Below, in pieces: positions 1 to 64,000 of a DNA stretch of 64,000 nucleotides. Positions within the stretch are counted from its first letter, which is position 1. Every line of letters starts with the position of its first letter. The position numbers were made by a program, and so were the translations under genes. The stretch covers positions 352,001 through 416,000 of the forward strand of contig JBMNJG010000012.1 of the NCBI GenBank assembly GCA_050951545.1, given 5' to 3'. The notes beneath the pieces are model-generated. The model had not been told where the DNA came from. It saw only the letters and a program-made list of their open reading frames with translations, and made no database searches. The stretch comes from Limnochordia bacterium. Lineage in GTDB: Bacteria > Bacillota > Limnochordia > DTU080.

Positions 1-68
1 ACCTGACGCCTATAGGCGCTGGTTGCCGGGCTTCATCGGGCCAGTCCCTCCACCTCTCTTGATAAGAG
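1..68 (-). ncRNA. SAM-I (S-box) riboswitch, truncated by the window edge
   Basis: The minus strand reads CTCTTATCAAGAGAGGTGGAGGGACTGGCCCGATGAAGCCCGGCAACC...GGT, the canonical S-box 5' core. The regulated gene lies outside the window. Confidence 0.93.
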
Positions 69-102
69 CTTCTCTATGCGATTGAAGATCAAGCTGGGTC
101 TG

Positions 103-131
103 AGTATACTCGCTTTTCCCTGGAGTGTCAA
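103..131 (-). promoter_or_regulatory. sigma-A-like promoter driving the SAM riboswitch leader
   Basis: Minus-strand TTGACA-N17-TATACT, about 35 nt upstream of the S-box. Confidence 0.8.
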
Positions 132-428
132 TTGCCTCCTAGAAAATCGTGTTACGCTGTGCGGGCATGTCGGTAGCCTAGTAGCCAATCTTCGCTGGCG
201 GGTACGATGCGGGACACCTTCCCAAGAACATGTGGAGCGGGTTACATCATCAGATGCGTCTGACTTAGGCTCATTCACGGCTTGACGGTCCCCGGAAAGC
301 ACCGCCGTCAGAGCGATGCACTCTAGTAGGGCACGATGAAAAGGTGCCGATTGCATGGCTCGATCGCCATGCAGACTGGTCTCATGGCGTCGCTGATGAC
401 AGCAGTTGATCTAGTGATATGGTATCTT

Positions 429-1688
429 CTATGTGTCGTGACGCCACCACTCTACGCTGGCCACAAAGCGGTCGAGAGCAGCTTCGCGGCGTTCCAGGCG
501 CGAGCGAATCCCTTCTGTGATCTGGCGCGTTTCCTCGGAAGATAGCGTCTCCATGATGCTCTCGGCGGCCTCCAGTGCTTCGCGCCCAGCGGCGTCAGCC
601 GAGAACAGTTCCATAAGCGCTGTCTTGAGCTTCGACCTGTCGAGCCCATGCAGCGTATGCATGGCGGCGATCTGTACGGCGCTAGCCTTGTCTTCGGTGA
701 CCAGTCTCCGCATTTGAGAGCATAGCTCATCTGATGCTGGGGCTAAGCGTACCAGCTTCACAGCCACCTCCCTCACCAGAGGGCTTTCGTGTCGCAGGAG
801 GCTTCGCAATGTGGCGACTAGCGGGCCGCGCTTGGCTGCGCCTATCATCTTACGTGCTTCAGAGGAGTTCTCCTCGGTCGGATCCCAACTGACAATGCCC
901 AACTGTTCATAGGACAACAACACAGCGGCGGCTCTGGTACGTGTCTTGGCATCCACCAGAACAAGCCCTACCAGATCCGCTACCACCTCAGGCAGCAGAC
1001 GTTCTGCAGTTAGGCTAAGTGCCACATCGCGCACACGCGAGTGCTTGTCTCTAAGCCAGCTTGAGATGAGTCTTGCTGGCGCGTTGCGCCCTCCTTCGAG
1101 AAGCGCATCATAGGACTTTTTCTCTAACCTGTCCAGCTTCTCGCCCTCAGGCCTTCGGTAGAATTTGGCGAGCAGGCCTAAGAGCTGTTCATCCTCGGAT
1201 TTTCCCACCAGGTAGATCGCTAGGCATTGCAGGAGATAGTCGTCAGACCACAGGCTGCGGCGAATCGGTTCATAAAGCTCCTCTGAAGAAGCAGAAAGCG
1301 CAATACGAATAAGCTCACCAGCCAACCAGCCTTCATCCGTTAAGGCAATGACTCGAAAGAGCGCGGGCAGGGTACCTGCGGAGACCACTTGAGCTAAAAC
1401 GGCCTTGGCGTCTTCTCGAGCTTCGTAGAACATGTGACGAATATGCCGTTCCAGATCTTGGATGCTGTCATCGCGGTGTGCCCGTTGCATGTAGATGGAA
1501 TAGAAGTGGGCCTGCACTGCCTGGGGCTGCACGCTGACGACACGGAGAAAATAGCGTCCCTTACGTGGCGACAACGCAAGTTGCTCCAGGGCGGACTGAA
1601 CTTCAGGGCGCCAGACATTTTCCTCATCGCGCAGCATATCGAACAGATTCTCAACCTTGAGCCGGTACGTCTCATTATCCATCCTCAT
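429..1688 (-). CDS. HEAT/armadillo-repeat-like protein
   Basis: 419-aa all-helical ORF with HEAT-like motifs (LRDKHSRVRDVAL, LRHESPLVREVAV, DKASAVQIAAM) and an AGAGGGG RBS. Confidence 0.7.
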   Translation of the reverse strand: MRMDNETYRLKVENLFDMLRDEENVWRPEVQSALEQLALSPRKGRYFLRVVSVQPQAVQAHFYSIYMQRAHRDDSIQDLERHIRHMFYEAREDAKAVLAQVVSAGTLPALFRVIALTDEGWLAGELIRIALSASSEELYEPIRRSLWSDDYLLQCLAIYLVGKSEDEQLLGLLAKFYRRPEGEKLDRLEKKSYDALLEGGRNAPARLISSWLRDKHSRVRDVALSLTAERLLPEVVADLVGLVLVDAKTRTRAAAVLLSYEQLGIVSWDPTEENSSEARKMIGAAKRGPLVATLRSLLRHESPLVREVAVKLVRLAPASDELCSQMRRLVTEDKASAVQIAAMHTLHGLDRSKLKTALMELFSADAAGREALEAAESIMETLSSEETRQITEGIRSRLERREAALDRFVASVEWWRHDT

Positions 1689-1867
1689 GCCGACAATAAC
1701 CCCTCTTGGTTGATATTACCCCCAGTACGGTGACTTGTGCAGCTGTAGCTATCCTTGGCAACAGCGCACAAGAAAAAGGGTAGGGCAACCCCTTCTTATA
1801 CCCCAAACGGCGGGCTTGGACTGACAGGGCCATAGGCCCAAGCAATGGTGAAGCGTAATTCACCTTC

Positions 1868-1895
1868 ATTATACCAAAAGTCTTAGCGCTGGCAA
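1868..1895 (-). promoter_or_regulatory. sigma-A-like promoter with extended -10
   Basis: Minus-strand TTGCCA-N16-TATAAT with TG immediately upstream of the -10 (TGGTATAAT). Confidence 0.6.
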
Positions 1896-1923
1896 ATGGG
1901 GGTAGCTCGCGATTAGGTTCGAT

Positions 1924-2550
1924 CTAGTTACCCAGGCGATAGTCCCGATAGGTTATGGTTAGGCGCGTCGCGAATGGTGAGATGCTTGCCTCTTGCTGGG
2001 CCAACACCATAAAGCCCTTCATCAGCGTGTAGGTGTGGCTCACACGTACGGTACCCCAGTTATAGCGAGCTTCGGTTCGCCTCATAAGATGCTCATGCTC
2101 ATCGATCCAGATGCGGCCTTCAATAGCGCCAGAATGAAGCTGAGGTCGACGTACTCCCCTAAGCACGAAGTACGTCTTTTCGCTCACCTGTTCCTTGCCT
2201 CCATATTCCAAACTGAACCCGGCGAGAGCCTTCTCAAAATCAGCAAGATCCGCTAGAAGATCGGGCGGAATAAACGAGGGTGCTCCTTTGGCTTGCACGA
2301 TGACCGCATTGCCGTTGCGCTCGACGGTCGCGCTAAAGCGCCACCTACCTAGGATGCCCGTGATGTCTACATCTTGTGTGAAGCTCACTCGCTTCGGTTG
2401 CAGCATCGCCCCACGCATGAGTGATAGCAGTTGCTCTGCGCTTTCTTGCTCAGCGGCTGCCGCGACAGCCCCACAGGTCATGATAAGGGCAACGATCAGT
2501 AGGGCGCAGAGCAATTGTGCGAAGCCTACGGTGCTGGGTCGCTTTGTCAA
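1924..2550 (-). CDS. secreted LolA/outer-membrane lipoprotein-sorting-like protein
   Basis: Hydrophobic signal peptide ending AAAA and a beta-rich body with GRIWIDEHEHLMRRTE, typical of LolA-like folds. TTG start at 2550 chosen from the RBS; the ORF track starts at 2652. Confidence 0.5.
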   Translation of the reverse strand: MTKRPSTVGFAQLLCALLIVALIMTCGAVAAAAEQESAEQLLSLMRGAMLQPKRVSFTQDVDITGILGRWRFSATVERNGNAVIVQAKGAPSFIPPDLLADLADFEKALAGFSLEYGGKEQVSEKTYFVLRGVRRPQLHSGAIEGRIWIDEHEHLMRRTEARYNWGTVRVSHTYTLMKGFMVLAQQEASISPFATRLTITYRDYRLGN

Positions 2551-2674
2551 GCTGGTCCTCGCTTTCTTGCCGCATTCCTGCGGGAATGCTATGCTAGGAG
2601 CAAGCCATGAGGAGATATTCAAATACGCTCCCGCCCAAACAAGTTCGAACACTCCCTTTAGAGAGGAAACGCCG

Positions 2675-3514
2675 ATGAACGATCAGCCCAAGGAGCGTGT
2701 GTGGACGCTCAGCGAAGAAGAGATCGCCAATCCCATTTGCCAGGGTTGTGATGAGGCACTACAGGTCGGACAGGAAGTAGCGGAATGCCCTCGATGCAAA
2801 GCGCTCCATCATCTTTCGTGCTGGATACGACGAGGGGGTTGCGCTCAACATGGCTGTCCGCAGACGGCCGATGCATCGCTGACCGAGACCGTAACTCCCA
2901 CATACGACCCCCCCGCACGGGAAACTCTGGCCTGGTTGCCAGTGGCCATCACCATCTTGCTTCTTTTGCTTGTTGTAGGTGGTGGCATCTGGGCGTTTGT
3001 TAACCAGCCGTCATCAAAAGGTCATCTCACCATCATGGTGACCACTGGACCCGATGTCGATAGTCTGCAGCACCTAGCGGCTGACTTTAGTAGCGCTCAC
3101 GAAGGTCTGGAAGTGAGTGTGCTTGTTCTCCCTGCAGACTCTACTGAGATGTACGAACAGAAGCTGATCATTATGCTTGCTGCCAAGGACCCCCCAGACA
3201 TCATCATACTTCCTTACTCGCGGTTTCTCGTGTACGCTGCCCAGGGGGCTTTAGCACCGCTTGATGCGATAAAAGAGACAGTTGCCCAGGCCGTTCCCTA
3301 CGGCAAACGCCTGGCGAATGGAGAAGCGAATGGTCAATTCTATGGCGTTCCTCACCCTTCGCGCCCAGGCATTCTTGCCGTACCCGCTTCTAGCCACAAT
3401 CTAGTGGAGGCCACGGGGCTGCTGCTTCATGTGGTCAAGGGCCTTCCGTTTACAGCGGATCTTGATGACCTTGCTGGGGGCCAGCCACTGATCGCCGAGT
3501 CCAAAGATAAGTGA
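2675..3514 (+). CDS. prokaryotic RING-finger / transmembrane / partial extracellular solute-binding domain protein
   Basis: ATG at 2675 after GAGAGG. CQGC...CPRC...HHLSCW...GGCAQHGC zinc motif, then one TM helix, then an SBP-like lobe (YEQKLIIMLAAKDPPDII, GALAPLD, GQFYGVP). Confidence 0.7.
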   Translation: MNDQPKERVWTLSEEEIANPICQGCDEALQVGQEVAECPRCKALHHLSCWIRRGGCAQHGCPQTADASLTETVTPTYDPPARETLAWLPVAITILLLLLVVGGGIWAFVNQPSSKGHLTIMVTTGPDVDSLQHLAADFSSAHEGLEVSVLVLPADSTEMYEQKLIIMLAAKDPPDIIILPYSRFLVYAAQGALAPLDAIKETVAQAVPYGKRLANGEANGQFYGVPHPSRPGILAVPASSHNLVEATGLLLHVVKGLPFTADLDDLAGGQPLIAESKDK

Positions 3515-3589
3515 GTCTACTGACTGTCATTGGTTACGCATTCCTGTCGGATGCCTGCGCTATGCGGCTGGCATTAGCTGGGCAAGAGT

Positions 3590-3627
3590 GGTTTCGGATT
3601 AGAGCTGTCCGCCACTAATCCGAAACC
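3590..3627. terminator. hairpin between convergent genes, probable terminator
   Basis: Perfect 13-bp stem GGTTTCGGATTAG / CTAATCCGAAACC. Confidence 0.6.
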
Positions 3628-3649
3628 GAGTGACCCAAGAGGGTTAGGG

Positions 3650-4519
3650 TTACCAGTCCAGTTCTGAAAGAACGGCCCTGATATAGCGGATATCCTGCTG
3701 GGCGTACCATTCGCGATCGCCCGCCCGAGGCGCTTCAATGCACAACGGCCCATCGTACCCGGATGCCTTGAGCAGCTGAAGAAACTCGCGGTTGTTGATC
3801 TCACCCTCGCCTAAAGCAGAGGCCAGTCGTCCGCCGCTCGGAAGGCGAACCGAGTTTTTCAGGTGGACGTAATACAGTCTGTCACCACACTCAGCTATCG
3901 AGTCTGCGACGGAACGGGTACCCTGAAAGAAGACGACGTTGCCGTGATCGAGATTGATACCTACCGCTGGGTTGTCGATCATGTCGACAAGTCTGCGAGA
4001 GGGTGCGGGTAGGTCATGCAGGTAGCCCATATGGGTCTCAAAGGCAAGGCGGAAGCCGAGTGTGCCAGCCAATTCGCCCAGGCGCTTAAACCCCTGCGCC
4101 GCCTGCTGCCAGTGCTCCTCGGTAGCCACCGCTGAACCTTGCTTATCGTATTGGGCGTAGGGCACGCTGCGATCTGGGTTGCGCAGCGATCCAGCCATTG
4201 TGTTGCACACGGTAAGCTCAAACCGCTGGGCTGCCAGAGTAAAGAAGTGCTCGTACTCTGCCAGATTAGCCTCGCGTTCGTCGGCACTGCTGACCATCAA
4301 ATCTGGCCCAGGTCCTCCAAACAGCACATAGCGGAGCCCCGATTTCCTCTGTGCAGCCGCGATGGAGTCCAGATACTCCTCCACGCTCTCCGGAACCGAA
4401 CGCCGCTGACGGCGGAACTCGATGCCGTCGAAGCCCCAGCGCACAGCTTTCGTACACATCTCTTCGATCGTTTGACCCTGTTCGCAGTAGTTCACATGCA
4501 TGATAACGGGTTGTGCCAC
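3650..4519 (-). CDS. sugar phosphate isomerase/epimerase (xylose-isomerase-like TIM barrel)
   Basis: GFDGIE, LAFETH, INLDHGN, VHLKN, GYDGPLCIE motifs. GTG start after GGGAGG. Confidence 0.85.
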   Translation of the reverse strand: MAQPVIMHVNYCEQGQTIEEMCTKAVRWGFDGIEFRRQRRSVPESVEEYLDSIAAAQRKSGLRYVLFGGPGPDLMVSSADEREANLAEYEHFFTLAAQRFELTVCNTMAGSLRNPDRSVPYAQYDKQGSAVATEEHWQQAAQGFKRLGELAGTLGFRLAFETHMGYLHDLPAPSRRLVDMIDNPAVGINLDHGNVVFFQGTRSVADSIAECGDRLYYVHLKNSVRLPSGGRLASALGEGEINNREFLQLLKASGYDGPLCIEAPRAGDREWYAQQDIRYIRAVLSELDW

Positions 4520-4566
4520 GGGTAAACGCCTCCCACCGGAAATCCTTTTTTGCGCTATGGATGAAG

Positions 4567-5748
4567 TCAACACTCCATGATCGCTCGGATACGGTCTCGA
4601 ATAATCCCCTCAATCGCGGGGTCAAACGGCGCTGGCAGGTTGTAGACCTTCGCCGAGGTGTCTGGCTCGTAGCCACCCTCAGCAAAGTAACGAGTCGGCG
4701 CAATATAGCCAATGAGCCCATTGCTGTAGGCGACAGGGATCAGATGACGTTGCGGTTGAAGGTTCTTGATGAACAACCCGTAGTCGCAGCACACCTCGCC
4801 ACTCATCCCGACTAGAGAGAGCTCACGTGCCAGATCGAGGCGGTACAGATGGAACGCAGAGGTGTGGCGTCCATCGGCCAATGGCAGGTCCAAGACCTCC
4901 ATGCGGTGGTGGAGATGACCTGTTAGCTCTGTGGATGAGTGCTCCAGGACGCGGTTCACTTCCGCGCCCAAGGCATTACCAAAGAGCGTCACTTCCTGCG
5001 GCAGACCAGAGCGAAACCTCCTGGCACCAATCAGAGTGCAGTTAGGACGAACATCACCACAACAGCCCGCCAAAAAACCGGCACTCACACCAGGCAACGT
5101 ATTTTCCAGCCAGCGACGGGCCGCTCCCGGGTACTCCGCCGATATGGTGTAGTCTCCTAGGACAGTAGGATGGCATGTGAAGTGGAAGAGTATGCCTAAC
5201 ACTTGGGCGGTATGAGCATCGCAGAATGAGATGACCACGACCTCATCGTCGCGTACTCCAGCGGTGTTCGGAGCCATGACGGTGGTGCTACCAGTGGACA
5301 CTCGACGGTTGATGCTGTAGCCAGTAAGCTGACCTCTTCCCAGCTTGATCGTCACCTCGCACAGCTGTTGGCGCGCTTCATCCATCGCATCGATCAGTTT
5401 TTCCTGGAGATCATAGAGATAATCGGCGTCTGGCGGGCCTCCCGCGGTCAACAGGCCGTCTGCCGTCTGCGGGCCTGAGTGTGTATGACTGGCTGCCAGG
5501 AAAACACAGTCGGGTGCCAGCCCAAGGCGCTCCAAAGCCGCGGCCTTGACCCCGTCGTTAAGAGTAGCCCCAAAACCGATGATATCAGCCGTAACGATAC
5601 AGGCATTCTTGCCGTCTTCCTCTAACCAGAAGACACGGGCTTCAAGATCGTCCCGAACCGCTTCGGAGCCATGGTTGCGAAATCCAAAACCAGCCAGAGC
5701 AATCCCAACAGGTGGAGTAATGGAAAGCCTGGCTGTGCCCAATCGCAC
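4567..5748 (-). CDS. neutral/alkaline ceramidase-family metallohydrolase
   Basis: ITPPVG..LAGF, ASHTHSGP, FTCHPT, SAEYPG, GCCGD and EGGYE motifs. Confidence 0.8.
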   Translation of the reverse strand: MRLGTARLSITPPVGIALAGFGFRNHGSEAVRDDLEARVFWLEEDGKNACIVTADIIGFGATLNDGVKAAALERLGLAPDCVFLAASHTHSGPQTADGLLTAGGPPDADYLYDLQEKLIDAMDEARQQLCEVTIKLGRGQLTGYSINRRVSTGSTTVMAPNTAGVRDDEVVVISFCDAHTAQVLGILFHFTCHPTVLGDYTISAEYPGAARRWLENTLPGVSAGFLAGCCGDVRPNCTLIGARRFRSGLPQEVTLFGNALGAEVNRVLEHSSTELTGHLHHRMEVLDLPLADGRHTSAFHLYRLDLARELSLVGMSGEVCCDYGLFIKNLQPQRHLIPVAYSNGLIGYIAPTRYFAEGGYEPDTSAKVYNLPAPFDPAIEGIIRDRIRAIMEC

Positions 5749-5817
5749 ATGGATCGCCTCCTACAGGTTGAGCACCGACGTAGGGTTAGTACCCCCTACG
5801 TCGGCGCAACTAGCAGA

Positions 5818-6816
5818 CTACTGAACCTCGACGCGTGTGCCAGTGACAGCCGACTCGTGAGCCGCCATGGCGATGGCGACCACGTGTCGCCCTGCATGGC
5901 TATCGGCCTCGGGTGGTGTGCCAGTGCGGATCGACTCCACGAAGGCCACCATTTCATCATGCAACCCGTTGTTGCTGTCAGTCGGTATCTGGACAAGCTG
6001 CTCTCCGTGCTTGTGCAACAGGATTGGACCAGCAGCTGAGCCGGAGGTCAGCTTAGCTGTCCCCTTCGTCCCGGTTATTCCTAGCTCATAGCTGCCGATG
6101 CGGTGGACTCGACTGGAGGCTAACGAACCTACCGCCCCAGACTCAAACTCCATGCCGATGAAGATGCCCTCCTCCACCGTATTAGCTGGATCATCACCGC
6201 ATCTCATTGTTGCCTGTACGGCACGCACATCACCGGCCAACCAGGCGAGTTGATCAAGCTCATGGCTATAGAGCGAGAAGAGCCCGCCGTATGTCTCTTT
6301 CTTCAGTTGCCACCCACCTACGCCTCCGCCAGGACCCATACCAAAGCGAATGGCATGTGTTAAGCGAATGTCACCCAACTCTCCAGCGGCGACCAGTCGC
6401 TTTAGCTCGCGAAAAGACGCCTGGTAGCGGCGAACATAACCGATCATCAGCAAAACACCCGCGCGTTTTGTGGCCTCGATCATCGCATCGCATTGGGCCA
6501 GGGTCAAGGCCATTGGTTTCTCGCAGAAAACGTGCACGCCCGCCGCAGCTGCATCAATCGTGAGTTCAGCGTGTGTGAAGTTTGGTGTCACGATAGCCAC
6601 AGCATCAAGCTTCTCTTCGGCGAACATCGTCTTGTGGCATGCATAGACACTGGGGTTGGTACCCAGCTCGGAAGCGAGGGCCTGGGCAGACTCCGCGGAA
6701 GCGTCACACAAAGCGACGAGCTCCAGGTTTGGGATAATCTTCATATTTCGTGCATGTTGCCTGCCAAGACCGCCGCAACCTATCAGCCCAATCCGTATCG
6801 CCTTCTTACTAGTCAT
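5818..6816 (-). CDS. Gfo/Idh/MocA family oxidoreductase
   Basis: IGLIGCGGLG Rossmann motif, CEKPMA and HELD. Confidence 0.9.
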   Translation of the reverse strand: MTSKKAIRIGLIGCGGLGRQHARNMKIIPNLELVALCDASAESAQALASELGTNPSVYACHKTMFAEEKLDAVAIVTPNFTHAELTIDAAAAGVHVFCEKPMALTLAQCDAMIEATKRAGVLLMIGYVRRYQASFRELKRLVAAGELGDIRLTHAIRFGMGPGGGVGGWQLKKETYGGLFSLYSHELDQLAWLAGDVRAVQATMRCGDDPANTVEEGIFIGMEFESGAVGSLASSRVHRIGSYELGITGTKGTAKLTSGSAAGPILLHKHGEQLVQIPTDSNNGLHDEMVAFVESIRTGTPPEADSHAGRHVVAIAMAAHESAVTGTRVEVQ

Positions 6817-7020
6817 TCAGATCCACCGTCCCTTGCTTTATTACTGATCTTCAGTAGCGATCGTACCTATGTGGCTGAGCAACCTCGTACCTTCGTTCGC
6901 CTGTGTCAACTTTAGCAAGAAACTCAAGAAAGTGCGCACACCTACTTACGAAATACCCCGTCTATATACGGTCTTGGCTTGCCATTACCCTTCCTTGGAC
7001 GGCAAAAAGAGTCAGACATC

Positions 7021-7656
7021 TCATGACGATGCCATGCGCCGAGCAAAGACCCTAGCTGGTGCGCCGTCGCTGCCCACGAGGCAAAGGGGAGCGACCACCA
7101 AAAAGACCTCCTCTCCGGCAAACTCCTCCAGAGCCACTAGTCCTTCGACCAAGACCACACCCGAAGAAAGCAAGAGATCATGGAGGGCCAGGCAATGTGT
7201 GGCATGGATGTTTGGCGCATCTGTACCAATGAGGCGCACTCCATTGCCTCTGGCGAACCGTGCAGCATCGAGCGAAAGCCCAGGCATTTCTGTGAAGAAC
7301 TGGGGCGTCCCGAGATGCTGGTCCCACCCAGTACAAAGAAGCAGCCTTTGGCATGGAAGCGCCGCCTCGAGGTCTGCTACTGTCATCTCCTCTCCGGGAG
7401 CGCGGTGGCGGAGATCAACCACCCTTGCCGGACCGATCAGTGCCTCAAGAGGAAGCTGATCCGCGGTAAGCCCGCCTGGGACAAAGTGGCTGGGCGCATC
7501 GACGTGCGTCCCCGAGTGGCTGCCCAGATGCCACTGCGTAAGGCGGAAGCTGGCTTCGGGGTAGTCGCTGACCAATCTGCATACGATTGGGGGGTCTCCG
7601 GGAAACACGGGTGTGTCGACCGAGATGGGAAGAGTAAGATCACGCCAGTGGTGCAT
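7021..7656 (-). CDS. cyclase family protein (kynurenine formamidase-like)
   Basis: FPGDP, HSGTHVDAPSHF and DGAPARV motifs. Confidence 0.88.
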   Translation of the reverse strand: MHHWRDLTLPISVDTPVFPGDPPIVCRLVSDYPEASFRLTQWHLGSHSGTHVDAPSHFVPGGLTADQLPLEALIGPARVVDLRHRAPGEEMTVADLEAALPCQRLLLCTGWDQHLGTPQFFTEMPGLSLDAARFARGNGVRLIGTDAPNIHATHCLALHDLLLSSGVVLVEGLVALEEFAGEEVFLVVAPLCLVGSDGAPARVFARRMASS

Positions 7657-7825
7657 CTGTGCATGCCGCCCCTCTTGTCGAATACTTGGGTGTCGACAGC
7701 TGATCTCCTTTTACCTGTTACTTGATTGCCGAAAAACCGGATCCCGTGCATACAGGAACCGTGGGGCTTGCAGATCTGGTAGAATGATGGAAGTGATCGA
7801 AGAACGGCGAATAGGAGCATGTCCC

Positions 7826-8419
7826 ATGGGTGTACAAGCCAGAAACGTAGACGTTGCCAAAGAGGTAGAGGGTGTATCACTGGTTGAGGTCTTCGTGACC
7901 TTCGCGCGCATTGGGGCCTTTACCTTCGGGGGAGGTCTTGCCATGCTGCCCTTGTTTGAGAGAGAAGTGATCGATAGCAAGGGCTGGATTTCGCGTGAAG
8001 AGGTCTTGGACATCTACGCCATCAGTCAGTCCATCCCTGGTGTCATTGCAGGAAACGCAGCTGCTTTCATCGGTTATCGCCTGGCTGGCATTGCGGGGGC
8101 CGTGGCCGCGCTAATGGGGGTTATGGTACCCTCCCTCATCGTGATCATAGCTATCGCTACGTATTTCACCCAGTTTCGCGAGAATTTCTATGTGGCAAAG
8201 GCTCTGCAAGGAGCCAGGGCGTCGGTCGCTGCACTGATCATCCTAGCCGCTGTCCGTATCGGTCGGGCCTCACTGAAAAACACCTTCTCAGTGGTACTCG
8301 CCACATTGGCCCTGCTGATGGCCCTGTTGACAGATGTCGACATGATCTATGTGATCCTGGCTGGCGGCCTGTTAGGAATGTTCGCTTGCAGGATAACGTC
8401 GGGAGGCGGACAGCAATGA
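7826..8419 (+). CDS. short-chain chromate transporter (CHR family), subunit 1
   Basis: FARIGAFTFGGG and SQSIPG motifs. ATG at 7826 after AGGAG. Confidence 0.88.
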   Translation: MGVQARNVDVAKEVEGVSLVEVFVTFARIGAFTFGGGLAMLPLFEREVIDSKGWISREEVLDIYAISQSIPGVIAGNAAAFIGYRLAGIAGAVAALMGVMVPSLIVIIAIATYFTQFRENFYVAKALQGARASVAALIILAAVRIGRASLKNTFSVVLATLALLMALLTDVDMIYVILAGGLLGMFACRITSGGGQQ

Positions 8420-8964
8420 TCTATCTGCAACTGCTCTGGGTCTTCTTCCGACTCGGTCTGTTCACCGTAGGGGGCGGATACGCCATGCTGCCGCTGATCC
8501 AAGCAGAGATTGAGGGCCGTGGCTGGATTACGGCCGCCGAATTCGTCGACATGCTGGCCATCGCTGAGATGACGCCCGGCCCTGTGGGCGTCAATACTGC
8601 TACCTTCGTAGGATACCGTTTAGCGGGGGTTGCGGGCGCAGTTCTCGCCACCACTGGTATTGTCCTGCCATCATTGATCTTTGTACTACTGATCTCGAAA
8701 GCCTTGGACAAGTTTCGTGACCATCCCACGGTAGAGGCTATTCTATGCGGGATCCGACCCGTTGTAGCTGGTCTGATCGCTTCCGCGGCGGTATTCGTCA
8801 CTCAAGCGGCCATTGTCAGTGAAGGGTCCGCTCAGGGCATGCTCAGAGTGGATCCGGTGGCCATCATTCTCTGCCTCGCTAGTATCGTCGCAGTGGGCAG
8901 ATACCGGCTACATCCTATCAGTGCCATCGTGGCAGCGGGGATAGTGGGAACGCTTGTTTTCTGA
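8416..8964 (+). CDS. short-chain chromate transporter (CHR family), subunit 2
   Basis: GLFTVGGGY and AEMTPGPVGVNTATFVG motifs. ATGA overlap with the upstream CHR gene. Confidence 0.9.
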   Translation: MIYLQLLWVFFRLGLFTVGGGYAMLPLIQAEIEGRGWITAAEFVDMLAIAEMTPGPVGVNTATFVGYRLAGVAGAVLATTGIVLPSLIFVLLISKALDKFRDHPTVEAILCGIRPVVAGLIASAAVFVTQAAIVSEGSAQGMLRVDPVAIILCLASIVAVGRYRLHPISAIVAAGIVGTLVF

Positions 8965-9017
8965 CCTTCGGCGTCTGTCCTAGCCTCGCACAGCGGTACT
9001 TCATGCCGATCCACGTA

Positions 9018-9044
9018 AAGAGGGCGCTCAGCGCCCTCTTTTAT
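9018..9044 (+). terminator. intrinsic terminator after the CHR pair
   Basis: AAAGAGGGCGCT-C-AGCGCCCTCTTT inverted repeat followed by a T-rich tract. Confidence 0.7.
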
Positions 9045-9159
9045 TGTATGCTGGGCCGTGGCCACAGGCCGCTGATGTTCGTTAGGAATCACAAAAGGCG
9101 TAGCAAATGTCACAAGGATTCCAGCCCTTTCCATTCTAGAATGAACACCGCCCCATGTA

Positions 9160-9195
9160 TAGGACCATACTCCTACTTATGGGACCAATGTCGGG
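9160..9195. promoter_or_regulatory. tandem NarL/LuxR-type candidate operator palindromes
   Basis: TAGGA-CCATAC-TCCTA (9160-9175), plus a degenerate copy TGGGA-CCAATG-TCGGG starting 20 bp later. Confidence 0.4.
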
Positions 9196-9244
9196 CGTGC
9201 ACGTCGATGGTGCCGCATCGAAGGACTCTCGGAGGAGTGTCAAC

Positions 9245-9943
9245 ATGCTGATACCAAAATCAGATCGAGCAAAGACGGGTATTCTTGATCAGGACGCCCT
9301 AGCTCGATATGCCTTGGAGCACCTAATAAGCCAATCATCGGATCTGCAACTGGTGGTCCAATGGAAGGGAATTCCCGCGACTTGCGAGCTGATGTCCGTG
9401 GAGATGGACGTGTTGACGGTCTCCATCGAGACAGTAGAGGCCTCAGGAGTAGCGCTTGGGCCCTCCCTTGCTCTGTTGTCTGCGCATGTTCCGGTACTGG
9501 CCACCAGCGCCTGCATGGAGCCAGCCTTGGTGGTGGATTGCTTACAGGCGGGTGCAAAGGGCTTCGTCTGGAAGGGTGTCGACACGCAAGGTCTCATGCA
9601 AGCGGTAAGGGCTGTACTGGCTGGCGACCGGCCAATCATGCCCTCTATGGCTGACCGACTGGTTTCCTATGTATTGAGTCACGACATCCGCCAGATGGAT
9701 CGCTGCTCCGAGCTGACGGGCCGAGAGAACGAGGTGCTTGGACTTATTGCCAATGGGCTGAGTAACAAGGAGATTGCGGCGACCTTGAGCCTCAGTGTAC
9801 GTACAGTGAAAGCGCATGTGAGTAACGTGCTGCGAAAACTCGACGTAGCTGATCGTACGCAAGCCGCTCTCGTAGCAGTCAGCATGGATCCGGAGAGCCG
9901 TCCCCTGCAGCGGTACTACCGTCGTGGTACCAAGGTACGATAG
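9245..9943 (+). CDS. LuxR/NarL-family response regulator with atypical receiver domain
   Basis: C-terminal LTGRENEVLGLIANGLSNKEIA...TVKAHVSNVLRKL HTH and AGAKGFVWK receiver motif. ATG after GGAGGAG. Confidence 0.88.
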   Translation: MLIPKSDRAKTGILDQDALARYALEHLISQSSDLQLVVQWKGIPATCELMSVEMDVLTVSIETVEASGVALGPSLALLSAHVPVLATSACMEPALVVDCLQAGAKGFVWKGVDTQGLMQAVRAVLAGDRPIMPSMADRLVSYVLSHDIRQMDRCSELTGRENEVLGLIANGLSNKEIAATLSLSVRTVKAHVSNVLRKLDVADRTQAALVAVSMDPESRPLQRYYRRGTKVR

Positions 9944-10035
9944 CCCAGCGCCCTAAGGAACAATGGAAAGATGAAGGCGAAGGTCATAATGTAGGAGATG
10001 CCTGAATGATCTGCGGCACTGGAAGGGGTCCCGAG

Positions 10036-10950
10036 ATGCGCCCAAACCTCATGTGGAGACTGGCAGTGACTCTCGCCCTTGTCTCAGCGTGGTTTTTGCT
10101 CGGAGCTGTCGGCTGGGGCCGTGCTGAGGAAGCTCAGCTCAGAGTGACTCCAAGTCAGGTCAGTGTGGCGATTGATCCGTCTCGCGTCTCCTCTCTGGAA
10201 TTGGCGGGCGGACTGCAGGCATATCTCTTGTTTCCGACGGACGCTGAACAGCTCACCCTTGGTTTTTCACTCACCCCACTGATCGACCAAGCAAGTGGCC
10301 GCGCTCTGCCAGCAGACCGACTTCTGGTAGGTGTGGGTGATCTGCAGCCTGTGTCCGCAATGGGCCAACAGCCGGTTCCGTTGTCAGCATCCGGACCCAC
10401 GATAGTTCAGATTGGTGTGCAAGCGGGGGCTTTCGACTCCCCAGGGCTTTACCAAGGGCGGTTGTGCCTAAGCGCAAACGGCGGCAGTGTGGAGGCAGTT
10501 GCGAATGTCGACGTGCAGATCGAGATACTGCCGTGGGCGGCCATTCGTCAGCTCGCACCGTATCCACTGGTAGTAACTTCACAGGACATTCCTGGTCCTG
10601 ATGCCGTGATGAGTAGTGAGGAGCAGTACGTTCTTCTTGTGGCGGGTAATCACCGCTGGCAACTGGTGGTTCAGGCACCTGATGGACTTCAGCCCCAATC
10701 TGGTCCCGCCACGGCACCGCTCGCTGGCCGTTTAGACATGAGAGTCTTCCCGAGCGATTGGGTGCAACCAGTGACAAATGGCTTTGCGAAGCTCACTGAA
10801 GATCCTGCAGTGCTAGCGGTCGGTAAACCGACTGGCGATTGTGCGGACGGCTGGGTAGCGGTGAGCCTTGAGGTGCGTATGCCCTACGGGCGCCACCAAG
10901 CCGCAGGAGCCTACAGCGGAGATCTGACGCTGGCAGTGAGACCGTACTAG
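10036..10950 (+). CDS. secreted two-domain pilin/adhesin-like protein
   Basis: Signal peptide and two beta-sandwich-like halves, each ending in a pilin-type strand (PGLYQGRLCLS; AGAYSGDLTLAV). Confidence 0.5.
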   Translation: MRPNLMWRLAVTLALVSAWFLLGAVGWGRAEEAQLRVTPSQVSVAIDPSRVSSLELAGGLQAYLLFPTDAEQLTLGFSLTPLIDQASGRALPADRLLVGVGDLQPVSAMGQQPVPLSASGPTIVQIGVQAGAFDSPGLYQGRLCLSANGGSVEAVANVDVQIEILPWAAIRQLAPYPLVVTSQDIPGPDAVMSSEEQYVLLVAGNHRWQLVVQAPDGLQPQSGPATAPLAGRLDMRVFPSDWVQPVTNGFAKLTEDPAVLAVGKPTGDCADGWVAVSLEVRMPYGRHQAAGAYSGDLTLAVRPY

Positions 10951-11039
10951 AATCACCAACACAGTGGCACCTCTCACAGCAGACCGCGCGTGGTTGCTGC
11001 GGGTGCAAATAAAACAAGGAAGTACAGGAGGAATCACGG

Positions 11040-11804
11040 ATGAAAAGGCTCTTTCTTGTAGCTCTCGCTCTTTGCTTGGTACTCGCAGCAGTGCCAGCAA
11101 TGGCGGAAAACCTGCTTGACGGCAGGCAGATAACGGTAGGGCCGTGGATTGTCATCGAGACAGAGGGTTACGCAACCGGAGCTCCGCGCTACTTCAACCC
11201 TGGTGAGGCTTGGGGTAACCAGGAAACCCAGGTGAGACTACCGATGAGTGCGCTTATCCCCTGCTACTTGGAGATGCTATTGCAGGGCAATGACGTCAAT
11301 GCCCTTCTTCAGAGCTGGGGTCCGGATGCCAACGCTGACTATGCCCCTGGTAACATGTACCTGGCCTTTCACCCCGAGGTGGGCGGCTACATCCATGCTG
11401 ACTGGAGTCTGTACCCGGATAGCCATGACAACAACTACGAGGCTCCCCTGGGCGACGACTCCTTCATTCGTGGGTGCGATACCTTCAAGACTCAGCTCTG
11501 GTCCAACATGAACTACAAGTACACTGTGTCAGTGAAGGATGGCGGGCTCAAGGGCGGACTCGATGCCAACGCCGTTCTCCCGGTAGACATGCGTGCTGCT
11601 GTGTCCGTCACCGACCCGGGACTGGCTAATGCTGTGTGGGGCGGCACCCATACCTTCCTCGCTGACGGCGACGCAGTCCTGGTCGATGGCGGGAACTTCC
11701 TCCAGTCCAGGGTGATCTACCAGCAGTTCCGAGTACCGTTCAACCGGAGTTTCTCGGCTGGTCATTACACAGGTGAGATCACCTTTACCGCTGCTACGAT
11801 CTAG
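11040..11804 (+). CDS. secreted major pilin-like protein
   Basis: Signal peptide (AVPAMA), two Cys in the mature part, C-terminal AGHYTGEITFTA strand, strong AGGAGG RBS and many C-ending codons. Confidence 0.55.
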   Translation: MKRLFLVALALCLVLAAVPAMAENLLDGRQITVGPWIVIETEGYATGAPRYFNPGEAWGNQETQVRLPMSALIPCYLEMLLQGNDVNALLQSWGPDANADYAPGNMYLAFHPEVGGYIHADWSLYPDSHDNNYEAPLGDDSFIRGCDTFKTQLWSNMNYKYTVSVKDGGLKGGLDANAVLPVDMRAAVSVTDPGLANAVWGGTHTFLADGDAVLVDGGNFLQSRVIYQQFRVPFNRSFSAGHYTGEITFTAATI

Positions 11805-11826
11805 TTTCGGGAGAGATGCACGACAG

Positions 11827-11857
11827 AGGGGTCGGACGCGCCCGACCCCTTTTCTTG
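11827..11857 (+). terminator. intrinsic terminator after the pilin-like gene
   Basis: AGGGGTCGG-ACGCGC-CCGACCCCT followed by TTTCTT. Confidence 0.75.
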
Positions 11858-11893
11858 TAAGAGGCGCTGCTGATACGGACGATCAGGGAGTGA

Positions 11894-12721
11894 GTGACCA
11901 TGAAAAGATGCTGCATGTGGATGGTGGCAGCCATCCTGATGAGTGTGGCTGTGGGCGGCCCAGCACTGGCCGCCGGGTACCAGCCTATAAAGGTGGAGCC
12001 TTCTCGATTCGTCTTTGAAGGAAAGCCTGGGGAGCAGATAACGGGCTCCATCGTAGTGCGCAACACAGGTCAGGAACCAGCCACTCCTCAGGCGCTTCTG
12101 AGCGATTGGACTCTTGATGAGGGCAACAGACTGGTTGTCCTGGAAGCTGGTAGTCTCGATTCGTCACTGGAGGGGTGGATCAAGTTTAACCCGCGCAGGT
12201 TTCAGATGCAGCCTAACGCGGCTCAGACCGTGCGCTTCACCGTCAAGATACCTCATGACGCTCAGCCCGGTGAACGCCGCGGCATGATCGCCTTTGAGCA
12301 GATCGTCCCCTACGACGAAGGCGGAGTTGGAGCCACAGCTCGGGTACAGGTAACGAGTACGATCTACGTAGCCGTGCTACCCATAGAACGACATATCGAC
12401 ATCATCGGTCTTCACATACAGCCAAACGAAGACACCCGGACCTCAACGTTGGTGCTTCAGGTCAAGGGGACGGGTACTGGTCATTACCGCGGCGTGGGTC
12501 GCTTCCAGATTCTGCCCGATGGTGATGAGACACCTCTTGCCTCAGGAGATCTGGAACCACTTGTCGTCATGCCAGGTGTGGCGAGTCGCTTTGGTGGTAG
12601 CGTCGAGTATGTGTTAGAGCCGGGCCGCTATCGCCTCGCTGTTGAGATCATCTCTGAGGAAGCAGGTAGTCTACCTCTTCACAGGATCTATGCTTTCGAA
12701 GTGCCCACGACCGAAGTCTAA
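11894..12721 (+). CDS. PapD-like fimbrial chaperone-like protein
   Basis: Signal peptide; IKVEPSRF, IVVRNTG, WIKFNPRRF..QPNAAQTVRF and GERRGMIAFE; second Ig-like domain with GTGHYR and PGRYRL. Confidence 0.65.
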   Translation: MTMKRCCMWMVAAILMSVAVGGPALAAGYQPIKVEPSRFVFEGKPGEQITGSIVVRNTGQEPATPQALLSDWTLDEGNRLVVLEAGSLDSSLEGWIKFNPRRFQMQPNAAQTVRFTVKIPHDAQPGERRGMIAFEQIVPYDEGGVGATARVQVTSTIYVAVLPIERHIDIIGLHIQPNEDTRTSTLVLQVKGTGTGHYRGVGRFQILPDGDETPLASGDLEPLVVMPGVASRFGGSVEYVLEPGRYRLAVEIISEEAGSLPLHRIYAFEVPTTEV

Positions 12722-12738
12722 GCTGGAGGAGTCTCGCC

Positions 12739-15732
12739 ATGCGCTTTTTTCGCTCCACCGGGATCCTCATCACCATGTGCCTTGTGTGGCTCATGGCATG
12801 GAGCAATGAGCCAGCAAGGGCCTCGTTATCCGAGATGGATACCAGTGTGGTTCGATTGGATATCAACGACCGCAAGTTCAGTGAGGATTTTGAGTTGTAC
12901 GACGATGGAGAGACGGTCCTTCTTCCCCTTAGCCAGGTTGGACAGCTCTTGGACGCGAAGGTGAACCTAGATCCAGTGCTGATGGCCGCCACCGTTGTTC
13001 GCCCCTGGGATGGGCTAGAGGGGCTCGTTGACCTTCAGCGCCAGGTCTGCTTCTGGGGAGAAGAGCAGCTCGTCATGTCACCTCATGCTGAGCTTGGGCC
13101 AGGCGATTTCTACGTGCCGCTACCGATCGTGGAACGGCTTATGGACGTACAGGCAGTATGGAAGCCCGAGACACAGGTGCTGCGGATCACCGTAGGTCGT
13201 CAACTCAGCAAGCTACGGCCAGCAGCAGGCACACCGAGTGACTCCGTAGTAACCAGCGAAGAGTTTGAGCCCTCACCCACTCGTACGCCGCCCATGGTCA
13301 GCTTGGGGGCGATCCAATACGTGCTCAGGCATGAGTTGACCGTGCAAGGGTCTGAAGAGCATAGGCAGGATAGCCTGGCCTTGTCCGCACACTGGCAAGC
13401 GGCGGGCATTCCGGTGGATATCGCAGTCAGTGCAACCGATGTCCTGTCACCGCACCCGAGGTGGGAGCTCAAGCGCGCGACGGCCACCTACCTCTCTCCT
13501 GACGTGGAGGTGGTTGCTGGCGACACGAGTCTGAGCCTGGGTAGGGTGCTGCAGAGCAAGGAGATTCGTGGCCTGCGACTGGCAGCGCCTCCCGGTTGGA
13601 CATCTGGTGTTTTGCATGCGGTCACGACGATCGAAGGGTGGGTCGCCGACGGTTCCGAGGTCGAACTCCGCGTCAACGGAGCCTACTTTGGCAAGCAAGT
13701 GGCGACAGACGGGTATTACGCCTTCAGACATGTGCCTCTGCAGATCACCAGAGCAAACCGTCTGGAGATTGTGGTCATTGAGACGAGCGGCTTGCGCCGA
13801 GTGGAGACGCGTGTTCTAACGGCGACGCCGCGCCTTCTATCTGCGGGGAAGCTGCAGGCCTCAGCGGGTGGAGGTTGGGTGAGATCCGAGAAGACTGGGG
13901 AGTGGGATTCGGCAGTGATGGGCGCATCTGCCTATACGGGTGTCACCTCGTGGCTTACAGTGGGTGGCGAACTAGCCCGGCAGGTAATTCTCGATGGCAG
14001 CCAAGATCATCCGGATCATCTGGCAGGTGCCATAGGACTCGCCCTGCGGGCCAGCGACGGCCTAGTCTTTGCTCTGGACTGGTTGGCCAGTCAACCACAG
14101 GGAGCAGTCGGTGCGCCCGCACAGGGAGCTGAGTTGACTGCTAGCCTGCGCATGGGACGTACATCGTGGCAGAGCATGATCTTCTACCGAGAGCCAGACC
14201 TGTACCTGTTTTCACCGGGTGCGCCAGATACGCAAGGTTTTCGGGTGGTCGGCGAGTACAACATCAACCGCGCCTGGAGTCTGCAAGGGTCCTATGAACT
14301 AGCCACTTCGGTCAGCGACTCATCTCGGTCTCCAAGAACCAGGGTTGGTGGCGTGCTGCAATGGACTCCTTCGCTTGATCGCTCCGTGGTGCTTCGCCTG
14401 AATCACGTCCCTAGAGATAGAGACAGGGTTTCCTTGACGCACCGCTACAGCAATGTACAAAAGGGTACTGAACTGAAGTCTGAGTCAGAGGCGACGTGGG
14501 TGGAACGTCCCCAGGCGTCGCCTGTTTTGACCAATGTCAGTGCCCGCTTAGAGTTCGACCAGGCTCTAGACAGCGCAAGCTACCTGGGCCTACGCTACAG
14601 GGGGGTGGCAGATTGGCCTCTAGGCGGTGATCTTTCCCGGCGTGGCTTCGCACTGCTCACGAACACGGTCCAGGTCGACGCCACATGGATGCCAGGAACG
14701 TGGCACGTGTATGGAGCAGTGCAGATGACCGACGCTCGCGATACGAGCGGAGGAACGCCACCCTTCTACGAAAGCGGAGCTGTTCTCAGTATTTCGAGAA
14801 TCACCGGGGTGTGGGTCAGCGGTATGGCAAGCGAACTCATACACATGCGCCGCAACAGCACTCCTTTGGGTTCCATAGTCAACGGAGTCTATGTGGGAGC
14901 AAGACCCGAGCCCAAGGCTTTGGTCCTACTGAAGCTGGAGCACACTCAGCCTCTGTGGAGCGGCGTCTTTAGGGAGAGCATGGGCATCTCGCTGAGCGCT
15001 GATGGACAACTGAGAAATGGCTTCCATCTCAGTGCGTTGGGGCGTGTCACAGTAACGCATGCGCAGCCTGAATATTACCTTGGCGTCACACTTAGTCAGG
15101 GCATCGGCTTTTCCGAGGGAGGTGTCCGCGGTTTTCGGGTTGTTGACGGTCGGCCCCTTGGATACGTCACAGGCACCGTGTACATTGATGCCAATCGCAA
15201 CGGTCGGCGGGATGCGGGTGAGAAGACTGTGGCTGGGGCTCCAATCGCCTTGGCTGGTCGGCGTACCGTCACCGATCGCGACGGCAGGTACTGCTTTGAG
15301 TTTGTCAATCCGGGCACGTACCGGCTAGGGCTCGACCCTAACAAGCTGTCCGCTGACTACACCCCGTACAGCGACCCCGTGGTTATCCGCCTGCCCGCCA
15401 ACGCGAATCTAAGCCAAGATTTCGGCGTTACTTTGAACGGCACTGTGGAGGGCACGGTCTTCGTGGACCTCAATGGCGATGGCCTGTGGCAACCCGAAGA
15501 ACCTCGGCCAGCATGGGTCAAGGTGGCTCTGAATGGAACTATCGAGGCGTTCACGGATAGCCGGGGCAACTTCACCCTGAGCAACGTGAATCTCGGCACG
15601 TACCAATTGGCGGTCCCTGAGTCAAGTCTTCCTCCTGGAACTATAGCCCCTGCACCTATCGACATTAAGATCACGGAGGATAACCTGGATGTGTGGGGTA
15701 TACGAGTGCCGCTGACGCTTATGGGCAACTAG
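12739..15732 (+). CDS. fimbrial usher-like outer-membrane protein with C-terminal SdrD-B-like repeats
   Basis: Signal peptide; usher-plug-like segment (IEGWVADGSEVELRVNG...GYYAFRHVPL...NRLEIVV..SG); long run of amphipathic beta strands; two GxVxxDxNxxG repeats. Confidence 0.65.
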   Translation: MRFFRSTGILITMCLVWLMAWSNEPARASLSEMDTSVVRLDINDRKFSEDFELYDDGETVLLPLSQVGQLLDAKVNLDPVLMAATVVRPWDGLEGLVDLQRQVCFWGEEQLVMSPHAELGPGDFYVPLPIVERLMDVQAVWKPETQVLRITVGRQLSKLRPAAGTPSDSVVTSEEFEPSPTRTPPMVSLGAIQYVLRHELTVQGSEEHRQDSLALSAHWQAAGIPVDIAVSATDVLSPHPRWELKRATATYLSPDVEVVAGDTSLSLGRVLQSKEIRGLRLAAPPGWTSGVLHAVTTIEGWVADGSEVELRVNGAYFGKQVATDGYYAFRHVPLQITRANRLEIVVIETSGLRRVETRVLTATPRLLSAGKLQASAGGGWVRSEKTGEWDSAVMGASAYTGVTSWLTVGGELARQVILDGSQDHPDHLAGAIGLALRASDGLVFALDWLASQPQGAVGAPAQGAELTASLRMGRTSWQSMIFYREPDLYLFSPGAPDTQGFRVVGEYNINRAWSLQGSYELATSVSDSSRSPRTRVGGVLQWTPSLDRSVVLRLNHVPRDRDRVSLTHRYSNVQKGTELKSESEATWVERPQASPVLTNVSARLEFDQALDSASYLGLRYRGVADWPLGGDLSRRGFALLTNTVQVDATWMPGTWHVYGAVQMTDARDTSGGTPPFYESGAVLSISRITGVWVSGMASELIHMRRNSTPLGSIVNGVYVGARPEPKALVLLKLEHTQPLWSGVFRESMGISLSADGQLRNGFHLSALGRVTVTHAQPEYYLGVTLSQGIGFSEGGVRGFRVVDGRPLGYVTGTVYIDANRNGRRDAGEKTVAGAPIALAGRRTVTDRDGRYCFEFVNPGTYRLGLDPNKLSADYTPYSDPVVIRLPANANLSQDFGVTLNGTVEGTVFVDLNGDGLWQPEEPRPAWVKVALNGTIEAFTDSRGNFTLSNVNLGTYQLAVPESSLPPGTIAPAPIDIKITEDNLDVWGIRVPLTLMGN

Positions 15733-15795
15733 GGCGCGCAGGCGCGGCCATTAGCTAGTGAACTGTGACGGGTAAGTAGTCTGTAGCGTGGTATG

Positions 15796-15821
15796 AAAAA
15801 GGGCGCCGACTTCGGCGCCTT
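15796..15821 (-). terminator. intrinsic terminator of the 6S RNA
   Basis: Minus-strand AAGGCGCCGAAGTCGGCGCCCTTTTT. Confidence 0.75.
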
Positions 15822-15827
15822 AAGATT

Positions 15828-16008
15828 AGAGACCGCCCTGCCGCTGCCCGTTCGATTTTCGAGAACCATCCCCCAAAGGTGGTTGTCCGCACAGCTGCTT
15901 TCAACGTCCAGGTGTGTATCCCGGCGTGTTGGCCACAACCGTATTGGATTCCCGAAATCACGCGATAGGTTCTGAAATGCGTGGGGCTGGCGCACAGCGC
16001 AGTCAGCA
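15828..16008 (-). ncRNA. ssrS: 6S RNA
   Basis: About 180-nt rod: 5' GACTGC..GCCC pairs with 3' GGGC..GCGGTC, and TTTCAGAACC pairs with GGTTCTCGAAA. Has the GAACC...GGGA...CCACCT...GGTTC...CGGCA pattern of Firmicute 6S RNAs, with its own promoter and terminator. Confidence 0.75.
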
Positions 16009-16013
16009 TCATC

Positions 16014-16042
16014 ATCATACCCTTTGGAGGGCCGTTCTGCAA
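16014..16042 (-). promoter_or_regulatory. sigma-A-like promoter of the 6S RNA
   Basis: Minus-strand TTGCAG-N17-TATGAT immediately upstream of the RNA. Confidence 0.6.
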
Positions 16043-16136
16043 GTCTAGATGCTGCCATCCCTGCCTTTTCTCCTAGACGGCTCGGGCCTGGTGCATTACC
16101 ATAAACACATGCACCCCGCTTATGGAGGTTTGATCT

Positions 16137-16772
16137 ATGGCCGTACACGTACGTACCTTCGTCGTCGGACCGATCGAGACCAACTGCTATCTGGTGATAG
16201 ACGATCGGAGCCAAAACGCTGTGGTTGTCGACCCGGGAGATACGTGCGCCACTCTTGAGGCGGCACTGGGCGAGGTGACCCTGACAGACATTCTGCTTAC
16301 ACATACCCACTTTGATCACATAGGCGGTGTCAATCGCCTGGTCGAGCTCACGGGTGCTCGGGTGTGGGCCCATAGGCTTGAGGCCGATTGGCTAGGCGAT
16401 CCCACACGCAACCTTTCAGCGGCTATGGAGGAGTACACCCCTTTGGTGCGCGTTCCTCGTCCCTCGGTTGTCCTCTGCGGTGGCGAGGAAACCCACCTAG
16501 TGGGACAGAGTCTACGAGTCGCGCATGCGCCGGGGCATACTCCTGGTCATGTCATCTATGTGCTCGGCGATATTGCCTTCGTGGGTGATGTTATCTTTCG
16601 CGGCTCTGTGGGGCGTACCGATTTCCCTGGCGGTGATAGCCAGACCCTTCTAGAGAGCATCGAAAGCCAAGTGCTGACGTTGCCCGCCCAGACTCGCTTG
16701 CTGCCTGGTCACGGCCCCACCACAACAGTAGGTAACGAACGCCAGCACAACCCGTTCGTGGCTGCCCGTTAA
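16137..16772 (+). CDS. MBL-fold metallo-hydrolase (glyoxalase II-like)
   Basis: THTHFDHIGG, PGHTPGH, GDVIF, GRTDFPGG and PGHG motifs. Confidence 0.92.
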   Translation: MAVHVRTFVVGPIETNCYLVIDDRSQNAVVVDPGDTCATLEAALGEVTLTDILLTHTHFDHIGGVNRLVELTGARVWAHRLEADWLGDPTRNLSAAMEEYTPLVRVPRPSVVLCGGEETHLVGQSLRVAHAPGHTPGHVIYVLGDIAFVGDVIFRGSVGRTDFPGGDSQTLLESIESQVLTLPAQTRLLPGHGPTTTVGNERQHNPFVAAR

Positions 16773-16782
16773 GGGGATACTG

Positions 16783-17865
16783 CTATGCCAAGAGCTCCTT
16801 CAGTACCGTGCGATCAAGTTTCTTGATCACCGCGACCACCAAGCGTACGGTGTTCTCGAAATCGTCACGGTGAATTACAGATGCCGCTGAGTGAATGTAA
16901 CGGGTCGGAAAACCGATCACCACAGAGGGCACACCGCGCCCGTGAAGGTGGATACGGCCTGCATCCGTGCCGCCACCAGCTAGAGCCTCGAACTGAATCG
17001 GTATTCCTTCCTCTTTGGCAGTATCAATGAACAGGTTGCGCAAGCCCACATGAGGTACCATGCTGGCATCATACAGGAGGATGGCTGGGCCCTGTCCCAG
17101 CTTGGATTGGGCCTCGTGTTTCCCTATTCCGGGGGTGTCACCTGCAATGCAGACGTCGAGAGCGATACCGATGTCTGGCTGCACGGCATGGGCACTGGTC
17201 ATGGCGCCGCGCAGCCCAACCTCCTCTTGTACGGTCATCACCCCAAACACGGTATTGGGGTGTTGCTCTCCCTGCAGCGCCCGCAGAACCTCTACCACAG
17301 TTGCACATCCAATACGATTGTCCCAGGCCTTGGCCATCAGATAGCGATCATTGGCCATCACCGTGAACGGACAGACTGGTACGATCGGGTCGCCAGGTGT
17401 CACGCCCTTGGCCTCGGCCTCTGCTTTGTCCCTGACACCGATGTCAATGAACATGTTTTTCTTTTCGACAGGTTTGCGACGCTCATCGCCAGAGAGCACA
17501 TGCGGCGGTTTGGAGCCAATGATGCCAGGAATATCGCCTTGGCGCGTCTTGACCACTACTCGTTGGGCCAGCATGACTTGCTCCCACCAGCCGCCCAGGG
17601 TCTGAAAGCGCAAGAACCCCTCATCGGTAATCGAGCTAACGAGGAAGCCTATCTCATCCATGTGCCCAGCGATCATCACTCGTGGTCCCGCTGAGTCACA
17701 GCTCTTTTTGGCGATGAGACTACCTAGGTTATCCTTTTCCACCGTCTCCGCGACAGGTAGGAGCAGTCGCTTCAGAACAGCACTCGCTTCCCCTTCGAAT
17801 CCAGGAAGACCCGCAGCCTCTGTCAGCTCGCGTAGCATCTCCAACTGTGCATCCACCGTACCCAC
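16783..17865 (-). CDS. M42 family metallo-aminopeptidase
   Basis: [30 protein letters not shown] and RYIHS motifs. Confidence 0.93.
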
Positions 17866-17950
17866 TCCCTCTGCAAAATCCTTCTACCCTACATCATCGA
17901 CATGAGTGACTCTCACTTCCATGGTTCGTGGGGGTAGCCCGCCCGTGCGC

Positions 17951-18649
17951 TTACTTCTTCAGGAGTTCTTTGACGTCGCATCTGCGCCAATCTGCATATC
18001 CTAGAAGAAGCCCAAGATGAGAGGCCACTCGGTCTGCTACCTCACACTCCGGAGGGGGCACCATCCCCAGTTCTGTGAGCGATGTTACCTCGCCTCCCAC
18101 AATCCCGCACGGCACGATGTCTCGCATGGCACTTAGCGAATTCCGTAGGTTTAAGGCAAAGCCGTGCATCGTCACGCGTCGCACGATCTTGATCCCTATA
18201 CTGGCGATCTTCGCTTGTCCCACCCAGATGCCTGTCTGCGTGGCATGGCGCTCCCCTGCCACCCCAAGGTCCCTGAGCACACAAAGGATGGCTTCCTCGA
18301 GAAGACGGACATACCTGTGTACATCGTACTGAAGCAAGACCAGGTCTACGATACCGTAACCCACGAGTTGTCCCGGACCATGGTAGGTGATGCTGCCTCC
18401 CCGATCGGACTGGAATAATCGAGCCCCGTGTCGCTGCAGAGTCTCTGCCGAAGGAAGATGCTCAGGCAGCGTGCGTGTGCCAGTCGTATAGACGGGGGGA
18501 TGCGTGAGCAGTACAAGGCAATCTCCCACACGCTTCTCAGCGCGGGCGCGAGCTAGGCTCAGCTGCCATCGATAGGCGGTCTCGTAATCCATGCAGCCCG
18601 CCCAGCAGTAGTGCAGGGCTTCTCGATCTGTGGACGCCTGGCTACTCAT
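17951..18649 (-). CDS. lipB: lipoyl(octanoyl) transferase
   Basis: HPPVYTTG, DRGGSITYHGPGQLVGY, KIASIG, HGFALN and IVPCG motifs. The start overlaps the E2 stop. Confidence 0.9.
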   Translation of the reverse strand: MSSQASTDREALHYCWAGCMDYETAYRWQLSLARARAEKRVGDCLVLLTHPPVYTTGTRTLPEHLPSAETLQRHGARLFQSDRGGSITYHGPGQLVGYGIVDLVLLQYDVHRYVRLLEEAILCVLRDLGVAGERHATQTGIWVGQAKIASIGIKIVRRVTMHGFALNLRNSLSAMRDIVPCGIVGGEVTSLTELGMVPPPECEVADRVASHLGLLLGYADWRRCDVKELLKK

Positions 18650-19818
18650 CAGTAGATGGGAGTTGTGTCGTCGTAGGATTCTAGCCTGTGACGCACCGAG
18701 CGAAGAAAGCGTCCGATAACAGCGCCATCCAGAACGCGATGATCTAGCGAGACGCACAGGTTGACCATGCTGCGAATGGCGATGCCTTCGCCGACCACGA
18801 CAGGCCGACGGTTAATCGTTTCCATGCTGAGAATGGCTGCCTGCGGGTAATTGATGATCGGCGCCGACATCACCGAGCCAAAGGCACCCGTGTTGTTGAT
18901 CGTGAACGTGCCGTCCTGAACGTCGTCCGGACGCAGAGTACCAGCCCTGGCACGAGTGGCTAGATCGTGTACCGCCCAGGCCAGACCCACGATACTCTTC
19001 TGATCTGCGTCTTTGATGACTGGTACAATCAGCCCGTCCTCCAGATCGACGGCGATACCGATGTTGATGTGCCGCTTGACCACAATGCGGTCCTCGTGCC
19101 ACTGTGAGTTCAGAATGGGATACTCTCGCAGGCCCTCGACGGCTGCCTTGATCACAAAGGCCAGATAGGTAAGGTTAAACCCGTGCCGCTGGCGGAAACC
19201 CTCCTTTATGGACTCTCTGAGACGTGTGAGAGGAGTGACATCTACCTCTACCATCGTCCAGGCGTGAGGCACAGTGCGCTTGCTCTCGATCATCCGCTCA
19301 GCGATGGCTCGTCGCATGCGGGTCAGGGGTACTACGGCGTCGCCGTCCTCTCTAGGAATCTCTCCTCTAAGAGCTCGACGCTCGATCTCCGCTTCCATAT
19401 CTCGTCGGGTGACACGTCCCTCTGCGCCACTTCCGATGAGCGACGCAGGTTCGATGCCACTCTCCGTCGCCAGATGCCGGACCGCTGGCGTGTATGTATG
19501 GGGCCGACGCGTTTCTGAAGGGGGCTCCTCCTGAACGGGTTCGTCTGGGAGAATAGCCTCTTCTGGTATCTGATCGCGGTCGTCGCTGCTCAGCAGAGCG
19601 ATGGGCGCTCCGACTTTGACAGTCTGGCCCTCTTCGGCGAGTAAAGCCTGGACCACACCAGCGACTGGCGATGGTATCTGTGCATTCACCTTGTCGGTGT
19701 CAATCTCTACCAGGGGTTCGTCTAGCTCTACACTCTCGCCCACGGCTTTTAGCCAGCGGCCAATCACCCCCTCTACGACACTCTCTCCCAGCTTCGGCAT
19801 GGTGATCTCTGTGGTCAT
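18649..19818 (-). CDS. 2-oxoacid dehydrogenase E2 (dihydrolipoamide acyltransferase), branched-chain type
   Basis: Lipoyl domain (TDKV), E3-binding domain (GSGAEGRVTRRD) and catalytic DHRVLDG. Confidence 0.93.
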   Translation of the reverse strand: MTTEITMPKLGESVVEGVIGRWLKAVGESVELDEPLVEIDTDKVNAQIPSPVAGVVQALLAEEGQTVKVGAPIALLSSDDRDQIPEEAILPDEPVQEEPPSETRRPHTYTPAVRHLATESGIEPASLIGSGAEGRVTRRDMEAEIERRALRGEIPREDGDAVVPLTRMRRAIAERMIESKRTVPHAWTMVEVDVTPLTRLRESIKEGFRQRHGFNLTYLAFVIKAAVEGLREYPILNSQWHEDRIVVKRHINIGIAVDLEDGLIVPVIKDADQKSIVGLAWAVHDLATRARAGTLRPDDVQDGTFTINNTGAFGSVMSAPIINYPQAAILSMETINRRPVVVGEGIAIRSMVNLCVSLDHRVLDGAVIGRFLRSVRHRLESYDDTTPIY

Positions 19819-19843
19819 GTGTCACATTCACCTCCCGACATGG

Positions 19844-20830
19844 TTAGTAACGAATAAGCTCACGTAGAGAAACCTCCAACTGCCTTTCGCCCGGCAGTAG
19901 CTCCGCTTCCACCAAGTGATTGTACGGCATCGTCGGGATATCGGGAGACCCAAGGCGTTTTACTGGGGCATCGAGATAGAGGAAGCACTGGTCGGCTACG
20001 AGGGCCGCTACTTCGCCCCCTATCCCTCCAGTGAGATTGTCCTCATGCGCGATGAGCAGCCTACCCGTTTTCCTGACAGAGTGAACGATGGTAGCCTCGT
20101 CCATGGGGCGCAGGGTCCTTAGATCAAGCACTTCCACCGACATCCCTTCGAGTGCTAGACGCTGCGCCACTGCCAAAGCGTCATGGACCATCATCCCATA
20201 GGTGACGACTGTGGCCTGGGTGCCTTCCTGCTTGATGTCCGCCACCCCGATTGGCAGCATATGGTCATCGCAGTCGGGAACCTCACCTTTGATGGCCCGA
20301 TAGGAGCGCTTATGCTCGAGGAAAAGAACCGGGTCAGGATCATCAATAGCGGCCGCTAACAGCCCCGCCATGTCGTACGGTGTGCAGGGCGCCACGATTT
20401 TTAGGCCGGGTGTGCTGAAGAAGAGGGCTTCGACACTTTGCGAATGATAGAGACCTCCGGCGATCCCCGCGCCGTAGGGCACTCGGATGACCAAGGGGCA
20501 TGCATAGCCATTGTTAGAACGATAGCGGATCTTGGCCGCTTCATTGATGATCTGGTCGACAGCAGAATGGATGAAGTCTGCAAACTGGATTTCCACGACT
20601 GGCCGTAGCCCGGCCATGGCGGCCCCCACCGCAATACCCACGATGCCTGATTCCGCCAATGGGGTGTCAATGACCCTGTGCTCGCCAAATTCCTCTATCA
20701 GACCCTCAGTCGCGTGAAACACACCACCCGCTCGCCCTACATCCTCGCCTAACACGATCATGCTCGGGTCGCGTCGCATCCTGGCCATGAGCGTGTCACG
20801 CACCGTCTCGATCATGTTCTTCGCTGTCAT
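19844..20830 (-). CDS. 2-oxoacid dehydrogenase E1 beta subunit (branched-chain type)
   Basis: GEDVG, DTPLAESG, EIQFADF and HSQSVE motifs. Confidence 0.93.
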   Translation of the reverse strand: MTAKNMIETVRDTLMARMRRDPSMIVLGEDVGRAGGVFHATEGLIEEFGEHRVIDTPLAESGIVGIAVGAAMAGLRPVVEIQFADFIHSAVDQIINEAAKIRYRSNNGYACPLVIRVPYGAGIAGGLYHSQSVEALFFSTPGLKIVAPCTPYDMAGLLAAAIDDPDPVLFLEHKRSYRAIKGEVPDCDDHMLPIGVADIKQEGTQATVVTYGMMVHDALAVAQRLALEGMSVEVLDLRTLRPMDEATIVHSVRKTGRLLIAHEDNLTGGIGGEVAALVADQCFLYLDAPVKRLGSPDIPTMPYNHLVEAELLPGERQLEVSLRELIRY

Positions 20831-21834
20831 GGCGCGTCCCCCTCTGCGTAAACGAATCGACATGCAGCCTCGGGGGTGAGCTCAGGCGCAGCCGCGGCTT
20901 GCTCTGCAGCCTCCGCCACCTCATCATGAATCTGCTTCTCCCACTGTTTTGCTTCGGGTTCGCTCAGCAAGCCCTGTGATAGCAGGTAGTCGCGAAAACG
21001 CAGGAGAGGATCTTTGGCCTGCCATTGCTCCACTTCAGAGCGTGTCCGATAGCGTCGATCGTCATCGTTTGAGGTGTGGGGTGCGAGACGATAGGTCTTG
21101 GCTTCCAGGAGTGTTGGACCGTCTCCTCGTCGAGCCCGTTCGACTGCCGCGCGAGTTGCCTCGTAAACAGCTAGAACGTCGTTGCCGTCCACTGATACCC
21201 CCGGAAATCCGTAGGCTGCAGCCCGATCGGCAACATTAGCGACCGGAGACTGCCGCGAAAAAGGCACTGAAATGGCGTATTGGTTGTTTTGGCAGAAGAA
21301 GACCACTGGCAGGCGGTGTATACCCGCAAAGCTGAGAGCCTCATGGAAATCGCCCTTGCTACTAGCGCCGTCGCCAAAGCACACCAGAGCCACGGCGTCT
21401 TCGCCAGTGAGCCGCGCCGCCAGAGCACACCCCACAGCGTGTGGCAGTTGCGTGGCCACCACGCTTGAGCTGCTCACAATACGCAACCGAGGATTACTCC
21501 AGTGCTTTGGCATCTGGCGGCCACCGCTGTTGGGGTCATCCGCCTTGGCGAACTCCCCCAGGAAAAGCTCGTAGCAGCTGACACCTAACGTGAGCACCAT
21601 CGCTGTGTCACGGTAGTAGGGCAAGACCCAGTCAATACCTGGGCGTAGGGCCCAGGCCGCACCTACTTGCGCTGCTTCGTGGCCCTGTCCCCCTACGGTG
21701 AAACTCACTTTCCCCTGACGAACGAGTACAGAAGCCCGTTCATCTACAGCCCGAGCCACAAGCAAGAGGCGATACATTCGGCGTACATCATCGTCGCTGA
21801 GATCTAGCTCTTGATGACGCAACTGCTCTGACAC
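20827..21834 (-). CDS. 2-oxoacid dehydrogenase E1 alpha subunit (2-oxoisovalerate dehydrogenase-like)
   Basis: GQGHEAAQ, DPNSGGRQMPKH, GDGA...NNQYAIS TPP motif and HTSNDD. Confidence 0.92.
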   Translation of the reverse strand: MSEQLRHQELDLSDDDVRRMYRLLLVARAVDERASVLVRQGKVSFTVGGQGHEAAQVGAAWALRPGIDWVLPYYRDTAMVLTLGVSCYELFLGEFAKADDPNSGGRQMPKHWSNPRLRIVSSSSVVATQLPHAVGCALAARLTGEDAVALVCFGDGASSKGDFHEALSFAGIHRLPVVFFCQNNQYAISVPFSRQSPVANVADRAAAYGFPGVSVDGNDVLAVYEATRAAVERARRGDGPTLLEAKTYRLAPHTSNDDDRRYRTRSEVEQWQAKDPLLRFRDYLLSQGLLSEPEAKQWEKQIHDEVAEAAEQAAAAPELTPEAACRFVYAEGDAP

Positions 21835-21850
21835 GAGAACTCCTCCCTAC

Positions 21851-22390
21851 TTACCGCCAGTTAAAGGTGTTTACAGCCTTTATCCAGTAGCGTCTTGTAT
21901 CGCCAGCGTAGTCCTTTTCGTTACACCACAACTCCAGAGCGACAGCGTCGGCTCCCTTAAGATAAACGACGAGGCGGATCATGGCCGTAGCGCCTGCAGG
22001 AGTCTGTCCGGTCGCGACAAGGAACTTGGCTTTCACCCCACGGGAGGTGGTGATATCGCTCTCCTCTGTCACTTTGACGTTGGATAGTACGTGTTGCCAG
22101 CGTCCGAGTACGGCCTGCTTGATACCCGCGTAGCCTCCTCTGACCTTAGCTACAGAGCTCACCCGCATAGTGGGCCCTTCTTTTTTCAGTGTGATATCCA
22201 GTGAGCGTTCCTGAAAGATGTGTTTCGGAGCGTAAGACTCGGCCTTGGCAGGCACGAACATCTCATACTTAGGACCATCATCCCAGTACCACCAGTACTC
22301 CGCGTCTTCCGAAAGGTAGTATTCCCCGGCCTGTGCCGCCGTTGCGGTCAGCACCACAAGGACCAGCGCCAACGCTGCGCGCTGTCGCAT
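21851..22390 (-). CDS. secreted hypothetical protein (possible PsbP/Mog1-like fold)
   Basis: Signal peptide MRQRAALALVLVVLTATAAQA after a GGAGG RBS; ends with a helix and TFNWR. Confidence 0.55.
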   Translation of the reverse strand: MRQRAALALVLVVLTATAAQAGEYYLSEDAEYWWYWDDGPKYEMFVPAKAESYAPKHIFQERSLDITLKKEGPTMRVSSVAKVRGGYAGIKQAVLGRWQHVLSNVKVTEESDITTSRGVKAKFLVATGQTPAGATAMIRLVVYLKGADAVALELWCNEKDYAGDTRRYWIKAVNTFNWR

Positions 22391-22627
22391 CTTCTCATCC
22401 TCCAATACATTGGATAGTGCAAGTTCTTCCATGACAAGCCACGCGTGTCCTGCCAGCATCGCTGCCGTTGACATGTGCCTTTTCATGCTACCCTTCTGCC
22501 AGGGGTTCAAACCCTCCGTACACGCCACTTCCGAGGCAAGGCGCGTGTGGTGGACAGATCTGGAGTGCATACTAGTCTCAGACATAGATCACCATCAGAA
22601 GAGAGGACTAGAAGGAGGCAGAACGCG

Positions 22628-22903
22628 TTGTCCCAGCTGACACAGCGAGAGTTTCTCTTTCTGGACGATGCTCTGCACGCGACGCAGGTGGGGAGCAAGT
22701 GCTTTGCCGATATGGCTCAGCGCTGCCAGGAGCCCGCACTTCGTGAGCTGTGCACAAACCTCGCCCAGATGCATCAGCGTCATTTCGAGCGACTAACACG
22801 TTACGTGAGTACTGGACAGGGAGAGTCCCAGCAGTCTCAGTGGATGCAAGGCCAACCAGCATACGTGAGCCCGTATGCAACCCAAACCGTCGGAAGTAGC
22901 TAG
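22628..22903 (+). CDS. small spore coat / ferritin-like helical protein
   Basis: TTG start after AAGGAGG; LTQREFLFLDD...CQEPALRELC...HQRHFERL pattern. Confidence 0.65.
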   Translation: MSQLTQREFLFLDDALHATQVGSKCFADMAQRCQEPALRELCTNLAQMHQRHFERLTRYVSTGQGESQQSQWMQGQPAYVSPYATQTVGSS

Positions 22904-22915
22904 GGGCGTTAGGAG

Positions 22916-23308
22916 GTGTCGACCATCTTGACGGAGAAAGATCTTCTTTCCTCTGGTTTGCTGACAATCAAGCATATGGCCATGCTCTATAACGATGTGG
23001 CCAGTCAGACCGATGACCCGAAGCTTGCCCAAGAGATGTGCGAGATGATCAATGAAGAACACCATGCACGTATCCGGGTGTTCGAGGCTATGCGCCAAAG
23101 AGGCTGGTACAACCCTAAGCCGATAGGTGAACAGCAGCTGCGTCAGACGCAACAGCAGCTGGCGCAGACCAGCCAGAACCAACAGTCCTGGAGCGGCACA
23201 CAGAGTACTGCTTGGCAGCAGCAGGCAAGCACCCAACAGCCATACGCTTGGCAGGGTCAAACACCCTGGCCCGGCATGACGCAATCAGCCAACCGTCCGT
23301 CGCAGTAA
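22916..23308 (+). CDS. spore coat protein (CotF/Coat_F-like) with Gln-rich tail
   Basis: LTEKDLL...Y...DPKL...VFEAMRQRGWY Coat_F signature. Confidence 0.72.
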   Translation: MSTILTEKDLLSSGLLTIKHMAMLYNDVASQTDDPKLAQEMCEMINEEHHARIRVFEAMRQRGWYNPKPIGEQQLRQTQQQLAQTSQNQQSWSGTQSTAWQQQASTQQPYAWQGQTPWPGMTQSANRPSQ

Positions 23309-23314
23309 GAACCG

Positions 23315-23338
23315 GGGCGCCATCAGCGATGGCGCCCT
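23315..23338. terminator. hairpin between convergent genes
   Basis: GGGCGCCATC-AGC-GATGGCGCCC. Confidence 0.55.
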
Positions 23339-24669
23339 GTGTTAGCGCGTATCCAACGACCACTCGGTTTGCCCACTGGTTCGCCATCGCGAGCGACGAG
23401 TCGGCCCCGCAAGAGGGTCGCCACTGGGGCTCCCTGCCCTCGCCAACCCACAAATGGGGTGCTGCGCGCCAGACTATGCAGCTGCTCAGTCTCAATGCAC
23501 CAGTGCTTCGAGAGGTCAACCATCACGATATCAGCCCAAGCACCCGGACGTAGATGCCCTTTGCCCTGGAGACTGAAGATGGTGGCCGGGTTCGCACAGC
23601 AACAGCGCACAATGTCGCACAGGCTGCATCTTCCCTGACGCACCGCTTCCAGCATCAGTGGCAGCAGAGTCTCCACGCCTAGGGCACCCCCAGGGGCTTC
23701 CCAGACGCCACTCTCCTTCTCACTGGCCAGGTGCGGCGCATGATCCGTGGCGATAATATCAAGCACGCCAGAGCGAAGCCCGTACCATAGCTGATCTTGA
23801 TCATCTTGGTGACGCACAGGTGGTAACACCTTCATGGCCGGGCCTATGGTTGGGAAATCCTCGGCCGTCAAGAACAGATAGGGCGGACAAGTCTCAGCTG
23901 TAACTGGCCAACCGATCGCCTTGGCCTGCCTTATCACCTCTACTGCCTCGGCCAGACTCACATGGGCGATGTGCACGGCTGCTCCAGTATGCCCGGCAAG
24001 GCGACAGATGCTTGCTGTCGTTGACACTTCCCCGAACTCCGGACGGGAAGCTAGCAGATGGCGATAATCATCACCATGGCTCTTAGCGCGAGGGGTCCAG
24101 TACTCGATCACGTCGCGCTCTTCTGCATGAACCACGAGCGGCAGGCGCGTGTCGGCCAACATGGCACAGACATCCAGGAGCTCTCCCCACCCCGGAGCCT
24201 GCAGATCCCCCGTTGTCGGCCCCAAAAACAGCTTGAAGCCCACGCTGCCTGCTTCGATGATTCTCTGTAGCTCGCGAGCAGACCCCGGAGTCAGTGCAGC
24301 AAAGAGCCCCACATCAACCTGGGCTTGGTCCTCGATCAGCTGGCCCTTGCTGACCAGCGTCTCAGCGTCGACAACTGGCGGGAGCGTGTTGGGCATGTCT
24401 AAGACGGTGGTTACACCAGCGCAAGCAGCTGCCCTAGTTCCGGTAGCAATCGTCTCTTTGTGCACGAGACCCGGCTCGCGCAGATGCACATGCGCATCGA
24501 TGAGACCTGGCAACACATACAGGCCATCTGCATCTATGACCTCCTGTGCTGAGCATGCCTGCCCAGGGGCCAAGAGCTTCGCGATCATGCCGTCACTTAC
24601 GCCGACGTCAGCTTTGAAGAGAGCACGGGGAGTGACAAGCGTCCCTCCCCGTATGAGGAGATCGACCAC
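23323..24669 (-). CDS. dihydroorotase/allantoinase-family cyclic amidohydrolase
   Basis: DAHVHLREPG, GFKLF (carboxy-Lys), HAE, HIAHVS and TDHAPH motifs. Confidence 0.85.
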   Translation of the reverse strand: MVDLLIRGGTLVTPRALFKADVGVSDGMIAKLLAPGQACSAQEVIDADGLYVLPGLIDAHVHLREPGLVHKETIATGTRAAACAGVTTVLDMPNTLPPVVDAETLVSKGQLIEDQAQVDVGLFAALTPGSARELQRIIEAGSVGFKLFLGPTTGDLQAPGWGELLDVCAMLADTRLPLVVHAEERDVIEYWTPRAKSHGDDYRHLLASRPEFGEVSTTASICRLAGHTGAAVHIAHVSLAEAVEVIRQAKAIGWPVTAETCPPYLFLTAEDFPTIGPAMKVLPPVRHQDDQDQLWYGLRSGVLDIIATDHAPHLASEKESGVWEAPGGALGVETLLPLMLEAVRQGRCSLCDIVRCCCANPATIFSLQGKGHLRPGAWADIVMVDLSKHWCIETEQLHSLARSTPFVGWRGQGAPVATLLRGRLVARDGEPVGKPSGRWIRANTGRHR

Positions 24670-25994
24670 TACTTCCGCTCCTTAGTGCAACCATTGTGGC
24701 ACAGTGATCGCGCAGGAATGTCTTGAGCCACTACTGCAGGCAGGCCCGGCTGGCCAGCAACCGCCCGCTCGTACTGCTGCGGCTCGGCAAAGTGGCTATC
24801 ATGGTGCAGCAGACCTGCAACCCCCCGCTGAGGGGTAGCCTCCTGGCAGTAACGGCACGTCTTTGGATCATGGGTTTCCCCACGCTCCGGTTCAGGGTAT
24901 GAGACCACGCGTCCTTCGTAGTTGCGCAGCACCGTTCTGCTGGGGGATTGGGATAGCACGTAGTTGGGTGCTACTGGGATCTTGCCCCCTCCACCGGGGG
25001 CGTCGACCACAAAAGTGGGTACCGCGTATCCCGAAACATGCCCTCGTAGATGCTCGATGATCTCAATCCCCTTGGATACAGGGGTGCGGAAACGCTCAAG
25101 CCCTTCGGATAGATCACACTGATAGAGGTAGTACGGCCGGACACGCGTCTTGACCAGAAGCTGGACGAGTTTCCTCTGGATGTTCACGCAGTCATTGACA
25201 CCGCGCAGCAGAACCGTCTGATTCCCCAAGGGTATGCCAGCATCACTGAGGTGCCCGCACGCGGCCACCGCCTCTGGAGTCAGTTCCTGTGGATGGTTGA
25301 AGTGTGTGTTGACCCAGATCGGATGGTACTTACGCAGTGTTTCACATAGCTCTCGTGTGATGCGGAAGGGGTTCGTCACAGGCATGCGCGTCCCGATGCG
25401 AATCACTTCCACGTGGGGAATCTCCCGAAGCCGACTCAGAAGGTAGTCCAGACGGGTATCCGAGAGGGAGAGCGGATCGCCACCAGACACTAGCACGTCG
25501 CGAATTGCTGGTGTCGAACGAATGTACTCAAGAGCTTTCTCAAGTGCAGCCTTGGGAATGCCCCCCTCTTGCGCACCAACCAGGCGCCGACGAGTGCAAT
25601 GACGGCAGTAGGTCGCACACATCTCAGTCACTAGAAGGAGAACGCGATCGGGGTAGCGATGGGTAACAAAAGGCACTGGCGAATCGGCATCCTCATGCAG
25701 AGGGTCGTGCAGATCGTAAGAGCCTAGCGTTCCCTCCTGATCGACAGGGACAGCCTGTAGACGGATGGGGCACTGCGCATTGTCCGGATCCATCAGCAGC
25801 GCGTAGTAAGGCGTGATACCAACTGCAAAAGCACCATGGGCATAGGTGATCCCCGCCTCCTCGGCTGGGGTAAGGTTGATCACCTGGCTCAGCTCCTCAC
25901 AGGCGCCCAGGCGGTGGCGCATCTGCCATCTCCAGTCTTGCCACATGTCGGAAGGTACCTCCCGCCATAGCGAGATCTCCCGATAATCGCGCAT
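24669..25994 (-). CDS. kamA: lysine 2,3-aminomutase (KamA family radical SAM)
   Basis: HRYPDRVL, CATYCRHCTRRR, LVSGGDPL and DAPGGGGKIP motifs. Start placed at ATG 25994 after GGGAGTGA; the ORF track starts at 26024. Confidence 0.85.
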   Translation of the reverse strand: MRDYREISLWREVPSDMWQDWRWQMRHRLGACEELSQVINLTPAEEAGITYAHGAFAVGITPYYALLMDPDNAQCPIRLQAVPVDQEGTLGSYDLHDPLHEDADSPVPFVTHRYPDRVLLLVTEMCATYCRHCTRRRLVGAQEGGIPKAALEKALEYIRSTPAIRDVLVSGGDPLSLSDTRLDYLLSRLREIPHVEVIRIGTRMPVTNPFRITRELCETLRKYHPIWVNTHFNHPQELTPEAVAACGHLSDAGIPLGNQTVLLRGVNDCVNIQRKLVQLLVKTRVRPYYLYQCDLSEGLERFRTPVSKGIEIIEHLRGHVSGYAVPTFVVDAPGGGGKIPVAPNYVLSQSPSRTVLRNYEGRVVSYPEPERGETHDPKTCRYCQEATPQRGVAGLLHHDSHFAEPQQYERAVAGQPGLPAVVAQDIPARSLCHNGCTKERK

Positions 25995-26127
25995 GATATA
26001 CGTATCACTCCCGTAAGCGGGCATGTCGGCGGCCCGCGATTTTCCTCAGTGATCGTGTCGGCAGCTGCTCTCGGTGTTCGCCGCTTGTGACACAAGCTTC
26101 TTACCGATGGTATACGCTGCGGCGAAC

Positions 26128-27549
26128 TTATGATACGGCCACTGGTAACATCACAGCTTCGGTCATGCCGTGGATCGCTTTTTTGTTGAGCGGCACAACC
26201 GTGGCCAAAATGCCAGCCAGGACAGGGCTGCCACCTACTACGTAGTAATAGGGACAGAGTCGTGCCCGTCCGTGCATCCTACGTATGGCCCCCACCTCAA
26301 AGTCATAGTACGAAACAGTCAGCTTCCGTCCTTTGTGGAACTCCTGCAGAATATGCGGCGTTTGCTCAAAGGCCCCAAGGGCCTTGTCGATAATGGCCTC
26401 CCACTCCTGTGAGGAGACATCGTGGCCAATGGTCACTCCTCTGCTTCCCCAGGCTTCTGGCGAGAAGCCGGAAGGCTTTATCACCAGTTGGCGTTCGCGC
26501 TGCGTCGCACGGGACAGCTGTCGAAAATCCGTGACGGGTGAACCGCTCAGCGTCAGATGCGGAATCACCGCATGTGGTGGCAGCGGCCGCTTATCCATTA
26601 TCCAAGTCCGAGGAAGTACCTTCTGTAAAGACGCCAAGTCCTGTTCGCCTAACGCTTGGCGCCAGGTAGCAGAGAGCACTGGATGGTCCAACAGCGCAAA
26701 CAGAAGCTTCTCCTCCAGATAGCTCTTGAGTGGGGGAGAGACCGCCACCATCTCCTTGCGGATAGCATACAGGATCAGATCGATCTGTGGAATGTTTTTC
26801 AGGTCAAACAACTCGAAGAATCGGTAGAGAATATCGATCCTCTCGCTGCCGAGTAGTAACCCATCGTCACAGAAGATGAGCTCCCTTGGATGACATACCT
26901 GGGTGCGCAGGCCCGTCTCAGTGAGCCGCTGCGCCAGCCACACCATCTCGCCACGGTAGTCATCAGACTCGTCGCTTACCGTGATGACCACGAAAGGATC
27001 GTCTACTTCTGGCCGCAACTGCCGCAGGGCGGCAGCAAAATGCCTGATGATGCCATCCGATCCCCCCACGAGCTCGAAGCCCATCTTCGTATACTGCTGC
27101 ATCAGAAAGGCTAGAAGCCCCATCCCTCCCGGCACGGAATCCAGTTCAGTCACTGCCAGCCCCTGGTCTGTGATCAGTACGTCTGGCCGTATCACAAGGG
27201 GCAGGTCTGTTCGGAAACGGTTGAGACGGGCGTACTCCAACACTCTCTCTGGCTTTCCTTGGTCAAGATACTCGTGGAAGAAGCTGGGGATGCTGCCCCT
27301 AACACTGCGCTGGTAGAGTTGATTGGCGGAAGCATAGAAAGCGTAAAACACCTCCCCCAACTCGTCGAGGGCCTTGACGGTCTCCTTGTCGACAAACAGC
27401 GGATCGGGTGAAAGCCGGAAGGTGCTGTTCTGCCCGGGATGCACTGCGCGTTGCGCACCCGCGAAAAGCTCAAGGCCCCCCATGGCCTTGTTTAGCTGCA
27501 ACACTCGTTCTCGCTGTGCGTCGCCGCCTTTATGGGCAGTTGATGACAT
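26128..27549 (-). CDS. uncharacterised ATP-grasp-like ligase (glutathionylspermidine synthase / circularly permuted type)
   Basis: IRPDVL...TELDSVPGG, ILYRFFELFD, LVIKPSG...GSRGV and ILQEF motifs. Confidence 0.6.
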   Translation of the reverse strand: MSSTAHKGGDAQRERVLQLNKAMGGLELFAGAQRAVHPGQNSTFRLSPDPLFVDKETVKALDELGEVFYAFYASANQLYQRSVRGSIPSFFHEYLDQGKPERVLEYARLNRFRTDLPLVIRPDVLITDQGLAVTELDSVPGGMGLLAFLMQQYTKMGFELVGGSDGIIRHFAAALRQLRPEVDDPFVVITVSDESDDYRGEMVWLAQRLTETGLRTQVCHPRELIFCDDGLLLGSERIDILYRFFELFDLKNIPQIDLILYAIRKEMVAVSPPLKSYLEEKLLFALLDHPVLSATWRQALGEQDLASLQKVLPRTWIMDKRPLPPHAVIPHLTLSGSPVTDFRQLSRATQRERQLVIKPSGFSPEAWGSRGVTIGHDVSSQEWEAIIDKALGAFEQTPHILQEFHKGRKLTVSYYDFEVGAIRRMHGRARLCPYYYVVGGSPVLAGILATVVPLNKKAIHGMTEAVMLPVAVS

Positions 27550-27870
27550 TCAGTTGCCTCCTCTATGTGTCGGCACCGACCGAACCGCTGTTTGGACGAA
27601 TGGCGCCTGGGCTGATATCGTCTTAAGCTCAATGCCGTTGTCGGCGAAGGCCTTGGTGTTGACTCGACACTGAATCAGTGGGCCACTTTTCTCACCAATA
27701 ACCAGTCCTGCATCACGCAACACCTTCAGGTGGTGTGACAGGGTGGGCTGAGGAAGCCCCAGGTGACATGCCAGGTCACATACGCACCGCTCTTGATCTT
27801 GCAGGCTAGCGATAATCCGCAGCCGAGTTTCGTCCCCTAAGGCCTTGAATATGCGCACAAGATTGGGCAC
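27550..27870 (-). CDS. ArsR/SmtB family transcriptional regulator
   Basis: FKALGDETRLRI, CVCDL and QPTLSHHLKVLRDAGLV motifs. Confidence 0.92.
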   Translation of the reverse strand: MPNLVRIFKALGDETRLRIIASLQDQERCVCDLACHLGLPQPTLSHHLKVLRDAGLVIGEKSGPLIQCRVNTKAFADNGIELKTISAQAPFVQTAVRSVPTHRGGN

Positions 27871-27891
27871 AACCTACCCCCCACAGCTGAT

Positions 27892-27918
27892 CTATTCATA
27901 TGTAAGCATATGCAGATA
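27892..27918. promoter_or_regulatory. candidate ArsR operator
   Basis: AT-rich palindrome CATATG-TAAG-CATATG just upstream of the arsR start. Confidence 0.4.
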
Positions 27919-28102
27919 TTTGCCCATGCCAATGTATCAATACGCTCATGCTCGGTCACTATTCATCTCCACAGGGGGAGCCTCCTTCTTGTTCACGGAA
28001 AGTTTACGTTATACAGTAGGCCAAACCTCGACTCCAGATATGGTAGAGTAGTGGATAGAGTCTCGGCCGGGAAACTGCTGCTCGGCTACGGAGGAGCATC
28101 GC

Positions 28103-29815
28103 ATGGAAGTCATCAAGATCACTCCTCGCGGATACTGCTACGGCGTGGTTGACGCCATAAAAAAAGCTAGAGAGGCCGCACTCAATCCTGATGTGCCCCG
28201 CCCCATTTATATTCTGGGGCTCATCGTCCACAACAGACACGTCGTGGATAGACTGCGGGATGAACATGGCGTTATATCGCTGGATGGGACTGATCGGTTA
28301 GCCCTTCTCAATAGTATTGACAAGGGCACGGTGATCTTCACAGCACATGGTGTCTCGCCAGAAGTAAAACGGCAGGCTGAAGCTAGAGGGCTGACCTGCA
28401 TCGATGCCACCTGTCCGGATGTGACGCGCACCCATATTCTAGTACAGCAGTTGGCGAAGCGCGGCTACCACATCATTTATGTGGGCAAGTCCGGTCATCC
28501 CGAATCCGAAGGCGTGCTCGGAGAGGCGCCTGATCATGTACATCTCGTAGAGAATGCTGCGGATGTGGATGCGCTACAACTGCCGTGTGGGCCTCTCGCT
28601 GTGACCACGCAGACTACCCTGAGCCAATGGGATACGAGCGATCTCATTGCCCATATCTGCCAGCGCTACCCCCGCATAGAGGTGCACAACGAGATATGTC
28701 TCGCTACCCAAGAACGTCAGGCTGCCGCTGTGGAAGCCGCCGCTGATGTGGATGTAGTGATTGTGGTCGGAGACTCCCGGTCCAACAACTCCAACCGCCT
28801 CGTACAGGTGGTAAAAGAGAGGGCGCATAAGCCAGCCTATCTCGTCGACAACGCGCAAAGCATTCGACCAGAGTGGCTTGTCGGCAGCAAGCGGGTAGCG
28901 GTCACCGCTGGATCGTCTACCCCCACTGGGCTCACCCGAGACGTGATTGAAACTCTCGAACGGTGGCCCGTAGCGACGCCTGTCGTGGACCCAATGGAAC
29001 TGGCCCGCTCTCACTATGAGAACTTCACCGTCTTGTCATGGTTGCTGCCTGGCACTTTGCGCCAAGACGTTGCCAATCTTTACGCCTATTGCCGTACGGT
29101 AGATGATCTGGGGGACGAAGCGTCCGGAGACCGCTTGGCTCTCCTTGCCTGCTTTGAGTCTGACTTGCGTCGTTGCTTCACAGCGACGCCTGAGCATCCG
29201 GTCTTAATCGCCTTGCAGCAGACTATTCGGCGTCATGATCTTCCTGAAGAGCCCTTTTTACGCTTGATCACCGCTAATCGGCGAGATCAGCAGAAAACGC
29301 GCTATGCCACATGGGAGCAGCTACTCGATTACTGCACCTACTCGGCCAATCCAGTGGGTCGGCTCTACCTGCACATCATTGGCTACACGGACTCTACACG
29401 CCACATGCTGGCAGACGCAACCTGCACGGCACTGCAGTTGGTGAATTTCTGGCAGGATATCTCTCGCGACGCCAAGATGGGGCGTCTGTACATCCCTCAA
29501 CAGGCGCTACAGGCCGCCGGGGTAAGCGAGAGCGACGTGTTCGAGGCAAGGGATTCGGCATCCTCAGCGGCTCTGGCAGGCCAGTTATGTGACTATACCC
29601 GGAGTTTTTTTGAGCGTGGTTTGGCTTTGCTGCCCATGCTGCCCTGGCCCCACCGCTATAACGTACGTTTGTTCTCTGCTGGCGGCATGGCCATTCTCAG
29701 AGCTGTCGAACAGCATCAACACACCGCTCTGTCTCAGCGGCCAGTATTGTCCAGGTCGCAGAAATGCGGCCTCGCTCTTCGGGCGCTCCTGCCGCGACCT
29801 CTCGGAGGTGTGTAG
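28103..29815 (+). CDS. ispH-hpnC: fused HMBPP reductase IspH / squalene synthase HpnC
   Basis: aa 1 to about 290 carry PRGYCYGV, IVHN, AHG, DATCP, TQTT, ICLATQERQ, SNN and TAGSSTP. From aa about 298 it carries HYENF, RTVDDLGDE, SANPVG and NFWQD..RD...GRLYIP. One uninterrupted frame. Confidence 0.85.
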   Translation: MEVIKITPRGYCYGVVDAIKKAREAALNPDVPRPIYILGLIVHNRHVVDRLRDEHGVISLDGTDRLALLNSIDKGTVIFTAHGVSPEVKRQAEARGLTCIDATCPDVTRTHILVQQLAKRGYHIIYVGKSGHPESEGVLGEAPDHVHLVENAADVDALQLPCGPLAVTTQTTLSQWDTSDLIAHICQRYPRIEVHNEICLATQERQAAAVEAAADVDVVIVVGDSRSNNSNRLVQVVKERAHKPAYLVDNAQSIRPEWLVGSKRVAVTAGSSTPTGLTRDVIETLERWPVATPVVDPMELARSHYENFTVLSWLLPGTLRQDVANLYAYCRTVDDLGDEASGDRLALLACFESDLRRCFTATPEHPVLIALQQTIRRHDLPEEPFLRLITANRRDQQKTRYATWEQLLDYCTYSANPVGRLYLHIIGYTDSTRHMLADATCTALQLVNFWQDISRDAKMGRLYIPQQALQAAGVSESDVFEARDSASSAALAGQLCDYTRSFFERGLALLPMLPWPHRYNVRLFSAGGMAILRAVEQHQHTALSQRPVLSRSQKCGLALRALLPRPLGGV

Positions 29816-30672
29816 TGGATCATTCTCTAGCTGATGCCTATGCTGCTTGCGCGGCGCACACTCGTGCTGAAGCCAAGAACTTCTATTACGCGTTTATTCT
29901 GTTGCCGCCGTCACGACGAAGAGCCATCTATGCACTGTATTCGTTCTGCCGTACCGTGGATGATGCAGCCGATCTTGCGCCTTCTGTGGCGGAAGCGGAG
30001 TCTCAGCTCAACAGCCTACGCCATGATCTGACATTGTGCCTTTCAGGATGTCCGTCGGGCCCGCTGTTTGCTGCTCTTGCGGACACCATTGCCCGCTTTG
30101 GCGTGAAGTCTGAGCATCTGATGGCAGTGATCGACGGAGTTCAGCAAGACCTCACTGTCACGCGTTACGACAACTTTGAACAGCTACGAGAGTATTGCTG
30201 GAAAGTGGCCAGTGCTGTGGGATTACTCTCATTGCCGGTTTTTGGCTATCGCGACCCGCAGGCTGTGGAGTATGCTGAAGATCTAGGTCTCGCCATGCAG
30301 CTTACGAACATTTTGCGTGACATCAAAGAGGATCTCGAGCGGGGGCGTATCTACTTGCCCCAGGATGAGCTGTCAAGTTACGGCATCAGGGAGGAGGCAC
30401 TAGCCAGCGGTGTGGTAGACGAGGCATTCCGCGATTTTCTCGCATTTCAGGTGCGGCGGGCGCGTCACTACTTTCAGTCCGGTAGCCGCCTCATTCCGTT
30501 GGTATCGTACTCCTCTCGCATTTGTCCCATGATGCTGCAAGCCTTGTACTCTCGAGTCTTGGACCACATTGAGCGAGCAGGCTACGACGTTTTCTCTCAG
30601 CGACGAGGGCCTTCAGATGCCGAGAAGGTATTCCTCCTCTTAGGAGCGTGTCTGCGATGTCTTCTTCCGTAG
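29815..30672 (+). CDS. hpnD: presqualene diphosphate synthase HpnD
   Basis: NFYYAF, CRTVDDAAD, VASAVG and QLTNILRDIKED...GRIYLP motifs; located between hpnC and hpnE. Confidence 0.82.
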   Translation: MDHSLADAYAACAAHTRAEAKNFYYAFILLPPSRRRAIYALYSFCRTVDDAADLAPSVAEAESQLNSLRHDLTLCLSGCPSGPLFAALADTIARFGVKSEHLMAVIDGVQQDLTVTRYDNFEQLREYCWKVASAVGLLSLPVFGYRDPQAVEYAEDLGLAMQLTNILRDIKEDLERGRIYLPQDELSSYGIREEALASGVVDEAFRDFLAFQVRRARHYFQSGSRLIPLVSYSSRICPMMLQALYSRVLDHIERAGYDVFSQRRGPSDAEKVFLLLGACLRCLLP

Positions 30673-31997
30673 TGGTCATCGGCGCTGGTCTGGCCGGGAT
30701 CTCTGCGGCCTGTCACTTGGCTGACAGAGGGTTCACGGTGCATCTTCTAGAGAAAAGCAGCCGTCTGGGTGGACGGGCGGGCTCACACACTTTCTCAGAT
30801 GGCACAACAGTTCCTATGGGGAGTCACTTGACCTTGGGCTGCTGTTCCTCGTACCTTCAGCTTCTCGACGCGTTGGGGACGAGTGATCTCGTGACCATGC
30901 AGCAGCGATTGCACATCACGGTTGCCCATCAGGGTTGCCTGAGCACGCTGAAGGCAGTGGCTTTGCCCCATCCCCTGGCCTTGGTACCATCCTTCGTCAG
31001 TTACCCGTTTCTGGGCCCGAAGGCTAAGCTGGCAGTGGCGCGCGCCTTGCGAGCGATTGCCCGAGGGGCGGAACCCTTGCCGGGTGAGAGCTTCGCTGCA
31101 TGGCTAGAGCGTCACCATCAACCGATGCAGGCTCGTCAGTTTTTCTGGGAGCTTGTTACGGCCCCCACTCTGAATTCGCCAGCTGAGACAGCATCAGCTG
31201 AGTTTGCCCTACTTGTCTTTCGTTTGGCCGTCTTGGGAGGCCCGCAAACAGCAGCCTTGGGCTTCATCCCTGCTGCCGCCTCTGATCTCTTGAAACCAGT
31301 TAGCGAGTACCTGGCGCGCCGAGGTGGCCAGCTTCGTCTGCGTACAGCCGTAGAGCGGATCGACACCGCACCCCCCTCAGACCAGTGCTTGAGCCCCGGT
31401 GCTCGAATCTGGGTATATCTCAGAGACGGTGAGGTGCTCGCTGCGTCAACCGTGATCACAGCGGTGCCACACACAAACCTGCTCAGGATTCTGCCGCTGG
31501 CGTGGCGCCAGATGCCCGCCTTTGCCGATCTACGCAAGTTGGCCAGGCGGCCGGTCCTTGATGCCTTTCTCACTTACGATCGGCCGGTGCTGCGCGAGGC
31601 AGTGATCACTATCCCAGGACTCCCCGCTCTCTGGGTCTTCCCCAGCGCACCCCAGAAGGGTCTGCAGCAGATCGCTGTGTCTATCAGCTGTCCCGGGGAA
31701 TTGGCAGAATCTCGGGCTGCTCGCATCGCAAGCTGGGCTCACAACCAGCTAAGCGCAGCTTGCCCTACTGTGCTGGGCGCACGCCTAGTTCATGCTCGCG
31801 TCCAGAAGCATCAGGGAGCCACCTTCTCGGTAGCTCCCCAAGATCAACTGCTACGTCTGCCATCCGTCTCCCCGATCCCTGGGGTTGTTTTGGCTGGAGA
31901 CTGGACAGCTACGGGCTGGCCCGCCACGATGGAGGGGGCTGTGCGTAGCGGTTTGGCTGCAGCCTCTGCTGTCAGCGAGCCAGTCGCTCCAACGTGA
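30657..31997 (+). CDS. hpnE: hydroxysqualene dehydroxylase HpnE
   Basis: VIGAGLAG FAD motif, LGGRAGS and LAGDWTATGWPATMEGAVRSG. Confidence 0.85.
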   Translation: MSSSVVVIGAGLAGISAACHLADRGFTVHLLEKSSRLGGRAGSHTFSDGTTVPMGSHLTLGCCSSYLQLLDALGTSDLVTMQQRLHITVAHQGCLSTLKAVALPHPLALVPSFVSYPFLGPKAKLAVARALRAIARGAEPLPGESFAAWLERHHQPMQARQFFWELVTAPTLNSPAETASAEFALLVFRLAVLGGPQTAALGFIPAAASDLLKPVSEYLARRGGQLRLRTAVERIDTAPPSDQCLSPGARIWVYLRDGEVLAASTVITAVPHTNLLRILPLAWRQMPAFADLRKLARRPVLDAFLTYDRPVLREAVITIPGLPALWVFPSAPQKGLQQIAVSISCPGELAESRAARIASWAHNQLSAACPTVLGARLVHARVQKHQGATFSVAPQDQLLRLPSVSPIPGVVLAGDWTATGWPATMEGAVRSGLAAASAVSEPVAPT

Positions 31998-32982
31998 CAC
32001 GCATGGCATCGCTCCAGCTCTCCCCAGGCTGGATGTCTTGCACGCCAGCATCGACTCCCGCGGCCTGTAAGTTAAGTGCGTTGCCGGAACACGTGTAGGG
32101 TTCGAGGCATATAGCGGGTCTTTCGGGCGGAGTATAGATCACCCATTCCCGGAAGGTAGGCCCGCCACTGATACCCAGTTTGAGACCTGCGACCTCGTCG
32201 ATCAGAGCCGCATGGGTCCATTCCTTGGCATCACGCTCTACGTCAGTGAACATGTCATCGTAGAGATTGTCAGCGACAACGATTCCAGCTCTCATATCCA
32301 TCTTCCCACTCACAGGGGGGCGTTTGCCCGTCGGTACGAGATCCGGAGCTGGCGATAGCTCCCAGTACTTGCGGGCGGGAACCTGCAAGCGGCACGCGTT
32401 TCGGCTACCATTGGGGCCAAGAGGCATGTTGAAGTAGGGATGCCAACCAAAGCCCATGGGCATCTGCTTGCTTCCGGTATTGCTTCCCTCTATCTCAACG
32501 CCAAGCCCTTCAGCATCCAGCCTAAACGTCATCTTCAGCACAAATGGGAAAGGGAACTGACGCTGGATGTCGGCAGTGTTTCCGTCGAAACGGAACGTGA
32601 CCCACGCCTCTTTGCTGCTCGCACCCTGGGCTTCAAACTCAAAAGGAGCAGCGGTCACGAAGCCGTGACGGGCGTTGCCGTCAGGGTATACATCGACTTG
32701 GTGTTCCTTTCCGCCATAGGTAAAGCGCCCGCCAGCGAGCCGGCTAGGAAAAGGAAACAGGACCGGCGCCCCATAGCGTGTCGGTGCTTCGCGCAGCGCT
32801 CTAGCATCGGGAGGGGACGACATCACGGAGACGGCTGTCTCACCGTTGCCTGGCGAGAGCGATAGCGCCACGAGATTGGCACCTATGCCTGGCAAAATCG
32901 CTGCTTTCGATCCTTGCGGGCCCCGCAGCACCCATAGAGGTTCACCTGACCAATTCTGCTTCTCTACACCAAAAGTCAACAC
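31972..32982 (-). CDS. aldose 1-epimerase family protein
   Basis: GAPVLFPFP, HGF, GWHPYF and ICLEPYT motifs. Confidence 0.88.
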   Translation of the reverse strand: MLTFGVEKQNWSGEPLWVLRGPQGSKAAILPGIGANLVALSLSPGNGETAVSVMSSPPDARALREAPTRYGAPVLFPFPSRLAGGRFTYGGKEHQVDVYPDGNARHGFVTAAPFEFEAQGASSKEAWVTFRFDGNTADIQRQFPFPFVLKMTFRLDAEGLGVEIEGSNTGSKQMPMGFGWHPYFNMPLGPNGSRNACRLQVPARKYWELSPAPDLVPTGKRPPVSGKMDMRAGIVVADNLYDDMFTDVERDAKEWTHAALIDEVAGLKLGISGGPTFREWVIYTPPERPAICLEPYTCSGNALNLQAAGVDAGVQDIQPGESWSDAMRVTLERLAR

Positions 32983-33060
32983 CAGTCACCTCTTCATTGA
33001 ATGTGTCAACGTTCAACGTGCAGGGTATATGCTCACAACCACCACAGAGACGATCAGTCA

Positions 33061-34296
33061 TCATCCGAGGGTTGGTTGTGCAAGCCGCCCAGCACGTTCA
33101 CGCTCGATCCGCGTTTGATAACCAGACTGTCTGTGCGCCTTTAGCGGGTCCGCGGGTACCCCTAGGTCCTCTCGTACTTTTATGAGCAGCGGCTCGACAT
33201 CGGTGTTGAACGCCGAAACGAGACACTCCTCAGCTGAGACGATGTCACCAGCAGCCTGTGCTGCAGCCAATGCTTCGCGCTCTACAATCAGCGCCTTGGC
33301 GTATGAGCGTTGGATGGCCACAATCGACTGAATCATAGCCTCTACCTTTGGTTTGAGATTATGGCTTTGGTCGATCATGTAGGCCACATTGGCATGCTGT
33401 TCCCCGTGTAACTCGCTAGCGACAAGCTCACAGAAGATCAGGAACAACTCGTACGGATTCACTGAACCCGTCGTCAGATCATCATCCGCATACTTGCGAT
33501 TGTTGAAGTGAAATCCCCCTAACCTCCCTTCATCGAGTAGTGTGGCCACGATCTGCTCGATGTTGACACCCTGAGCGTGGTGCCCAAGATCCACGAGAAC
33601 CTGGGCTCGCTCACCCAGCTTCGTGCATAGCAGAAGAGCCATCCCCCAATCCGGGACATCTGTAGCATAGAATGCTGGCTCAAAGAACTTGTACTCTAGC
33701 AGTAGCCGTCCGTCGCTGGGCAGCATCCTGTAGGCTTGCGCCAGCGACTCCTCCAAGCGGCGCCTTCGACACCGTAGGTCATCTTGCCCCGGGTAGTTGG
33801 TGCCGTCCGCGAGCCAGAGACTCAGATCGCGGGAACCAGTCTGTCTCATGATCTGTGTACACTGAGCGATGTGTTCCAAGGCTTGGTGCCGCACTGTCTG
33901 GTCAGGATGCGTTAGGCTGCCTAGCTTGTAGATATCGTCTTGGAAAAGATTCGGGTTGATGGCACCGATGGTCAGCCCGAGGGCAGCCGCCTCTTGCCGC
34001 AGAGCCTGCCAGTCATCGACCATATCCCAAGGGATGTGTAGAGCTACCGACGGAGCGATACCTGTCATGCGATGTACCTGGGCAGCATCACGTAGCTTCT
34101 CGCTTAGGCTCACAGCCGCTCCCCGCTGTCGAAAAACCTTGAAACGCGTGCCGCTGTCAGCATAACCCCAGGAGGGGGTCTCGATGTGCTGCGACCTTAG
34201 CTTCTGTTCAATAGCTTGCACATCGTGTCCGCGGTCACTGAGCACTGCCGCCAACTGCTCATAGCGCGCTTGCCATCTGCTGTGCATGACTTTCAA
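33061..34296 (-). CDS. rhaI: L-rhamnose isomerase (RhaI type)
   Basis: ETPSWG...[30 protein letters not shown] and YADDDL motifs. Confidence 0.85.
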
Positions 34297-34314
34297 CCTC
34301 CATGCATTTTGGTA

Positions 34315-35049
34315 TCAGAACCAGCCGTAGCGACTTGCTACAGCCGCTGCTACCGCGCTTATCAAAAGCCCCGGGAGCATGTTTCCCACGCGCAAATGGG
34401 TTAGCTTCCACAGGTTGACTGCAATGGCCACGATCATGATGCCTCCGGTCACCGTCAGCGTGCTAATCACTGGTTCATGCAGCACCGTTTTGGCAGTTCC
34501 TGCCAGCAATGTGATACCTCCTTGGTAGACGAGAATCGGCAGGATAGACATCAAGGTACCAGGTCCTAAGGCTGCGGCCAGGGCGAAACTGGCGACACCG
34601 TCAAGAGTGGCTTTGGTAAACAGTAATGAAGGGTCGCCCTGCAACCCATCTTGTAGACTGCCGAGTATGGCCATGGGACCGACACAAAACAGGAGGCTAG
34701 CACTGACAAAAGCCTGCACAAAGCGCGACCCTGCTCTCTCACCGTGTGGCGTTCGGCTGAATCGTTTTTCCAGATTCGATCCCAGACGATTCATGGACCC
34801 TTCGATATCCGCCCATTCCCCCAGGAAGCTACCTGCTACAAGAGCCAAGAGTACGAGGATCATCTGGGCGCCCGAACTGCTTCCTAGGGCCATCTGCAGC
34901 CCCAACACCAACGTCACGCCGCCCAAAACCTGCATGGCGATGTCACTCATGGCCTCGGGCAGACGCTCCCCGAACAGAAGACCTAATGAACCACCCACCA
35001 ACACGGTCGCTACATTGACTAGCGTACCTGTGCCCTCCAACGCTCTCAC
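34315..35049 (-). CDS. DUF554 family membrane protein
   Basis: GTLVN, SLLFCVGPMAILGS..DG and K..LDG motifs. Confidence 0.85.
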   Translation of the reverse strand: MRALEGTGTLVNVATVLVGGSLGLLFGERLPEAMSDIAMQVLGGVTLVLGLQMALGSSSGAQMILVLLALVAGSFLGEWADIEGSMNRLGSNLEKRFSRTPHGERAGSRFVQAFVSASLLFCVGPMAILGSLQDGLQGDPSLLFTKATLDGVASFALAAALGPGTLMSILPILVYQGGITLLAGTAKTVLHEPVISTLTVTGGIMIVAIAVNLWKLTHLRVGNMLPGLLISAVAAAVASRYGWF

Positions 35050-35069
35050 CCACCTCTTTGCCTCGACGA

Positions 35070-36929
35070 CTAAGCCAGGATCCTGTATTGGGCCTCGATG
35101 AGGTCACGATACAAGCCCTCTTCTCTTACCAGTTGATCGTGATTTCCCTGCTGTACGACGCGACCGTGGTCGAGCACCATGATCAGATCAGCATTGCGGA
35201 TGGTCGACAACCGGTGTGCGACCACGAACGCAGTGCGACCCCTAAGCAGCGTGGCCAGGGCCCTTTGGATCTCTTGTTCCGTTTCGGTATCGATACTGGC
35301 AGTCGCTTCATCCAACACCAGGATGCGGGGATCCGCCAGTATGGCTCGGGCAAACGAGAGCAACTGCCGCTGACCCAGCGAGATGCCACCGCCTCGCTCG
35401 CTTACGATTGTGTGATACCCATCAGGCAGTTCCGAGATGAAGGCGTTTGCGCCGATCAAACGAGCGGCTTCTATGACCTCCTCATCCGTTGCCTCCAGTC
35501 GTCCGAAGCGGATATTATCCATGATGGTTCCGGCGAACAAGAAGGGCTCTTGCAGAACCACTCCCACTTGGGTGCGTAGACTGCGTACCGTCACACCGCG
35601 CACATCGTGTCCGTCAATGAGCACGCTGCCCTCTGTGACATCGTAGAAACGGCACAGTAGGTTGACGATCGTGGTTTTCCCGGAGCCAGTAGGTCCGACA
35701 AGAGCAACTGTCTCCCCGGGGGCGACCTGCAAAGAGAGTCCGTTGAGGGCTGGACGGTCAGGGCGGTAAGAAAAATGCACGTCGCGGAATTCGACACGAC
35801 CCACGATGGACGGTAGATCGGGAGCTTGTGGCCTCTCCACGATAGATGGCTTCGTATCGAAGAACTCGAAAATACGTTCCGAGGAGGCCATCGACTGGAG
35901 CATCTGGTTGTAGAAGTTGCCGAGTCGAGAGATGGGCTCCCAAAAACGACCCAGATAGCTTGCAAAGGCATATACCGTACCCAAGGTGATGTCGCCGACT
36001 TGGAAGAGACGGGCACCGTACCAGTACACGATGCAGACACCTACAGCACCAGTCACGTCAACCACTGGCATGAATAGATCGCCGACCTTGCTAGAGTGAT
36101 TGAACTTCTGTCTGTAGTCGTTATTCAGGTGGCGAAAGAAGGTCCTGTTCTCTTCCTCCTGCACAAAAGCTTCGGTCACACGAATGCCCTGTATGGCCTC
36201 ATTGAGGTGCGAGTTGATGCGTGCATTGCGCAAGCGTACTTCGCGCCACGCCCTTCGGATCTGAATCCTAATCTTCATCGACAGCAGAAACATGAGAGGT
36301 AGGGTGACCATGGCGGCTAGGGCGAGTCTCGCATGCATACTGAACAGGATTGCGGCAATGCCTACCAGCAGAACAACATCGGTCAGGCTCTGGACTACGC
36401 CGCTGGTAAACAGGTCCTCCAGAGCATTGACGTCATTGATGATGCGTACCAGAATCGATCCTGCCGAACGGCTGTCAAAAAAGTCAAATGACAAAGACTG
36501 AATGTGCGCAAACAAGTGATTGCGCAGATCACGCAGAGTCTGCTGTCCAAGCCAGTTGGTGCTGCGAATGCGCATGCGTCTCGAGAAGAATAGGACTACA
36601 TAGGCTCCTAGCATGAGCAGCGCATATCGCCTAAGAAGGGGGAGATTGGGATTGGCGATGGACTGGTCAATGGCGTTGCGGGTAAAGAACGGAACGCTAA
36701 GGCTGGCCACGGCCCCCACCATGATCGCTAAGAGTGCCTTGAGCGCTGAACGTCGATACGGTCTCATATACCTGAGCAGGCGTAGAAGCTGCTTGGCATC
36801 GAAAGGCCGCTCCATGGCTCGATCATCAGGATAGACGAAACGCTGGGAAATGTGGCGATCCGCCTGTGCATCATGTGGGGTTTTTGGTTGTGCGTTCTTT
36901 TGTGACTTCCCGCTGGTCCTTTGCGACAC
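35070..36929 (-). CDS. ABC exporter, fused TM and ATPase (heterodimer subunit)
   Basis: GPTGSGKT, ISLGQRQ and LDEATAS motifs plus a TM domain. Confidence 0.93.
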   Translation of the reverse strand: MSQRTSGKSQKNAQPKTPHDAQADRHISQRFVYPDDRAMERPFDAKQLLRLLRYMRPYRRSALKALLAIMVGAVASLSVPFFTRNAIDQSIANPNLPLLRRYALLMLGAYVVLFFSRRMRIRSTNWLGQQTLRDLRNHLFAHIQSLSFDFFDSRSAGSILVRIINDVNALEDLFTSGVVQSLTDVVLLVGIAAILFSMHARLALAAMVTLPLMFLLSMKIRIQIRRAWREVRLRNARINSHLNEAIQGIRVTEAFVQEEENRTFFRHLNNDYRQKFNHSSKVGDLFMPVVDVTGAVGVCIVYWYGARLFQVGDITLGTVYAFASYLGRFWEPISRLGNFYNQMLQSMASSERIFEFFDTKPSIVERPQAPDLPSIVGRVEFRDVHFSYRPDRPALNGLSLQVAPGETVALVGPTGSGKTTIVNLLCRFYDVTEGSVLIDGHDVRGVTVRSLRTQVGVVLQEPFLFAGTIMDNIRFGRLEATDEEVIEAARLIGANAFISELPDGYHTIVSERGGGISLGQRQLLSFARAILADPRILVLDEATASIDTETEQEIQRALATLLRGRTAFVVAHRLSTIRNADLIMVLDHGRVVQQGNHDQLVREEGLYRDLIEAQYRILA

Positions 36930-36947
36930 GCTTGTCAGACACCCTTT

Positions 36948-38729
36948 CTACCGAGCTTGACGCATCTTGTCGTGTGGTGAATCAGCATGCTCCCACGGAA
37001 TGCTGACCCGGTCACTGAACTGCACGTCATAGATGCGCCGGTACACTCCGCCCAGATCAAGCAACTCCGCGTGCGAGCCGCGCTCCACGATACGCCCCTG
37101 CTCGAGGACGACAATGAGATCGGCATCCTTCACAGATGAAATGCGATGGGCAATCACAAAGGTGGTGCGTCCCTTCATCAGGGTCTGAAGAGCCTGTTGG
37201 ATCTCGAATTCTGTTTCCATGTCCACACTGGCCGTGGCGTCATCAAGAATGAGAATGCGGGGATCTGCCAGAATGGCTCTCGCAATGGCGACACGCTGCT
37301 TCTGGCCCCCGGAGAGGCCCAGACCACGTTCACCGACAAGGGTGTCGTAGCCTTCCGGAAGCTCCATGATGAAGTCATGAGCATTGGCCATGCGCGCTGC
37401 TTCTTCGATCTCAGCCAAGGATGCATCGCGCCGCCCAAAACCAATATTCTCGCGCAAAGATGTGGAGAATAGGAAGGTCTCCTGAAAGACAATGCCTACC
37501 TGGCGACGCAGACTATCCAACGTGACGCCGGCGACATTGTGACCATCGATCATGACTCGTCCCTCGTTCACGTCATAGAAGCGAGGGATTAGACTCACCA
37601 GAGTGGATTTGCCTGCTCCAGTGGGACCTAGCAACCCCACCACCATGCCCGGCTCTACCGTCAGGTCGATGTTCTGGAGAGCCGGGATCGATCCTTCGTA
37701 AGAAAAAGAAACGTTCTCGAACTGCACGTGACCCTCGATGTGTTCGATGGGCGTGGCATGGGGAGAATCCTTAATACCTTCGGGAGTATGCAGTATCTCT
37801 AGTAGCCGTTCACCAGCAGCCACTGACTGTGTGAAACTGTTGATCTGGTAGCCCAGTTGCTGCACTGGGGAGACGATATACCAGATGAGGCTGAAGGAAG
37901 CTACCAGATCACCCATGGTCATCCGACCGGAAATGACCTCTTTCCCTCCAAAATACACCAGTACCAGCATGCTCATGTTCCCGATCAGATCCATGGTCGG
38001 GAAAAAACGCCTCCAAACGTTGGCCGTGGCCATGTGGCGGTCGACTACCGTATCGACACGCTTCGAGAACAACTCCACCTGATGAGGCTCGCGAGCAAAG
38101 CTTTTCACGGTGCGGACGCCAGTGATGTTTTCCTGCACAGCAGTGCTCATATCGGCAAGCGCTTCGCGCAACTGTGTAAAAGCAGGGTGCACCACGGCTC
38201 GGAAACGTATTGCTGTCACCGCCAGGAAGGGAGTGGTCACCAATGCCAACAGCGACAGGCGCCAGTTCAGCGAGCTCATCATGCCAAAGCCTAACATGAT
38301 CATGAGTAAGGAGCTCAGTAGGTTGGCGAAGCCGAAGGACAAGAACTGACGAAAGACCGCCACATCGCCAACGAGGCGCGCCATGAGATCCCCGGTTCGG
38401 GCTGTGTCGTAGTAGCCAAAAGAGAGTGACTGCAACTTGTAGTAGAGTGCATTGCGTAGGTCAAATACGGAGTTGGCTCCAAAGATGTGGCCTAAGTAGC
38501 GCCGACCGTAGCGGCATGCCCCTTGTACGATGGCGACACCAATGACGCCCAATGCCAGATGTGGCAATTCGTTGTAGTACCCCAAGATCATGACTCGGTC
38601 AACGAGCAAGCGCAGAATGTGCGGGCGAACCAAGCCCAAGGCACTGGTAAGCACGACAAAGACCAGTGACGCCAACCCCAGATAACGATGACGCCAGTAG
38701 TACTCCTTAAGCTGTCGGTAGATATCCAT
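36948..38729 (-). CDS. ABC exporter, fused TM and ATPase (heterodimer subunit with degenerate DD site)
   Basis: GPTGAGKS, LSGGQKQ and LDDATAS motifs. ATG at 38729 after GGGGAGG. Confidence 0.93.
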   Translation of the reverse strand: MDIYRQLKEYYWRHRYLGLASLVFVVLTSALGLVRPHILRLLVDRVMILGYYNELPHLALGVIGVAIVQGACRYGRRYLGHIFGANSVFDLRNALYYKLQSLSFGYYDTARTGDLMARLVGDVAVFRQFLSFGFANLLSSLLMIMLGFGMMSSLNWRLSLLALVTTPFLAVTAIRFRAVVHPAFTQLREALADMSTAVQENITGVRTVKSFAREPHQVELFSKRVDTVVDRHMATANVWRRFFPTMDLIGNMSMLVLVYFGGKEVISGRMTMGDLVASFSLIWYIVSPVQQLGYQINSFTQSVAAGERLLEILHTPEGIKDSPHATPIEHIEGHVQFENVSFSYEGSIPALQNIDLTVEPGMVVGLLGPTGAGKSTLVSLIPRFYDVNEGRVMIDGHNVAGVTLDSLRRQVGIVFQETFLFSTSLRENIGFGRRDASLAEIEEAARMANAHDFIMELPEGYDTLVGERGLGLSGGQKQRVAIARAILADPRILILDDATASVDMETEFEIQQALQTLMKGRTTFVIAHRISSVKDADLIVVLEQGRIVERGSHAELLDLGGVYRRIYDVQFSDRVSIPWEHADSPHDKMRQAR

Positions 38730-38975
38730 GCCAGCGACAACCTCCCCAGCCAGGCCATGGTGCGCTGGCCATTGCAGAATAAGCATCGTTGCCATAAGTC
38801 TCTTTTCGACACGAAACCTGATTCCCTGCTTGTGATTGCGTACCTGCCCATGGTCACTCGGTCACTCCCCCTTTTCGGTTCAGGCATTTGGTGGTATAAT
38901 GCGGTCTAGCCCTTACGAGGTTACAGCGAGCGTCTTGCTGTCAATGCGACCGCTATGGGCAAGGAGTGACGTGGG

Positions 38976-39935
38976 GTGAGCGTGCAAGTCACTATAGACG
39001 AGATGCAGAAGCAAGTGCGGGAGTTGGCACAAGAGAAAGGGGCTGTCATTCTCGCACACAACTACCAGCTACCTGAAGTGCAGGATGTTGCTGATTACGT
39101 AGGTGATTCCCTGCAATTGGCCCGTGTTGCGGCGAACACGACGGCTCACATCATTGTGTTCTGTGGGGTCCATTTCATGGCTGAGACTGCAGCCATTCTT
39201 AACCCAGACAAGCAGGTGCTGCTTCCCGACCCGGATGCTGGCTGTTCGCTCGCAGATACCATCACGGCAGAGCAGCTGCGAGCTTGGAAGAGTGAGCATC
39301 CCGGGGCCGTTGTGGTCTCTTACGTCAATACCTCAGCAGCTGTCAAGGCTGAGACCGACATATGCTGCACATCTAGCAATGCCGTGCAGGTGGTCGAATC
39401 GATCCCTGCCGATAAGGAGATCTTGTTCTGCCCGGATATGTTTCTTGGTAGCTATGTGAAGCGCCTCACCGAGCGCGACAACATGCACCTTTGGATGGGC
39501 GAGTGTCACGTTCATGCTGGTCTTCGCCCCGAAGACATCGAGGCAGCGCGAGCGGCCCATCCCGAGGCCGATTTCCTGATTCACCCTGAATGCGGCTGTG
39601 TCACGCAGTGCATGGATTTCATGGCTTCAGGGCACATTAATGCGAAGAACACCTATACCCTGTCCACTGGGGGTATGATGAAACACGCCAAGCTATCGCC
39701 TGCTACTGAGATGGTGGTGGCCACAGAAACAGGGATCTTGCATCCTCTGCGTCGGGAGAACCCCTCAAAGCGTTTCTTCCCGATTAGCGAGGACGCGATA
39801 TGCAAGTTCATGAAGATGATTACCTTGGACAAGGTTCTTCGTTCCCTGCAAGACGGTGTCTACGAAGTGAGTGTTCCCGAGGAAATTGCCACCAGAGCGC
39901 GCCAAGCTATTGTACGCATGCTGGCGATTGGCTGA
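38976..39935 (+). CDS. nadA: quinolinate synthase
   Basis: LAHNYQ, GDSL, CGVHFMAETA, AGCSLA, YVN, CHVH, HPEC and CKFMK motifs. Confidence 0.96.
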   Translation: MSVQVTIDEMQKQVRELAQEKGAVILAHNYQLPEVQDVADYVGDSLQLARVAANTTAHIIVFCGVHFMAETAAILNPDKQVLLPDPDAGCSLADTITAEQLRAWKSEHPGAVVVSYVNTSAAVKAETDICCTSSNAVQVVESIPADKEILFCPDMFLGSYVKRLTERDNMHLWMGECHVHAGLRPEDIEAARAAHPEADFLIHPECGCVTQCMDFMASGHINAKNTYTLSTGGMMKHAKLSPATEMVVATETGILHPLRRENPSKRFFPISEDAICKFMKMITLDKVLRSLQDGVYEVSVPEEIATRARQAIVRMLAIG

Positions 39936-39953
39936 GATATAGGCCGGAGACGT

Positions 39954-39994
39954 TGCCGGAGGATGGCCTTTGGCCCCTTCCTCCGGCTTTTTTT
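39954..39994 (+). terminator. intrinsic terminator after nadA
   Basis: GCCGGAGGA...TCCTCCGGC followed by T7. Confidence 0.75.
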
Positions 39995-40049
39995 GGTGGC
40001 ACTATGGCACTCTCCATCGCGCAACCGTCTATGTGTGAAAGAGGAGACA

Positions 40050-40328
40050 TCAGTCCTCGTCGTCTGGACGTAGCTCTACCAGTCCTTCGCGAAGACGAAC
40101 GAAGTACTTGCGTTTTTCCGGAGAGAAGCTTATTTTCTCGATGTCAGAGAAGGGGATGTGAACGGTGCCAGCATCGCTGCTGATGCTGACGCAGGAAGCT
40201 CCAGCTTCTACACTAGCATTTGTGAGTCTCGCTTCCCTGCCGTGTTGAAGGGCTTTAACCCGCACAGGGCCAAAGCTACATACGTCTTGGACAAACTGAT
40301 TGATCGCTTTGCTATTCATGGGAACCAC
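40050..40328 (-). CDS. small hypothetical protein
   Basis: 92-aa ORF overlapping the end of the cca gene, with a GAGGAG RBS near the start. Confidence 0.5.
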   Translation of the reverse strand: MVPMNSKAINQFVQDVCSFGPVRVKALQHGREARLTNASVEAGASCVSISSDAGTVHIPFSDIEKISFSPEKRKYFVRLREGLVELRPDDED

Positions 40329-41740
40329 TCCTCATCATCAGTATGTCTTATGCTCGGCGTGGAGCCAAGGGATGACTGTCCACTATGCGCGTCTTTTTTC
40401 ACAAACTCAGCAGCCAGTCGGGAGACACAGGGTAATAGGGCCTCTCGACTATTCAAAGTGGGATCATCCAGGATAAGATCGAAAAGACCCTTGAGAACGT
40501 AACCTACCACAGGCCCTGGCTTCGTGTCCAGGATTGCCATGACATCGTCACCGTTGATACACAGATCCCTCGGGTGTAGTGCTCCTTCTTCCGCCAGCAC
40601 AGCCTCTAGTTCGCAGAGAACGTCGTTGAGCCAAGGGGCACGCTGACCGCCGCTGGCTAGATGATCAGCATGCCGCAAGGCCATCGTCTGCCTTACCCAT
40701 TGCTCATCGTATGCTGACAGCCAGCGTCGAATGGTTTTCCGCGTCACAGGGCCATGCGCCATGTGATGCCGAATGAGCGAGACGACTCGAGTAACCGAGT
40801 GAGCGTCAAACCGCAGGCGCTGCAGAGTAGACTCAGCGATTCGTGCACTTTCTGCTTCGTGTCCGTGAAAGAGCACTTGCCCTGTATCGCACACTTCCCG
40901 AGTATGAAGTTTGCCTGTGTCGTGCAGAAGACCTGCCAGTCGCAACAGGGGATCGTCGGGACATGCCGCTGCAGTTTGGATCAGGTGGTCAAGCAGTGTC
41001 GGAGCGTTCCGCTTGCCTTGCGCCAAGCGTTCACTTCCTCGCAGTTCCGGAATCACCCGTAGGAGAATCCCGAGTTCGTAGAGCATCCACAGGCCTCGCC
41101 CTGGATCCGGACTGGCAAGGATACGCAGCAACTCGTCGCGCACACGCTCCTTGCTCAGACACTCTACCAGGTGTGCGGCACCCTCGGCAGCTGCCCACGT
41201 GTCACTCTCCATGTCGAGGTCGAGTTGGCACGCGAACCGAACTGCACGCAGTAGGCGTAGCGCATCCTCGCTAAACCTGGTGTGGGCATCACCGACGGTG
41301 CGAATGAGCTTCTGCTGGAGGTCGGCCTCCCCGGCATAGGGGTCGATAAGCTGCGCGCTGATGGGGTCCCAGGCGATGGCATTCATGGTAAAATCCCGGC
41401 GCGCCAGATCCTCTTGAACAGATTCCGTGAAGAGAACACGACACGGACGGCGCCTGTCGTGATAGGCGACATCCTTTCGAAACGTCGTTACCTCAACTGG
41501 TTGCGGGGTGCAGACCACGACTGTTCCAAATGCGGCACCTACGGCAACGGTCTTAGCAAACAACTGCTGGATTTGTTCAGGTACGGCATCAGTGATAACG
41601 TCCCAGTCGCTCGGCGACTGCCGCAGAAGTGCATCTCGTACACAGCCACCTACCAGGAGGGTTTGGTAGCCGTTTTCGCGCAACACTGCCATGACATGTG
41701 TCACATGGGCAGGTATGGACATGCAAAAGCGTCTATCCAA
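40316..41740 (-). CDS. cca: CCA tRNA nucleotidyltransferase with HD domain
   Basis: VGGCVRD, DWD, DLARRDFTMNA, EDALRLLRAVRF, ERVRDE and LLHDTGK motifs. Confidence 0.9.
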   Translation of the reverse strand: MDRRFCMSIPAHVTHVMAVLRENGYQTLLVGGCVRDALLRQSPSDWDVITDAVPEQIQQLFAKTVAVGAAFGTVVVCTPQPVEVTTFRKDVAYHDRRRPCRVLFTESVQEDLARRDFTMNAIAWDPISAQLIDPYAGEADLQQKLIRTVGDAHTRFSEDALRLLRAVRFACQLDLDMESDTWAAAEGAAHLVECLSKERVRDELLRILASPDPGRGLWMLYELGILLRVIPELRGSERLAQGKRNAPTLLDHLIQTAAACPDDPLLRLAGLLHDTGKLHTREVCDTGQVLFHGHEAESARIAESTLQRLRFDAHSVTRVVSLIRHHMAHGPVTRKTIRRWLSAYDEQWVRQTMALRHADHLASGGQRAPWLNDVLCELEAVLAEEGALHPRDLCINGDDVMAILDTKPGPVVGYVLKGLFDLILDDPTLNSREALLPCVSRLAAEFVKKDAHSGQSSLGSTPSIRHTDDEEWFP

Positions 41741-41788
41741 ATAAGCTCCCTCCGGCAGATGGTTCGGCAGGACTCGTCGCGTGCTATG

Positions 41789-42595
41789 CTACATGAAACT
41801 CCGCAAGAACCTCGCACTCTCGCGAGCTACAGTCTGAGGCTCCCTCCCCTGTAGGTCGAAGACCTCTACCGACAGGTACCCGGTGAAGCCGACGTCTTTC
41901 AGGGCAGCCATAATGGGCCCGTAGGAAGTAGTGCCACTCCCTGGCGGGATCATGCCAGCGTCGTTTACATGCATGTGATGCAAGTATTGTGCGTGTTCGC
42001 GGATGATCTCAGGAATCGGCTGCTTCTCCGATAGCATAGCCCGTATGTCCAAATGGAGAGCCAACCCCGGTTCGTCGATCTCTTCGATCAGCTGTGCCGC
42101 CTCTGCAGCACTGACAATGAAGTTGGTCTCTTCTGAAGTGAGTGGCTCCAAGCACAGGCTCAGACCACGCTGATGGCATACTCGTGCCCAATCGGCCAGG
42201 GCTTCTTTGGCTAGGGCCTCGGCTTGTGAGCGGTCCAACTGCTCAGGAAAGTGCCGCTGTTTGGGAGACCCAAAAACCAACACCTCACCGCCAATGTCTG
42301 CGCAGAAGTCGGCAAGAGCCTCTAAGTAGGGTTTCGTCACAGCGCTCGCACTCGGATCGAACAAGTGAAGGCCCTCCGGACCCAATAACAACCAGTGTAA
42401 GCCAGCAATGGCGATTCCATGTGCGGCGGCCACGGCACGGATTTTCTCTCGCTCTTGCTTGCTAATGGACTCGACAGATTGGGCAAAAGTAAACGGGGCG
42501 ATCTCAATGCCATCGTAGCCTGCTTGTGCAGCATCGCGGCAGACATCCTCCCAAGCCCAGTCTTTGTACACGTCATTGCAGATAGCAATCTTCAT
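41789..42595 (-). CDS. sugar phosphate isomerase/epimerase (ketose 3-epimerase-like)
   Basis: GYDGIEIAP, FGSPKQR, CLEPL, HLD, HVND and LSVEVF motifs. Confidence 0.85.
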   Translation of the reverse strand: MKIAICNDVYKDWAWEDVCRDAAQAGYDGIEIAPFTFAQSVESISKQEREKIRAVAAAHGIAIAGLHWLLLGPEGLHLFDPSASAVTKPYLEALADFCADIGGEVLVFGSPKQRHFPEQLDRSQAEALAKEALADWARVCHQRGLSLCLEPLTSEETNFIVSAAEAAQLIEEIDEPGLALHLDIRAMLSEKQPIPEIIREHAQYLHHMHVNDAGMIPPGSGTTSYGPIMAALKDVGFTGYLSVEVFDLQGREPQTVARESARFLRSFM

Positions 42596-42821
42596 GTGCT
42601 TCCCCCTCTACCCCTTCGAGAATAGTGTTACGCTATGTGCGCAGTTGGCTACCGATACGCGTAGTCTCGCAGGAGAGACAGCCTGCGGGTGCGAAGATGA
42701 TCTTCTCAGAACCGTTTGGGCACGCAACTCCTCACTAGATGGATTCCATGTGGATGCCGCTGGTCCTGCTTCGCCTCAAGAAGGCCGTGGCTACGAGACC
42801 CGCGTGTAAGGAGAATGCGCT

Positions 42822-44060
42822 TTGATTGCCGAGACCATCTTTGTAGGTACGGAATTATTGCTTGGCCAGATCGTCAATACCAATGCTGTCTACTTGGGTG
42901 AGCACCTGAGCATCCTAGGTATCGATAGCTACTATCAGTCGGTTGTCGGTGACAACCCTCGTCGTTTGGCCGCCTGCCTAAAGCAGGCCGTCGAGCGCTC
43001 GGATGTCGTCATCGCTTCTGGGGGGTTGGGACCTACTATGGATGACCTGACCCGAGAGACTGCCGCCGAGCTTACGGCTCGCCCCCTGCAATTTGAGCCT
43101 GAGATCTGGCAGCGTATCACTGGCCGCAGGCGCGGACCCATACCCGAGAACATGAAACGTCAAGCGATGGTGCCCGTTGGTGCCACTGTGCTTCCTAACG
43201 ATGTGGGATCCGCCCCTGGCCTAGCCATACCCACTTCTGACGGCAAGAGGTTGATCATCCTGCTTCCGGGTCCGCCTCATGAGCTGCAGCCCATGTTCGA
43301 ACGGTACGCTATTCCCCTTCTGCTGGCGCGCATGGGCGAACGGACTACCTTGGTCTCTCGTACACTGCGCTTCTGCGAGATCGGCGAGTCGCCTCTCGAA
43401 GAGCAGCTTAAGGACTTGGTGGCCAACCAGAAAGACCCCACCTTGGCCACTTACGCCAAGCCGGGAGATGTGCAATTGCGGATCTCTACCAAAGCTTCTT
43501 CTCGTGACGAGGGGATAGAACGCATCCTTGCGGTGGAGAATGAGATCCGGGCTCGCGTAGGCGAATACATCTACGGTGTGGATGAGACTACGCTAGAGGA
43601 GGCCGTCGGTGATCTTCTGCAGCGGCTGGGCTGGCGCGTAGCCATCGTGGACGTTCAGGGAGGGGGCACGCTGGCCACTCGACTCACTGAACCCGCTGGT
43701 AGCGATACCTGGTTTGCGTGGGGCCTGGTGGCCACCTCTCCTACCCAAGCTGCGATGCTTCTGCGCCAGATGGGTGCTGATATCGCGCCGCCTCTACAAG
43801 AGCAGCAGTGGACTGTGGAAGCGTGGAGTCGGGTTCTATCTGCCGCCGCGCAGGCTCTTGGTCCTGATGTCGTGGTCACTTTGGTTGCTGCTGGAGATGG
43901 CAGCGCCTATGCTATGGCGACCGCCAGTTCTGGACACCAGCAACTCGTTTCCGTGGCAGGACGAGGCAGCCGTCAGACCTGGCGTTGGCGGGTGAGCCAG
44001 TCTGTACTCGCACTTCTGCGGCGCCTGTTGATGGAACATATGCACGAGAGCGGCAACTAG
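42822..44060 (+). CDS. cinA: competence/damage-inducible protein CinA (C-terminal PncC domain degenerate)
   Basis: VGTELLLG...NTN, GGLGPTMDDLT, LPGPP.E and IGES motifs. The C-terminal domain lacks AESCTGG. Confidence 0.88.
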   Translation: MIAETIFVGTELLLGQIVNTNAVYLGEHLSILGIDSYYQSVVGDNPRRLAACLKQAVERSDVVIASGGLGPTMDDLTRETAAELTARPLQFEPEIWQRITGRRRGPIPENMKRQAMVPVGATVLPNDVGSAPGLAIPTSDGKRLIILLPGPPHELQPMFERYAIPLLLARMGERTTLVSRTLRFCEIGESPLEEQLKDLVANQKDPTLATYAKPGDVQLRISTKASSRDEGIERILAVENEIRARVGEYIYGVDETTLEEAVGDLLQRLGWRVAIVDVQGGGTLATRLTEPAGSDTWFAWGLVATSPTQAAMLLRQMGADIAPPLQEQQWTVEAWSRVLSAAAQALGPDVVVTLVAAGDGSAYAMATASSGHQQLVSVAGRGSRQTWRWRVSQSVLALLRRLLMEHMHESGN

Positions 44061-44932
44061 TCCGCTCCTAGCCGCAGGGTGCCTACCAAGGCTGCAATGT
44101 GCTGAGGCGTTGTGCCACAACACCCGCCGATCAGCGATGCACCGGCTTCCACCAGACGTAGCCCCCACGCGGCGAAGCCTGCAGGTTCCAGGGGCCATCG
44201 TGTGACGCCGTCTTCAATGGTCGGCAGACCCGCATTAGGGACCGCGCTGATGGGTAGGGCTGTGCAGTTCCGAAGGGTCTTTACTACTGTGAGCATCTGC
44301 TCTGGCCCAACCGAGCAGTTGGCTCCAATGACGCAGGCGCCAGCCTCGGCCAGCTGACGCGCCGCCTGTGAAGGCTCGACCCCCATGAAGGTTCTCCCCG
44401 ATGCCTCATAGCTCATCTGAGCGATGACAGGAAGACCGCATGCCACAGCCGCTTCAACTGCCAAGCTTGCCTCGGCTAGATCCGCCATCGTTTCCACTAC
44501 ACACGCATCGACCCCTGCGAGGGCAAAGGCCTCTGCCTGTACTGTAAAGGCGGATCGGGCTGTCTGTGTGCTGAGATCGCCATACGGTTCTAGGAGCTCT
44601 CCCAGGGGACCGATCGCTCCCAACACCATCGCCCGCTCACCGACAACCTGTCGGGCGATCTCAACCCCCCGCCTGTTGATCTCAGAGGCCCGATCCGCAA
44701 GGCCGTAGCGGGCCAGACGTATGGGACTGGCGCCAAAAGTGTTTGTCTCCACCAGCTGAGCACCTGCAGCTACATATGCTTCATGAATGCGGGCAACAGC
44801 AGTAGGCGCATCCACATTGGCTAGTTCCGGACACTTTGCCTCGCCCAAGCCTTGCTGTAGAAGCATGGTACCCATGGCACCGTCGATTATCAGCACTTCC
44901 TGGCCCAAAGACGTAAGAAAACGTTTGCTCAT
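44057..44932 (-). CDS. stand-alone homocysteine S-methyltransferase domain (split MetH-type)
   Basis: DGAMGTML, ETNTFGA, GANC, PNAGLP and GGCCGT motifs. Confidence 0.88.
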   Translation of the reverse strand: MSKRFLTSLGQEVLIIDGAMGTMLLQQGLGEAKCPELANVDAPTAVARIHEAYVAAGAQLVETNTFGASPIRLARYGLADRASEINRRGVEIARQVVGERAMVLGAIGPLGELLEPYGDLSTQTARSAFTVQAEAFALAGVDACVVETMADLAEASLAVEAAVACGLPVIAQMSYEASGRTFMGVEPSQAARQLAEAGACVIGANCSVGPEQMLTVVKTLRNCTALPISAVPNAGLPTIEDGVTRWPLEPAGFAAWGLRLVEAGASLIGGCCGTTPQHIAALVGTLRLGAD

Positions 44933-45026
44933 CCTACCCCTCGCTATATAGATGATTTCCTGTATCATGGAGCTAGCGATGGTGGTCGCTACTCAGTGTG
45001 GGAAAAACGGTGAGAGGAGTGACCGC

Positions 45027-45671
45027 ATGCGAACACTGATCTTTCTTGCTGGAGACTTCTGGATTGACGCCTGGGATGCCACTCCTGAGTTCACTGGCCC
45101 TTGGGACTGCATTATCTGCGCAGATGGCGGTGGCTACCATTCCCTCCGCCTTGGCATCGTACCGGATGTACTCATTGGAGACTTCGATTCATTATCCAAG
45201 AGCGATATTGAGGGTATTGGCGCTACCACAGTTATCTCCTTCCCAGTGCTGAAAGATAAGACTGATGCCCATCTGGCAGTTGACGAGGCTCTCCGACGTG
45301 GCAGCACGCAGGTCGTGTTGGCTGGGGCCATCGGGGGTCGCCTGGACCACACGCTAGCCAATATCGGGCTGTTGCGGTTACTGCACCGCCACGGAGTAAA
45401 AGCGGTGGCCAGCGATGGCCATCAGACGGTCTACTATGTAACCGACGAACTCGTTCTCACAGGTAGGGCCCAACAGACACTCTCAGTTCTGCCACTGACC
45501 CCTGAGATAGACGGCCTCTCGCTCACTGGTCTGCGTTGGGGTTTGAACAGTACCTACCTTGAGCTGGGAGACACACGCACGATGAGCAACGAGTTCCTAG
45601 GCGGCCCAGCAAGAGTAGCGCTGAAGTCTGGCGAGCTGCTGGTTATCGTCAGCCAACCTCCTCCACACTGA
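45027..45671 (+). CDS. thiN: thiamine diphosphokinase
   Basis: ADGG, GDFDS, KDKTD, GGRLDH..AN and SNE motifs. Confidence 0.92.
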   Translation: MRTLIFLAGDFWIDAWDATPEFTGPWDCIICADGGGYHSLRLGIVPDVLIGDFDSLSKSDIEGIGATTVISFPVLKDKTDAHLAVDEALRRGSTQVVLAGAIGGRLDHTLANIGLLRLLHRHGVKAVASDGHQTVYYVTDELVLTGRAQQTLSVLPLTPEIDGLSLTGLRWGLNSTYLELGDTRTMSNEFLGGPARVALKSGELLVIVSQPPPH

Positions 45672-46086
45672 TACCATGGCGACGAAGCAGGGCTGCCGTG
45701 ACGCCTGGACCAGGGCGGACGGTGCTGCTGAAGGTACCGTCGTAGATGATGCTCACCCCACACGAGGGGCTGCGTCCTTTCAGAACGGCGCGCCGGATGC
45801 CATGCTCTTGGCATAGCCCCAAAGCCGCATGTGCTCCCTTGACGTACTGCTGAGTGACGTTCACTCCGTGTTTTGTCAACACTTGTGCTGAAGAGTCAAT
45901 GACATCATCGCCGTGCCCACCCACAATCTCTGCTGGCTCGCGAGGTGTCGGTAGTCCGCCTGCTTGTTCAGGGCAAAAAGGAACCGCCTCTGCTGAGCCT
46001 ACATCCACCGTGTCGACTTGACAGCTCTGGCCGTCATAGCGACAAGCGTGCCCCATAAGACACGCCGAAACAAGCACTTTTTCCAT
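45649..46086 (-). CDS. DUF523 family protein (TudS-like 2-thiouracil desulfidase)
   Basis: SACLMG..CRYDG, CPEQAGGLPTPR and SPSCG motifs. Confidence 0.87.
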   Translation of the reverse strand: MEKVLVSACLMGHACRYDGQSCQVDTVDVGSAEAVPFCPEQAGGLPTPREPAEIVGGHGDDVIDSSAQVLTKHGVNVTQQYVKGAHAALGLCQEHGIRRAVLKGRSPSCGVSIIYDGTFSSTVRPGPGVTAALLRRHGISVEEVG

Positions 46087-46190
46087 GATCTCACCTTCCT
46101 CTTGACCTAGTATGAAGACAGCCGCGACAGGAGATGCCAGGTATCAAGCCAAACAACATGTTAGCTAGAAAAGAGGGGGCTTCAGTACGA

Positions 46191-47675
46191 GTGTCGCACG
46201 AAAGGAACTGGGTTCTTTCATTGGATGTCGGTACGTCCTCCGTCACAGCTGGCGGTTACGACTGCACTGGTCGGCTGCTGCCCGGATTGGCGGCCTCTGC
46301 TCGCCATGCCCCCACTACCACTTCGGACGGTGGATGCGAGTTTCGGGCCGGGGAACTCCTCACAAGGTGTCTGCGCGTCCTGCGCACGGCACTGGATACC
46401 CAGGCGTTCATTCAGCCACCACTAGCTGTTGCTTTCTCTAGTTTCTGGCACAGTCTCGTCGGTCTTGACGCTGGAGGCGAAGCGATAACCCCTGTCTTTC
46501 TCTGGGCTGATACCCGCAGTGCCAAGCAGGTAGAGCGCCTACGCAAGCATCTGGATGAGAAAGCGTGTCATGCTCGCACAGGCTGCGTCTTTCACACCAG
46601 CTATCTACCTGCTCGCTTGCTCTGGTTTCGGGAGCAAGAGCCGCAGCAGTGGGCCAAGGTACGCCACTGGGTCTCTTTCGGCGACTACGCCTACTGGCAG
46701 CTTTTTCAGGAGCTTCTGACCAGCTTCTCCATGGCCTCAGGTAGTGGTCTGTTTGATCAGAACAGACTGGCTTGGGATGCGCAGCTGTGTGCAGCAGCAG
46801 GCGTCAACACCAGGTGCTTGCCGGAACTGGTGGATCTGAATCGGTTTTGTCACGGTCTGCGTGGAGAGTACCGCATATACCTCCCAGAACTGGCTGATAT
46901 TCCCTGGTTTCCTGCAGTAGGCGATGGTGCGTGCAGCAACGTCGGTTCTGGATGTGCTCTCGCCCAGCGCATGGCCCTTATGGTCGGAACCAGTGGCGCG
47001 ATGCGTTGTATTCTGCAACAGCCCCACCTTCTCCCGCCGCCGGGCCTGTGGTGCTACCGCCTTGACACCAAGCGCTTTGTTGTCGGCGGCGCTTTGAGTA
47101 ATGGTGGCAATCTTTTCTCTTGGCTACATGACTCGCTGCGCTTGCCCGCGCTTGAAGAGACAGAGTCCGAGCTAGCTGCCATGGCTCCAGATAGTCATGG
47201 CTTGACTCTGCTGCCCTATTGGGCTGGCGAACGCTCACCTGGGTGGGCGGCCCATGCCACCGGAGCCATTGTGGGACTGCGCTTGCATACGAGGCCCGTG
47301 GATGTGATGCGGGCGGCGCTGGAAGCTGTCGCCTTCCGCTTCGCGGCCATCCATGAACGCCTGCGAGATGCTGCACCGCAGGCAGAGCTCCTGGTAGCCA
47401 CGGGTGGTGCCCTCTTGCGCTCGCCAGCATGGATGCAGATCATGGCGGACGCTCTCGGCACCGCTGTGCAAGCATCAGCAGAGCCGGAGGCTAGCCGCCG
47501 CGGTGCCGCCCTGCTGGCACTGGAAAGCCTGGGGGTGCTGGGGAGCGCAGCCGATGCTCCTACGCCTTCTGGCCAGCGTTTCGAGCCTCGAGAGGCCTTC
47601 ACCAGACGCTACCGCGCAGCTCGCCTCCGGCAGGAACAGGTCTATCGGCAGCTAGTGAGTATCCGCATCCAATGA
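46191..47675 (+). CDS. gntK: gluconokinase (FGGY family)
   Basis: LDVGTSS, WADTR, GDGACSNVG, GTSGAMR, LWCY and GERSPGW motifs. Confidence 0.85.
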   Translation: MSHERNWVLSLDVGTSSVTAGGYDCTGRLLPGLAASARHAPTTTSDGGCEFRAGELLTRCLRVLRTALDTQAFIQPPLAVAFSSFWHSLVGLDAGGEAITPVFLWADTRSAKQVERLRKHLDEKACHARTGCVFHTSYLPARLLWFREQEPQQWAKVRHWVSFGDYAYWQLFQELLTSFSMASGSGLFDQNRLAWDAQLCAAAGVNTRCLPELVDLNRFCHGLRGEYRIYLPELADIPWFPAVGDGACSNVGSGCALAQRMALMVGTSGAMRCILQQPHLLPPPGLWCYRLDTKRFVVGGALSNGGNLFSWLHDSLRLPALEETESELAAMAPDSHGLTLLPYWAGERSPGWAAHATGAIVGLRLHTRPVDVMRAALEAVAFRFAAIHERLRDAAPQAELLVATGGALLRSPAWMQIMADALGTAVQASAEPEASRRGAALLALESLGVLGSAADAPTPSGQRFEPREAFTRRYRAARLRQEQVYRQLVSIRIQ

Positions 47676-48923
47676 GGTCGTCGTACCAGGCGCCTCTTCC
47701 CTTTCGGCCCGCATCTTTTGGGCTACTACGCGCCATAGGTCGGGGTCTTCCATCCCCGCACGCCACAGGGTAAACCCTCTCAGCTGGTAACGCTGCATCG
47801 TGTCCAGCTTCCAAGAGCTGCTAGCCGCGTCTTCAAACCATACCTTGTGCATGGTTCCGTTGCTGCCGCCATATTGGTACATGGGCACCTGGCCCCTGGC
47901 GTCCCACCCCAAGACGGCTTCGCCTCGCCATATGGGACCCATCGCGGCGGCGTAGTCCAGGTAAACTGGCTTCTTGTTCCCTTCAGTCCACCGAAATCCG
48001 TACGCGGGTATTCCCAGAAGAATCTTGTGTGGTGGTACTTCCCGGACCGCGTACTCCACCACGCGCTCCGCCCACCCTGCAGAGGCGATAGGGCCACCTG
48101 TATCGCTTGCCCAACCGTGTTCATCGTAGGTCATTAGCATCAGACGATCTACGATCGCCCCCAAGGCAGCGTAGTCGTAGCCTCCAGACCAACCGTTTGA
48201 GGGGTCGTCACTGGTCTTGGCAGGTATCGAGAGGCTGACCCGGATATTCTCGCGCTGAAGAGCCGTGGCGATGATCTCGACAAACGCCGTAAACTGATGC
48301 CGCAACCGGGGTGGCACGAATTCGACGTCTATGTTGATCCCATCGAATTGCATATGCGTTGCCAGGGCAACGAGTTCCTCGGCCAGCCGCGCGCTCAGCC
48401 GTTGGTCCGCAAGCAGTCGAGTGGCGACCTCCTGGCTTGTCGCACTCGATCCATATAACAGATTGTGAAACAGAGCCTCTACCTTCACTCCGTGACTATG
48501 TGCCAGATCTGTGACGCCCTGAATCTCATGTTCGGGACTGTTCGACATGGGTACTACTCTCGCAGGATCGTGACGATCGATTTGATACCAGAAACCCGTG
48601 ATGTAGCTGATCTTATCGTGATGCTGCCGCAGAACTTGTTCGGACCCGGGGATAGCTCCTTCTGGGCCGCAGTAGTAGATCACCACTTCGCGCTGAGGCA
48701 AGACAGGACCCGGCTTTGGATCGCCTGGACTCTCGTCCTTTGGTGGGCCGGGCACTTGCTCGCTTTCGTCTGTCGGAGGCTTAGGCACGTGCTCGCCCCG
48801 ACCTAGGGAGAGCCCTGGAAGCCAGGTGCAACCAGACAGTGCCCCTGCTGCACAGAGTATGAGAATCACAAGACAAGGTGACCATCGTGGTACTCGGTTC
48901 TTGAGCAACGGCGTCTCCTCCAC
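47652..48923 (-). CDS. GH18 glycosyl hydrolase lipoprotein (YaaH/YdhD-like)
   Basis: Lipobox LSGC, Pro-rich linker, FDGINIDVE catalytic motif, MTYDEH and LGIPAYG. Confidence 0.85.
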   Translation of the reverse strand: MEETPLLKNRVPRWSPCLVILILCAAGALSGCTWLPGLSLGRGEHVPKPPTDESEQVPGPPKDESPGDPKPGPVLPQREVVIYYCGPEGAIPGSEQVLRQHHDKISYITGFWYQIDRHDPARVVPMSNSPEHEIQGVTDLAHSHGVKVEALFHNLLYGSSATSQEVATRLLADQRLSARLAEELVALATHMQFDGINIDVEFVPPRLRHQFTAFVEIIATALQRENIRVSLSIPAKTSDDPSNGWSGGYDYAALGAIVDRLMLMTYDEHGWASDTGGPIASAGWAERVVEYAVREVPPHKILLGIPAYGFRWTEGNKKPVYLDYAAAMGPIWRGEAVLGWDARGQVPMYQYGGSNGTMHKVWFEDAASSSWKLDTMQRYQLRGFTLWRAGMEDPDLWRVVAQKMRAEREEAPGTTTSLDADTH

Positions 48924-49053
48924 TGGACATGTTTGCCTGAATGTCTACATACAGGCATTACGTCCTGGAAGAGAGCGCATCCTTCAGGAAAGAAATGCTA
49001 CCTAAGCAGCCGCAATATCCCTATTCCTCCCTAAGTCCATATTGGTAACAAAA

Positions 49054-50268
49054 TCACTGCCAGGTATCCGCGGTAAGACAGGTTGCCACGTGCTGATCAA
49101 GAACGTAGTTCGCCGCGCCCAGCGCGCCACCGATTTCGGGTAATTGTGCTATGGCTACTTCCGTAGCGGCTGCCAAGGAGCCAAGTGCCCTTTGGCGCAT
49201 CGTCCGGGTGGCGGCGGCCACGTAGTGTCTGCTGTTACGCGGAACCGATCCTCCGAGAACAATCACTTCAGGGTTGAGGATATTGACCAGATTGGAGAGT
49301 GCCACGCCCAGATAGCTACCAGCTTCTTCCACGACAGCGATCGCCAGAGGGTCGCCTTCCTCTGCTTCGCGGCACACGTCAACGGCTCGTAGCAGCTGCA
49401 CATCGAACCCGGGTCCGGGCACCAGGCTGCTGCGTTCTCCAACTCGGATGCGCCATCTCGCCTCTTGCAGTAAAGCGGGGCCAGCCGCCATGACCTGCAG
49501 ACAGCCGCGATTGCCACAGGAACACAGCGGCCCATCCATGTCTAACGTGGTGTGTCCCACTTCACCCGCTCCACCCAATGCGCCGGGTACGAGCTGCCCT
49601 TGGACAAACACGCCAGCTGCAATTCCCGTGCCGACTCCGACATAGACCACTTCCTTGTGGTACTTGGCCGCACCAAAACGGCACTCAGCCAACCCTCGCG
49701 CTCTGTGGCGGTTAAGGATGACTACGGGCCAGCCAGTTACGCGACCAACCGCCTCACTCATGGCGATGTCCGACCAGCCGACGTCGGCGGCCACTCGAAT
49801 GACACCATTCTTGCTATCGACCAAACCTGGCACACCCAATCCGAGCAAAGGCACGATAGATACGTCGATTTCCTGCATAAACTGTGGTAACACCTGTGTG
49901 AGAGCTTCAACAGCCGCTTCGGCAGATTGGTCGTGTGCACTTATCTGTGACATCTTCAGCGTATGTCCGAGGAGATCAAATGCAGCAATGGTCCAGTTTT
50001 GGTCATCCAGATCGGCGCCGATAATCGCCCGCGTTCCCGCGGCTAACTCCACGTTGACAGCTGGTCGCCCTCCAGTGACTTGCCGGTCATCTGTCTCGAC
50101 AACCAGCCCGCTTTGGATCATTTGCGCCACTGCCACGGAGATAGTGGCCCTGCTCAGGCCAGTCACCTGTGCGAGGCGGCTTCGTGGCATAGCCCCATGT
50201 ATGCGCAAGGCCTGCAAGAGAGTAGCCTTGCTTCCGGTGCGAGAGACTGAGTTCATCGTCTGTGACAT
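49054..50268 (-). CDS. ROK family transcriptional regulator
   Basis: N-terminal HTH (SRLAQVTGLSRAT), GGRP, GEVGH and CSCGNRGCL motifs. Confidence 0.9.
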   Translation of the reverse strand: MSQTMNSVSRTGSKATLLQALRIHGAMPRSRLAQVTGLSRATISVAVAQMIQSGLVVETDDRQVTGGRPAVNVELAAGTRAIIGADLDDQNWTIAAFDLLGHTLKMSQISAHDQSAEAAVEALTQVLPQFMQEIDVSIVPLLGLGVPGLVDSKNGVIRVAADVGWSDIAMSEAVGRVTGWPVVILNRHRARGLAECRFGAAKYHKEVVYVGVGTGIAAGVFVQGQLVPGALGGAGEVGHTTLDMDGPLCSCGNRGCLQVMAAGPALLQEARWRIRVGERSSLVPGPGFDVQLLRAVDVCREAEEGDPLAIAVVEEAGSYLGVALSNLVNILNPEVIVLGGSVPRNSRHYVAAATRTMRQRALGSLAAATEVAIAQLPEIGGALGAANYVLDQHVATCLTADTWQ

Positions 50269-50417
50269 CGGTGTCGTGAACAACTCCTGACGTGAGAATA
50301 TCAAAAATCTAAGCGAGAGCCCTGACCGCGGGGCGCGTTCACATACTAACAAACCACCATCAGGAGGGCAAGCGGAATACCGCCTGAAGAGACGGTGAGC
50401 ACGCTCTTCAGGGTCAC

Positions 50418-50459
50418 CTTAATTCGTATATTGACATAAGCAAGCGGCTCCTGTATGGT
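50418..50459 (+). promoter_or_regulatory. sigma-A-like promoter with overlapping candidate ROK operator
   Basis: TTGACA-N17-TATGGT at 50431-50459. The imperfect palindrome CTTAATTCGTATATTGACATAAG overlaps the -35. Confidence 0.5.
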
Positions 50460-50578
50460 GGAAGTAACGCTTGAAAGAGGTACGCGTGTCGGCGGCCAAC
50501 CAGGTGAAGATGGCGAACACTGGAGCAGCCGCTGGCATGCCCGCACAGCACAGACACGATTTTGAGGGGAGGGCACGC

Positions 50579-51628
50579 ATGGACTCTGTGCGTTTCGCGG
50601 TGATTGGCTGTGGCAACATTAGCCAGGCGCACGTGCATGCTATTCAGAGGACCGAGGGTGCGAGTTTGGCAGCTGTTGTGGATATTGCTGAACCCCGGGC
50701 TCGTGAGGTCGCCAACCGAACTGGCTGTCGCTGGTATACTTCGCTCGAAGCCCTATTAAACGACAGCATCACCATTGATGCCGTTAGCATCTGTACCGCC
50801 AGCGGTCTGCATATGGAACCTGCAATGCAGGCTGCAAGTGCAGGGAAGCACGTGCTGGTAGAGAAGCCCTTGGAGACTACTGTGGAGCGGTGTAATGCTA
50901 TCATCCGGGCTTGTGAGGAGAACAACGTGCTCTTGGGCGGCGTGTTCCAGAGTCGCTTTTTTCCCGGCAATCTACTCGTCAAACGGGCCGCTGCCAGCGG
51001 GGCGTTTGGCCGTTTGCTGCTTGGAGAAGCAGCCGTGAAGTGGTTTCGACCCAAGAACTACTTTACCAGTGCTGGTTGGCGCGGAACCTGGCGCTTTGAC
51101 GGTGGTGGTGCGCTCATGAATCAGGGCATACATCAAGTGGACTTGCTGCAATGGATTATGGGACCCGTAGCTTCGGTACACGCCACTACTCGCCGCATGG
51201 TCCATGAGTCCATCGAGGTGGAGGATCTTGCGGTAGCGCTTCTGCAGTTCACCAACGGTGCTGTGGGCGTTGTTGAGGCCAGTACAGCCATCATGCCCGG
51301 CTATCCAAAACGCCTGGAGATCCACGGTTCGGATGGTGGTGCCATCGTTGAGGATGATATCATCCTGCAGAGCACTGGAATCACCGAGGGGCCTGAGTTG
51401 TTGAGCGCGCAGCAGAAGCAGGTTCAGACAAGCACGTTCTCTGATCCAATGGCCATGTCATTTGCAGGACATGAAAGGCAGGTAGCCGATTTTGTCCAGG
51501 CCATCCGATCTGGCGGCACTCCCATCGTCACTGGCAGAGAAGCCCGCAAGGCAGTCGAGATCGTGACGGCAGTCTATGAATCCGCTCGCACTGGCAAGAC
51601 TGTGGAGCTGAATACAGGCTCCCATTAG
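50579..51628 (+). CDS. Gfo/Idh/MocA family oxidoreductase
   Basis: VIGCGNI, VEKPL and WRGTW..DGGGALMNQGIH motifs. Confidence 0.92.
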   Translation: MDSVRFAVIGCGNISQAHVHAIQRTEGASLAAVVDIAEPRAREVANRTGCRWYTSLEALLNDSITIDAVSICTASGLHMEPAMQAASAGKHVLVEKPLETTVERCNAIIRACEENNVLLGGVFQSRFFPGNLLVKRAAASGAFGRLLLGEAAVKWFRPKNYFTSAGWRGTWRFDGGGALMNQGIHQVDLLQWIMGPVASVHATTRRMVHESIEVEDLAVALLQFTNGAVGVVEASTAIMPGYPKRLEIHGSDGGAIVEDDIILQSTGITEGPELLSAQQKQVQTSTFSDPMAMSFAGHERQVADFVQAIRSGGTPIVTGREARKAVEIVTAVYESARTGKTVELNTGSH

Positions 51629-51888
51629 GATGGTGCATCGGTGGGCGCCGTGCCCATGGTCGTCGTGTCCCCTCGAATGGGTTGGCCACGGAGATCGAAC
51701 TGCGCTGTCTCCTTGAGCAAGTCATCCAGGAGCCGCACTTGCTCTTCCTTCAGACGGATGATGCGCAGGACTTTCTCTCGTAGCTGGCCTGCTCTTGTAT
51801 GAAGCAATAGTTCGCTGTAATCATGCCGTAGCAGCAAGCGCTCGAGCAAGAGCAGTTTTTCGGTCAAGTGATCATGCACAGCCGACAC
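51625..51888 (-). CDS. small coiled-coil hypothetical protein
   Basis: 87-aa helical ORF directly downstream of the 51899 ORF. Confidence 0.45.
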   Translation of the reverse strand: MSAVHDHLTEKLLLLERLLLRHDYSELLLHTRAGQLREKVLRIIRLKEEQVRLLDDLLKETAQFDLRGQPIRGDTTTMGTAPTDAPS

Positions 51889-51898
51889 CTCCGGTCAG

Positions 51899-52219
51899 CT
51901 ACTGCGTCAGCAAGTAGTCGTTCATCCAGCGTGTGCGCGGAGCTGCAGCCATCTCTCGCACACATCCAATCATGAAGTGGATGCGCAGAAACTCAGGAAA
52001 CCAGTGGACCGCGATCACTTCACCGTCAGCAACATGCAGGGCATGCCCGTCGTCGCCCAACAAGAAGACATGGATCTGGCCATGATCGCTACTCCGTTTC
52101 ATTTCGCGTAGAAGCTCCGGGCTGATCTGGCTTTCCGCGTAGGCCAAGTGATAGAAGCCACCAGGTCCTATCTTCTTCATGTTCTCTAGCACCCACACCC
52201 GTCGAATCGCGGCCTGCAT
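51899..52219 (-). CDS. hypothetical protein
   Basis: ATG at 52219 after GGAGGG; natural-looking globular sequence. Confidence 0.55.
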   Translation of the reverse strand: MQAAIRRVWVLENMKKIGPGGFYHLAYAESQISPELLREMKRSSDHGQIHVFLLGDDGHALHVADGEVIAVHWFPEFLRIHFMIGCVREMAAAPRTRWMNDYLLTQ

Positions 52220-52282
52220 ATGCTTTCCCTCCACCCTAGCATATGACAAGCGAAAGGCCGGGGTGTCAGATCATTCAAAGAC

Positions 52283-52316
52283 AAGAGAGCGGGACGCTTT
52301 GTGTGCCCGCTCTCTT
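52283..52316 (-). terminator. intrinsic terminator
   Basis: AAGAGAGCGGG...CCCGCTCTCTT stem downstream of the 52345 gene. Confidence 0.6.
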
Positions 52317-52344
52317 CTTGATCGCCCTGTGCGTTCGAGTGCCT

Positions 52345-53340
52345 CTAGCCTTGATCGCGCATCCCTGACTCAAACCCGATAGTCGAGGCCGGAAAATCCA
52401 CTTCACGCATGAACTGTACCGCTTCGGCAGCACCATGTTCACGGTCCATGCCACTATCTTCCCACTCCACAGAGAGTGGTCCGTCATAGCCAATCTGGTT
52501 CAAAGCACGAATGATCTCCTCGAAGTTTACCTCTCCTCGACCTGGTGAGCGGAAATCCCACCCTCGTCGCGGATCGCCGAAGGGCAGATGTGAGGCCAGA
52601 ATCCCTGTCCGGCCATCGAGGTTGGTGATGGCATCCTTGGCATGCACGTGGAAGATGCGGTCGGGAAACTCCCGAATGAACTGCACAGGATCAACCATCT
52701 GCCAAAGAAGGTGGCTCGGGTCGAAATTGAAGCCGAACGCTGGGTGATGGCCAACCGCCGTGAGAGCCATGTGTGTGGAGTAGATGTCGAAGGCAATCTC
52801 GGTAGGATGGACTTCTAGGGCAAACTTGATGCCGTTGTCCTGGAAGACATCCAGTATGGGCCCCCATCGCTCGGCGAAGAGGTCATAGCCCTTCTTGATA
52901 TCATCTGCATCAAGGGGCGGGAATGGATAGAACAGATGCCAGATCGACGAACCGGTGAAACCATTGACCACAGAGACACCCATGTTGCGAGCCGCAATCG
53001 CGGTCCGCTTCATCTCTTCGGCTGCCCATGCAGACTTCTCTTCTGGCTTGCCCCTGAGTTCCGCTGGTGCCCAGTCGTCCGAGCGGTGATCATTGGGATC
53101 CAAAACCATCTGGCCAGCAAGATGGTTGCTGATTGCCCACACCTTCAGTCCGTATTGGCCCAGGAGTGCCTTATGCTGCTCACAGTAGGCTTTGCTGGAG
53201 GCGCCCTGACCTACGTCGAAGTGGCCGCCCCAACAGGCCAACTCGAGCCCATCATAGCCCCATTTTGCTGCTTTCTGTGACAGAGTCTCCAAAGAGAGAT
53301 CGGTCCATTGCCCCGTGACCAGTGTGATCGGTCGTCCCAC
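52345..53340 (-). CDS. sugar phosphate isomerase/epimerase (IolE-like TIM barrel)
   Basis: TGQW.DL, GYDGLELACWG, EVHPTEIAFD, NFDPSH and SVEWED motifs. Confidence 0.88.
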   Translation of the reverse strand: MGRPITLVTGQWTDLSLETLSQKAAKWGYDGLELACWGGHFDVGQGASSKAYCEQHKALLGQYGLKVWAISNHLAGQMVLDPNDHRSDDWAPAELRGKPEEKSAWAAEEMKRTAIAARNMGVSVVNGFTGSSIWHLFYPFPPLDADDIKKGYDLFAERWGPILDVFQDNGIKFALEVHPTEIAFDIYSTHMALTAVGHHPAFGFNFDPSHLLWQMVDPVQFIREFPDRIFHVHAKDAITNLDGRTGILASHLPFGDPRRGWDFRSPGRGEVNFEEIIRALNQIGYDGPLSVEWEDSGMDREHGAAEAVQFMREVDFPASTIGFESGMRDQG

Positions 53341-53570
53341 GAGACTTCCCCCCAATTTCTGTGTATGTACTCAGTCTACCTAGTCTGAGCGGTTCCCTAT
53401 TCCCACCCGGTTTCCCTTCATGTGGGGCAGACGCGAAGAAGACGAACTGCTCTGAGCGCGATTGTGATATCATAGACACAATGAGCAATAAGCTCCTCCT
53501 GTGCGGAAATCCTGTTGGGTGCACGCACGAGGTAGCTGCACTTGATTAGCAGCCAGAGAGGGTGGGTATC

Positions 53571-53921
53571 TTGGTTACGGTCACAGAAAAAGCAAGCCAG
53601 CGCCTCAAGGAGGAGTTGGAGAAGGCCGGCCAGTCGGGCGTACGGCTTTACGTTCAACCCGGTGGATGCAGCGGCATCAGCTATGGAATGGCTTTGGACG
53701 AACCCCGTGATGATGATCTTGTCGTGGAACTGTCTGGATTCAAGATGTACATTGATCCTCTAAGTGGGCGCTATCTAAAAGGCGCAGAGGTCGGTTACGA
53801 AGAGTCAGCCACGGGTGGTACTTTCACCATCGACAACCCCAACGAAATACCCCATGCTGGTTGTGCTGGTTGTAGCAGCCGTTGCGGCCAGGCGCAAGAG
53901 GACGACCAAGACGACGAGTAG
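53571..53921 (+). CDS. HesB/IscA family Fe-S cluster assembly protein
   Basis: VTEKA, VRLYVQPGGCSGISY, F.IDNPN and C-terminal Cys residues. Confidence 0.85.
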   Translation: MVTVTEKASQRLKEELEKAGQSGVRLYVQPGGCSGISYGMALDEPRDDDLVVELSGFKMYIDPLSGRYLKGAEVGYEESATGGTFTIDNPNEIPHAGCAGCSSRCGQAQEDDQDDE

Positions 53922-53961
53922 TCTGTCTCGCCTTCAGAAGACGGCATTTGGACGCCCGAGG

Positions 53962-54630
53962 CTACTCCTCGGGCGTCTCTGCTGAGGCTTGCTGCGCGCT
54001 CTGTGTGGCCCTCTCCTCTCGCTTTCGGGCTTGGTCACAGGGCACTAGCGTAAGCCAGTTAGGCATTGCGGTAGGACGATCAGGACGACTGGGCAAGCGA
54101 ACACCTACAATAGCTTGAGCCTTTCTGCGAAAGCGCAGTCGCCAATGGGCGTTTCTAATCGGACGCAGTGGGCTGAGTGTGCGGTATGTGACTCGGGGAA
54201 CACCGTTAGCGGTGCGGGTGACAATGGCGCTGTGGTCAAATAGGCCGTCGCCATTCCAGTCATAGAAGACAAGATCACCTCTGCGCAGATTCCTCGCCAA
54301 TCGCGGTCTCCGCAACAGGTCCAATGCTCCGCCGTAGTTAATCGTCAGGTAACGGATCAGCAGCGAGGGCAGCGACCAGGTACATGACCACCAGTCATCG
54401 TTGTTTCCGTCGAAGCTATCGTCGCCGAGACGTCGGTACCACCATTCGGTGTCGTAGCCGACTGCTCGATAGTCCATTGTCCAGCCACCAGCGTGCAAGC
54501 ACTGCGATGTGAAGTTGGTGCAGTCACCGCCTCCGCCCATGGTATCCATGTTGGCATAAGCTGGGTTGGGATGGAATACATGCCTTAGTGCATATCGGAC
54601 AGCTGCGGCTCGGTTGAAGGTCACCCGCAT
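53962..54630 (-). CDS. putative amidase domain protein (Amidase_6-like)
   Basis: FNRAAAVRYA, GGDCTNFTSQCLHAGG and GDLVFYDWNGDG.FDHSAIV motifs. Confidence 0.8.
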   Translation of the reverse strand: MRVTFNRAAAVRYALRHVFHPNPAYANMDTMGGGGDCTNFTSQCLHAGGWTMDYRAVGYDTEWWYRRLGDDSFDGNNDDWWSCTWSLPSLLIRYLTINYGGALDLLRRPRLARNLRRGDLVFYDWNGDGLFDHSAIVTRTANGVPRVTYRTLSPLRPIRNAHWRLRFRRKAQAIVGVRLPSRPDRPTAMPNWLTLVPCDQARKREERATQSAQQASAETPEE

Positions 54631-54767
54631 GCCGTCACCTCCAGGTGTCGGTGGTCCCTTGCAGGTTATGTGCGTTGGGTCACGAAATGGAACGTAACAC
54701 CTAAGAAAGGGCCGTAACGTGGGAGGAAGCTTGCGCCCCAGCATCATAGGATAGGTTGCAGGGAGAG

Positions 54768-55019
54768 GTGATCGGATTGGCCCTTATCACCACTGGCGCG
54801 ATCTTCATACTGGCAGGTATCCTGGTTTCGCTCACAGGAATCGGGGCCGTGATTGGCGTCCCGTTGGCCGTGCTTGGGATCATTTTCGGCATCCTGGGTC
54901 TTGCTGGGGCTGCCGTTGCCGTTGTACTGGCCTTTATCAAGCTAGTACTCTTTATCTTGTTCTCACCGTTCATCCTTTGCCTTTGGTTACTGCGACTGCT
55001 CTGGCATCTAGTTTCGTGA
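54768..55019 (+). CDS. small hydrophobic membrane protein
   Basis: Almost entirely hydrophobic ORF (SLTGIGAVIGVPL) with a GGGAG RBS. Confidence 0.6.
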   Translation: MIGLALITTGAIFILAGILVSLTGIGAVIGVPLAVLGIIFGILGLAGAAVAVVLAFIKLVLFILFSPFILCLWLLRLLWHLVS

Positions 55020-55159
55020 CGGCCTGCCGATGCATGTAGGCCAGTCTCTCACAGGAAGCAAAAGGCATGGCTTCCCGTGTTGGTGACTACCGCCGCTGCG
55101 CCTTTTCAAGCGGCCACGGCGTCAGCACTCTCGCCTTAGCCACCGTGGCCGCCTTCTGC

Positions 55160-55831
55160 CTAGACTGGGGTGCCTCCGAACGCCTGGTGGATGACGGGGA
55201 ATCCTGCCGCCTCTAGGCCCTCAATCAGCCGAGCCGTGTCTTGGGTATCCACCTTCAACACAACCAGCGAGTGAGCTTCGCTCTGCTCCTCCTCGTCATC
55301 GAAAGCAGCGATCGCTAAGATACTGATCCCCAGGTCGCTCACCACGCGGGTCATTTTCGCCAAGACGCCTACACCATCCACTACTCGCAGGGTAATGCGC
55401 GCCCCTGGCGCTGGAGCATGCATTAAGTCAACAAAGGCGTCAAACAGGTCACGCTCTGTGACGATTCCAATCAGTTTGCCATCCTCGACTACAGGTAAGC
55501 CGCTGATGTGCAGATCGCGCATCAGAAGAGCGGCTTCCTCAACAGTGGCGGTTGGGCCAATCGCTACCGGATCAGCGGTCATCACCTCTTTGATGCGCAT
55601 TTTTGCCAGCAACGCGTTCTGTTCCCAGATCGACAGCGTTGTCGCCACCGAGGGAGAGATGCGCATCAGGTCAAGTTCAGTGACGATCCCTACCAGACGC
55701 TCGCCTCTGGTAACCAGAAGGCGACCGAAGTTACCTTTGCGCATGGCCTCCATGGCCTCACAGGCCGTCGTCTCTTCGGTTACGGTGACAGGGCTAGGCG
55801 TCATCACTGCCCTAACAAGCATTTGCCTCAC
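55160..55831 (-). CDS. CBS and ACT domain protein (AcuB-like)
   Basis: Tandem CBS domains (LVGIVTE, LIGIVTERD) and a C-terminal ACT domain; located at the end of the liv operon. Confidence 0.85.
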   Translation of the reverse strand: MRQMLVRAVMTPSPVTVTEETTACEAMEAMRKGNFGRLLVTRGERLVGIVTELDLMRISPSVATTLSIWEQNALLAKMRIKEVMTADPVAIGPTATVEEAALLMRDLHISGLPVVEDGKLIGIVTERDLFDAFVDLMHAPAPGARITLRVVDGVGVLAKMTRVVSDLGISILAIAAFDDEEEQSEAHSLVVLKVDTQDTARLIEGLEAAGFPVIHQAFGGTPV

Positions 55832-55873
55832 CTTCCAAAGATCCTAATCACGTTCACGGTCTCCGCAGCGGTA

Positions 55874-56584
55874 CTACCCACCCAAGTAAGCCTTTCTGAC
55901 CTCATCCATTGTCGCCACATCCCGTGCCTCTCCTGACAGAACCACTCGACCAGTCTCCAGCACATAGGCTCGGTTCGCAATAGAGAGTGCCATGCGCGCG
56001 TTTTGCTCCACAAGAAGCACAGTCGTTCCTGACGCATTGATCTCTTGAATGATCCGAAAGATCTCTCTCACCAACAGTGGTGCCAGCCCCATGCTTGGTT
56101 CATCCAGAAGCAGGAGGGTCGGCGAAGACATCAGACCGCGTCCTATGGCGAGCATCTGCTGCTCGCCACCGCTCAGTGTACCTGCTAACTGATGGCGACG
56201 CTCGTGAAGCCTAGGAAACAGCTCATAGACGTGCTTCATGTCTCGAGCCACGCCGACCCGGTCACGGTGCCGAAGGTAGGCGCCCAACTGCAGATTCACT
56301 TCGACAGACAAGTTCGCGAAGATCCGACGCCCCTCGGGAACCTGCACCACGCCCGCGGCAACGACCCTATGGGCTGGGAGGTTAGTGATATCGGTGTCTT
56401 GAAAGCAGATGGATCCGCTGCGGGCGTGCACCAGTCCGGAAATGCAGTTTAGGGTGCTGCTCTTCCCTGCCCCATTGGCACCGATAAGGGTAACGATCTC
56501 TCCCTGCTCAACCTCAATGGAGAGGTCCTTGAGAGCATGTATGCCCCCGCCGTAGTATACGTTGATCCCTCGGACTCTTAGCAC
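55874..56584 (-). CDS. livF: branched-chain amino acid ABC transporter ATPase
   Basis: GANGAGKS, VPEGRRIF, LSGGEQQM and DEPSMGLAP motifs. Confidence 0.93.
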   Translation of the reverse strand: MLRVRGINVYYGGGIHALKDLSIEVEQGEIVTLIGANGAGKSSTLNCISGLVHARSGSICFQDTDITNLPAHRVVAAGVVQVPEGRRIFANLSVEVNLQLGAYLRHRDRVGVARDMKHVYELFPRLHERRHQLAGTLSGGEQQMLAIGRGLMSSPTLLLLDEPSMGLAPLLVREIFRIIQEINASGTTVLLVEQNARMALSIANRAYVLETGRVVLSGEARDVATMDEVRKAYLGG

Positions 56585-57351
56585 TAGATGGCTTCCTCCC
56601 CCAGGTACGCTTTGATTACACGCCGGTCCGATCGCACCTGCGCTGGAGTCCCCTCCGCAATGGTCATCCCGTAGTCAAGCACTGTGATGTGCTCACAGAT
56701 ACCCATCACTAGATTCATGTCATGCTCGATTAGCAGGATGGTCACCGCAAACTCTTGACGAATACGCTGTATAAACTCCATCAGCTGGGCAGTCTCATTG
56801 GGGTTCATGCCGGCCGCTGGCTCATCTAACAAGAGCAAGCGTGGACGAGTAGCCAACGCTCGCGCGATCTCCACGAGACGTTGCTCCCCATAGGGCAGGT
56901 TACCTGCCATTTGATCAGCCTTGTCTTCGAGCTCCAAGATGCGCAACAGCTCAAGCGATGACTCAGTGATCTGGGCCTCTTCCTCGGCAATGCCAAGATG
57001 TAAGAGGGCTTGCACGAAGCCGTATCCCACGTGCCTGTGCTGGGCGATCATGACATTCTCAAGAACCGATCGGTTCTCGAACAAGCGGATGTTCTGGAAC
57101 GTGCGAGCCAGACCCATCCGCGTAACAGCGTGAGCTGGTAGGTGCGTGATGTCCTGGCCAGCGAGTACAATGGTCCCTTCGCTGGGATGCAGTAAGCCGG
57201 AGATCATGTTGAACACGGTGGTCTTTCCTGCCCCATTTGGACCGATGAGACCAACTAGACTTCCGTCTTCAACGCTCAGATTCAGATTGGACACGGCGCG
57301 CAGGCCGCCAAAGGTCATGGCGAGTCCGCGCGTCTCAAGAAGCACCGCCAA
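56584..57351 (-). CDS. livG: branched-chain amino acid ABC transporter ATPase
   Basis: FGGL.AV, GPNGAGKT, RTFQNIRLF, LPYG and DEPAAGMN motifs. Confidence 0.93.
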   Translation of the reverse strand: MAVLLETRGLAMTFGGLRAVSNLNLSVEDGSLVGLIGPNGAGKTTVFNMISGLLHPSEGTIVLAGQDITHLPAHAVTRMGLARTFQNIRLFENRSVLENVMIAQHRHVGYGFVQALLHLGIAEEEAQITESSLELLRILELEDKADQMAGNLPYGEQRLVEIARALATRPRLLLLDEPAAGMNPNETAQLMEFIQRIRQEFAVTILLIEHDMNLVMGICEHITVLDYGMTIAEGTPAQVRSDRRVIKAYLGEEAI

Positions 57352-58306
57352 CTCGCTGTCCCTCCTTCCTCGGCACTAACCACGATGGCAGCTCCAGCTC
57401 CCTCGTACCCATCAGTCCGGTCGGCCGGAAGACCATCATCAGGATCAGGGACAGGCTGTAGACAATCATTCGCTGGTACGGCCAGGGCGCCAGCGCCATC
57501 GACAGGAAGGTCAGCAAGATAGCTGCCAGCACTGATCCGGTCAGGCTACCCATGCCGCCAAGCACCACAATGATCAGGACTTCCACAGAGCGTAGAAAGC
57601 CAAAGCTCTGGGGACTGATGATGAAGAAGGCATGGGCATACAGCACTCCAGCTAAGCCAGCGAAGAAGGCCCCGATGGTGAAAGCAGCTACTTTATATGT
57701 GGTCGTGTTGATACCCATGGCTGAGGCAGCAATCTCGTCCTCGCGCACTGCAATGCAGGCTCGCCCGTGCGCGGACTGAATCCAGTTGCGGAGCAGCAGC
57801 ACCGAAAGTACCACTGAGGCGTAGAGCCAGGTAAAGGTGGTATAGCGTCGGCCGATCATCAGACCATGGGCACCACCTACATAGGCCCAATTGAGGAAGA
57901 ACACGCGAATAATCTCCCCTAGGCCAAGCGTGGCTATGGCGAGGTAGTCACCTCGTAGTCGGAGGGTTGGCAGCCCGATCAACAAGCCAATGCACGCTGC
58001 CGCCAGAGCACCTATGATCAGCGCCACTGGGAAGGGCAGGTCGAACTTCACTGTACATATGGCTCCCACGTATGCCCCCACACTCATGAAACCTGCATGG
58101 CCCAATGAGAACTGACCAGTGAAGCCATTGATCAGGTTGAGGCTGGTACCCAGGATGATGAAGACACCAGCCAGCTTGATATTGACCATCAGGTATTCAT
58201 CGATAACGCCCAGCACCTGCAGCCCCATGACCAGAAGATAAAGACCAACTATGAGTCCTGCCCAGGTAAGTTGCTGTGAGTATCGTTGAAACGCCACCGC
58301 TCTCAC
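57335..58306 (-). CDS. livM: branched-chain amino acid ABC transporter permease
   Basis: GQFSLGHAGF, LRLRGDYLAIATLG and REDEIAA motifs. Confidence 0.92.
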   Translation of the reverse strand: MRAVAFQRYSQQLTWAGLIVGLYLLVMGLQVLGVIDEYLMVNIKLAGVFIILGTSLNLINGFTGQFSLGHAGFMSVGAYVGAICTVKFDLPFPVALIIGALAAACIGLLIGLPTLRLRGDYLAIATLGLGEIIRVFFLNWAYVGGAHGLMIGRRYTTFTWLYASVVLSVLLLRNWIQSAHGRACIAVREDEIAASAMGINTTTYKVAAFTIGAFFAGLAGVLYAHAFFIISPQSFGFLRSVEVLIIVVLGGMGSLTGSVLAAILLTFLSMALAPWPYQRMIVYSLSLILMMVFRPTGLMGTRELELPSWLVPRKEGQRVGGAS

Positions 58307-59181
58307 ACCTTTTCGTGTCCCTTTTTCCCAAGAAGCCCTGTAGGCTTGACGAGCAAGATCAGAATCAGAAGTGCAAACGCCACCGCGTCACGATAGGTCG
58401 AAGACAAAAAGCCGCTTACCAACGACTCTGCGACGCCCATCAGGAGCCCGCCGAGCACAGCGCCCGGGATCACTCCGATACCGCCAAGCACAGCAGCCAC
58501 AAAAGCCTTCAGCCCAGGCATCACACCCATGAGCGGGTCGATGCGATTGTAGTAGATCCCCACTAGGAGTCCAGCCGCGCCAGCCAAGGCAGACCCCAAA
58601 GCAAATGTATAAGAGATCACCGAATCTACGTTGATGCCCATCAGCGCCGCGGCCTGTTCATCAAAGGATACCGCTCTCATGGCCTTGCCGGCTCGTGTGT
58701 GCTGCACTAGCAGTTGTAGGGCGATCATCAGCACCAGAGCAACCATCAGAATGAAGACCTGCTGCGCCGTGATAAGCAGGTCGCCGATATGCATCTGGTA
58801 GGAAGAGAGCAACTGGGGGTATGAACGCGGCTGCGGAGAAACTGCCCAAACCATGCTATACTCCAGAAAAAACGAGACGCCAATGGCAGTGATAAGCAAT
58901 GTAATGCGTGGCTGACCACGCAGAGGTCGGTAGGCGAGGCGTTCCACTATCATGCCTAGCACCGCACATCCTGCCATGGACATACCAAGAGCTGGCAAAA
59001 ACGGAAGCTTCATCACCGCAGTGGCAAGAAAGCCAATGAAGGCACCCATCATGTAGATGTCACCGTGAGCGAAGTTGATGAGGCGAACGATCCCATAGAC
59101 CATTGTGTATCCCAGGGCGATAAGTGCATAGACACTTCCCAAAGAGATACCGTTGATTACCTGTTGAAAAAACTCTGTCAT
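58303..59181 (-). CDS. livH: branched-chain amino acid ABC transporter permease
   Basis: YALIALGYTMVYG..INFAHG and KAFVAAVLGGIG motifs. Confidence 0.93.
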   Translation of the reverse strand: MTEFFQQVINGISLGSVYALIALGYTMVYGIVRLINFAHGDIYMMGAFIGFLATAVMKLPFLPALGMSMAGCAVLGMIVERLAYRPLRGQPRITLLITAIGVSFFLEYSMVWAVSPQPRSYPQLLSSYQMHIGDLLITAQQVFILMVALVLMIALQLLVQHTRAGKAMRAVSFDEQAAALMGINVDSVISYTFALGSALAGAAGLLVGIYYNRIDPLMGVMPGLKAFVAAVLGGIGVIPGAVLGGLLMGVAESLVSGFLSSTYRDAVAFALLILILLVKPTGLLGKKGHEKV

Positions 59182-59224
59182 CGTTCGGCTCCTTCATGCG
59201 CATGTTTCGATCCAACAATAGTTC

Positions 59225-59256
59225 GAGCCCGGCGAGGAAATCCCTCCGCCGGGCTC
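59225..59256 (-). terminator. stem-loop after the liv binding-protein gene (mRNA stabiliser or partial terminator)
   Basis: GAGCCCGGCG...CGCCGGGCTC stem between the SBP gene and livH. Confidence 0.5.
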
Positions 59257-59286
59257 TTCCATTTACTTCCCCAGCGGGCTAGCAGT

Positions 59287-60441
59287 CTATGGTGTAATAA
59301 CACCCCGAACGGACGGTACACCGTTCTTCAACTCGACAATAATGCCATCCTTGATGGGATTTCGATCTTCGCCCATGGTGATAGTGGCGCGCAGAACTTT
59401 GAGATCCTCAGTTTCTGCCAACGCGTCTCGGATTGCGGCAGGAGTAGGCGACTCCGCTCGCTTCAATGCATCAACGAGAATCCAGCCTGCTTCGTACCCC
59501 AAGGCTGCGAACGCATCTGGCACCTGACCGAACTTGGCCTCATAGGCCTGCACGAACTCCTGAACAGCAGGATCCTCGTCGCCTGCAGTATAGTGGTTCG
59601 TGAAGTAGATGTCATTTAGATTCTCGGCGCCAGCGATTTCGACGAGCTTGGCTGAGTCCCAACCATCACCGCCCGTAAGCGGTGCCTTGATGCCCATCTC
59701 GCGAGCCTGGCGAGCAATGGCGCCTTGTTCCTCATAGTAACCGGGGATGTAGATCATGTCAGCGCCAGATCCCTTGATCTTGGTCAGCTGTGGACGGAAC
59801 TCGGTGTCCTTAGACAAATAGTTCTCCTCAGCAACGATCTTGCCACCCAAGGTCTCGAACCGCTCACGGAAGAAGCTGGCTAAAGCCGTGGAGTATGGAT
59901 CGCCGCTGTTGACCAGCATCGCCACCTTGCGCGACTTAAGTGTGGTGTATGCGAAATCCGCCATAGCAGTGGCCTGGAAATCGTCCATGAAGCAAGCGCG
60001 GAAGACATACTCGCCCACTTTCGTGACGTCTGGAGCTGTACCGGTCGGTGTCAGCATCGGGACCTTAAGGTTTTGCGCCACATTACCAGCAGCGATGGCG
60101 TTGCTGCTGATGACCGGACCCAGCATAGCCACGACCTTGTCCTTGGAGACCAGCTTCGTCGCCATATTGGTGGTCTCAGCGTTGTCGGACTTGTTGTCAG
60201 CCTCGATCAGCTTGATCTTGCGGCCCTCAAGCGCATCCTGTTCATTTGCGTGCTCAATCGCCAATACGATACCATTGCGAGCAGAGACTCCGAAACTAGC
60301 TACCCCACCCGTCAGCTCAAAGTTGCCGCCGATTCTAATATCCTTGCCGCCTGAGCGTTTCGACACGCCAACTCTGATACCCACCGCTATGACCAGCACA
60401 GCGATAATAATATAAACCCACTGCTTCTTCAAAACCCCCAC
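59287..60441 (-). CDS. branched-chain amino acid ABC transporter substrate-binding protein (LivJ/K-like)
   Basis: ELTG.VA.FG, DNKSD, FRACF.DDFQ and GGDGWDS motifs. Start uncertain (60441 or 60432). Confidence 0.9.
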   Translation of the reverse strand: MGVLKKQWVYIIIAVLVIAVGIRVGVSKRSGGKDIRIGGNFELTGGVASFGVSARNGIVLAIEHANEQDALEGRKIKLIEADNKSDNAETTNMATKLVSKDKVVAMLGPVISSNAIAAGNVAQNLKVPMLTPTGTAPDVTKVGEYVFRACFMDDFQATAMADFAYTTLKSRKVAMLVNSGDPYSTALASFFRERFETLGGKIVAEENYLSKDTEFRPQLTKIKGSGADMIYIPGYYEEQGAIARQAREMGIKAPLTGGDGWDSAKLVEIAGAENLNDIYFTNHYTAGDEDPAVQEFVQAYEAKFGQVPDAFAALGYEAGWILVDALKRAESPTPAAIRDALAETEDLKVLRATITMGEDRNPIKDGIIVELKNGVPSVRGVITP

Positions 60442-60497
60442 CATCCTTCCTGGTATGCACATATGCATTCCGGAGAGCAAAATGCTCTATCGCCTAA

Positions 60498-60527
60498 ACT
60501 ATAATCGTCTCAAGCGCAGACTGTCAA
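60498..60527 (-). promoter_or_regulatory. sigma-A-like promoter of the liv operon
   Basis: Minus-strand TTGACA-N18-TATAGT. Confidence 0.55.
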
Positions 60528-60584
60528 CGCTCAGGCGGCTTCAAAAGGGCCGAATACCCACTGTGCCCTATTGGCACACCCCAA

Positions 60585-61646
60585 CTAGTTGAGAAAGCGC
60601 AATGGATCTAGTGGCTTGTTGTCGCGCCGGATCTCAAAGTGCAGGTGCGGCCCTGTAGTGCGACCAGTGTTACCCGAGCGGGCTACAACCTGACCCTTGC
60701 GAACGGCATCTCCTTTCGCCACACGGAGCTCCGAGTTGTGAGCATAGTAGGTCTCCCAACCAGAACCATGATCAATGACCAGCAGCTGGCCGTAACCGCC
60801 TGACCATCCGGCAGACTTGACGATACCGTCAGCAGCGGCGCGAACGGGTGTGCCCGTAGGAACTCCCAGATCAATGCCCTCATGCATGCGGCCCCATCTC
60901 TTACCGTAGGGTGATGTGAGACGCCCGGTAACTGGCCACGCGAACCCGCTTTCCGGCCCATTCGTTGTGCGTTCGAGAGCTTCTCGACCTTTGTCGGCGT
61001 CACTCGCAATGGCCAGCGGAACCTCAGTGACCTGCTGTGTCACACGAGCAGGGCCTTGGCTGACGTCGGTTAGAGGTGCTTCGCCCTCGCGCTGTGTCAC
61101 AACTGCCTTCTCCTGGCGCGCAGTGATCGCAGCGGGTTTCTGCACTGGACCTGGCAAAGGAGTTGAGATGACACCGCCGACTCCACCAAAGATGATCGGT
61201 TGGGTGGTCTGGGCAGGGCCATCGCTAAGCCGTAACACAAGACCGGGACGAATGGTACCGTCCGCCTGTAACCCGTTGATTCTCATGAGTTCCTGCAGGG
61301 CTACCCCGGTCTCTCTGGAGATGGCCCAGAGCGTATCACCCTGACTTACTGTGTAACTGGGCGATGACTGCTCGCTGGTTGTAGCCTGGTCATCGGACTC
61401 CGTTGCCGCAACGGGCGGGCTGAGCATGATCTCTTGTCCCGGCTGAATAACGCTGTTTTGCTTCAAGTTGTTCCAACTCAAGAGATCGGCGAGAGCGATC
61501 CCGTGGGTTCTGGCGATGGCGTAGAGGGTATCACCTTTTCGAACGACATGCATGTTCTGCGTAGCCAACACAGGTACGGAGAAACATGCCGTGGCCACTA
61601 GAAGGCTTACCATCAACACCTTGCCGCGTCCTCGTATTGAGGGCAT
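60585..61646 (-). CDS. LysM-repeat M23 family peptidase
   Basis: Signal peptide, two LysM domains (HVVRKGDTL, YTVSQGDTL) and M23 motifs HEGID, YAH, GPHLHFE. ATG after AGGAGG. Confidence 0.92.
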   Translation of the reverse strand: MPSIRGRGKVLMVSLLVATACFSVPVLATQNMHVVRKGDTLYAIARTHGIALADLLSWNNLKQNSVIQPGQEIMLSPPVAATESDDQATTSEQSSPSYTVSQGDTLWAISRETGVALQELMRINGLQADGTIRPGLVLRLSDGPAQTTQPIIFGGVGGVISTPLPGPVQKPAAITARQEKAVVTQREGEAPLTDVSQGPARVTQQVTEVPLAIASDADKGREALERTTNGPESGFAWPVTGRLTSPYGKRWGRMHEGIDLGVPTGTPVRAAADGIVKSAGWSGGYGQLLVIDHGSGWETYYAHNSELRVAKGDAVRKGQVVARSGNTGRTTGPHLHFEIRRDNKPLDPLRFLN

Positions 61647-61864
61647 TCGATTCCTCCTGCGGACGGTCTGCCGTTTATTATGGACATGACTACGACGACC
61701 ACAGTGCAAAAGCCTGCCTCGATTGTCATCTAATTTCTGCTTTGAGCACGAATCCCATATCGCAACTGATGGCTGTAACCCTACGCAGGTGACACGCGGT
61801 GCGACTCGAATGAGAGGAAATGCCATGCCTCTGAACAAGCGTAGAACCATGAAGGGGGGAACCC

Positions 61865-62968
61865 ATGGAAAAGGTAAAGGTCGGCATCATAGGTTGCGGG
61901 AAGATCAGTGGCATCTACTGCCAAGCAAAGCAGGTTTTCGGCATCCTTGACATCGTCGCCTGCGCAGATCTGGTCCCTGAGAGAGCAAAGGCCAGAGCCG
62001 AGGAGTATGCCATTCCCAGAGCTTGCTCGCCCGAGGAGCTCTTGCGTGACCCGGAGATTGAGCTGATCGTGAATCTTACCATCCCTAAGGCGCACGCGGA
62101 GGTATGCTTGGCTGCCCTAGAAGCAGGCAAGCATGTCTATGTTGAGAAACCTCTGTCAGTCACTCGCGAAGAAGGGCAGAGGCTGCTTGCTGTGGCCAAC
62201 GCGAAGGGACTACGTCTCGGTGGCGCTCCCGACACTTTCCTTGGGGCGGGGCTGCAGACCTGTCGCAAGCTACTTGACGACGGGTGGATTGGCCAACCAG
62301 TGGCTGCCACGGCATTCATGCTCTGTCGCGGTCACGAAAGCTGGCACCCCGATCCGGAGTTTTACTACCAGGTTGGTGGCGGCCCGATGTTTGATATGGG
62401 GCCGTATTATCTGACAGCCTTGGTCTCCCTAATCGGACCCGTGCGCAGCGTTGCCGGATGTGCACGCGTCACATTCCCGCAGCGGACGATCACTAGCGAG
62501 CCAAAGAGAGGCCAAACGATCAACGTTGAAGTACCCACACACGTTGTGGGTATTCTGGGTTTCGCTAATGGTTCCATGGCGACTATCGTGACAAGTTTCG
62601 ATGTCTGGGGCGGACAGCTGCCGCGTATTGAGATCTACGGTACCGAGGGCACCATGAGTGTGCCTGATCCTAACACATTTGGCGGACCGGTCCTCATCAG
62701 ACGCGGCCGTTCTAAGGAGTGGAGCGAGTTTCCCCTTCCGTTCGGGTACAGTGCGAATAGCCGCGGTCTCGGTGTTGCCGATATGGCACATGCCATTCGC
62801 ACAGGTCGTCCACACAGAGCCAATGAGCAGCTAACGTACCACGTCCTTGACATCATGTCGGGTATTCACGATGCCGCGGACGCAGGTAGGCATGTGGAGC
62901 TTGAGAGTACCTGTCAGCGCCCCGCACCTTTCCCTCTCGGGCTTCCGATGGGAATCCTGGATGACTGA
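61865..62968 (+). CDS. Gfo/Idh/MocA family oxidoreductase
   Basis: [21 protein letters not shown] and [20 protein letters not shown] motifs. Confidence 0.92.
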
Positions 62969-62973
62969 AGGTG

Positions 62974-63014
62974 AGGAGACCCCCCTATAGTCTGTGCGGA
63001 TAGGGCGGTCTCCT
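62974..63014. terminator. hairpin between convergent genes
   Basis: AGGAGACC..CCCTAT...ATAGGG.GGTCTCCT. Confidence 0.55.
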
Positions 63015-63019
63015 GCCTC

Positions 63020-64000
63020 TCAGCGTCTCATCGCTTCGGCGTAGGCCTCCTGGTAGGCCACACCACAACGAGCCAGTGTCTCCTCTGCATCCTGAATCGC
63101 GAACACAGGCATATACATCAGGTTGGCATATTCCATCACCATGCGTTCGGCGCAGAAGCGGCTCTGCGCCATGGCGATACTTGCTCGCATCATCTTTTCC
63201 CAGCTCTTGCGATCTTGGAAGGTTGGCAGTATCTCACTCATGAGCTTCTCATAGAGATCGACTAGGTCGCGCTCGTTCTGATCTGGGCCCTGATAACCGT
63301 TGCCAAACTGCCAGCCATTCACTCCGTCGTGACAGCCCTCTGGCCACCAACCGTCAAGGATGCTGAGGTTCAGTACCCCGTTCATTGCAGCCTTCATTCC
63401 CGAGGTGCCCGAAGCCTCCAACGGTCGGCGAGGGTTGTTCAGCCATACGTCGCAGCCGCGTACCATGCGCTTAGCCAGGTACATATCATAGTTCTCCAGA
63501 TAGACCACGCTGCTCGGGTACTGATGTGCTGCAGCATACATAGCGGACACGATTTTTTTGCCATTCTCATCGTGGGGGTGAGCCTTTCCTGAGAAGATGA
63601 GGGAGATCCTACCCGAAGCAAGAAGCGGCTCAATCACATCGGGGCGTCGCAAGATCAGATCGCTGCGCTTATAGGTGGCAGCCCTGCGTGCGAAACCAAT
63701 CAAGAGTGAGTCGGGGTTCAGACACCTGCCAGTGCGGGCAGCCACTTCCACGAGAAGCTCGTTTCTGGCAACAGCATGCACTGACCACAGATCCTGATGG
63801 TGTTCAAAGGCCACTCCCATACGAGGATCCTGCCATGTAGGTCGGTGAACGCCGTTGGTCACGGCCAGAACTGGTGCACAGCGATCGACGTCCGACCACA
63901 TCTCGCGAGCCGTAACACCATGCATCTTGGAAACGCCATTCGCGAGCTGCGCCAAACGCAAACCAGCCACAGTCATACCGAAAGGGTCTCCGCCAAGCAA
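63020..64000 (-). CDS. glgP: alpha-glucan phosphorylase (5' part outside the window)
   Basis: TNGVH, GFARRAATYKR, GKAHP and EASGTSGMKAAMNG (PLP lysine) motifs. Confidence 0.9.
   Translation of the reverse strand: MLGGDPFGMTVAGLRLAQLANGVSKMHGVTAREMWSDVDRCAPVLAVTNGVHRPTWQDPRMGVAFEHHQDLWSVHAVARNELLVEVAARTGRCLNPDSLLIGFARRAATYKRSDLILRRPDVIEPLLASGRISLIFSGKAHPHDENGKKIVSAMYAAAHQYPSSVVYLENYDMYLAKRMVRGCDVWLNNPRRPLEASGTSGMKAAMNGVLNLSILDGWWPEGCHDGVNGWQFGNGYQGPDQNERDLVDLYEKLMSEILPTFQDRKSWEKMMRASIAMAQSRFCAERMVMEYANLMYMPVFAIQDAEETLARCGVAYQEAYAEAMRR

Follow-up and report, generated by a model that had tools for sequence, protein, structure and literature searches.

The locus studied here raises the question of whether four secreted proteins of a Bacillota genome form a chaperone-usher-type fibre assembly system, as a preliminary description of the 64,000-nucleotide stretch of DNA analysed (the window) had proposed. 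The ORF listing of the window gives four co-oriented ORFs on the + strand, which we call A, B, C, and D, with intergenic gaps of 89, 89, and 17 bases (A/B, B/C, and C/D). Read from the translations, the N-termini of all four pass from a basic to a hydrophobic to a small-residue stretch, as in a Sec signal peptide, and thus the description of four co-oriented genes with signal peptides held up. The genes and one neighbour are as follows:

9155..9943, + strand: neighbouring NarL/LuxR-type response regulator, receiver plus GerE HTH (Pfam GerE 1.3e-20, Response_reg 5.4e-07)
10036..10950, + strand: gene A, secreted two-domain protein of 304 aa (the ORF from 10006 gives 314 aa), always first in the cassette (15 loci)
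11040..11804, + strand: gene B, secreted 254-aa protein that ends AGHYTGEITFTAATI, from a family without a Pfam model
11894..12721, + strand: gene C, predicted soluble, periplasmic two-Ig-domain chaperone of 275 aa (homology to PapD_N and WxLIP chaperones)
12739..15732, + strand: gene D, predicted outer-membrane usher-like protein of 997 aa (AF2 model, Foldseek, VIA-align, hhalign)

Recurrence of the cassette and its host

Searches with phmmer and HMMs covered 18 related loci: all 18 have C and D, 17 have B, and 15 have A. The order A-B-C-D is kept in 15/15 related loci with room for all four genes, while the flanking genes are unrelated between loci, a recurrence that goes beyond chance. No ATPase gene lies within the four-gene cassette. 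The response regulator, whose NCBIfam matches (MadR/NarL/FimZ-like) all fall below cut-offs, is possibly a regulator of the cassette; a relative lies upstream of the cassette in only 1/18 loci (L009), and it is not a conserved cassette part. A scan of the locus for promoters and terminators performed no better than on shuffles. Carriers make up 28/102 genomes in one diderm Firmicute class, so the cassette is not rare there, and it is part of a broader class whose members also lie beside PapD_N chaperones in cyanobacterial-type contigs. Our literature searches found no description of such a cassette.

The closest homologues of the cassette proteins are named Limnochordia, and the host genome (93.9% complete, which frames all genome-wide negatives) has matches to Omp85 (BamA; 180 bits) and LpxC (304 bits), along with Spo0A (three Spo0A_C matches). 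Together, these findings agree with the earlier view of the host as a diderm Firmicute. We found the B family in 13/401 sampled genomes of the phylum, all 13 of them within the 100/401 that have Omp85, and Omp85 was present in 5/5 genomes behind loci L004, L010, L012, L018, and L020. Among the genomes searched, the cassette is restricted to those that are Omp85-positive. The phylum in which the cassette sits, Bacillota, also holds monoderm WxL pili.

Candidate subunits and their product

A carries a G-x-Y-x-G strand motif at the end of each of its two domains. Across 16 sequences, G137 and Y139 of the first motif never vary, and neither does G291 of the second, which lies at the C-terminus. 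The terminal motif of B has invariant G241, Y243, and G245 (17 sequences), and the end strands of this type that had been pointed out previously, two in A and one in B, are therefore both present and conserved. The cysteines C75 and C146 of B each occur in 16/17 family members. A and B are in no known family: A had no match in Pfam, NCBIfam, or PDB sequences, 0/17 members of the B family had a meaningful Pfam match, and the B family had no PDB profile match. Likewise, neither protein had a detectable relation to the Fimbrial, SCPU, or WxL families, and SCPU (PF05229) had no match in the 17 B-family members, the 16 A-family members, or the genome at E up to 1. The named Atlas clusters nearest to B, SCPU (14% of members, score 0.92) and WxL (88%, score 0.91), serve as leads only. 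Between the C-terminal domain of A (188-302) and the C-terminal half of B, hhalign detects a weak similarity (22.7%, E 9.2e-4). A is a candidate for the tip or a minor subunit, and B is a candidate for the major subunit of the fibre. Two contigs of a metatranscriptome library match B at 11007-11243 and 11352-11565 with zero differences, a hint that B is transcribed, although such libraries can contain DNA.

It is also conceivable that C and D export A and B as a non-fibrillar surface coat, either a capsule-like layer or a spore or sacculus covering. Analogues are the Caf1 capsule and the spore coat protein U of Myxococcus, which archaic chaperone-usher systems deposit. B, at 254 aa, would be a large pilin and contains a conserved pair of cysteines, many cassettes have only two subunit genes, the genome has its three Spo0A_C matches, and the available text of the WxL preprint (bioRxiv 10.64898/2026.10.17.759780) mentions tipless filaments that maybe form a structural matrix. 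On the other hand, no connection of the cassette with sporulation genes is seen, the flanks vary among loci, and the two-domain layout of A is that expected of a tip adhesin, and we regard a coat as unlikely. Since strand-exchange polymerisation is the same chemistry in a coat and a pilus, the two readings differ solely in the shape that the product takes, and this product is most likely a surface fibre.

Gene D and its predicted usher-like fold

The segments of D are as follows:

12841..13191, + strand: N-terminal periplasmic domain, residues 35-151, 'stalk'/copper-amine-oxidase N-terminal type (Pfam, model)
13297..13587, + strand: first six long strands of the barrel, residues 187-283 (DSSP; hhalign to the FimD barrel start)
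13618..13818, + strand: plug-position beta domain, residues 294-360, after strand six (DSSP, six short strands)
13852..15114, + strand: remainder of the barrel, about 24 long strands, residues 372-792 (DSSP; matches PapC/FimD pores and the SlpA barrel)
15160..15720, + strand: two C-terminal beta-sandwich domains, residues 808-885 and 895-994 (Pfam SdrD_B 1.4e-13, CarboxypepD_reg 3.5e-10)

The preliminary description had called D usher-like with a plug segment and proposed to check it by AlphaFold and Foldseek. The AF2 model, built with a 58-sequence alignment (pLDDT 84.9, pTM 0.63), is a large beta-barrel with a domain at the plug position, and its 18 top-ranked Foldseek rows in the PDB were all FimD or PapC, so that this reading of D is upheld. 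The best match (E 8.7e-28, probability 1.00) extends over about 1000 columns, with identities to FimD and PapC of 11-13%; after the ushers came SdrD (2.6e-11), which matches the C-terminal domains of D only, and then the SlpA barrel (1.8e-7). A second look with VIA-align superimposed D on FimD (3rfz_E) with a Z of 20.0 and an rmsd of 10.1 over 617 aligned residues, placing model residues 47-994 on chain residues 125-834 and thereby reaching the FimD C-terminal domains. When the D family was compared with E. coli FimD by hhalign (40.7%, E 2.9e-4), D 181-410 aligned to FimD 176-412, and the FimD stretch opposite D 294-360 is presumably the plug. Within this domain of D, N313 and L334 vary little or not at all among 58 sequences.

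The N-terminal domain matches Pfam Cu_amine_oxidN1 at E 1e-4 with 22.6 bits, below the 24.2 cut-off, and homologues of D carry the name 'stalk domain-containing'; in the model, a disordered linker (residues 161-178) follows. Pfam Usher (PF00577) had no match in D at E up to 1 and none in the 93.9%-complete genome, while the E. coli control was positive. In the model, then, D shows an usher-like fold and domain order, with an N-terminal domain, six strands, a small beta domain, further strands, and two sandwiches.

Could D instead be a general large outer-membrane barrel, either a porin or an SlpA/OmpM-type connector of outer membrane to wall, with A, B, and C as unrelated secreted Ig-like proteins and no threading? 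A wide VIA search of 48,161 representative chains, independent of Foldseek, put the SlpA barrel (Z 15.4, 473 aligned) level with PapC (15.3 and 15.2) and FimD (15.0, 622 aligned), a tie within 1 Z. In addition to its 'stalk' domain, D has about 30 long strands by DSSP, a number that may differ from that of its barrel strands; FimD has 24. However, only the ushers cover residues 48-993 of D, in alignments that take in the barrel, the domain inserted in it, and the C-terminal domains at once, and in Foldseek they are twenty orders of magnitude ahead of SlpA. Pfam detects no SLH domain in D. Moreover, D adjoins a PapD_N-related chaperone in 18/18 Bacillota loci, a D-like protein and a PapD_N-related chaperone are adjacent in 20/22 cyanobacterial-type loci of at least 9 kb, and the Bacillota and cyanobacterial-type D families are homologous (769 columns, 99.94%). 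We therefore consider a general barrel highly improbable and retain the usher-like reading of D.

The putative chaperone, the proposed assembly model, and known systems

The true start of C is probably residue 3. A phmmer search with C returned a Calothrix 'fimbrial biogenesis chaperone' (E 7e-12) that passes the PapD_N cut-off (23.5 vs 23 bits), and PF00345 is precomputed for 76/120 of its listed relatives. By hhalign, the C family matches the cyanobacterial PF00345 chaperone family over both domains (100%, E 5.9e-41, 259 columns) and genuine WxLIP (DUF916/DUF3324) chaperones over 222 columns (97.5%, E 5.9e-12). C itself had no PapD_N match in the Pfam scan, and the comparison of its family with FimC alone was not significant (0.2%, E 0.29). 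Against the WxLIP_PGBD model, C scores 15.3 bits (cut-off 27.3); at E <0.1, 8/17 family members touch WxLIP_PGBD and 4/17 touch WxLIP_HBD, with the best PGBD match exactly at the cut-off, 27.3 bits. The N-terminal-strand Arg R38 of C is R in 19/23 members and K in 2/23, and Y158, found in 22/23, aligns to the FimC Lys of the classical Arg/Lys pair, a tentative mapping since that alignment is non-significant. Judged by sequence, C is a homologue both of PapD_N-family chaperones, which substantiates the earlier claim that it is PapD-like, and of WxLIP chaperones. We measured the maximal 19-residue hydropathy in the last 60 residues and found a C-terminal hydrophobic membrane anchor in 0/23 C-family members (at most 1.32 in 23/23) versus 5/5 WxLIP chaperones (at least 2.42 in 5/5).

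We also predicted the complex of C with B from our own alignments. The three runs scored 0.33, 0.75, and 0.39 (median 0.39; best of 3 controls, 0.00), agreed in at least 56% of contacts, and gave a partner pLDDT of at least 66. The mark used is reached by 116/157 solved complexes and 2/215 mismatched pairs, and among scores of at most 0.60, by only 18/157 solved complexes together with both passing mismatches. The prediction thus leans slightly toward a C-B pairing, and because chaperone-pilin complexes are already solved, this result could stem from resemblance to them and not from binding.

A WxL-type mode of action at the cytoplasmic membrane and wall, like that in Enterococcus and with no secretion role for D, can draw on the homology of C to WxLIP chaperones and on its family's WxLIP_PGBD matches, but it deserves hardly any credence, given that the C family lacks the anchor, WxL (PF13731) had no match in A, B, the B family, or the genome at E up to 1, hhalign of B to three WxL pilins covers the signal peptide only, Sortase (PF04203) had no match in the whole genome, extending what had been seen around the locus, and the cassette occurs only in Omp85-positive genomes among those searched.

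We consider it probable that the four genes are a self-contained, divergent chaperone-usher-type fibre assembly cassette of diderm Bacillota. The same system had been proposed from the locus alone, and it now draws support from the fold of D, the homology of C, BamA and LpxC in the host, and the restriction to Omp85-positive genomes. A and B would be exported via Sec and captured in the periplasm by soluble C, which would lend its own strand to complete their fold. C would then hand them to the outer-membrane barrel D, where the plug domain would shut the pore, and by analogy, subunits would join head to tail at D by donor-strand exchange and be threaded outward without ATP, with two-domain A as tip or minor subunit and B as shaft. 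Polymerisation, the existence of donor strands, what A and B each do, and fibres on cells are what we infer.

The predicted cassette shares with type 1 and P pili (FimC/FimD, PapD/PapC) an usher-fold outer-membrane pore that has one domain inserted at the plug position and two more at the C-terminus, a soluble two-Ig-domain periplasmic chaperone of the PapD_N superfamily, and a single operon that has its subunit genes upstream and no ATPase gene. Unlike these pili, it belongs to a Bacillota host, its proteins have no PF00577, PF00345, or Fimbrial matches, and C apparently, if tentatively, has a Tyr in place of the Lys in the Arg/Lys pair. D also differs from the classical ushers in its N-terminal domain of the 'stalk'/Cu_amine_oxidN1 type, its SdrD_B/CarboxypepD_reg-like C-terminal domains, and its roughly 30 long strands as opposed to 24.

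Csu pili are archaic (sigma) chaperone-usher systems. With them and with cyanobacterial CccS/CccP/Slr0019, the cassette has in common a compact operon of small subunit, chaperone, and usher in a non-proteobacterial diderm, and the chaperone family with the sequences most like C comes from cyanobacteria and matches PapD_N; unlike in archaic systems, the SCPU domain is absent from A, B, and the genome. The accessible portions of PMC4390875 and bioRxiv 10.1101/130278 describe cyanobacterial clusters of an SCPU subunit, a PapD_N chaperone, and a PF00577 usher. In our cyanobacterial-type loci, D-like proteins matched PF00577 in 0/8 scanned and CarboxypepD_reg in 8/8, and small subunits matched SCPU in 0/10, so these loci differ from CccS/CccP/Slr0019 as those portions describe them.

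According to the text available of bioRxiv 10.64898/2026.10.17.759780, the WxL pilus system is confined to Bacillota, mostly Bacilli, its chaperones are membrane-anchored in 96.7%, and WxL and PapD_N chaperones are disjoint on a CLANS map at E 1e-20; term searches of that preprint did not find the words diderm, Limnochordia, Halanaerobiales, or Negativicutes. Compared with the Elr/WxL pilus of Enterococcus faecalis and further Bacilli, the cassette has an usher-like outer-membrane pore and a soluble C in place of the anchored chaperones of that text, and it has no LPXTG anchor protein, sortase, or WxL domain. Shared features are the phylum in the broad sense, chaperone homology to DUF916/DUF3324, a G-x-Y-x-G-type last strand in the subunits, and the proposed chemistry, donor-strand complementation followed by exchange. 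Through its sequence homology, C ties to both Gram-negative pilus chaperones and the newly described Gram-positive WxL pilus chaperones.

The cassette and its host

The locus consists of four co-oriented genes, A to D, which encode two candidate subunits, a chaperone and an usher-like protein:

9155-9943, NarL/LuxR-type response regulator, directly upstream of the cassette
10006/10036-10950, + strand, ORF of A, candidate subunit
11040-11804, + strand, ORF of B, candidate subunit
11894-12721, + strand, ORF of C, chaperone
12739-15732, + strand, ORF of D, usher-like protein

The gaps A-B, B-C and C-D span 89, 89 and 17 bases, and the base composition of the region is the same as that of its surroundings. 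The preliminary description of four co-oriented genes with signal peptides was borne out, as all four translations begin, by eye, with a signal-peptide-like start and the order A-B-C-D is kept across related loci. We found strong, G+C-rich hairpins with a T run at 9017-9041 (+), upstream of the response regulator gene, and at 15802-15819 (-), 70 bases beyond the D stop and on the strand opposite D; counts in a promoter and terminator scan of the window were not above those of shuffles. In the gap between the regulator and A, contigs from two DNA runs each miss one base, at a different position (9944 or 9948), which is strain variation in a likely promoter region. Metagenomes of bioreactors, anaerobic digesters, landfills and sludge contain near-identical DNA, across 19 runs. 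B carries two contigs of the biogas-fermenter RNA library X20 with zero differences; apart from a piece beyond 16351, contigs of this library reach only parts of B, and missing cover elsewhere is uninformative.

The closest homologues are named as Limnochordia or Firmicutes/Bacillota MAGs. Since the window's genome (G000; 3.64 Mb, 93.9% complete) has matches to Omp85/BamA, our marker for an outer membrane (180 bits), LpxC (304 bits) and Spo0A_C, the host is a Bacillota bacterium that has the genes of an outer membrane with LPS as well as the master regulator of sporulation, and it may form spores. Spo0A is expected in a single copy per genome, and we found three Spo0A_C matches of 121.8, 99.1 and 92.4 bits (G000:C3:170137-170445, C12:276490-276804 and C12:191390-191698). 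In diderm, that is outer-membrane-bearing, Firmicutes, the genes for the outer membrane are generally clustered; here BamA and LpxC share a contig, at a distance of about 11 kb (G000:C11:33432-34280 and 45100-45903). Pfam Usher, WxL, SCPU and Sortase had no matches in this 93.9%-complete genome.

The usher-like protein, the chaperone and the candidate subunits

D has no Pfam Usher match. What Pfam finds in it is an N-terminal Cu_amine_oxidN1 match below the cut-off and, passing their cut-offs, a C-terminal pair of SdrD_B/CarboxypepD_reg domains. A structural model from 4 sequences (pLDDT 36.3) was discarded. An exhaustive profile search with full-length D returned 30,733 matches at E <= 0.001, mostly giant SdrD_B-repeat proteins, and from among the 150 matches listed we added 41 single-stretch full-length homologues of 921-1090 aa to the alignment, which already included P0002 and P0004, leaving out multi-stretch giants and three partial proteins. 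The second model (pLDDT 84.9, pTM 0.63) predicts the following parts:

Residues 35-151, N-terminal alpha/beta domain, followed by a disordered linker
Residues 187-283, six long strands
Residues 294-360, small six-stranded beta domain
Residues 372-792, about 24 further long strands
Residues 808-885 and 895-994, two beta sandwiches

The suggested comparison of the 997-aa D with PapC/FimD pointed to the ushers: when the model was searched against the PDB with Foldseek, ranks 1-18 were all FimD/PapC (best E 8.7e-28, about 1000 columns, 11-13% identity), followed by SdrD at 2.6e-11 (C-terminal domains only) and then the SlpA barrel at 1.8e-7. A second look with VIA-align gave the best FimD chain a Z of 20.0 over 617 aligned residues (model 47-994, chain 125-834), with other barrels at about 15. 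A VIA search of 48,161 representatives, independent of Foldseek, scored SlpA at 15.4 (barrel only), PapC at 15.3 and 15.2 and FimD at 15.0, which are therefore tied, with residues 48-993 spanned by ushers only. Using hhalign, the D family matched E. coli FimD at 40.7% (E 2.9e-4), placing D 181-410 on FimD 176-412, which we take to be the barrel start and plug stretch. The FimD barrel has 24 strands; DSSP assigns the D model more long strands than 24, a count of long strands rather than of verified barrel strands. As modeled, D is usher-like.

Sequence searches of the PDB gave no significant hit for any of the four proteins A to D or for the profiles of the C and B families. Pfam gave C below-threshold matches only, to NPCBM_assoc (22.1 bits) and to WxLIP_PGBD (15.3 bits), one of the two models (PGBD and HBD) of the WxLIP proteins, which are the DUF916/DUF3324 chaperones of Gram-positive WxL pili. 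Among the homologues of C is a Calothrix "fimbrial biogenesis chaperone" (E 7e-12, 28% identity over 90%) that passes the PapD_N cut-off; PF00345 (PapD_N) is annotated in 76 of the 120 relatives listed for it, many of which are named fimbria or pilus periplasmic chaperones, and a tblastn search with it against plasmids gave no match. When the Bacillota C family (23 sequences, no cyanobacteria) was aligned with the cyanobacterial PapD_N family by hhalign, both domains were covered (100%, E 5.9e-41, 259 columns); hhalign of the C family with FimC alone was not significant. The WxLIP models PGBD and HBD are touched by 8/17 and 4/17 members of the C family, respectively, with one exactly at the cut-off. 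We then took as reference five genuine WxLIP proteins, each adjoining a WxL pilin; their source was three genomes in the phylum sample that are Omp85-negative. The C family aligned with this set at 97.5% (E 5.9e-12, 222 columns) and the cyanobacterial PapD_N family at 94.5% (E 7.4e-8), compared to 6.9% for a control pair. Judged by these profiles, the C family forms a sequence bridge between the PapD and WxLIP families. A C-terminal hydrophobic segment was present in all five WxLIP proteins, in 0/23 of the C family and in 0/20 of the cyanobacterial family.

Two Omp85-negative genomes, G182 and G215, contain anchored C-like chaperones, which have a hydrophobic C-terminal tail and adjoin a 200-aa subunit ending ...TTTAAY:

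L081, ORFs 997-1920 and 1917-2519, - strand, anchored-chaperone locus
L082, ORFs 763-1365 and 1369-2289, anchored-chaperone locus

In L082, no ORF of at least 150 aa was found within 1 kb downstream. The C-family HMM gives 56-70 bits for the G182/G215 chaperones, 17-27 for genuine WxLIP and 3 for FimC, and the WxLIP HMM gives 8-16 bits for the G182/G215 chaperones. In a quick tree of 52 chaperones (23 C family, 20 cyanobacterial, 5 WxLIP, 2 anchored forms, 1 from genome G284 and FimC), the three main groups form an open fork, FimC has a branch length of 5 and the two anchored forms join WxLIP (SH-aLRT 87, with a long-branch warning). The tree therefore neither supports nor rejects descent of WxLIP from within the family of the diderm Firmicutes. 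Among the control genomes, Deinococcus radiodurans has Pfam WxL matches and Thermotoga maritima has WxLIP_PGBD above the cut-off, both being diderms outside Bacillota.

A and B had no Pfam, NCBIfam or PDB sequence match. A has two domains, each closed by a G-x-Y-x-G strand motif; a weak alignment (22.7%, E 9.2e-4) relates the second of them to the C-terminal half of B. B forms its own family, marked by two conserved cysteines and a C-terminus of the form F-R-V-P-x(6)-G-x-Y-x-G-x-V-x-F. A conserved D-G-x-V/I-x-W/F segment of this family is a candidate for the N-terminal donor strand. In the language-model Atlas, the clusters nearest to B come from Omnitrophota, Cyanobacteriota and Deinococcota and are without a family name, and the nearest named clusters carry WxL or SCPU, the subunit domain of archaic chaperone-usher systems; we treat these as leads only. 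Alignments of the B family with WxL pilins and with two families of cyanobacterial-type small subunits covered only the signal peptide or the last-strand motif. Prediction of a C-B complex, with a median of 0.39 and a best control of 0.00, weakly suggests an association.

Distribution of the cassette

A locus scan with a narrower C-family alignment, taking one genome per species, recovered 18 loci from Limnochordia, Hydrogenispora, Halanaerobium congolense DSM 11287, Orenia metallireducens MSL40, a Halanaerobiales MAG and Bacillota MAGs. By phmmer and iterated HMMs, A is present in 15 of these, B in 17 and both C and D in 18; gene order is constant wherever the contig extends, and flanking genes are unrelated. 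In locus L005 (2413-5010), from the "Clostridia bacterium DTU080" MAG, D is broken into three ORFs (212, 271 and 258 aa), which could be a pseudogene or an assembly error.

The B family was detected in 13 of 401 sampled genomes of the window's phylum, one of them weakly (2.3e-5), in 0/13 sampled genomes of the window's class and in 28/102 genomes of the class of H. congolense. Of the 401 phylum genomes, 100 have Omp85, among them all 13 B carriers, which fall in six coded families and are therefore not 13 independent events. Omp85 is also present in 5/5 genomes behind named loci.

We also observed two other arrangements, all in Omp85-positive genomes. Locus L087 (G284:C12:1-7768) holds a second, different cassette of four ORFs: 1740-2303 for a subunit of 187 aa, 2323-3300 for a C-like chaperone of 325 aa (2e-15 with the C HMM), 3337-5910 for a D-like protein of 857 aa (2e-17 with the D HMM) and 5966-6802 for a subunit-like protein of 278 aa. 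A tandem-chaperone module comprises a 240-aa secreted protein, a 551-555-aa double C-like chaperone unit and a 381-431-aa protein, which in 2/3 cases ends in a secretin-like motif; it is found in L088 (G308:C18; ORFs 1471-2202, 2319-3974 and 3999-5294, with a second copy at 6452-9912) and in L089 (G010:C119; ORFs 5444-9110, - strand).

With the cyanobacterial chaperone family as query, we retrieved 54 metagenome loci, and in 20 of the 22 that are at least 9 kb long the chaperone gene is followed by one for an 860-1350-aa protein matching the D HMM. PF00577 (Pfam Usher) was found in 0/8 and CarboxypepD_reg in 8/8 of the D-like proteins scanned. By hhalign, this family matches the Bacillota D family (99.94%, E 2.7e-36, 769 columns), and its alignment with FimD was not significant. 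The order in L023-L073 is small subunit, small subunit, PapD_N chaperone and D-like large protein, and SCPU was found in 0/10 small subunits scanned. Since D-like proteins stand beside cyanobacterial-type chaperones, the pair of chaperone and D is older and wider than Bacillota.

Relation to known donor-strand systems

Chaperone-usher pili are Gram-negative machines, mainly proteobacterial. In the openly accessible main texts searched, we found no description of such a system in diderm Firmicutes; in the matching papers examined, the term is confined to E. coli or to reviews of a general kind. The earlier proposal of a divergent chaperone-usher fibre system in a diderm Firmicute gains support from the usher-like D model, the homology of C to PapD_N and Omp85 in 13/13 B carriers, and the preferred interpretation is a divergent fibre system of the chaperone-usher type belonging to Bacillota with an outer membrane. 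In this reading, polymerisation, donor strands and fibres on the cells are inferred. The locus represents a complete chaperone and usher-fold pore in Firmicutes that retained the outer membrane, and it makes testable what becomes of an outer-membrane assembly machine once a lineage loses that membrane. Since the cassette is present in the cultured H. congolense DSM 11287 and O. metallireducens MSL40, experiments are feasible. Carriers are common in anaerobic digesters, bioreactors and landfills, settings where adhesion and aggregation count.

It is possible, if rather unlikely, that the cassette is the Firmicute member of an undescribed, widespread third donor-strand branch, with a soluble chaperone intermediate between those of PapD and WxLIP type and an usher outside PF00577 whose C-terminal domains are transthyretin-like, and that within Bacillota it is the ancestral outer-membrane form that led to the Gram-positive WxL pilus. 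With loss of the outer membrane, the usher would have been dropped, the chaperone would have gained a membrane anchor and a sortase-linked base would have been added. Intermediate forms seem to exist, namely the anchored C-like chaperones of G182 and G215 with their 200-aa subunit.

Cyanobacterial clusters of an SCPU subunit, a PapD_N chaperone and a PF00577 usher (CccS/CccP/Slr0019) have been described (PMC4390875; 10.1101/130278). Unlike that system, as far as its available description goes, the L023-L073 loci have large proteins without PF00577 and subunits without SCPU, and they are therefore distinct from it as described. Gram-positive WxL loci, according to a recent preprint (bioRxiv 10.64898/2026.10.17.759780, October 2026), also produce donor-strand pili, for which they use a chaperone anchored in the membrane and lack an usher; 96.7% of WxL chaperones are membrane-anchored, and WxL and PapD_N chaperones are disjoint in a CLANS map at E 1e-20. 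Shared ancestry of the two is left open there, and diderm Firmicutes are absent from that text. Since the C family is significant against both PapD_N and WxLIP, a common origin of WxL and chaperone-usher chaperones is now directly testable. In contrast to the WxL pilus, in which, by that account, the chaperone is anchored and the usher absent, the cassette described here combines a soluble C with a D of predicted usher fold.
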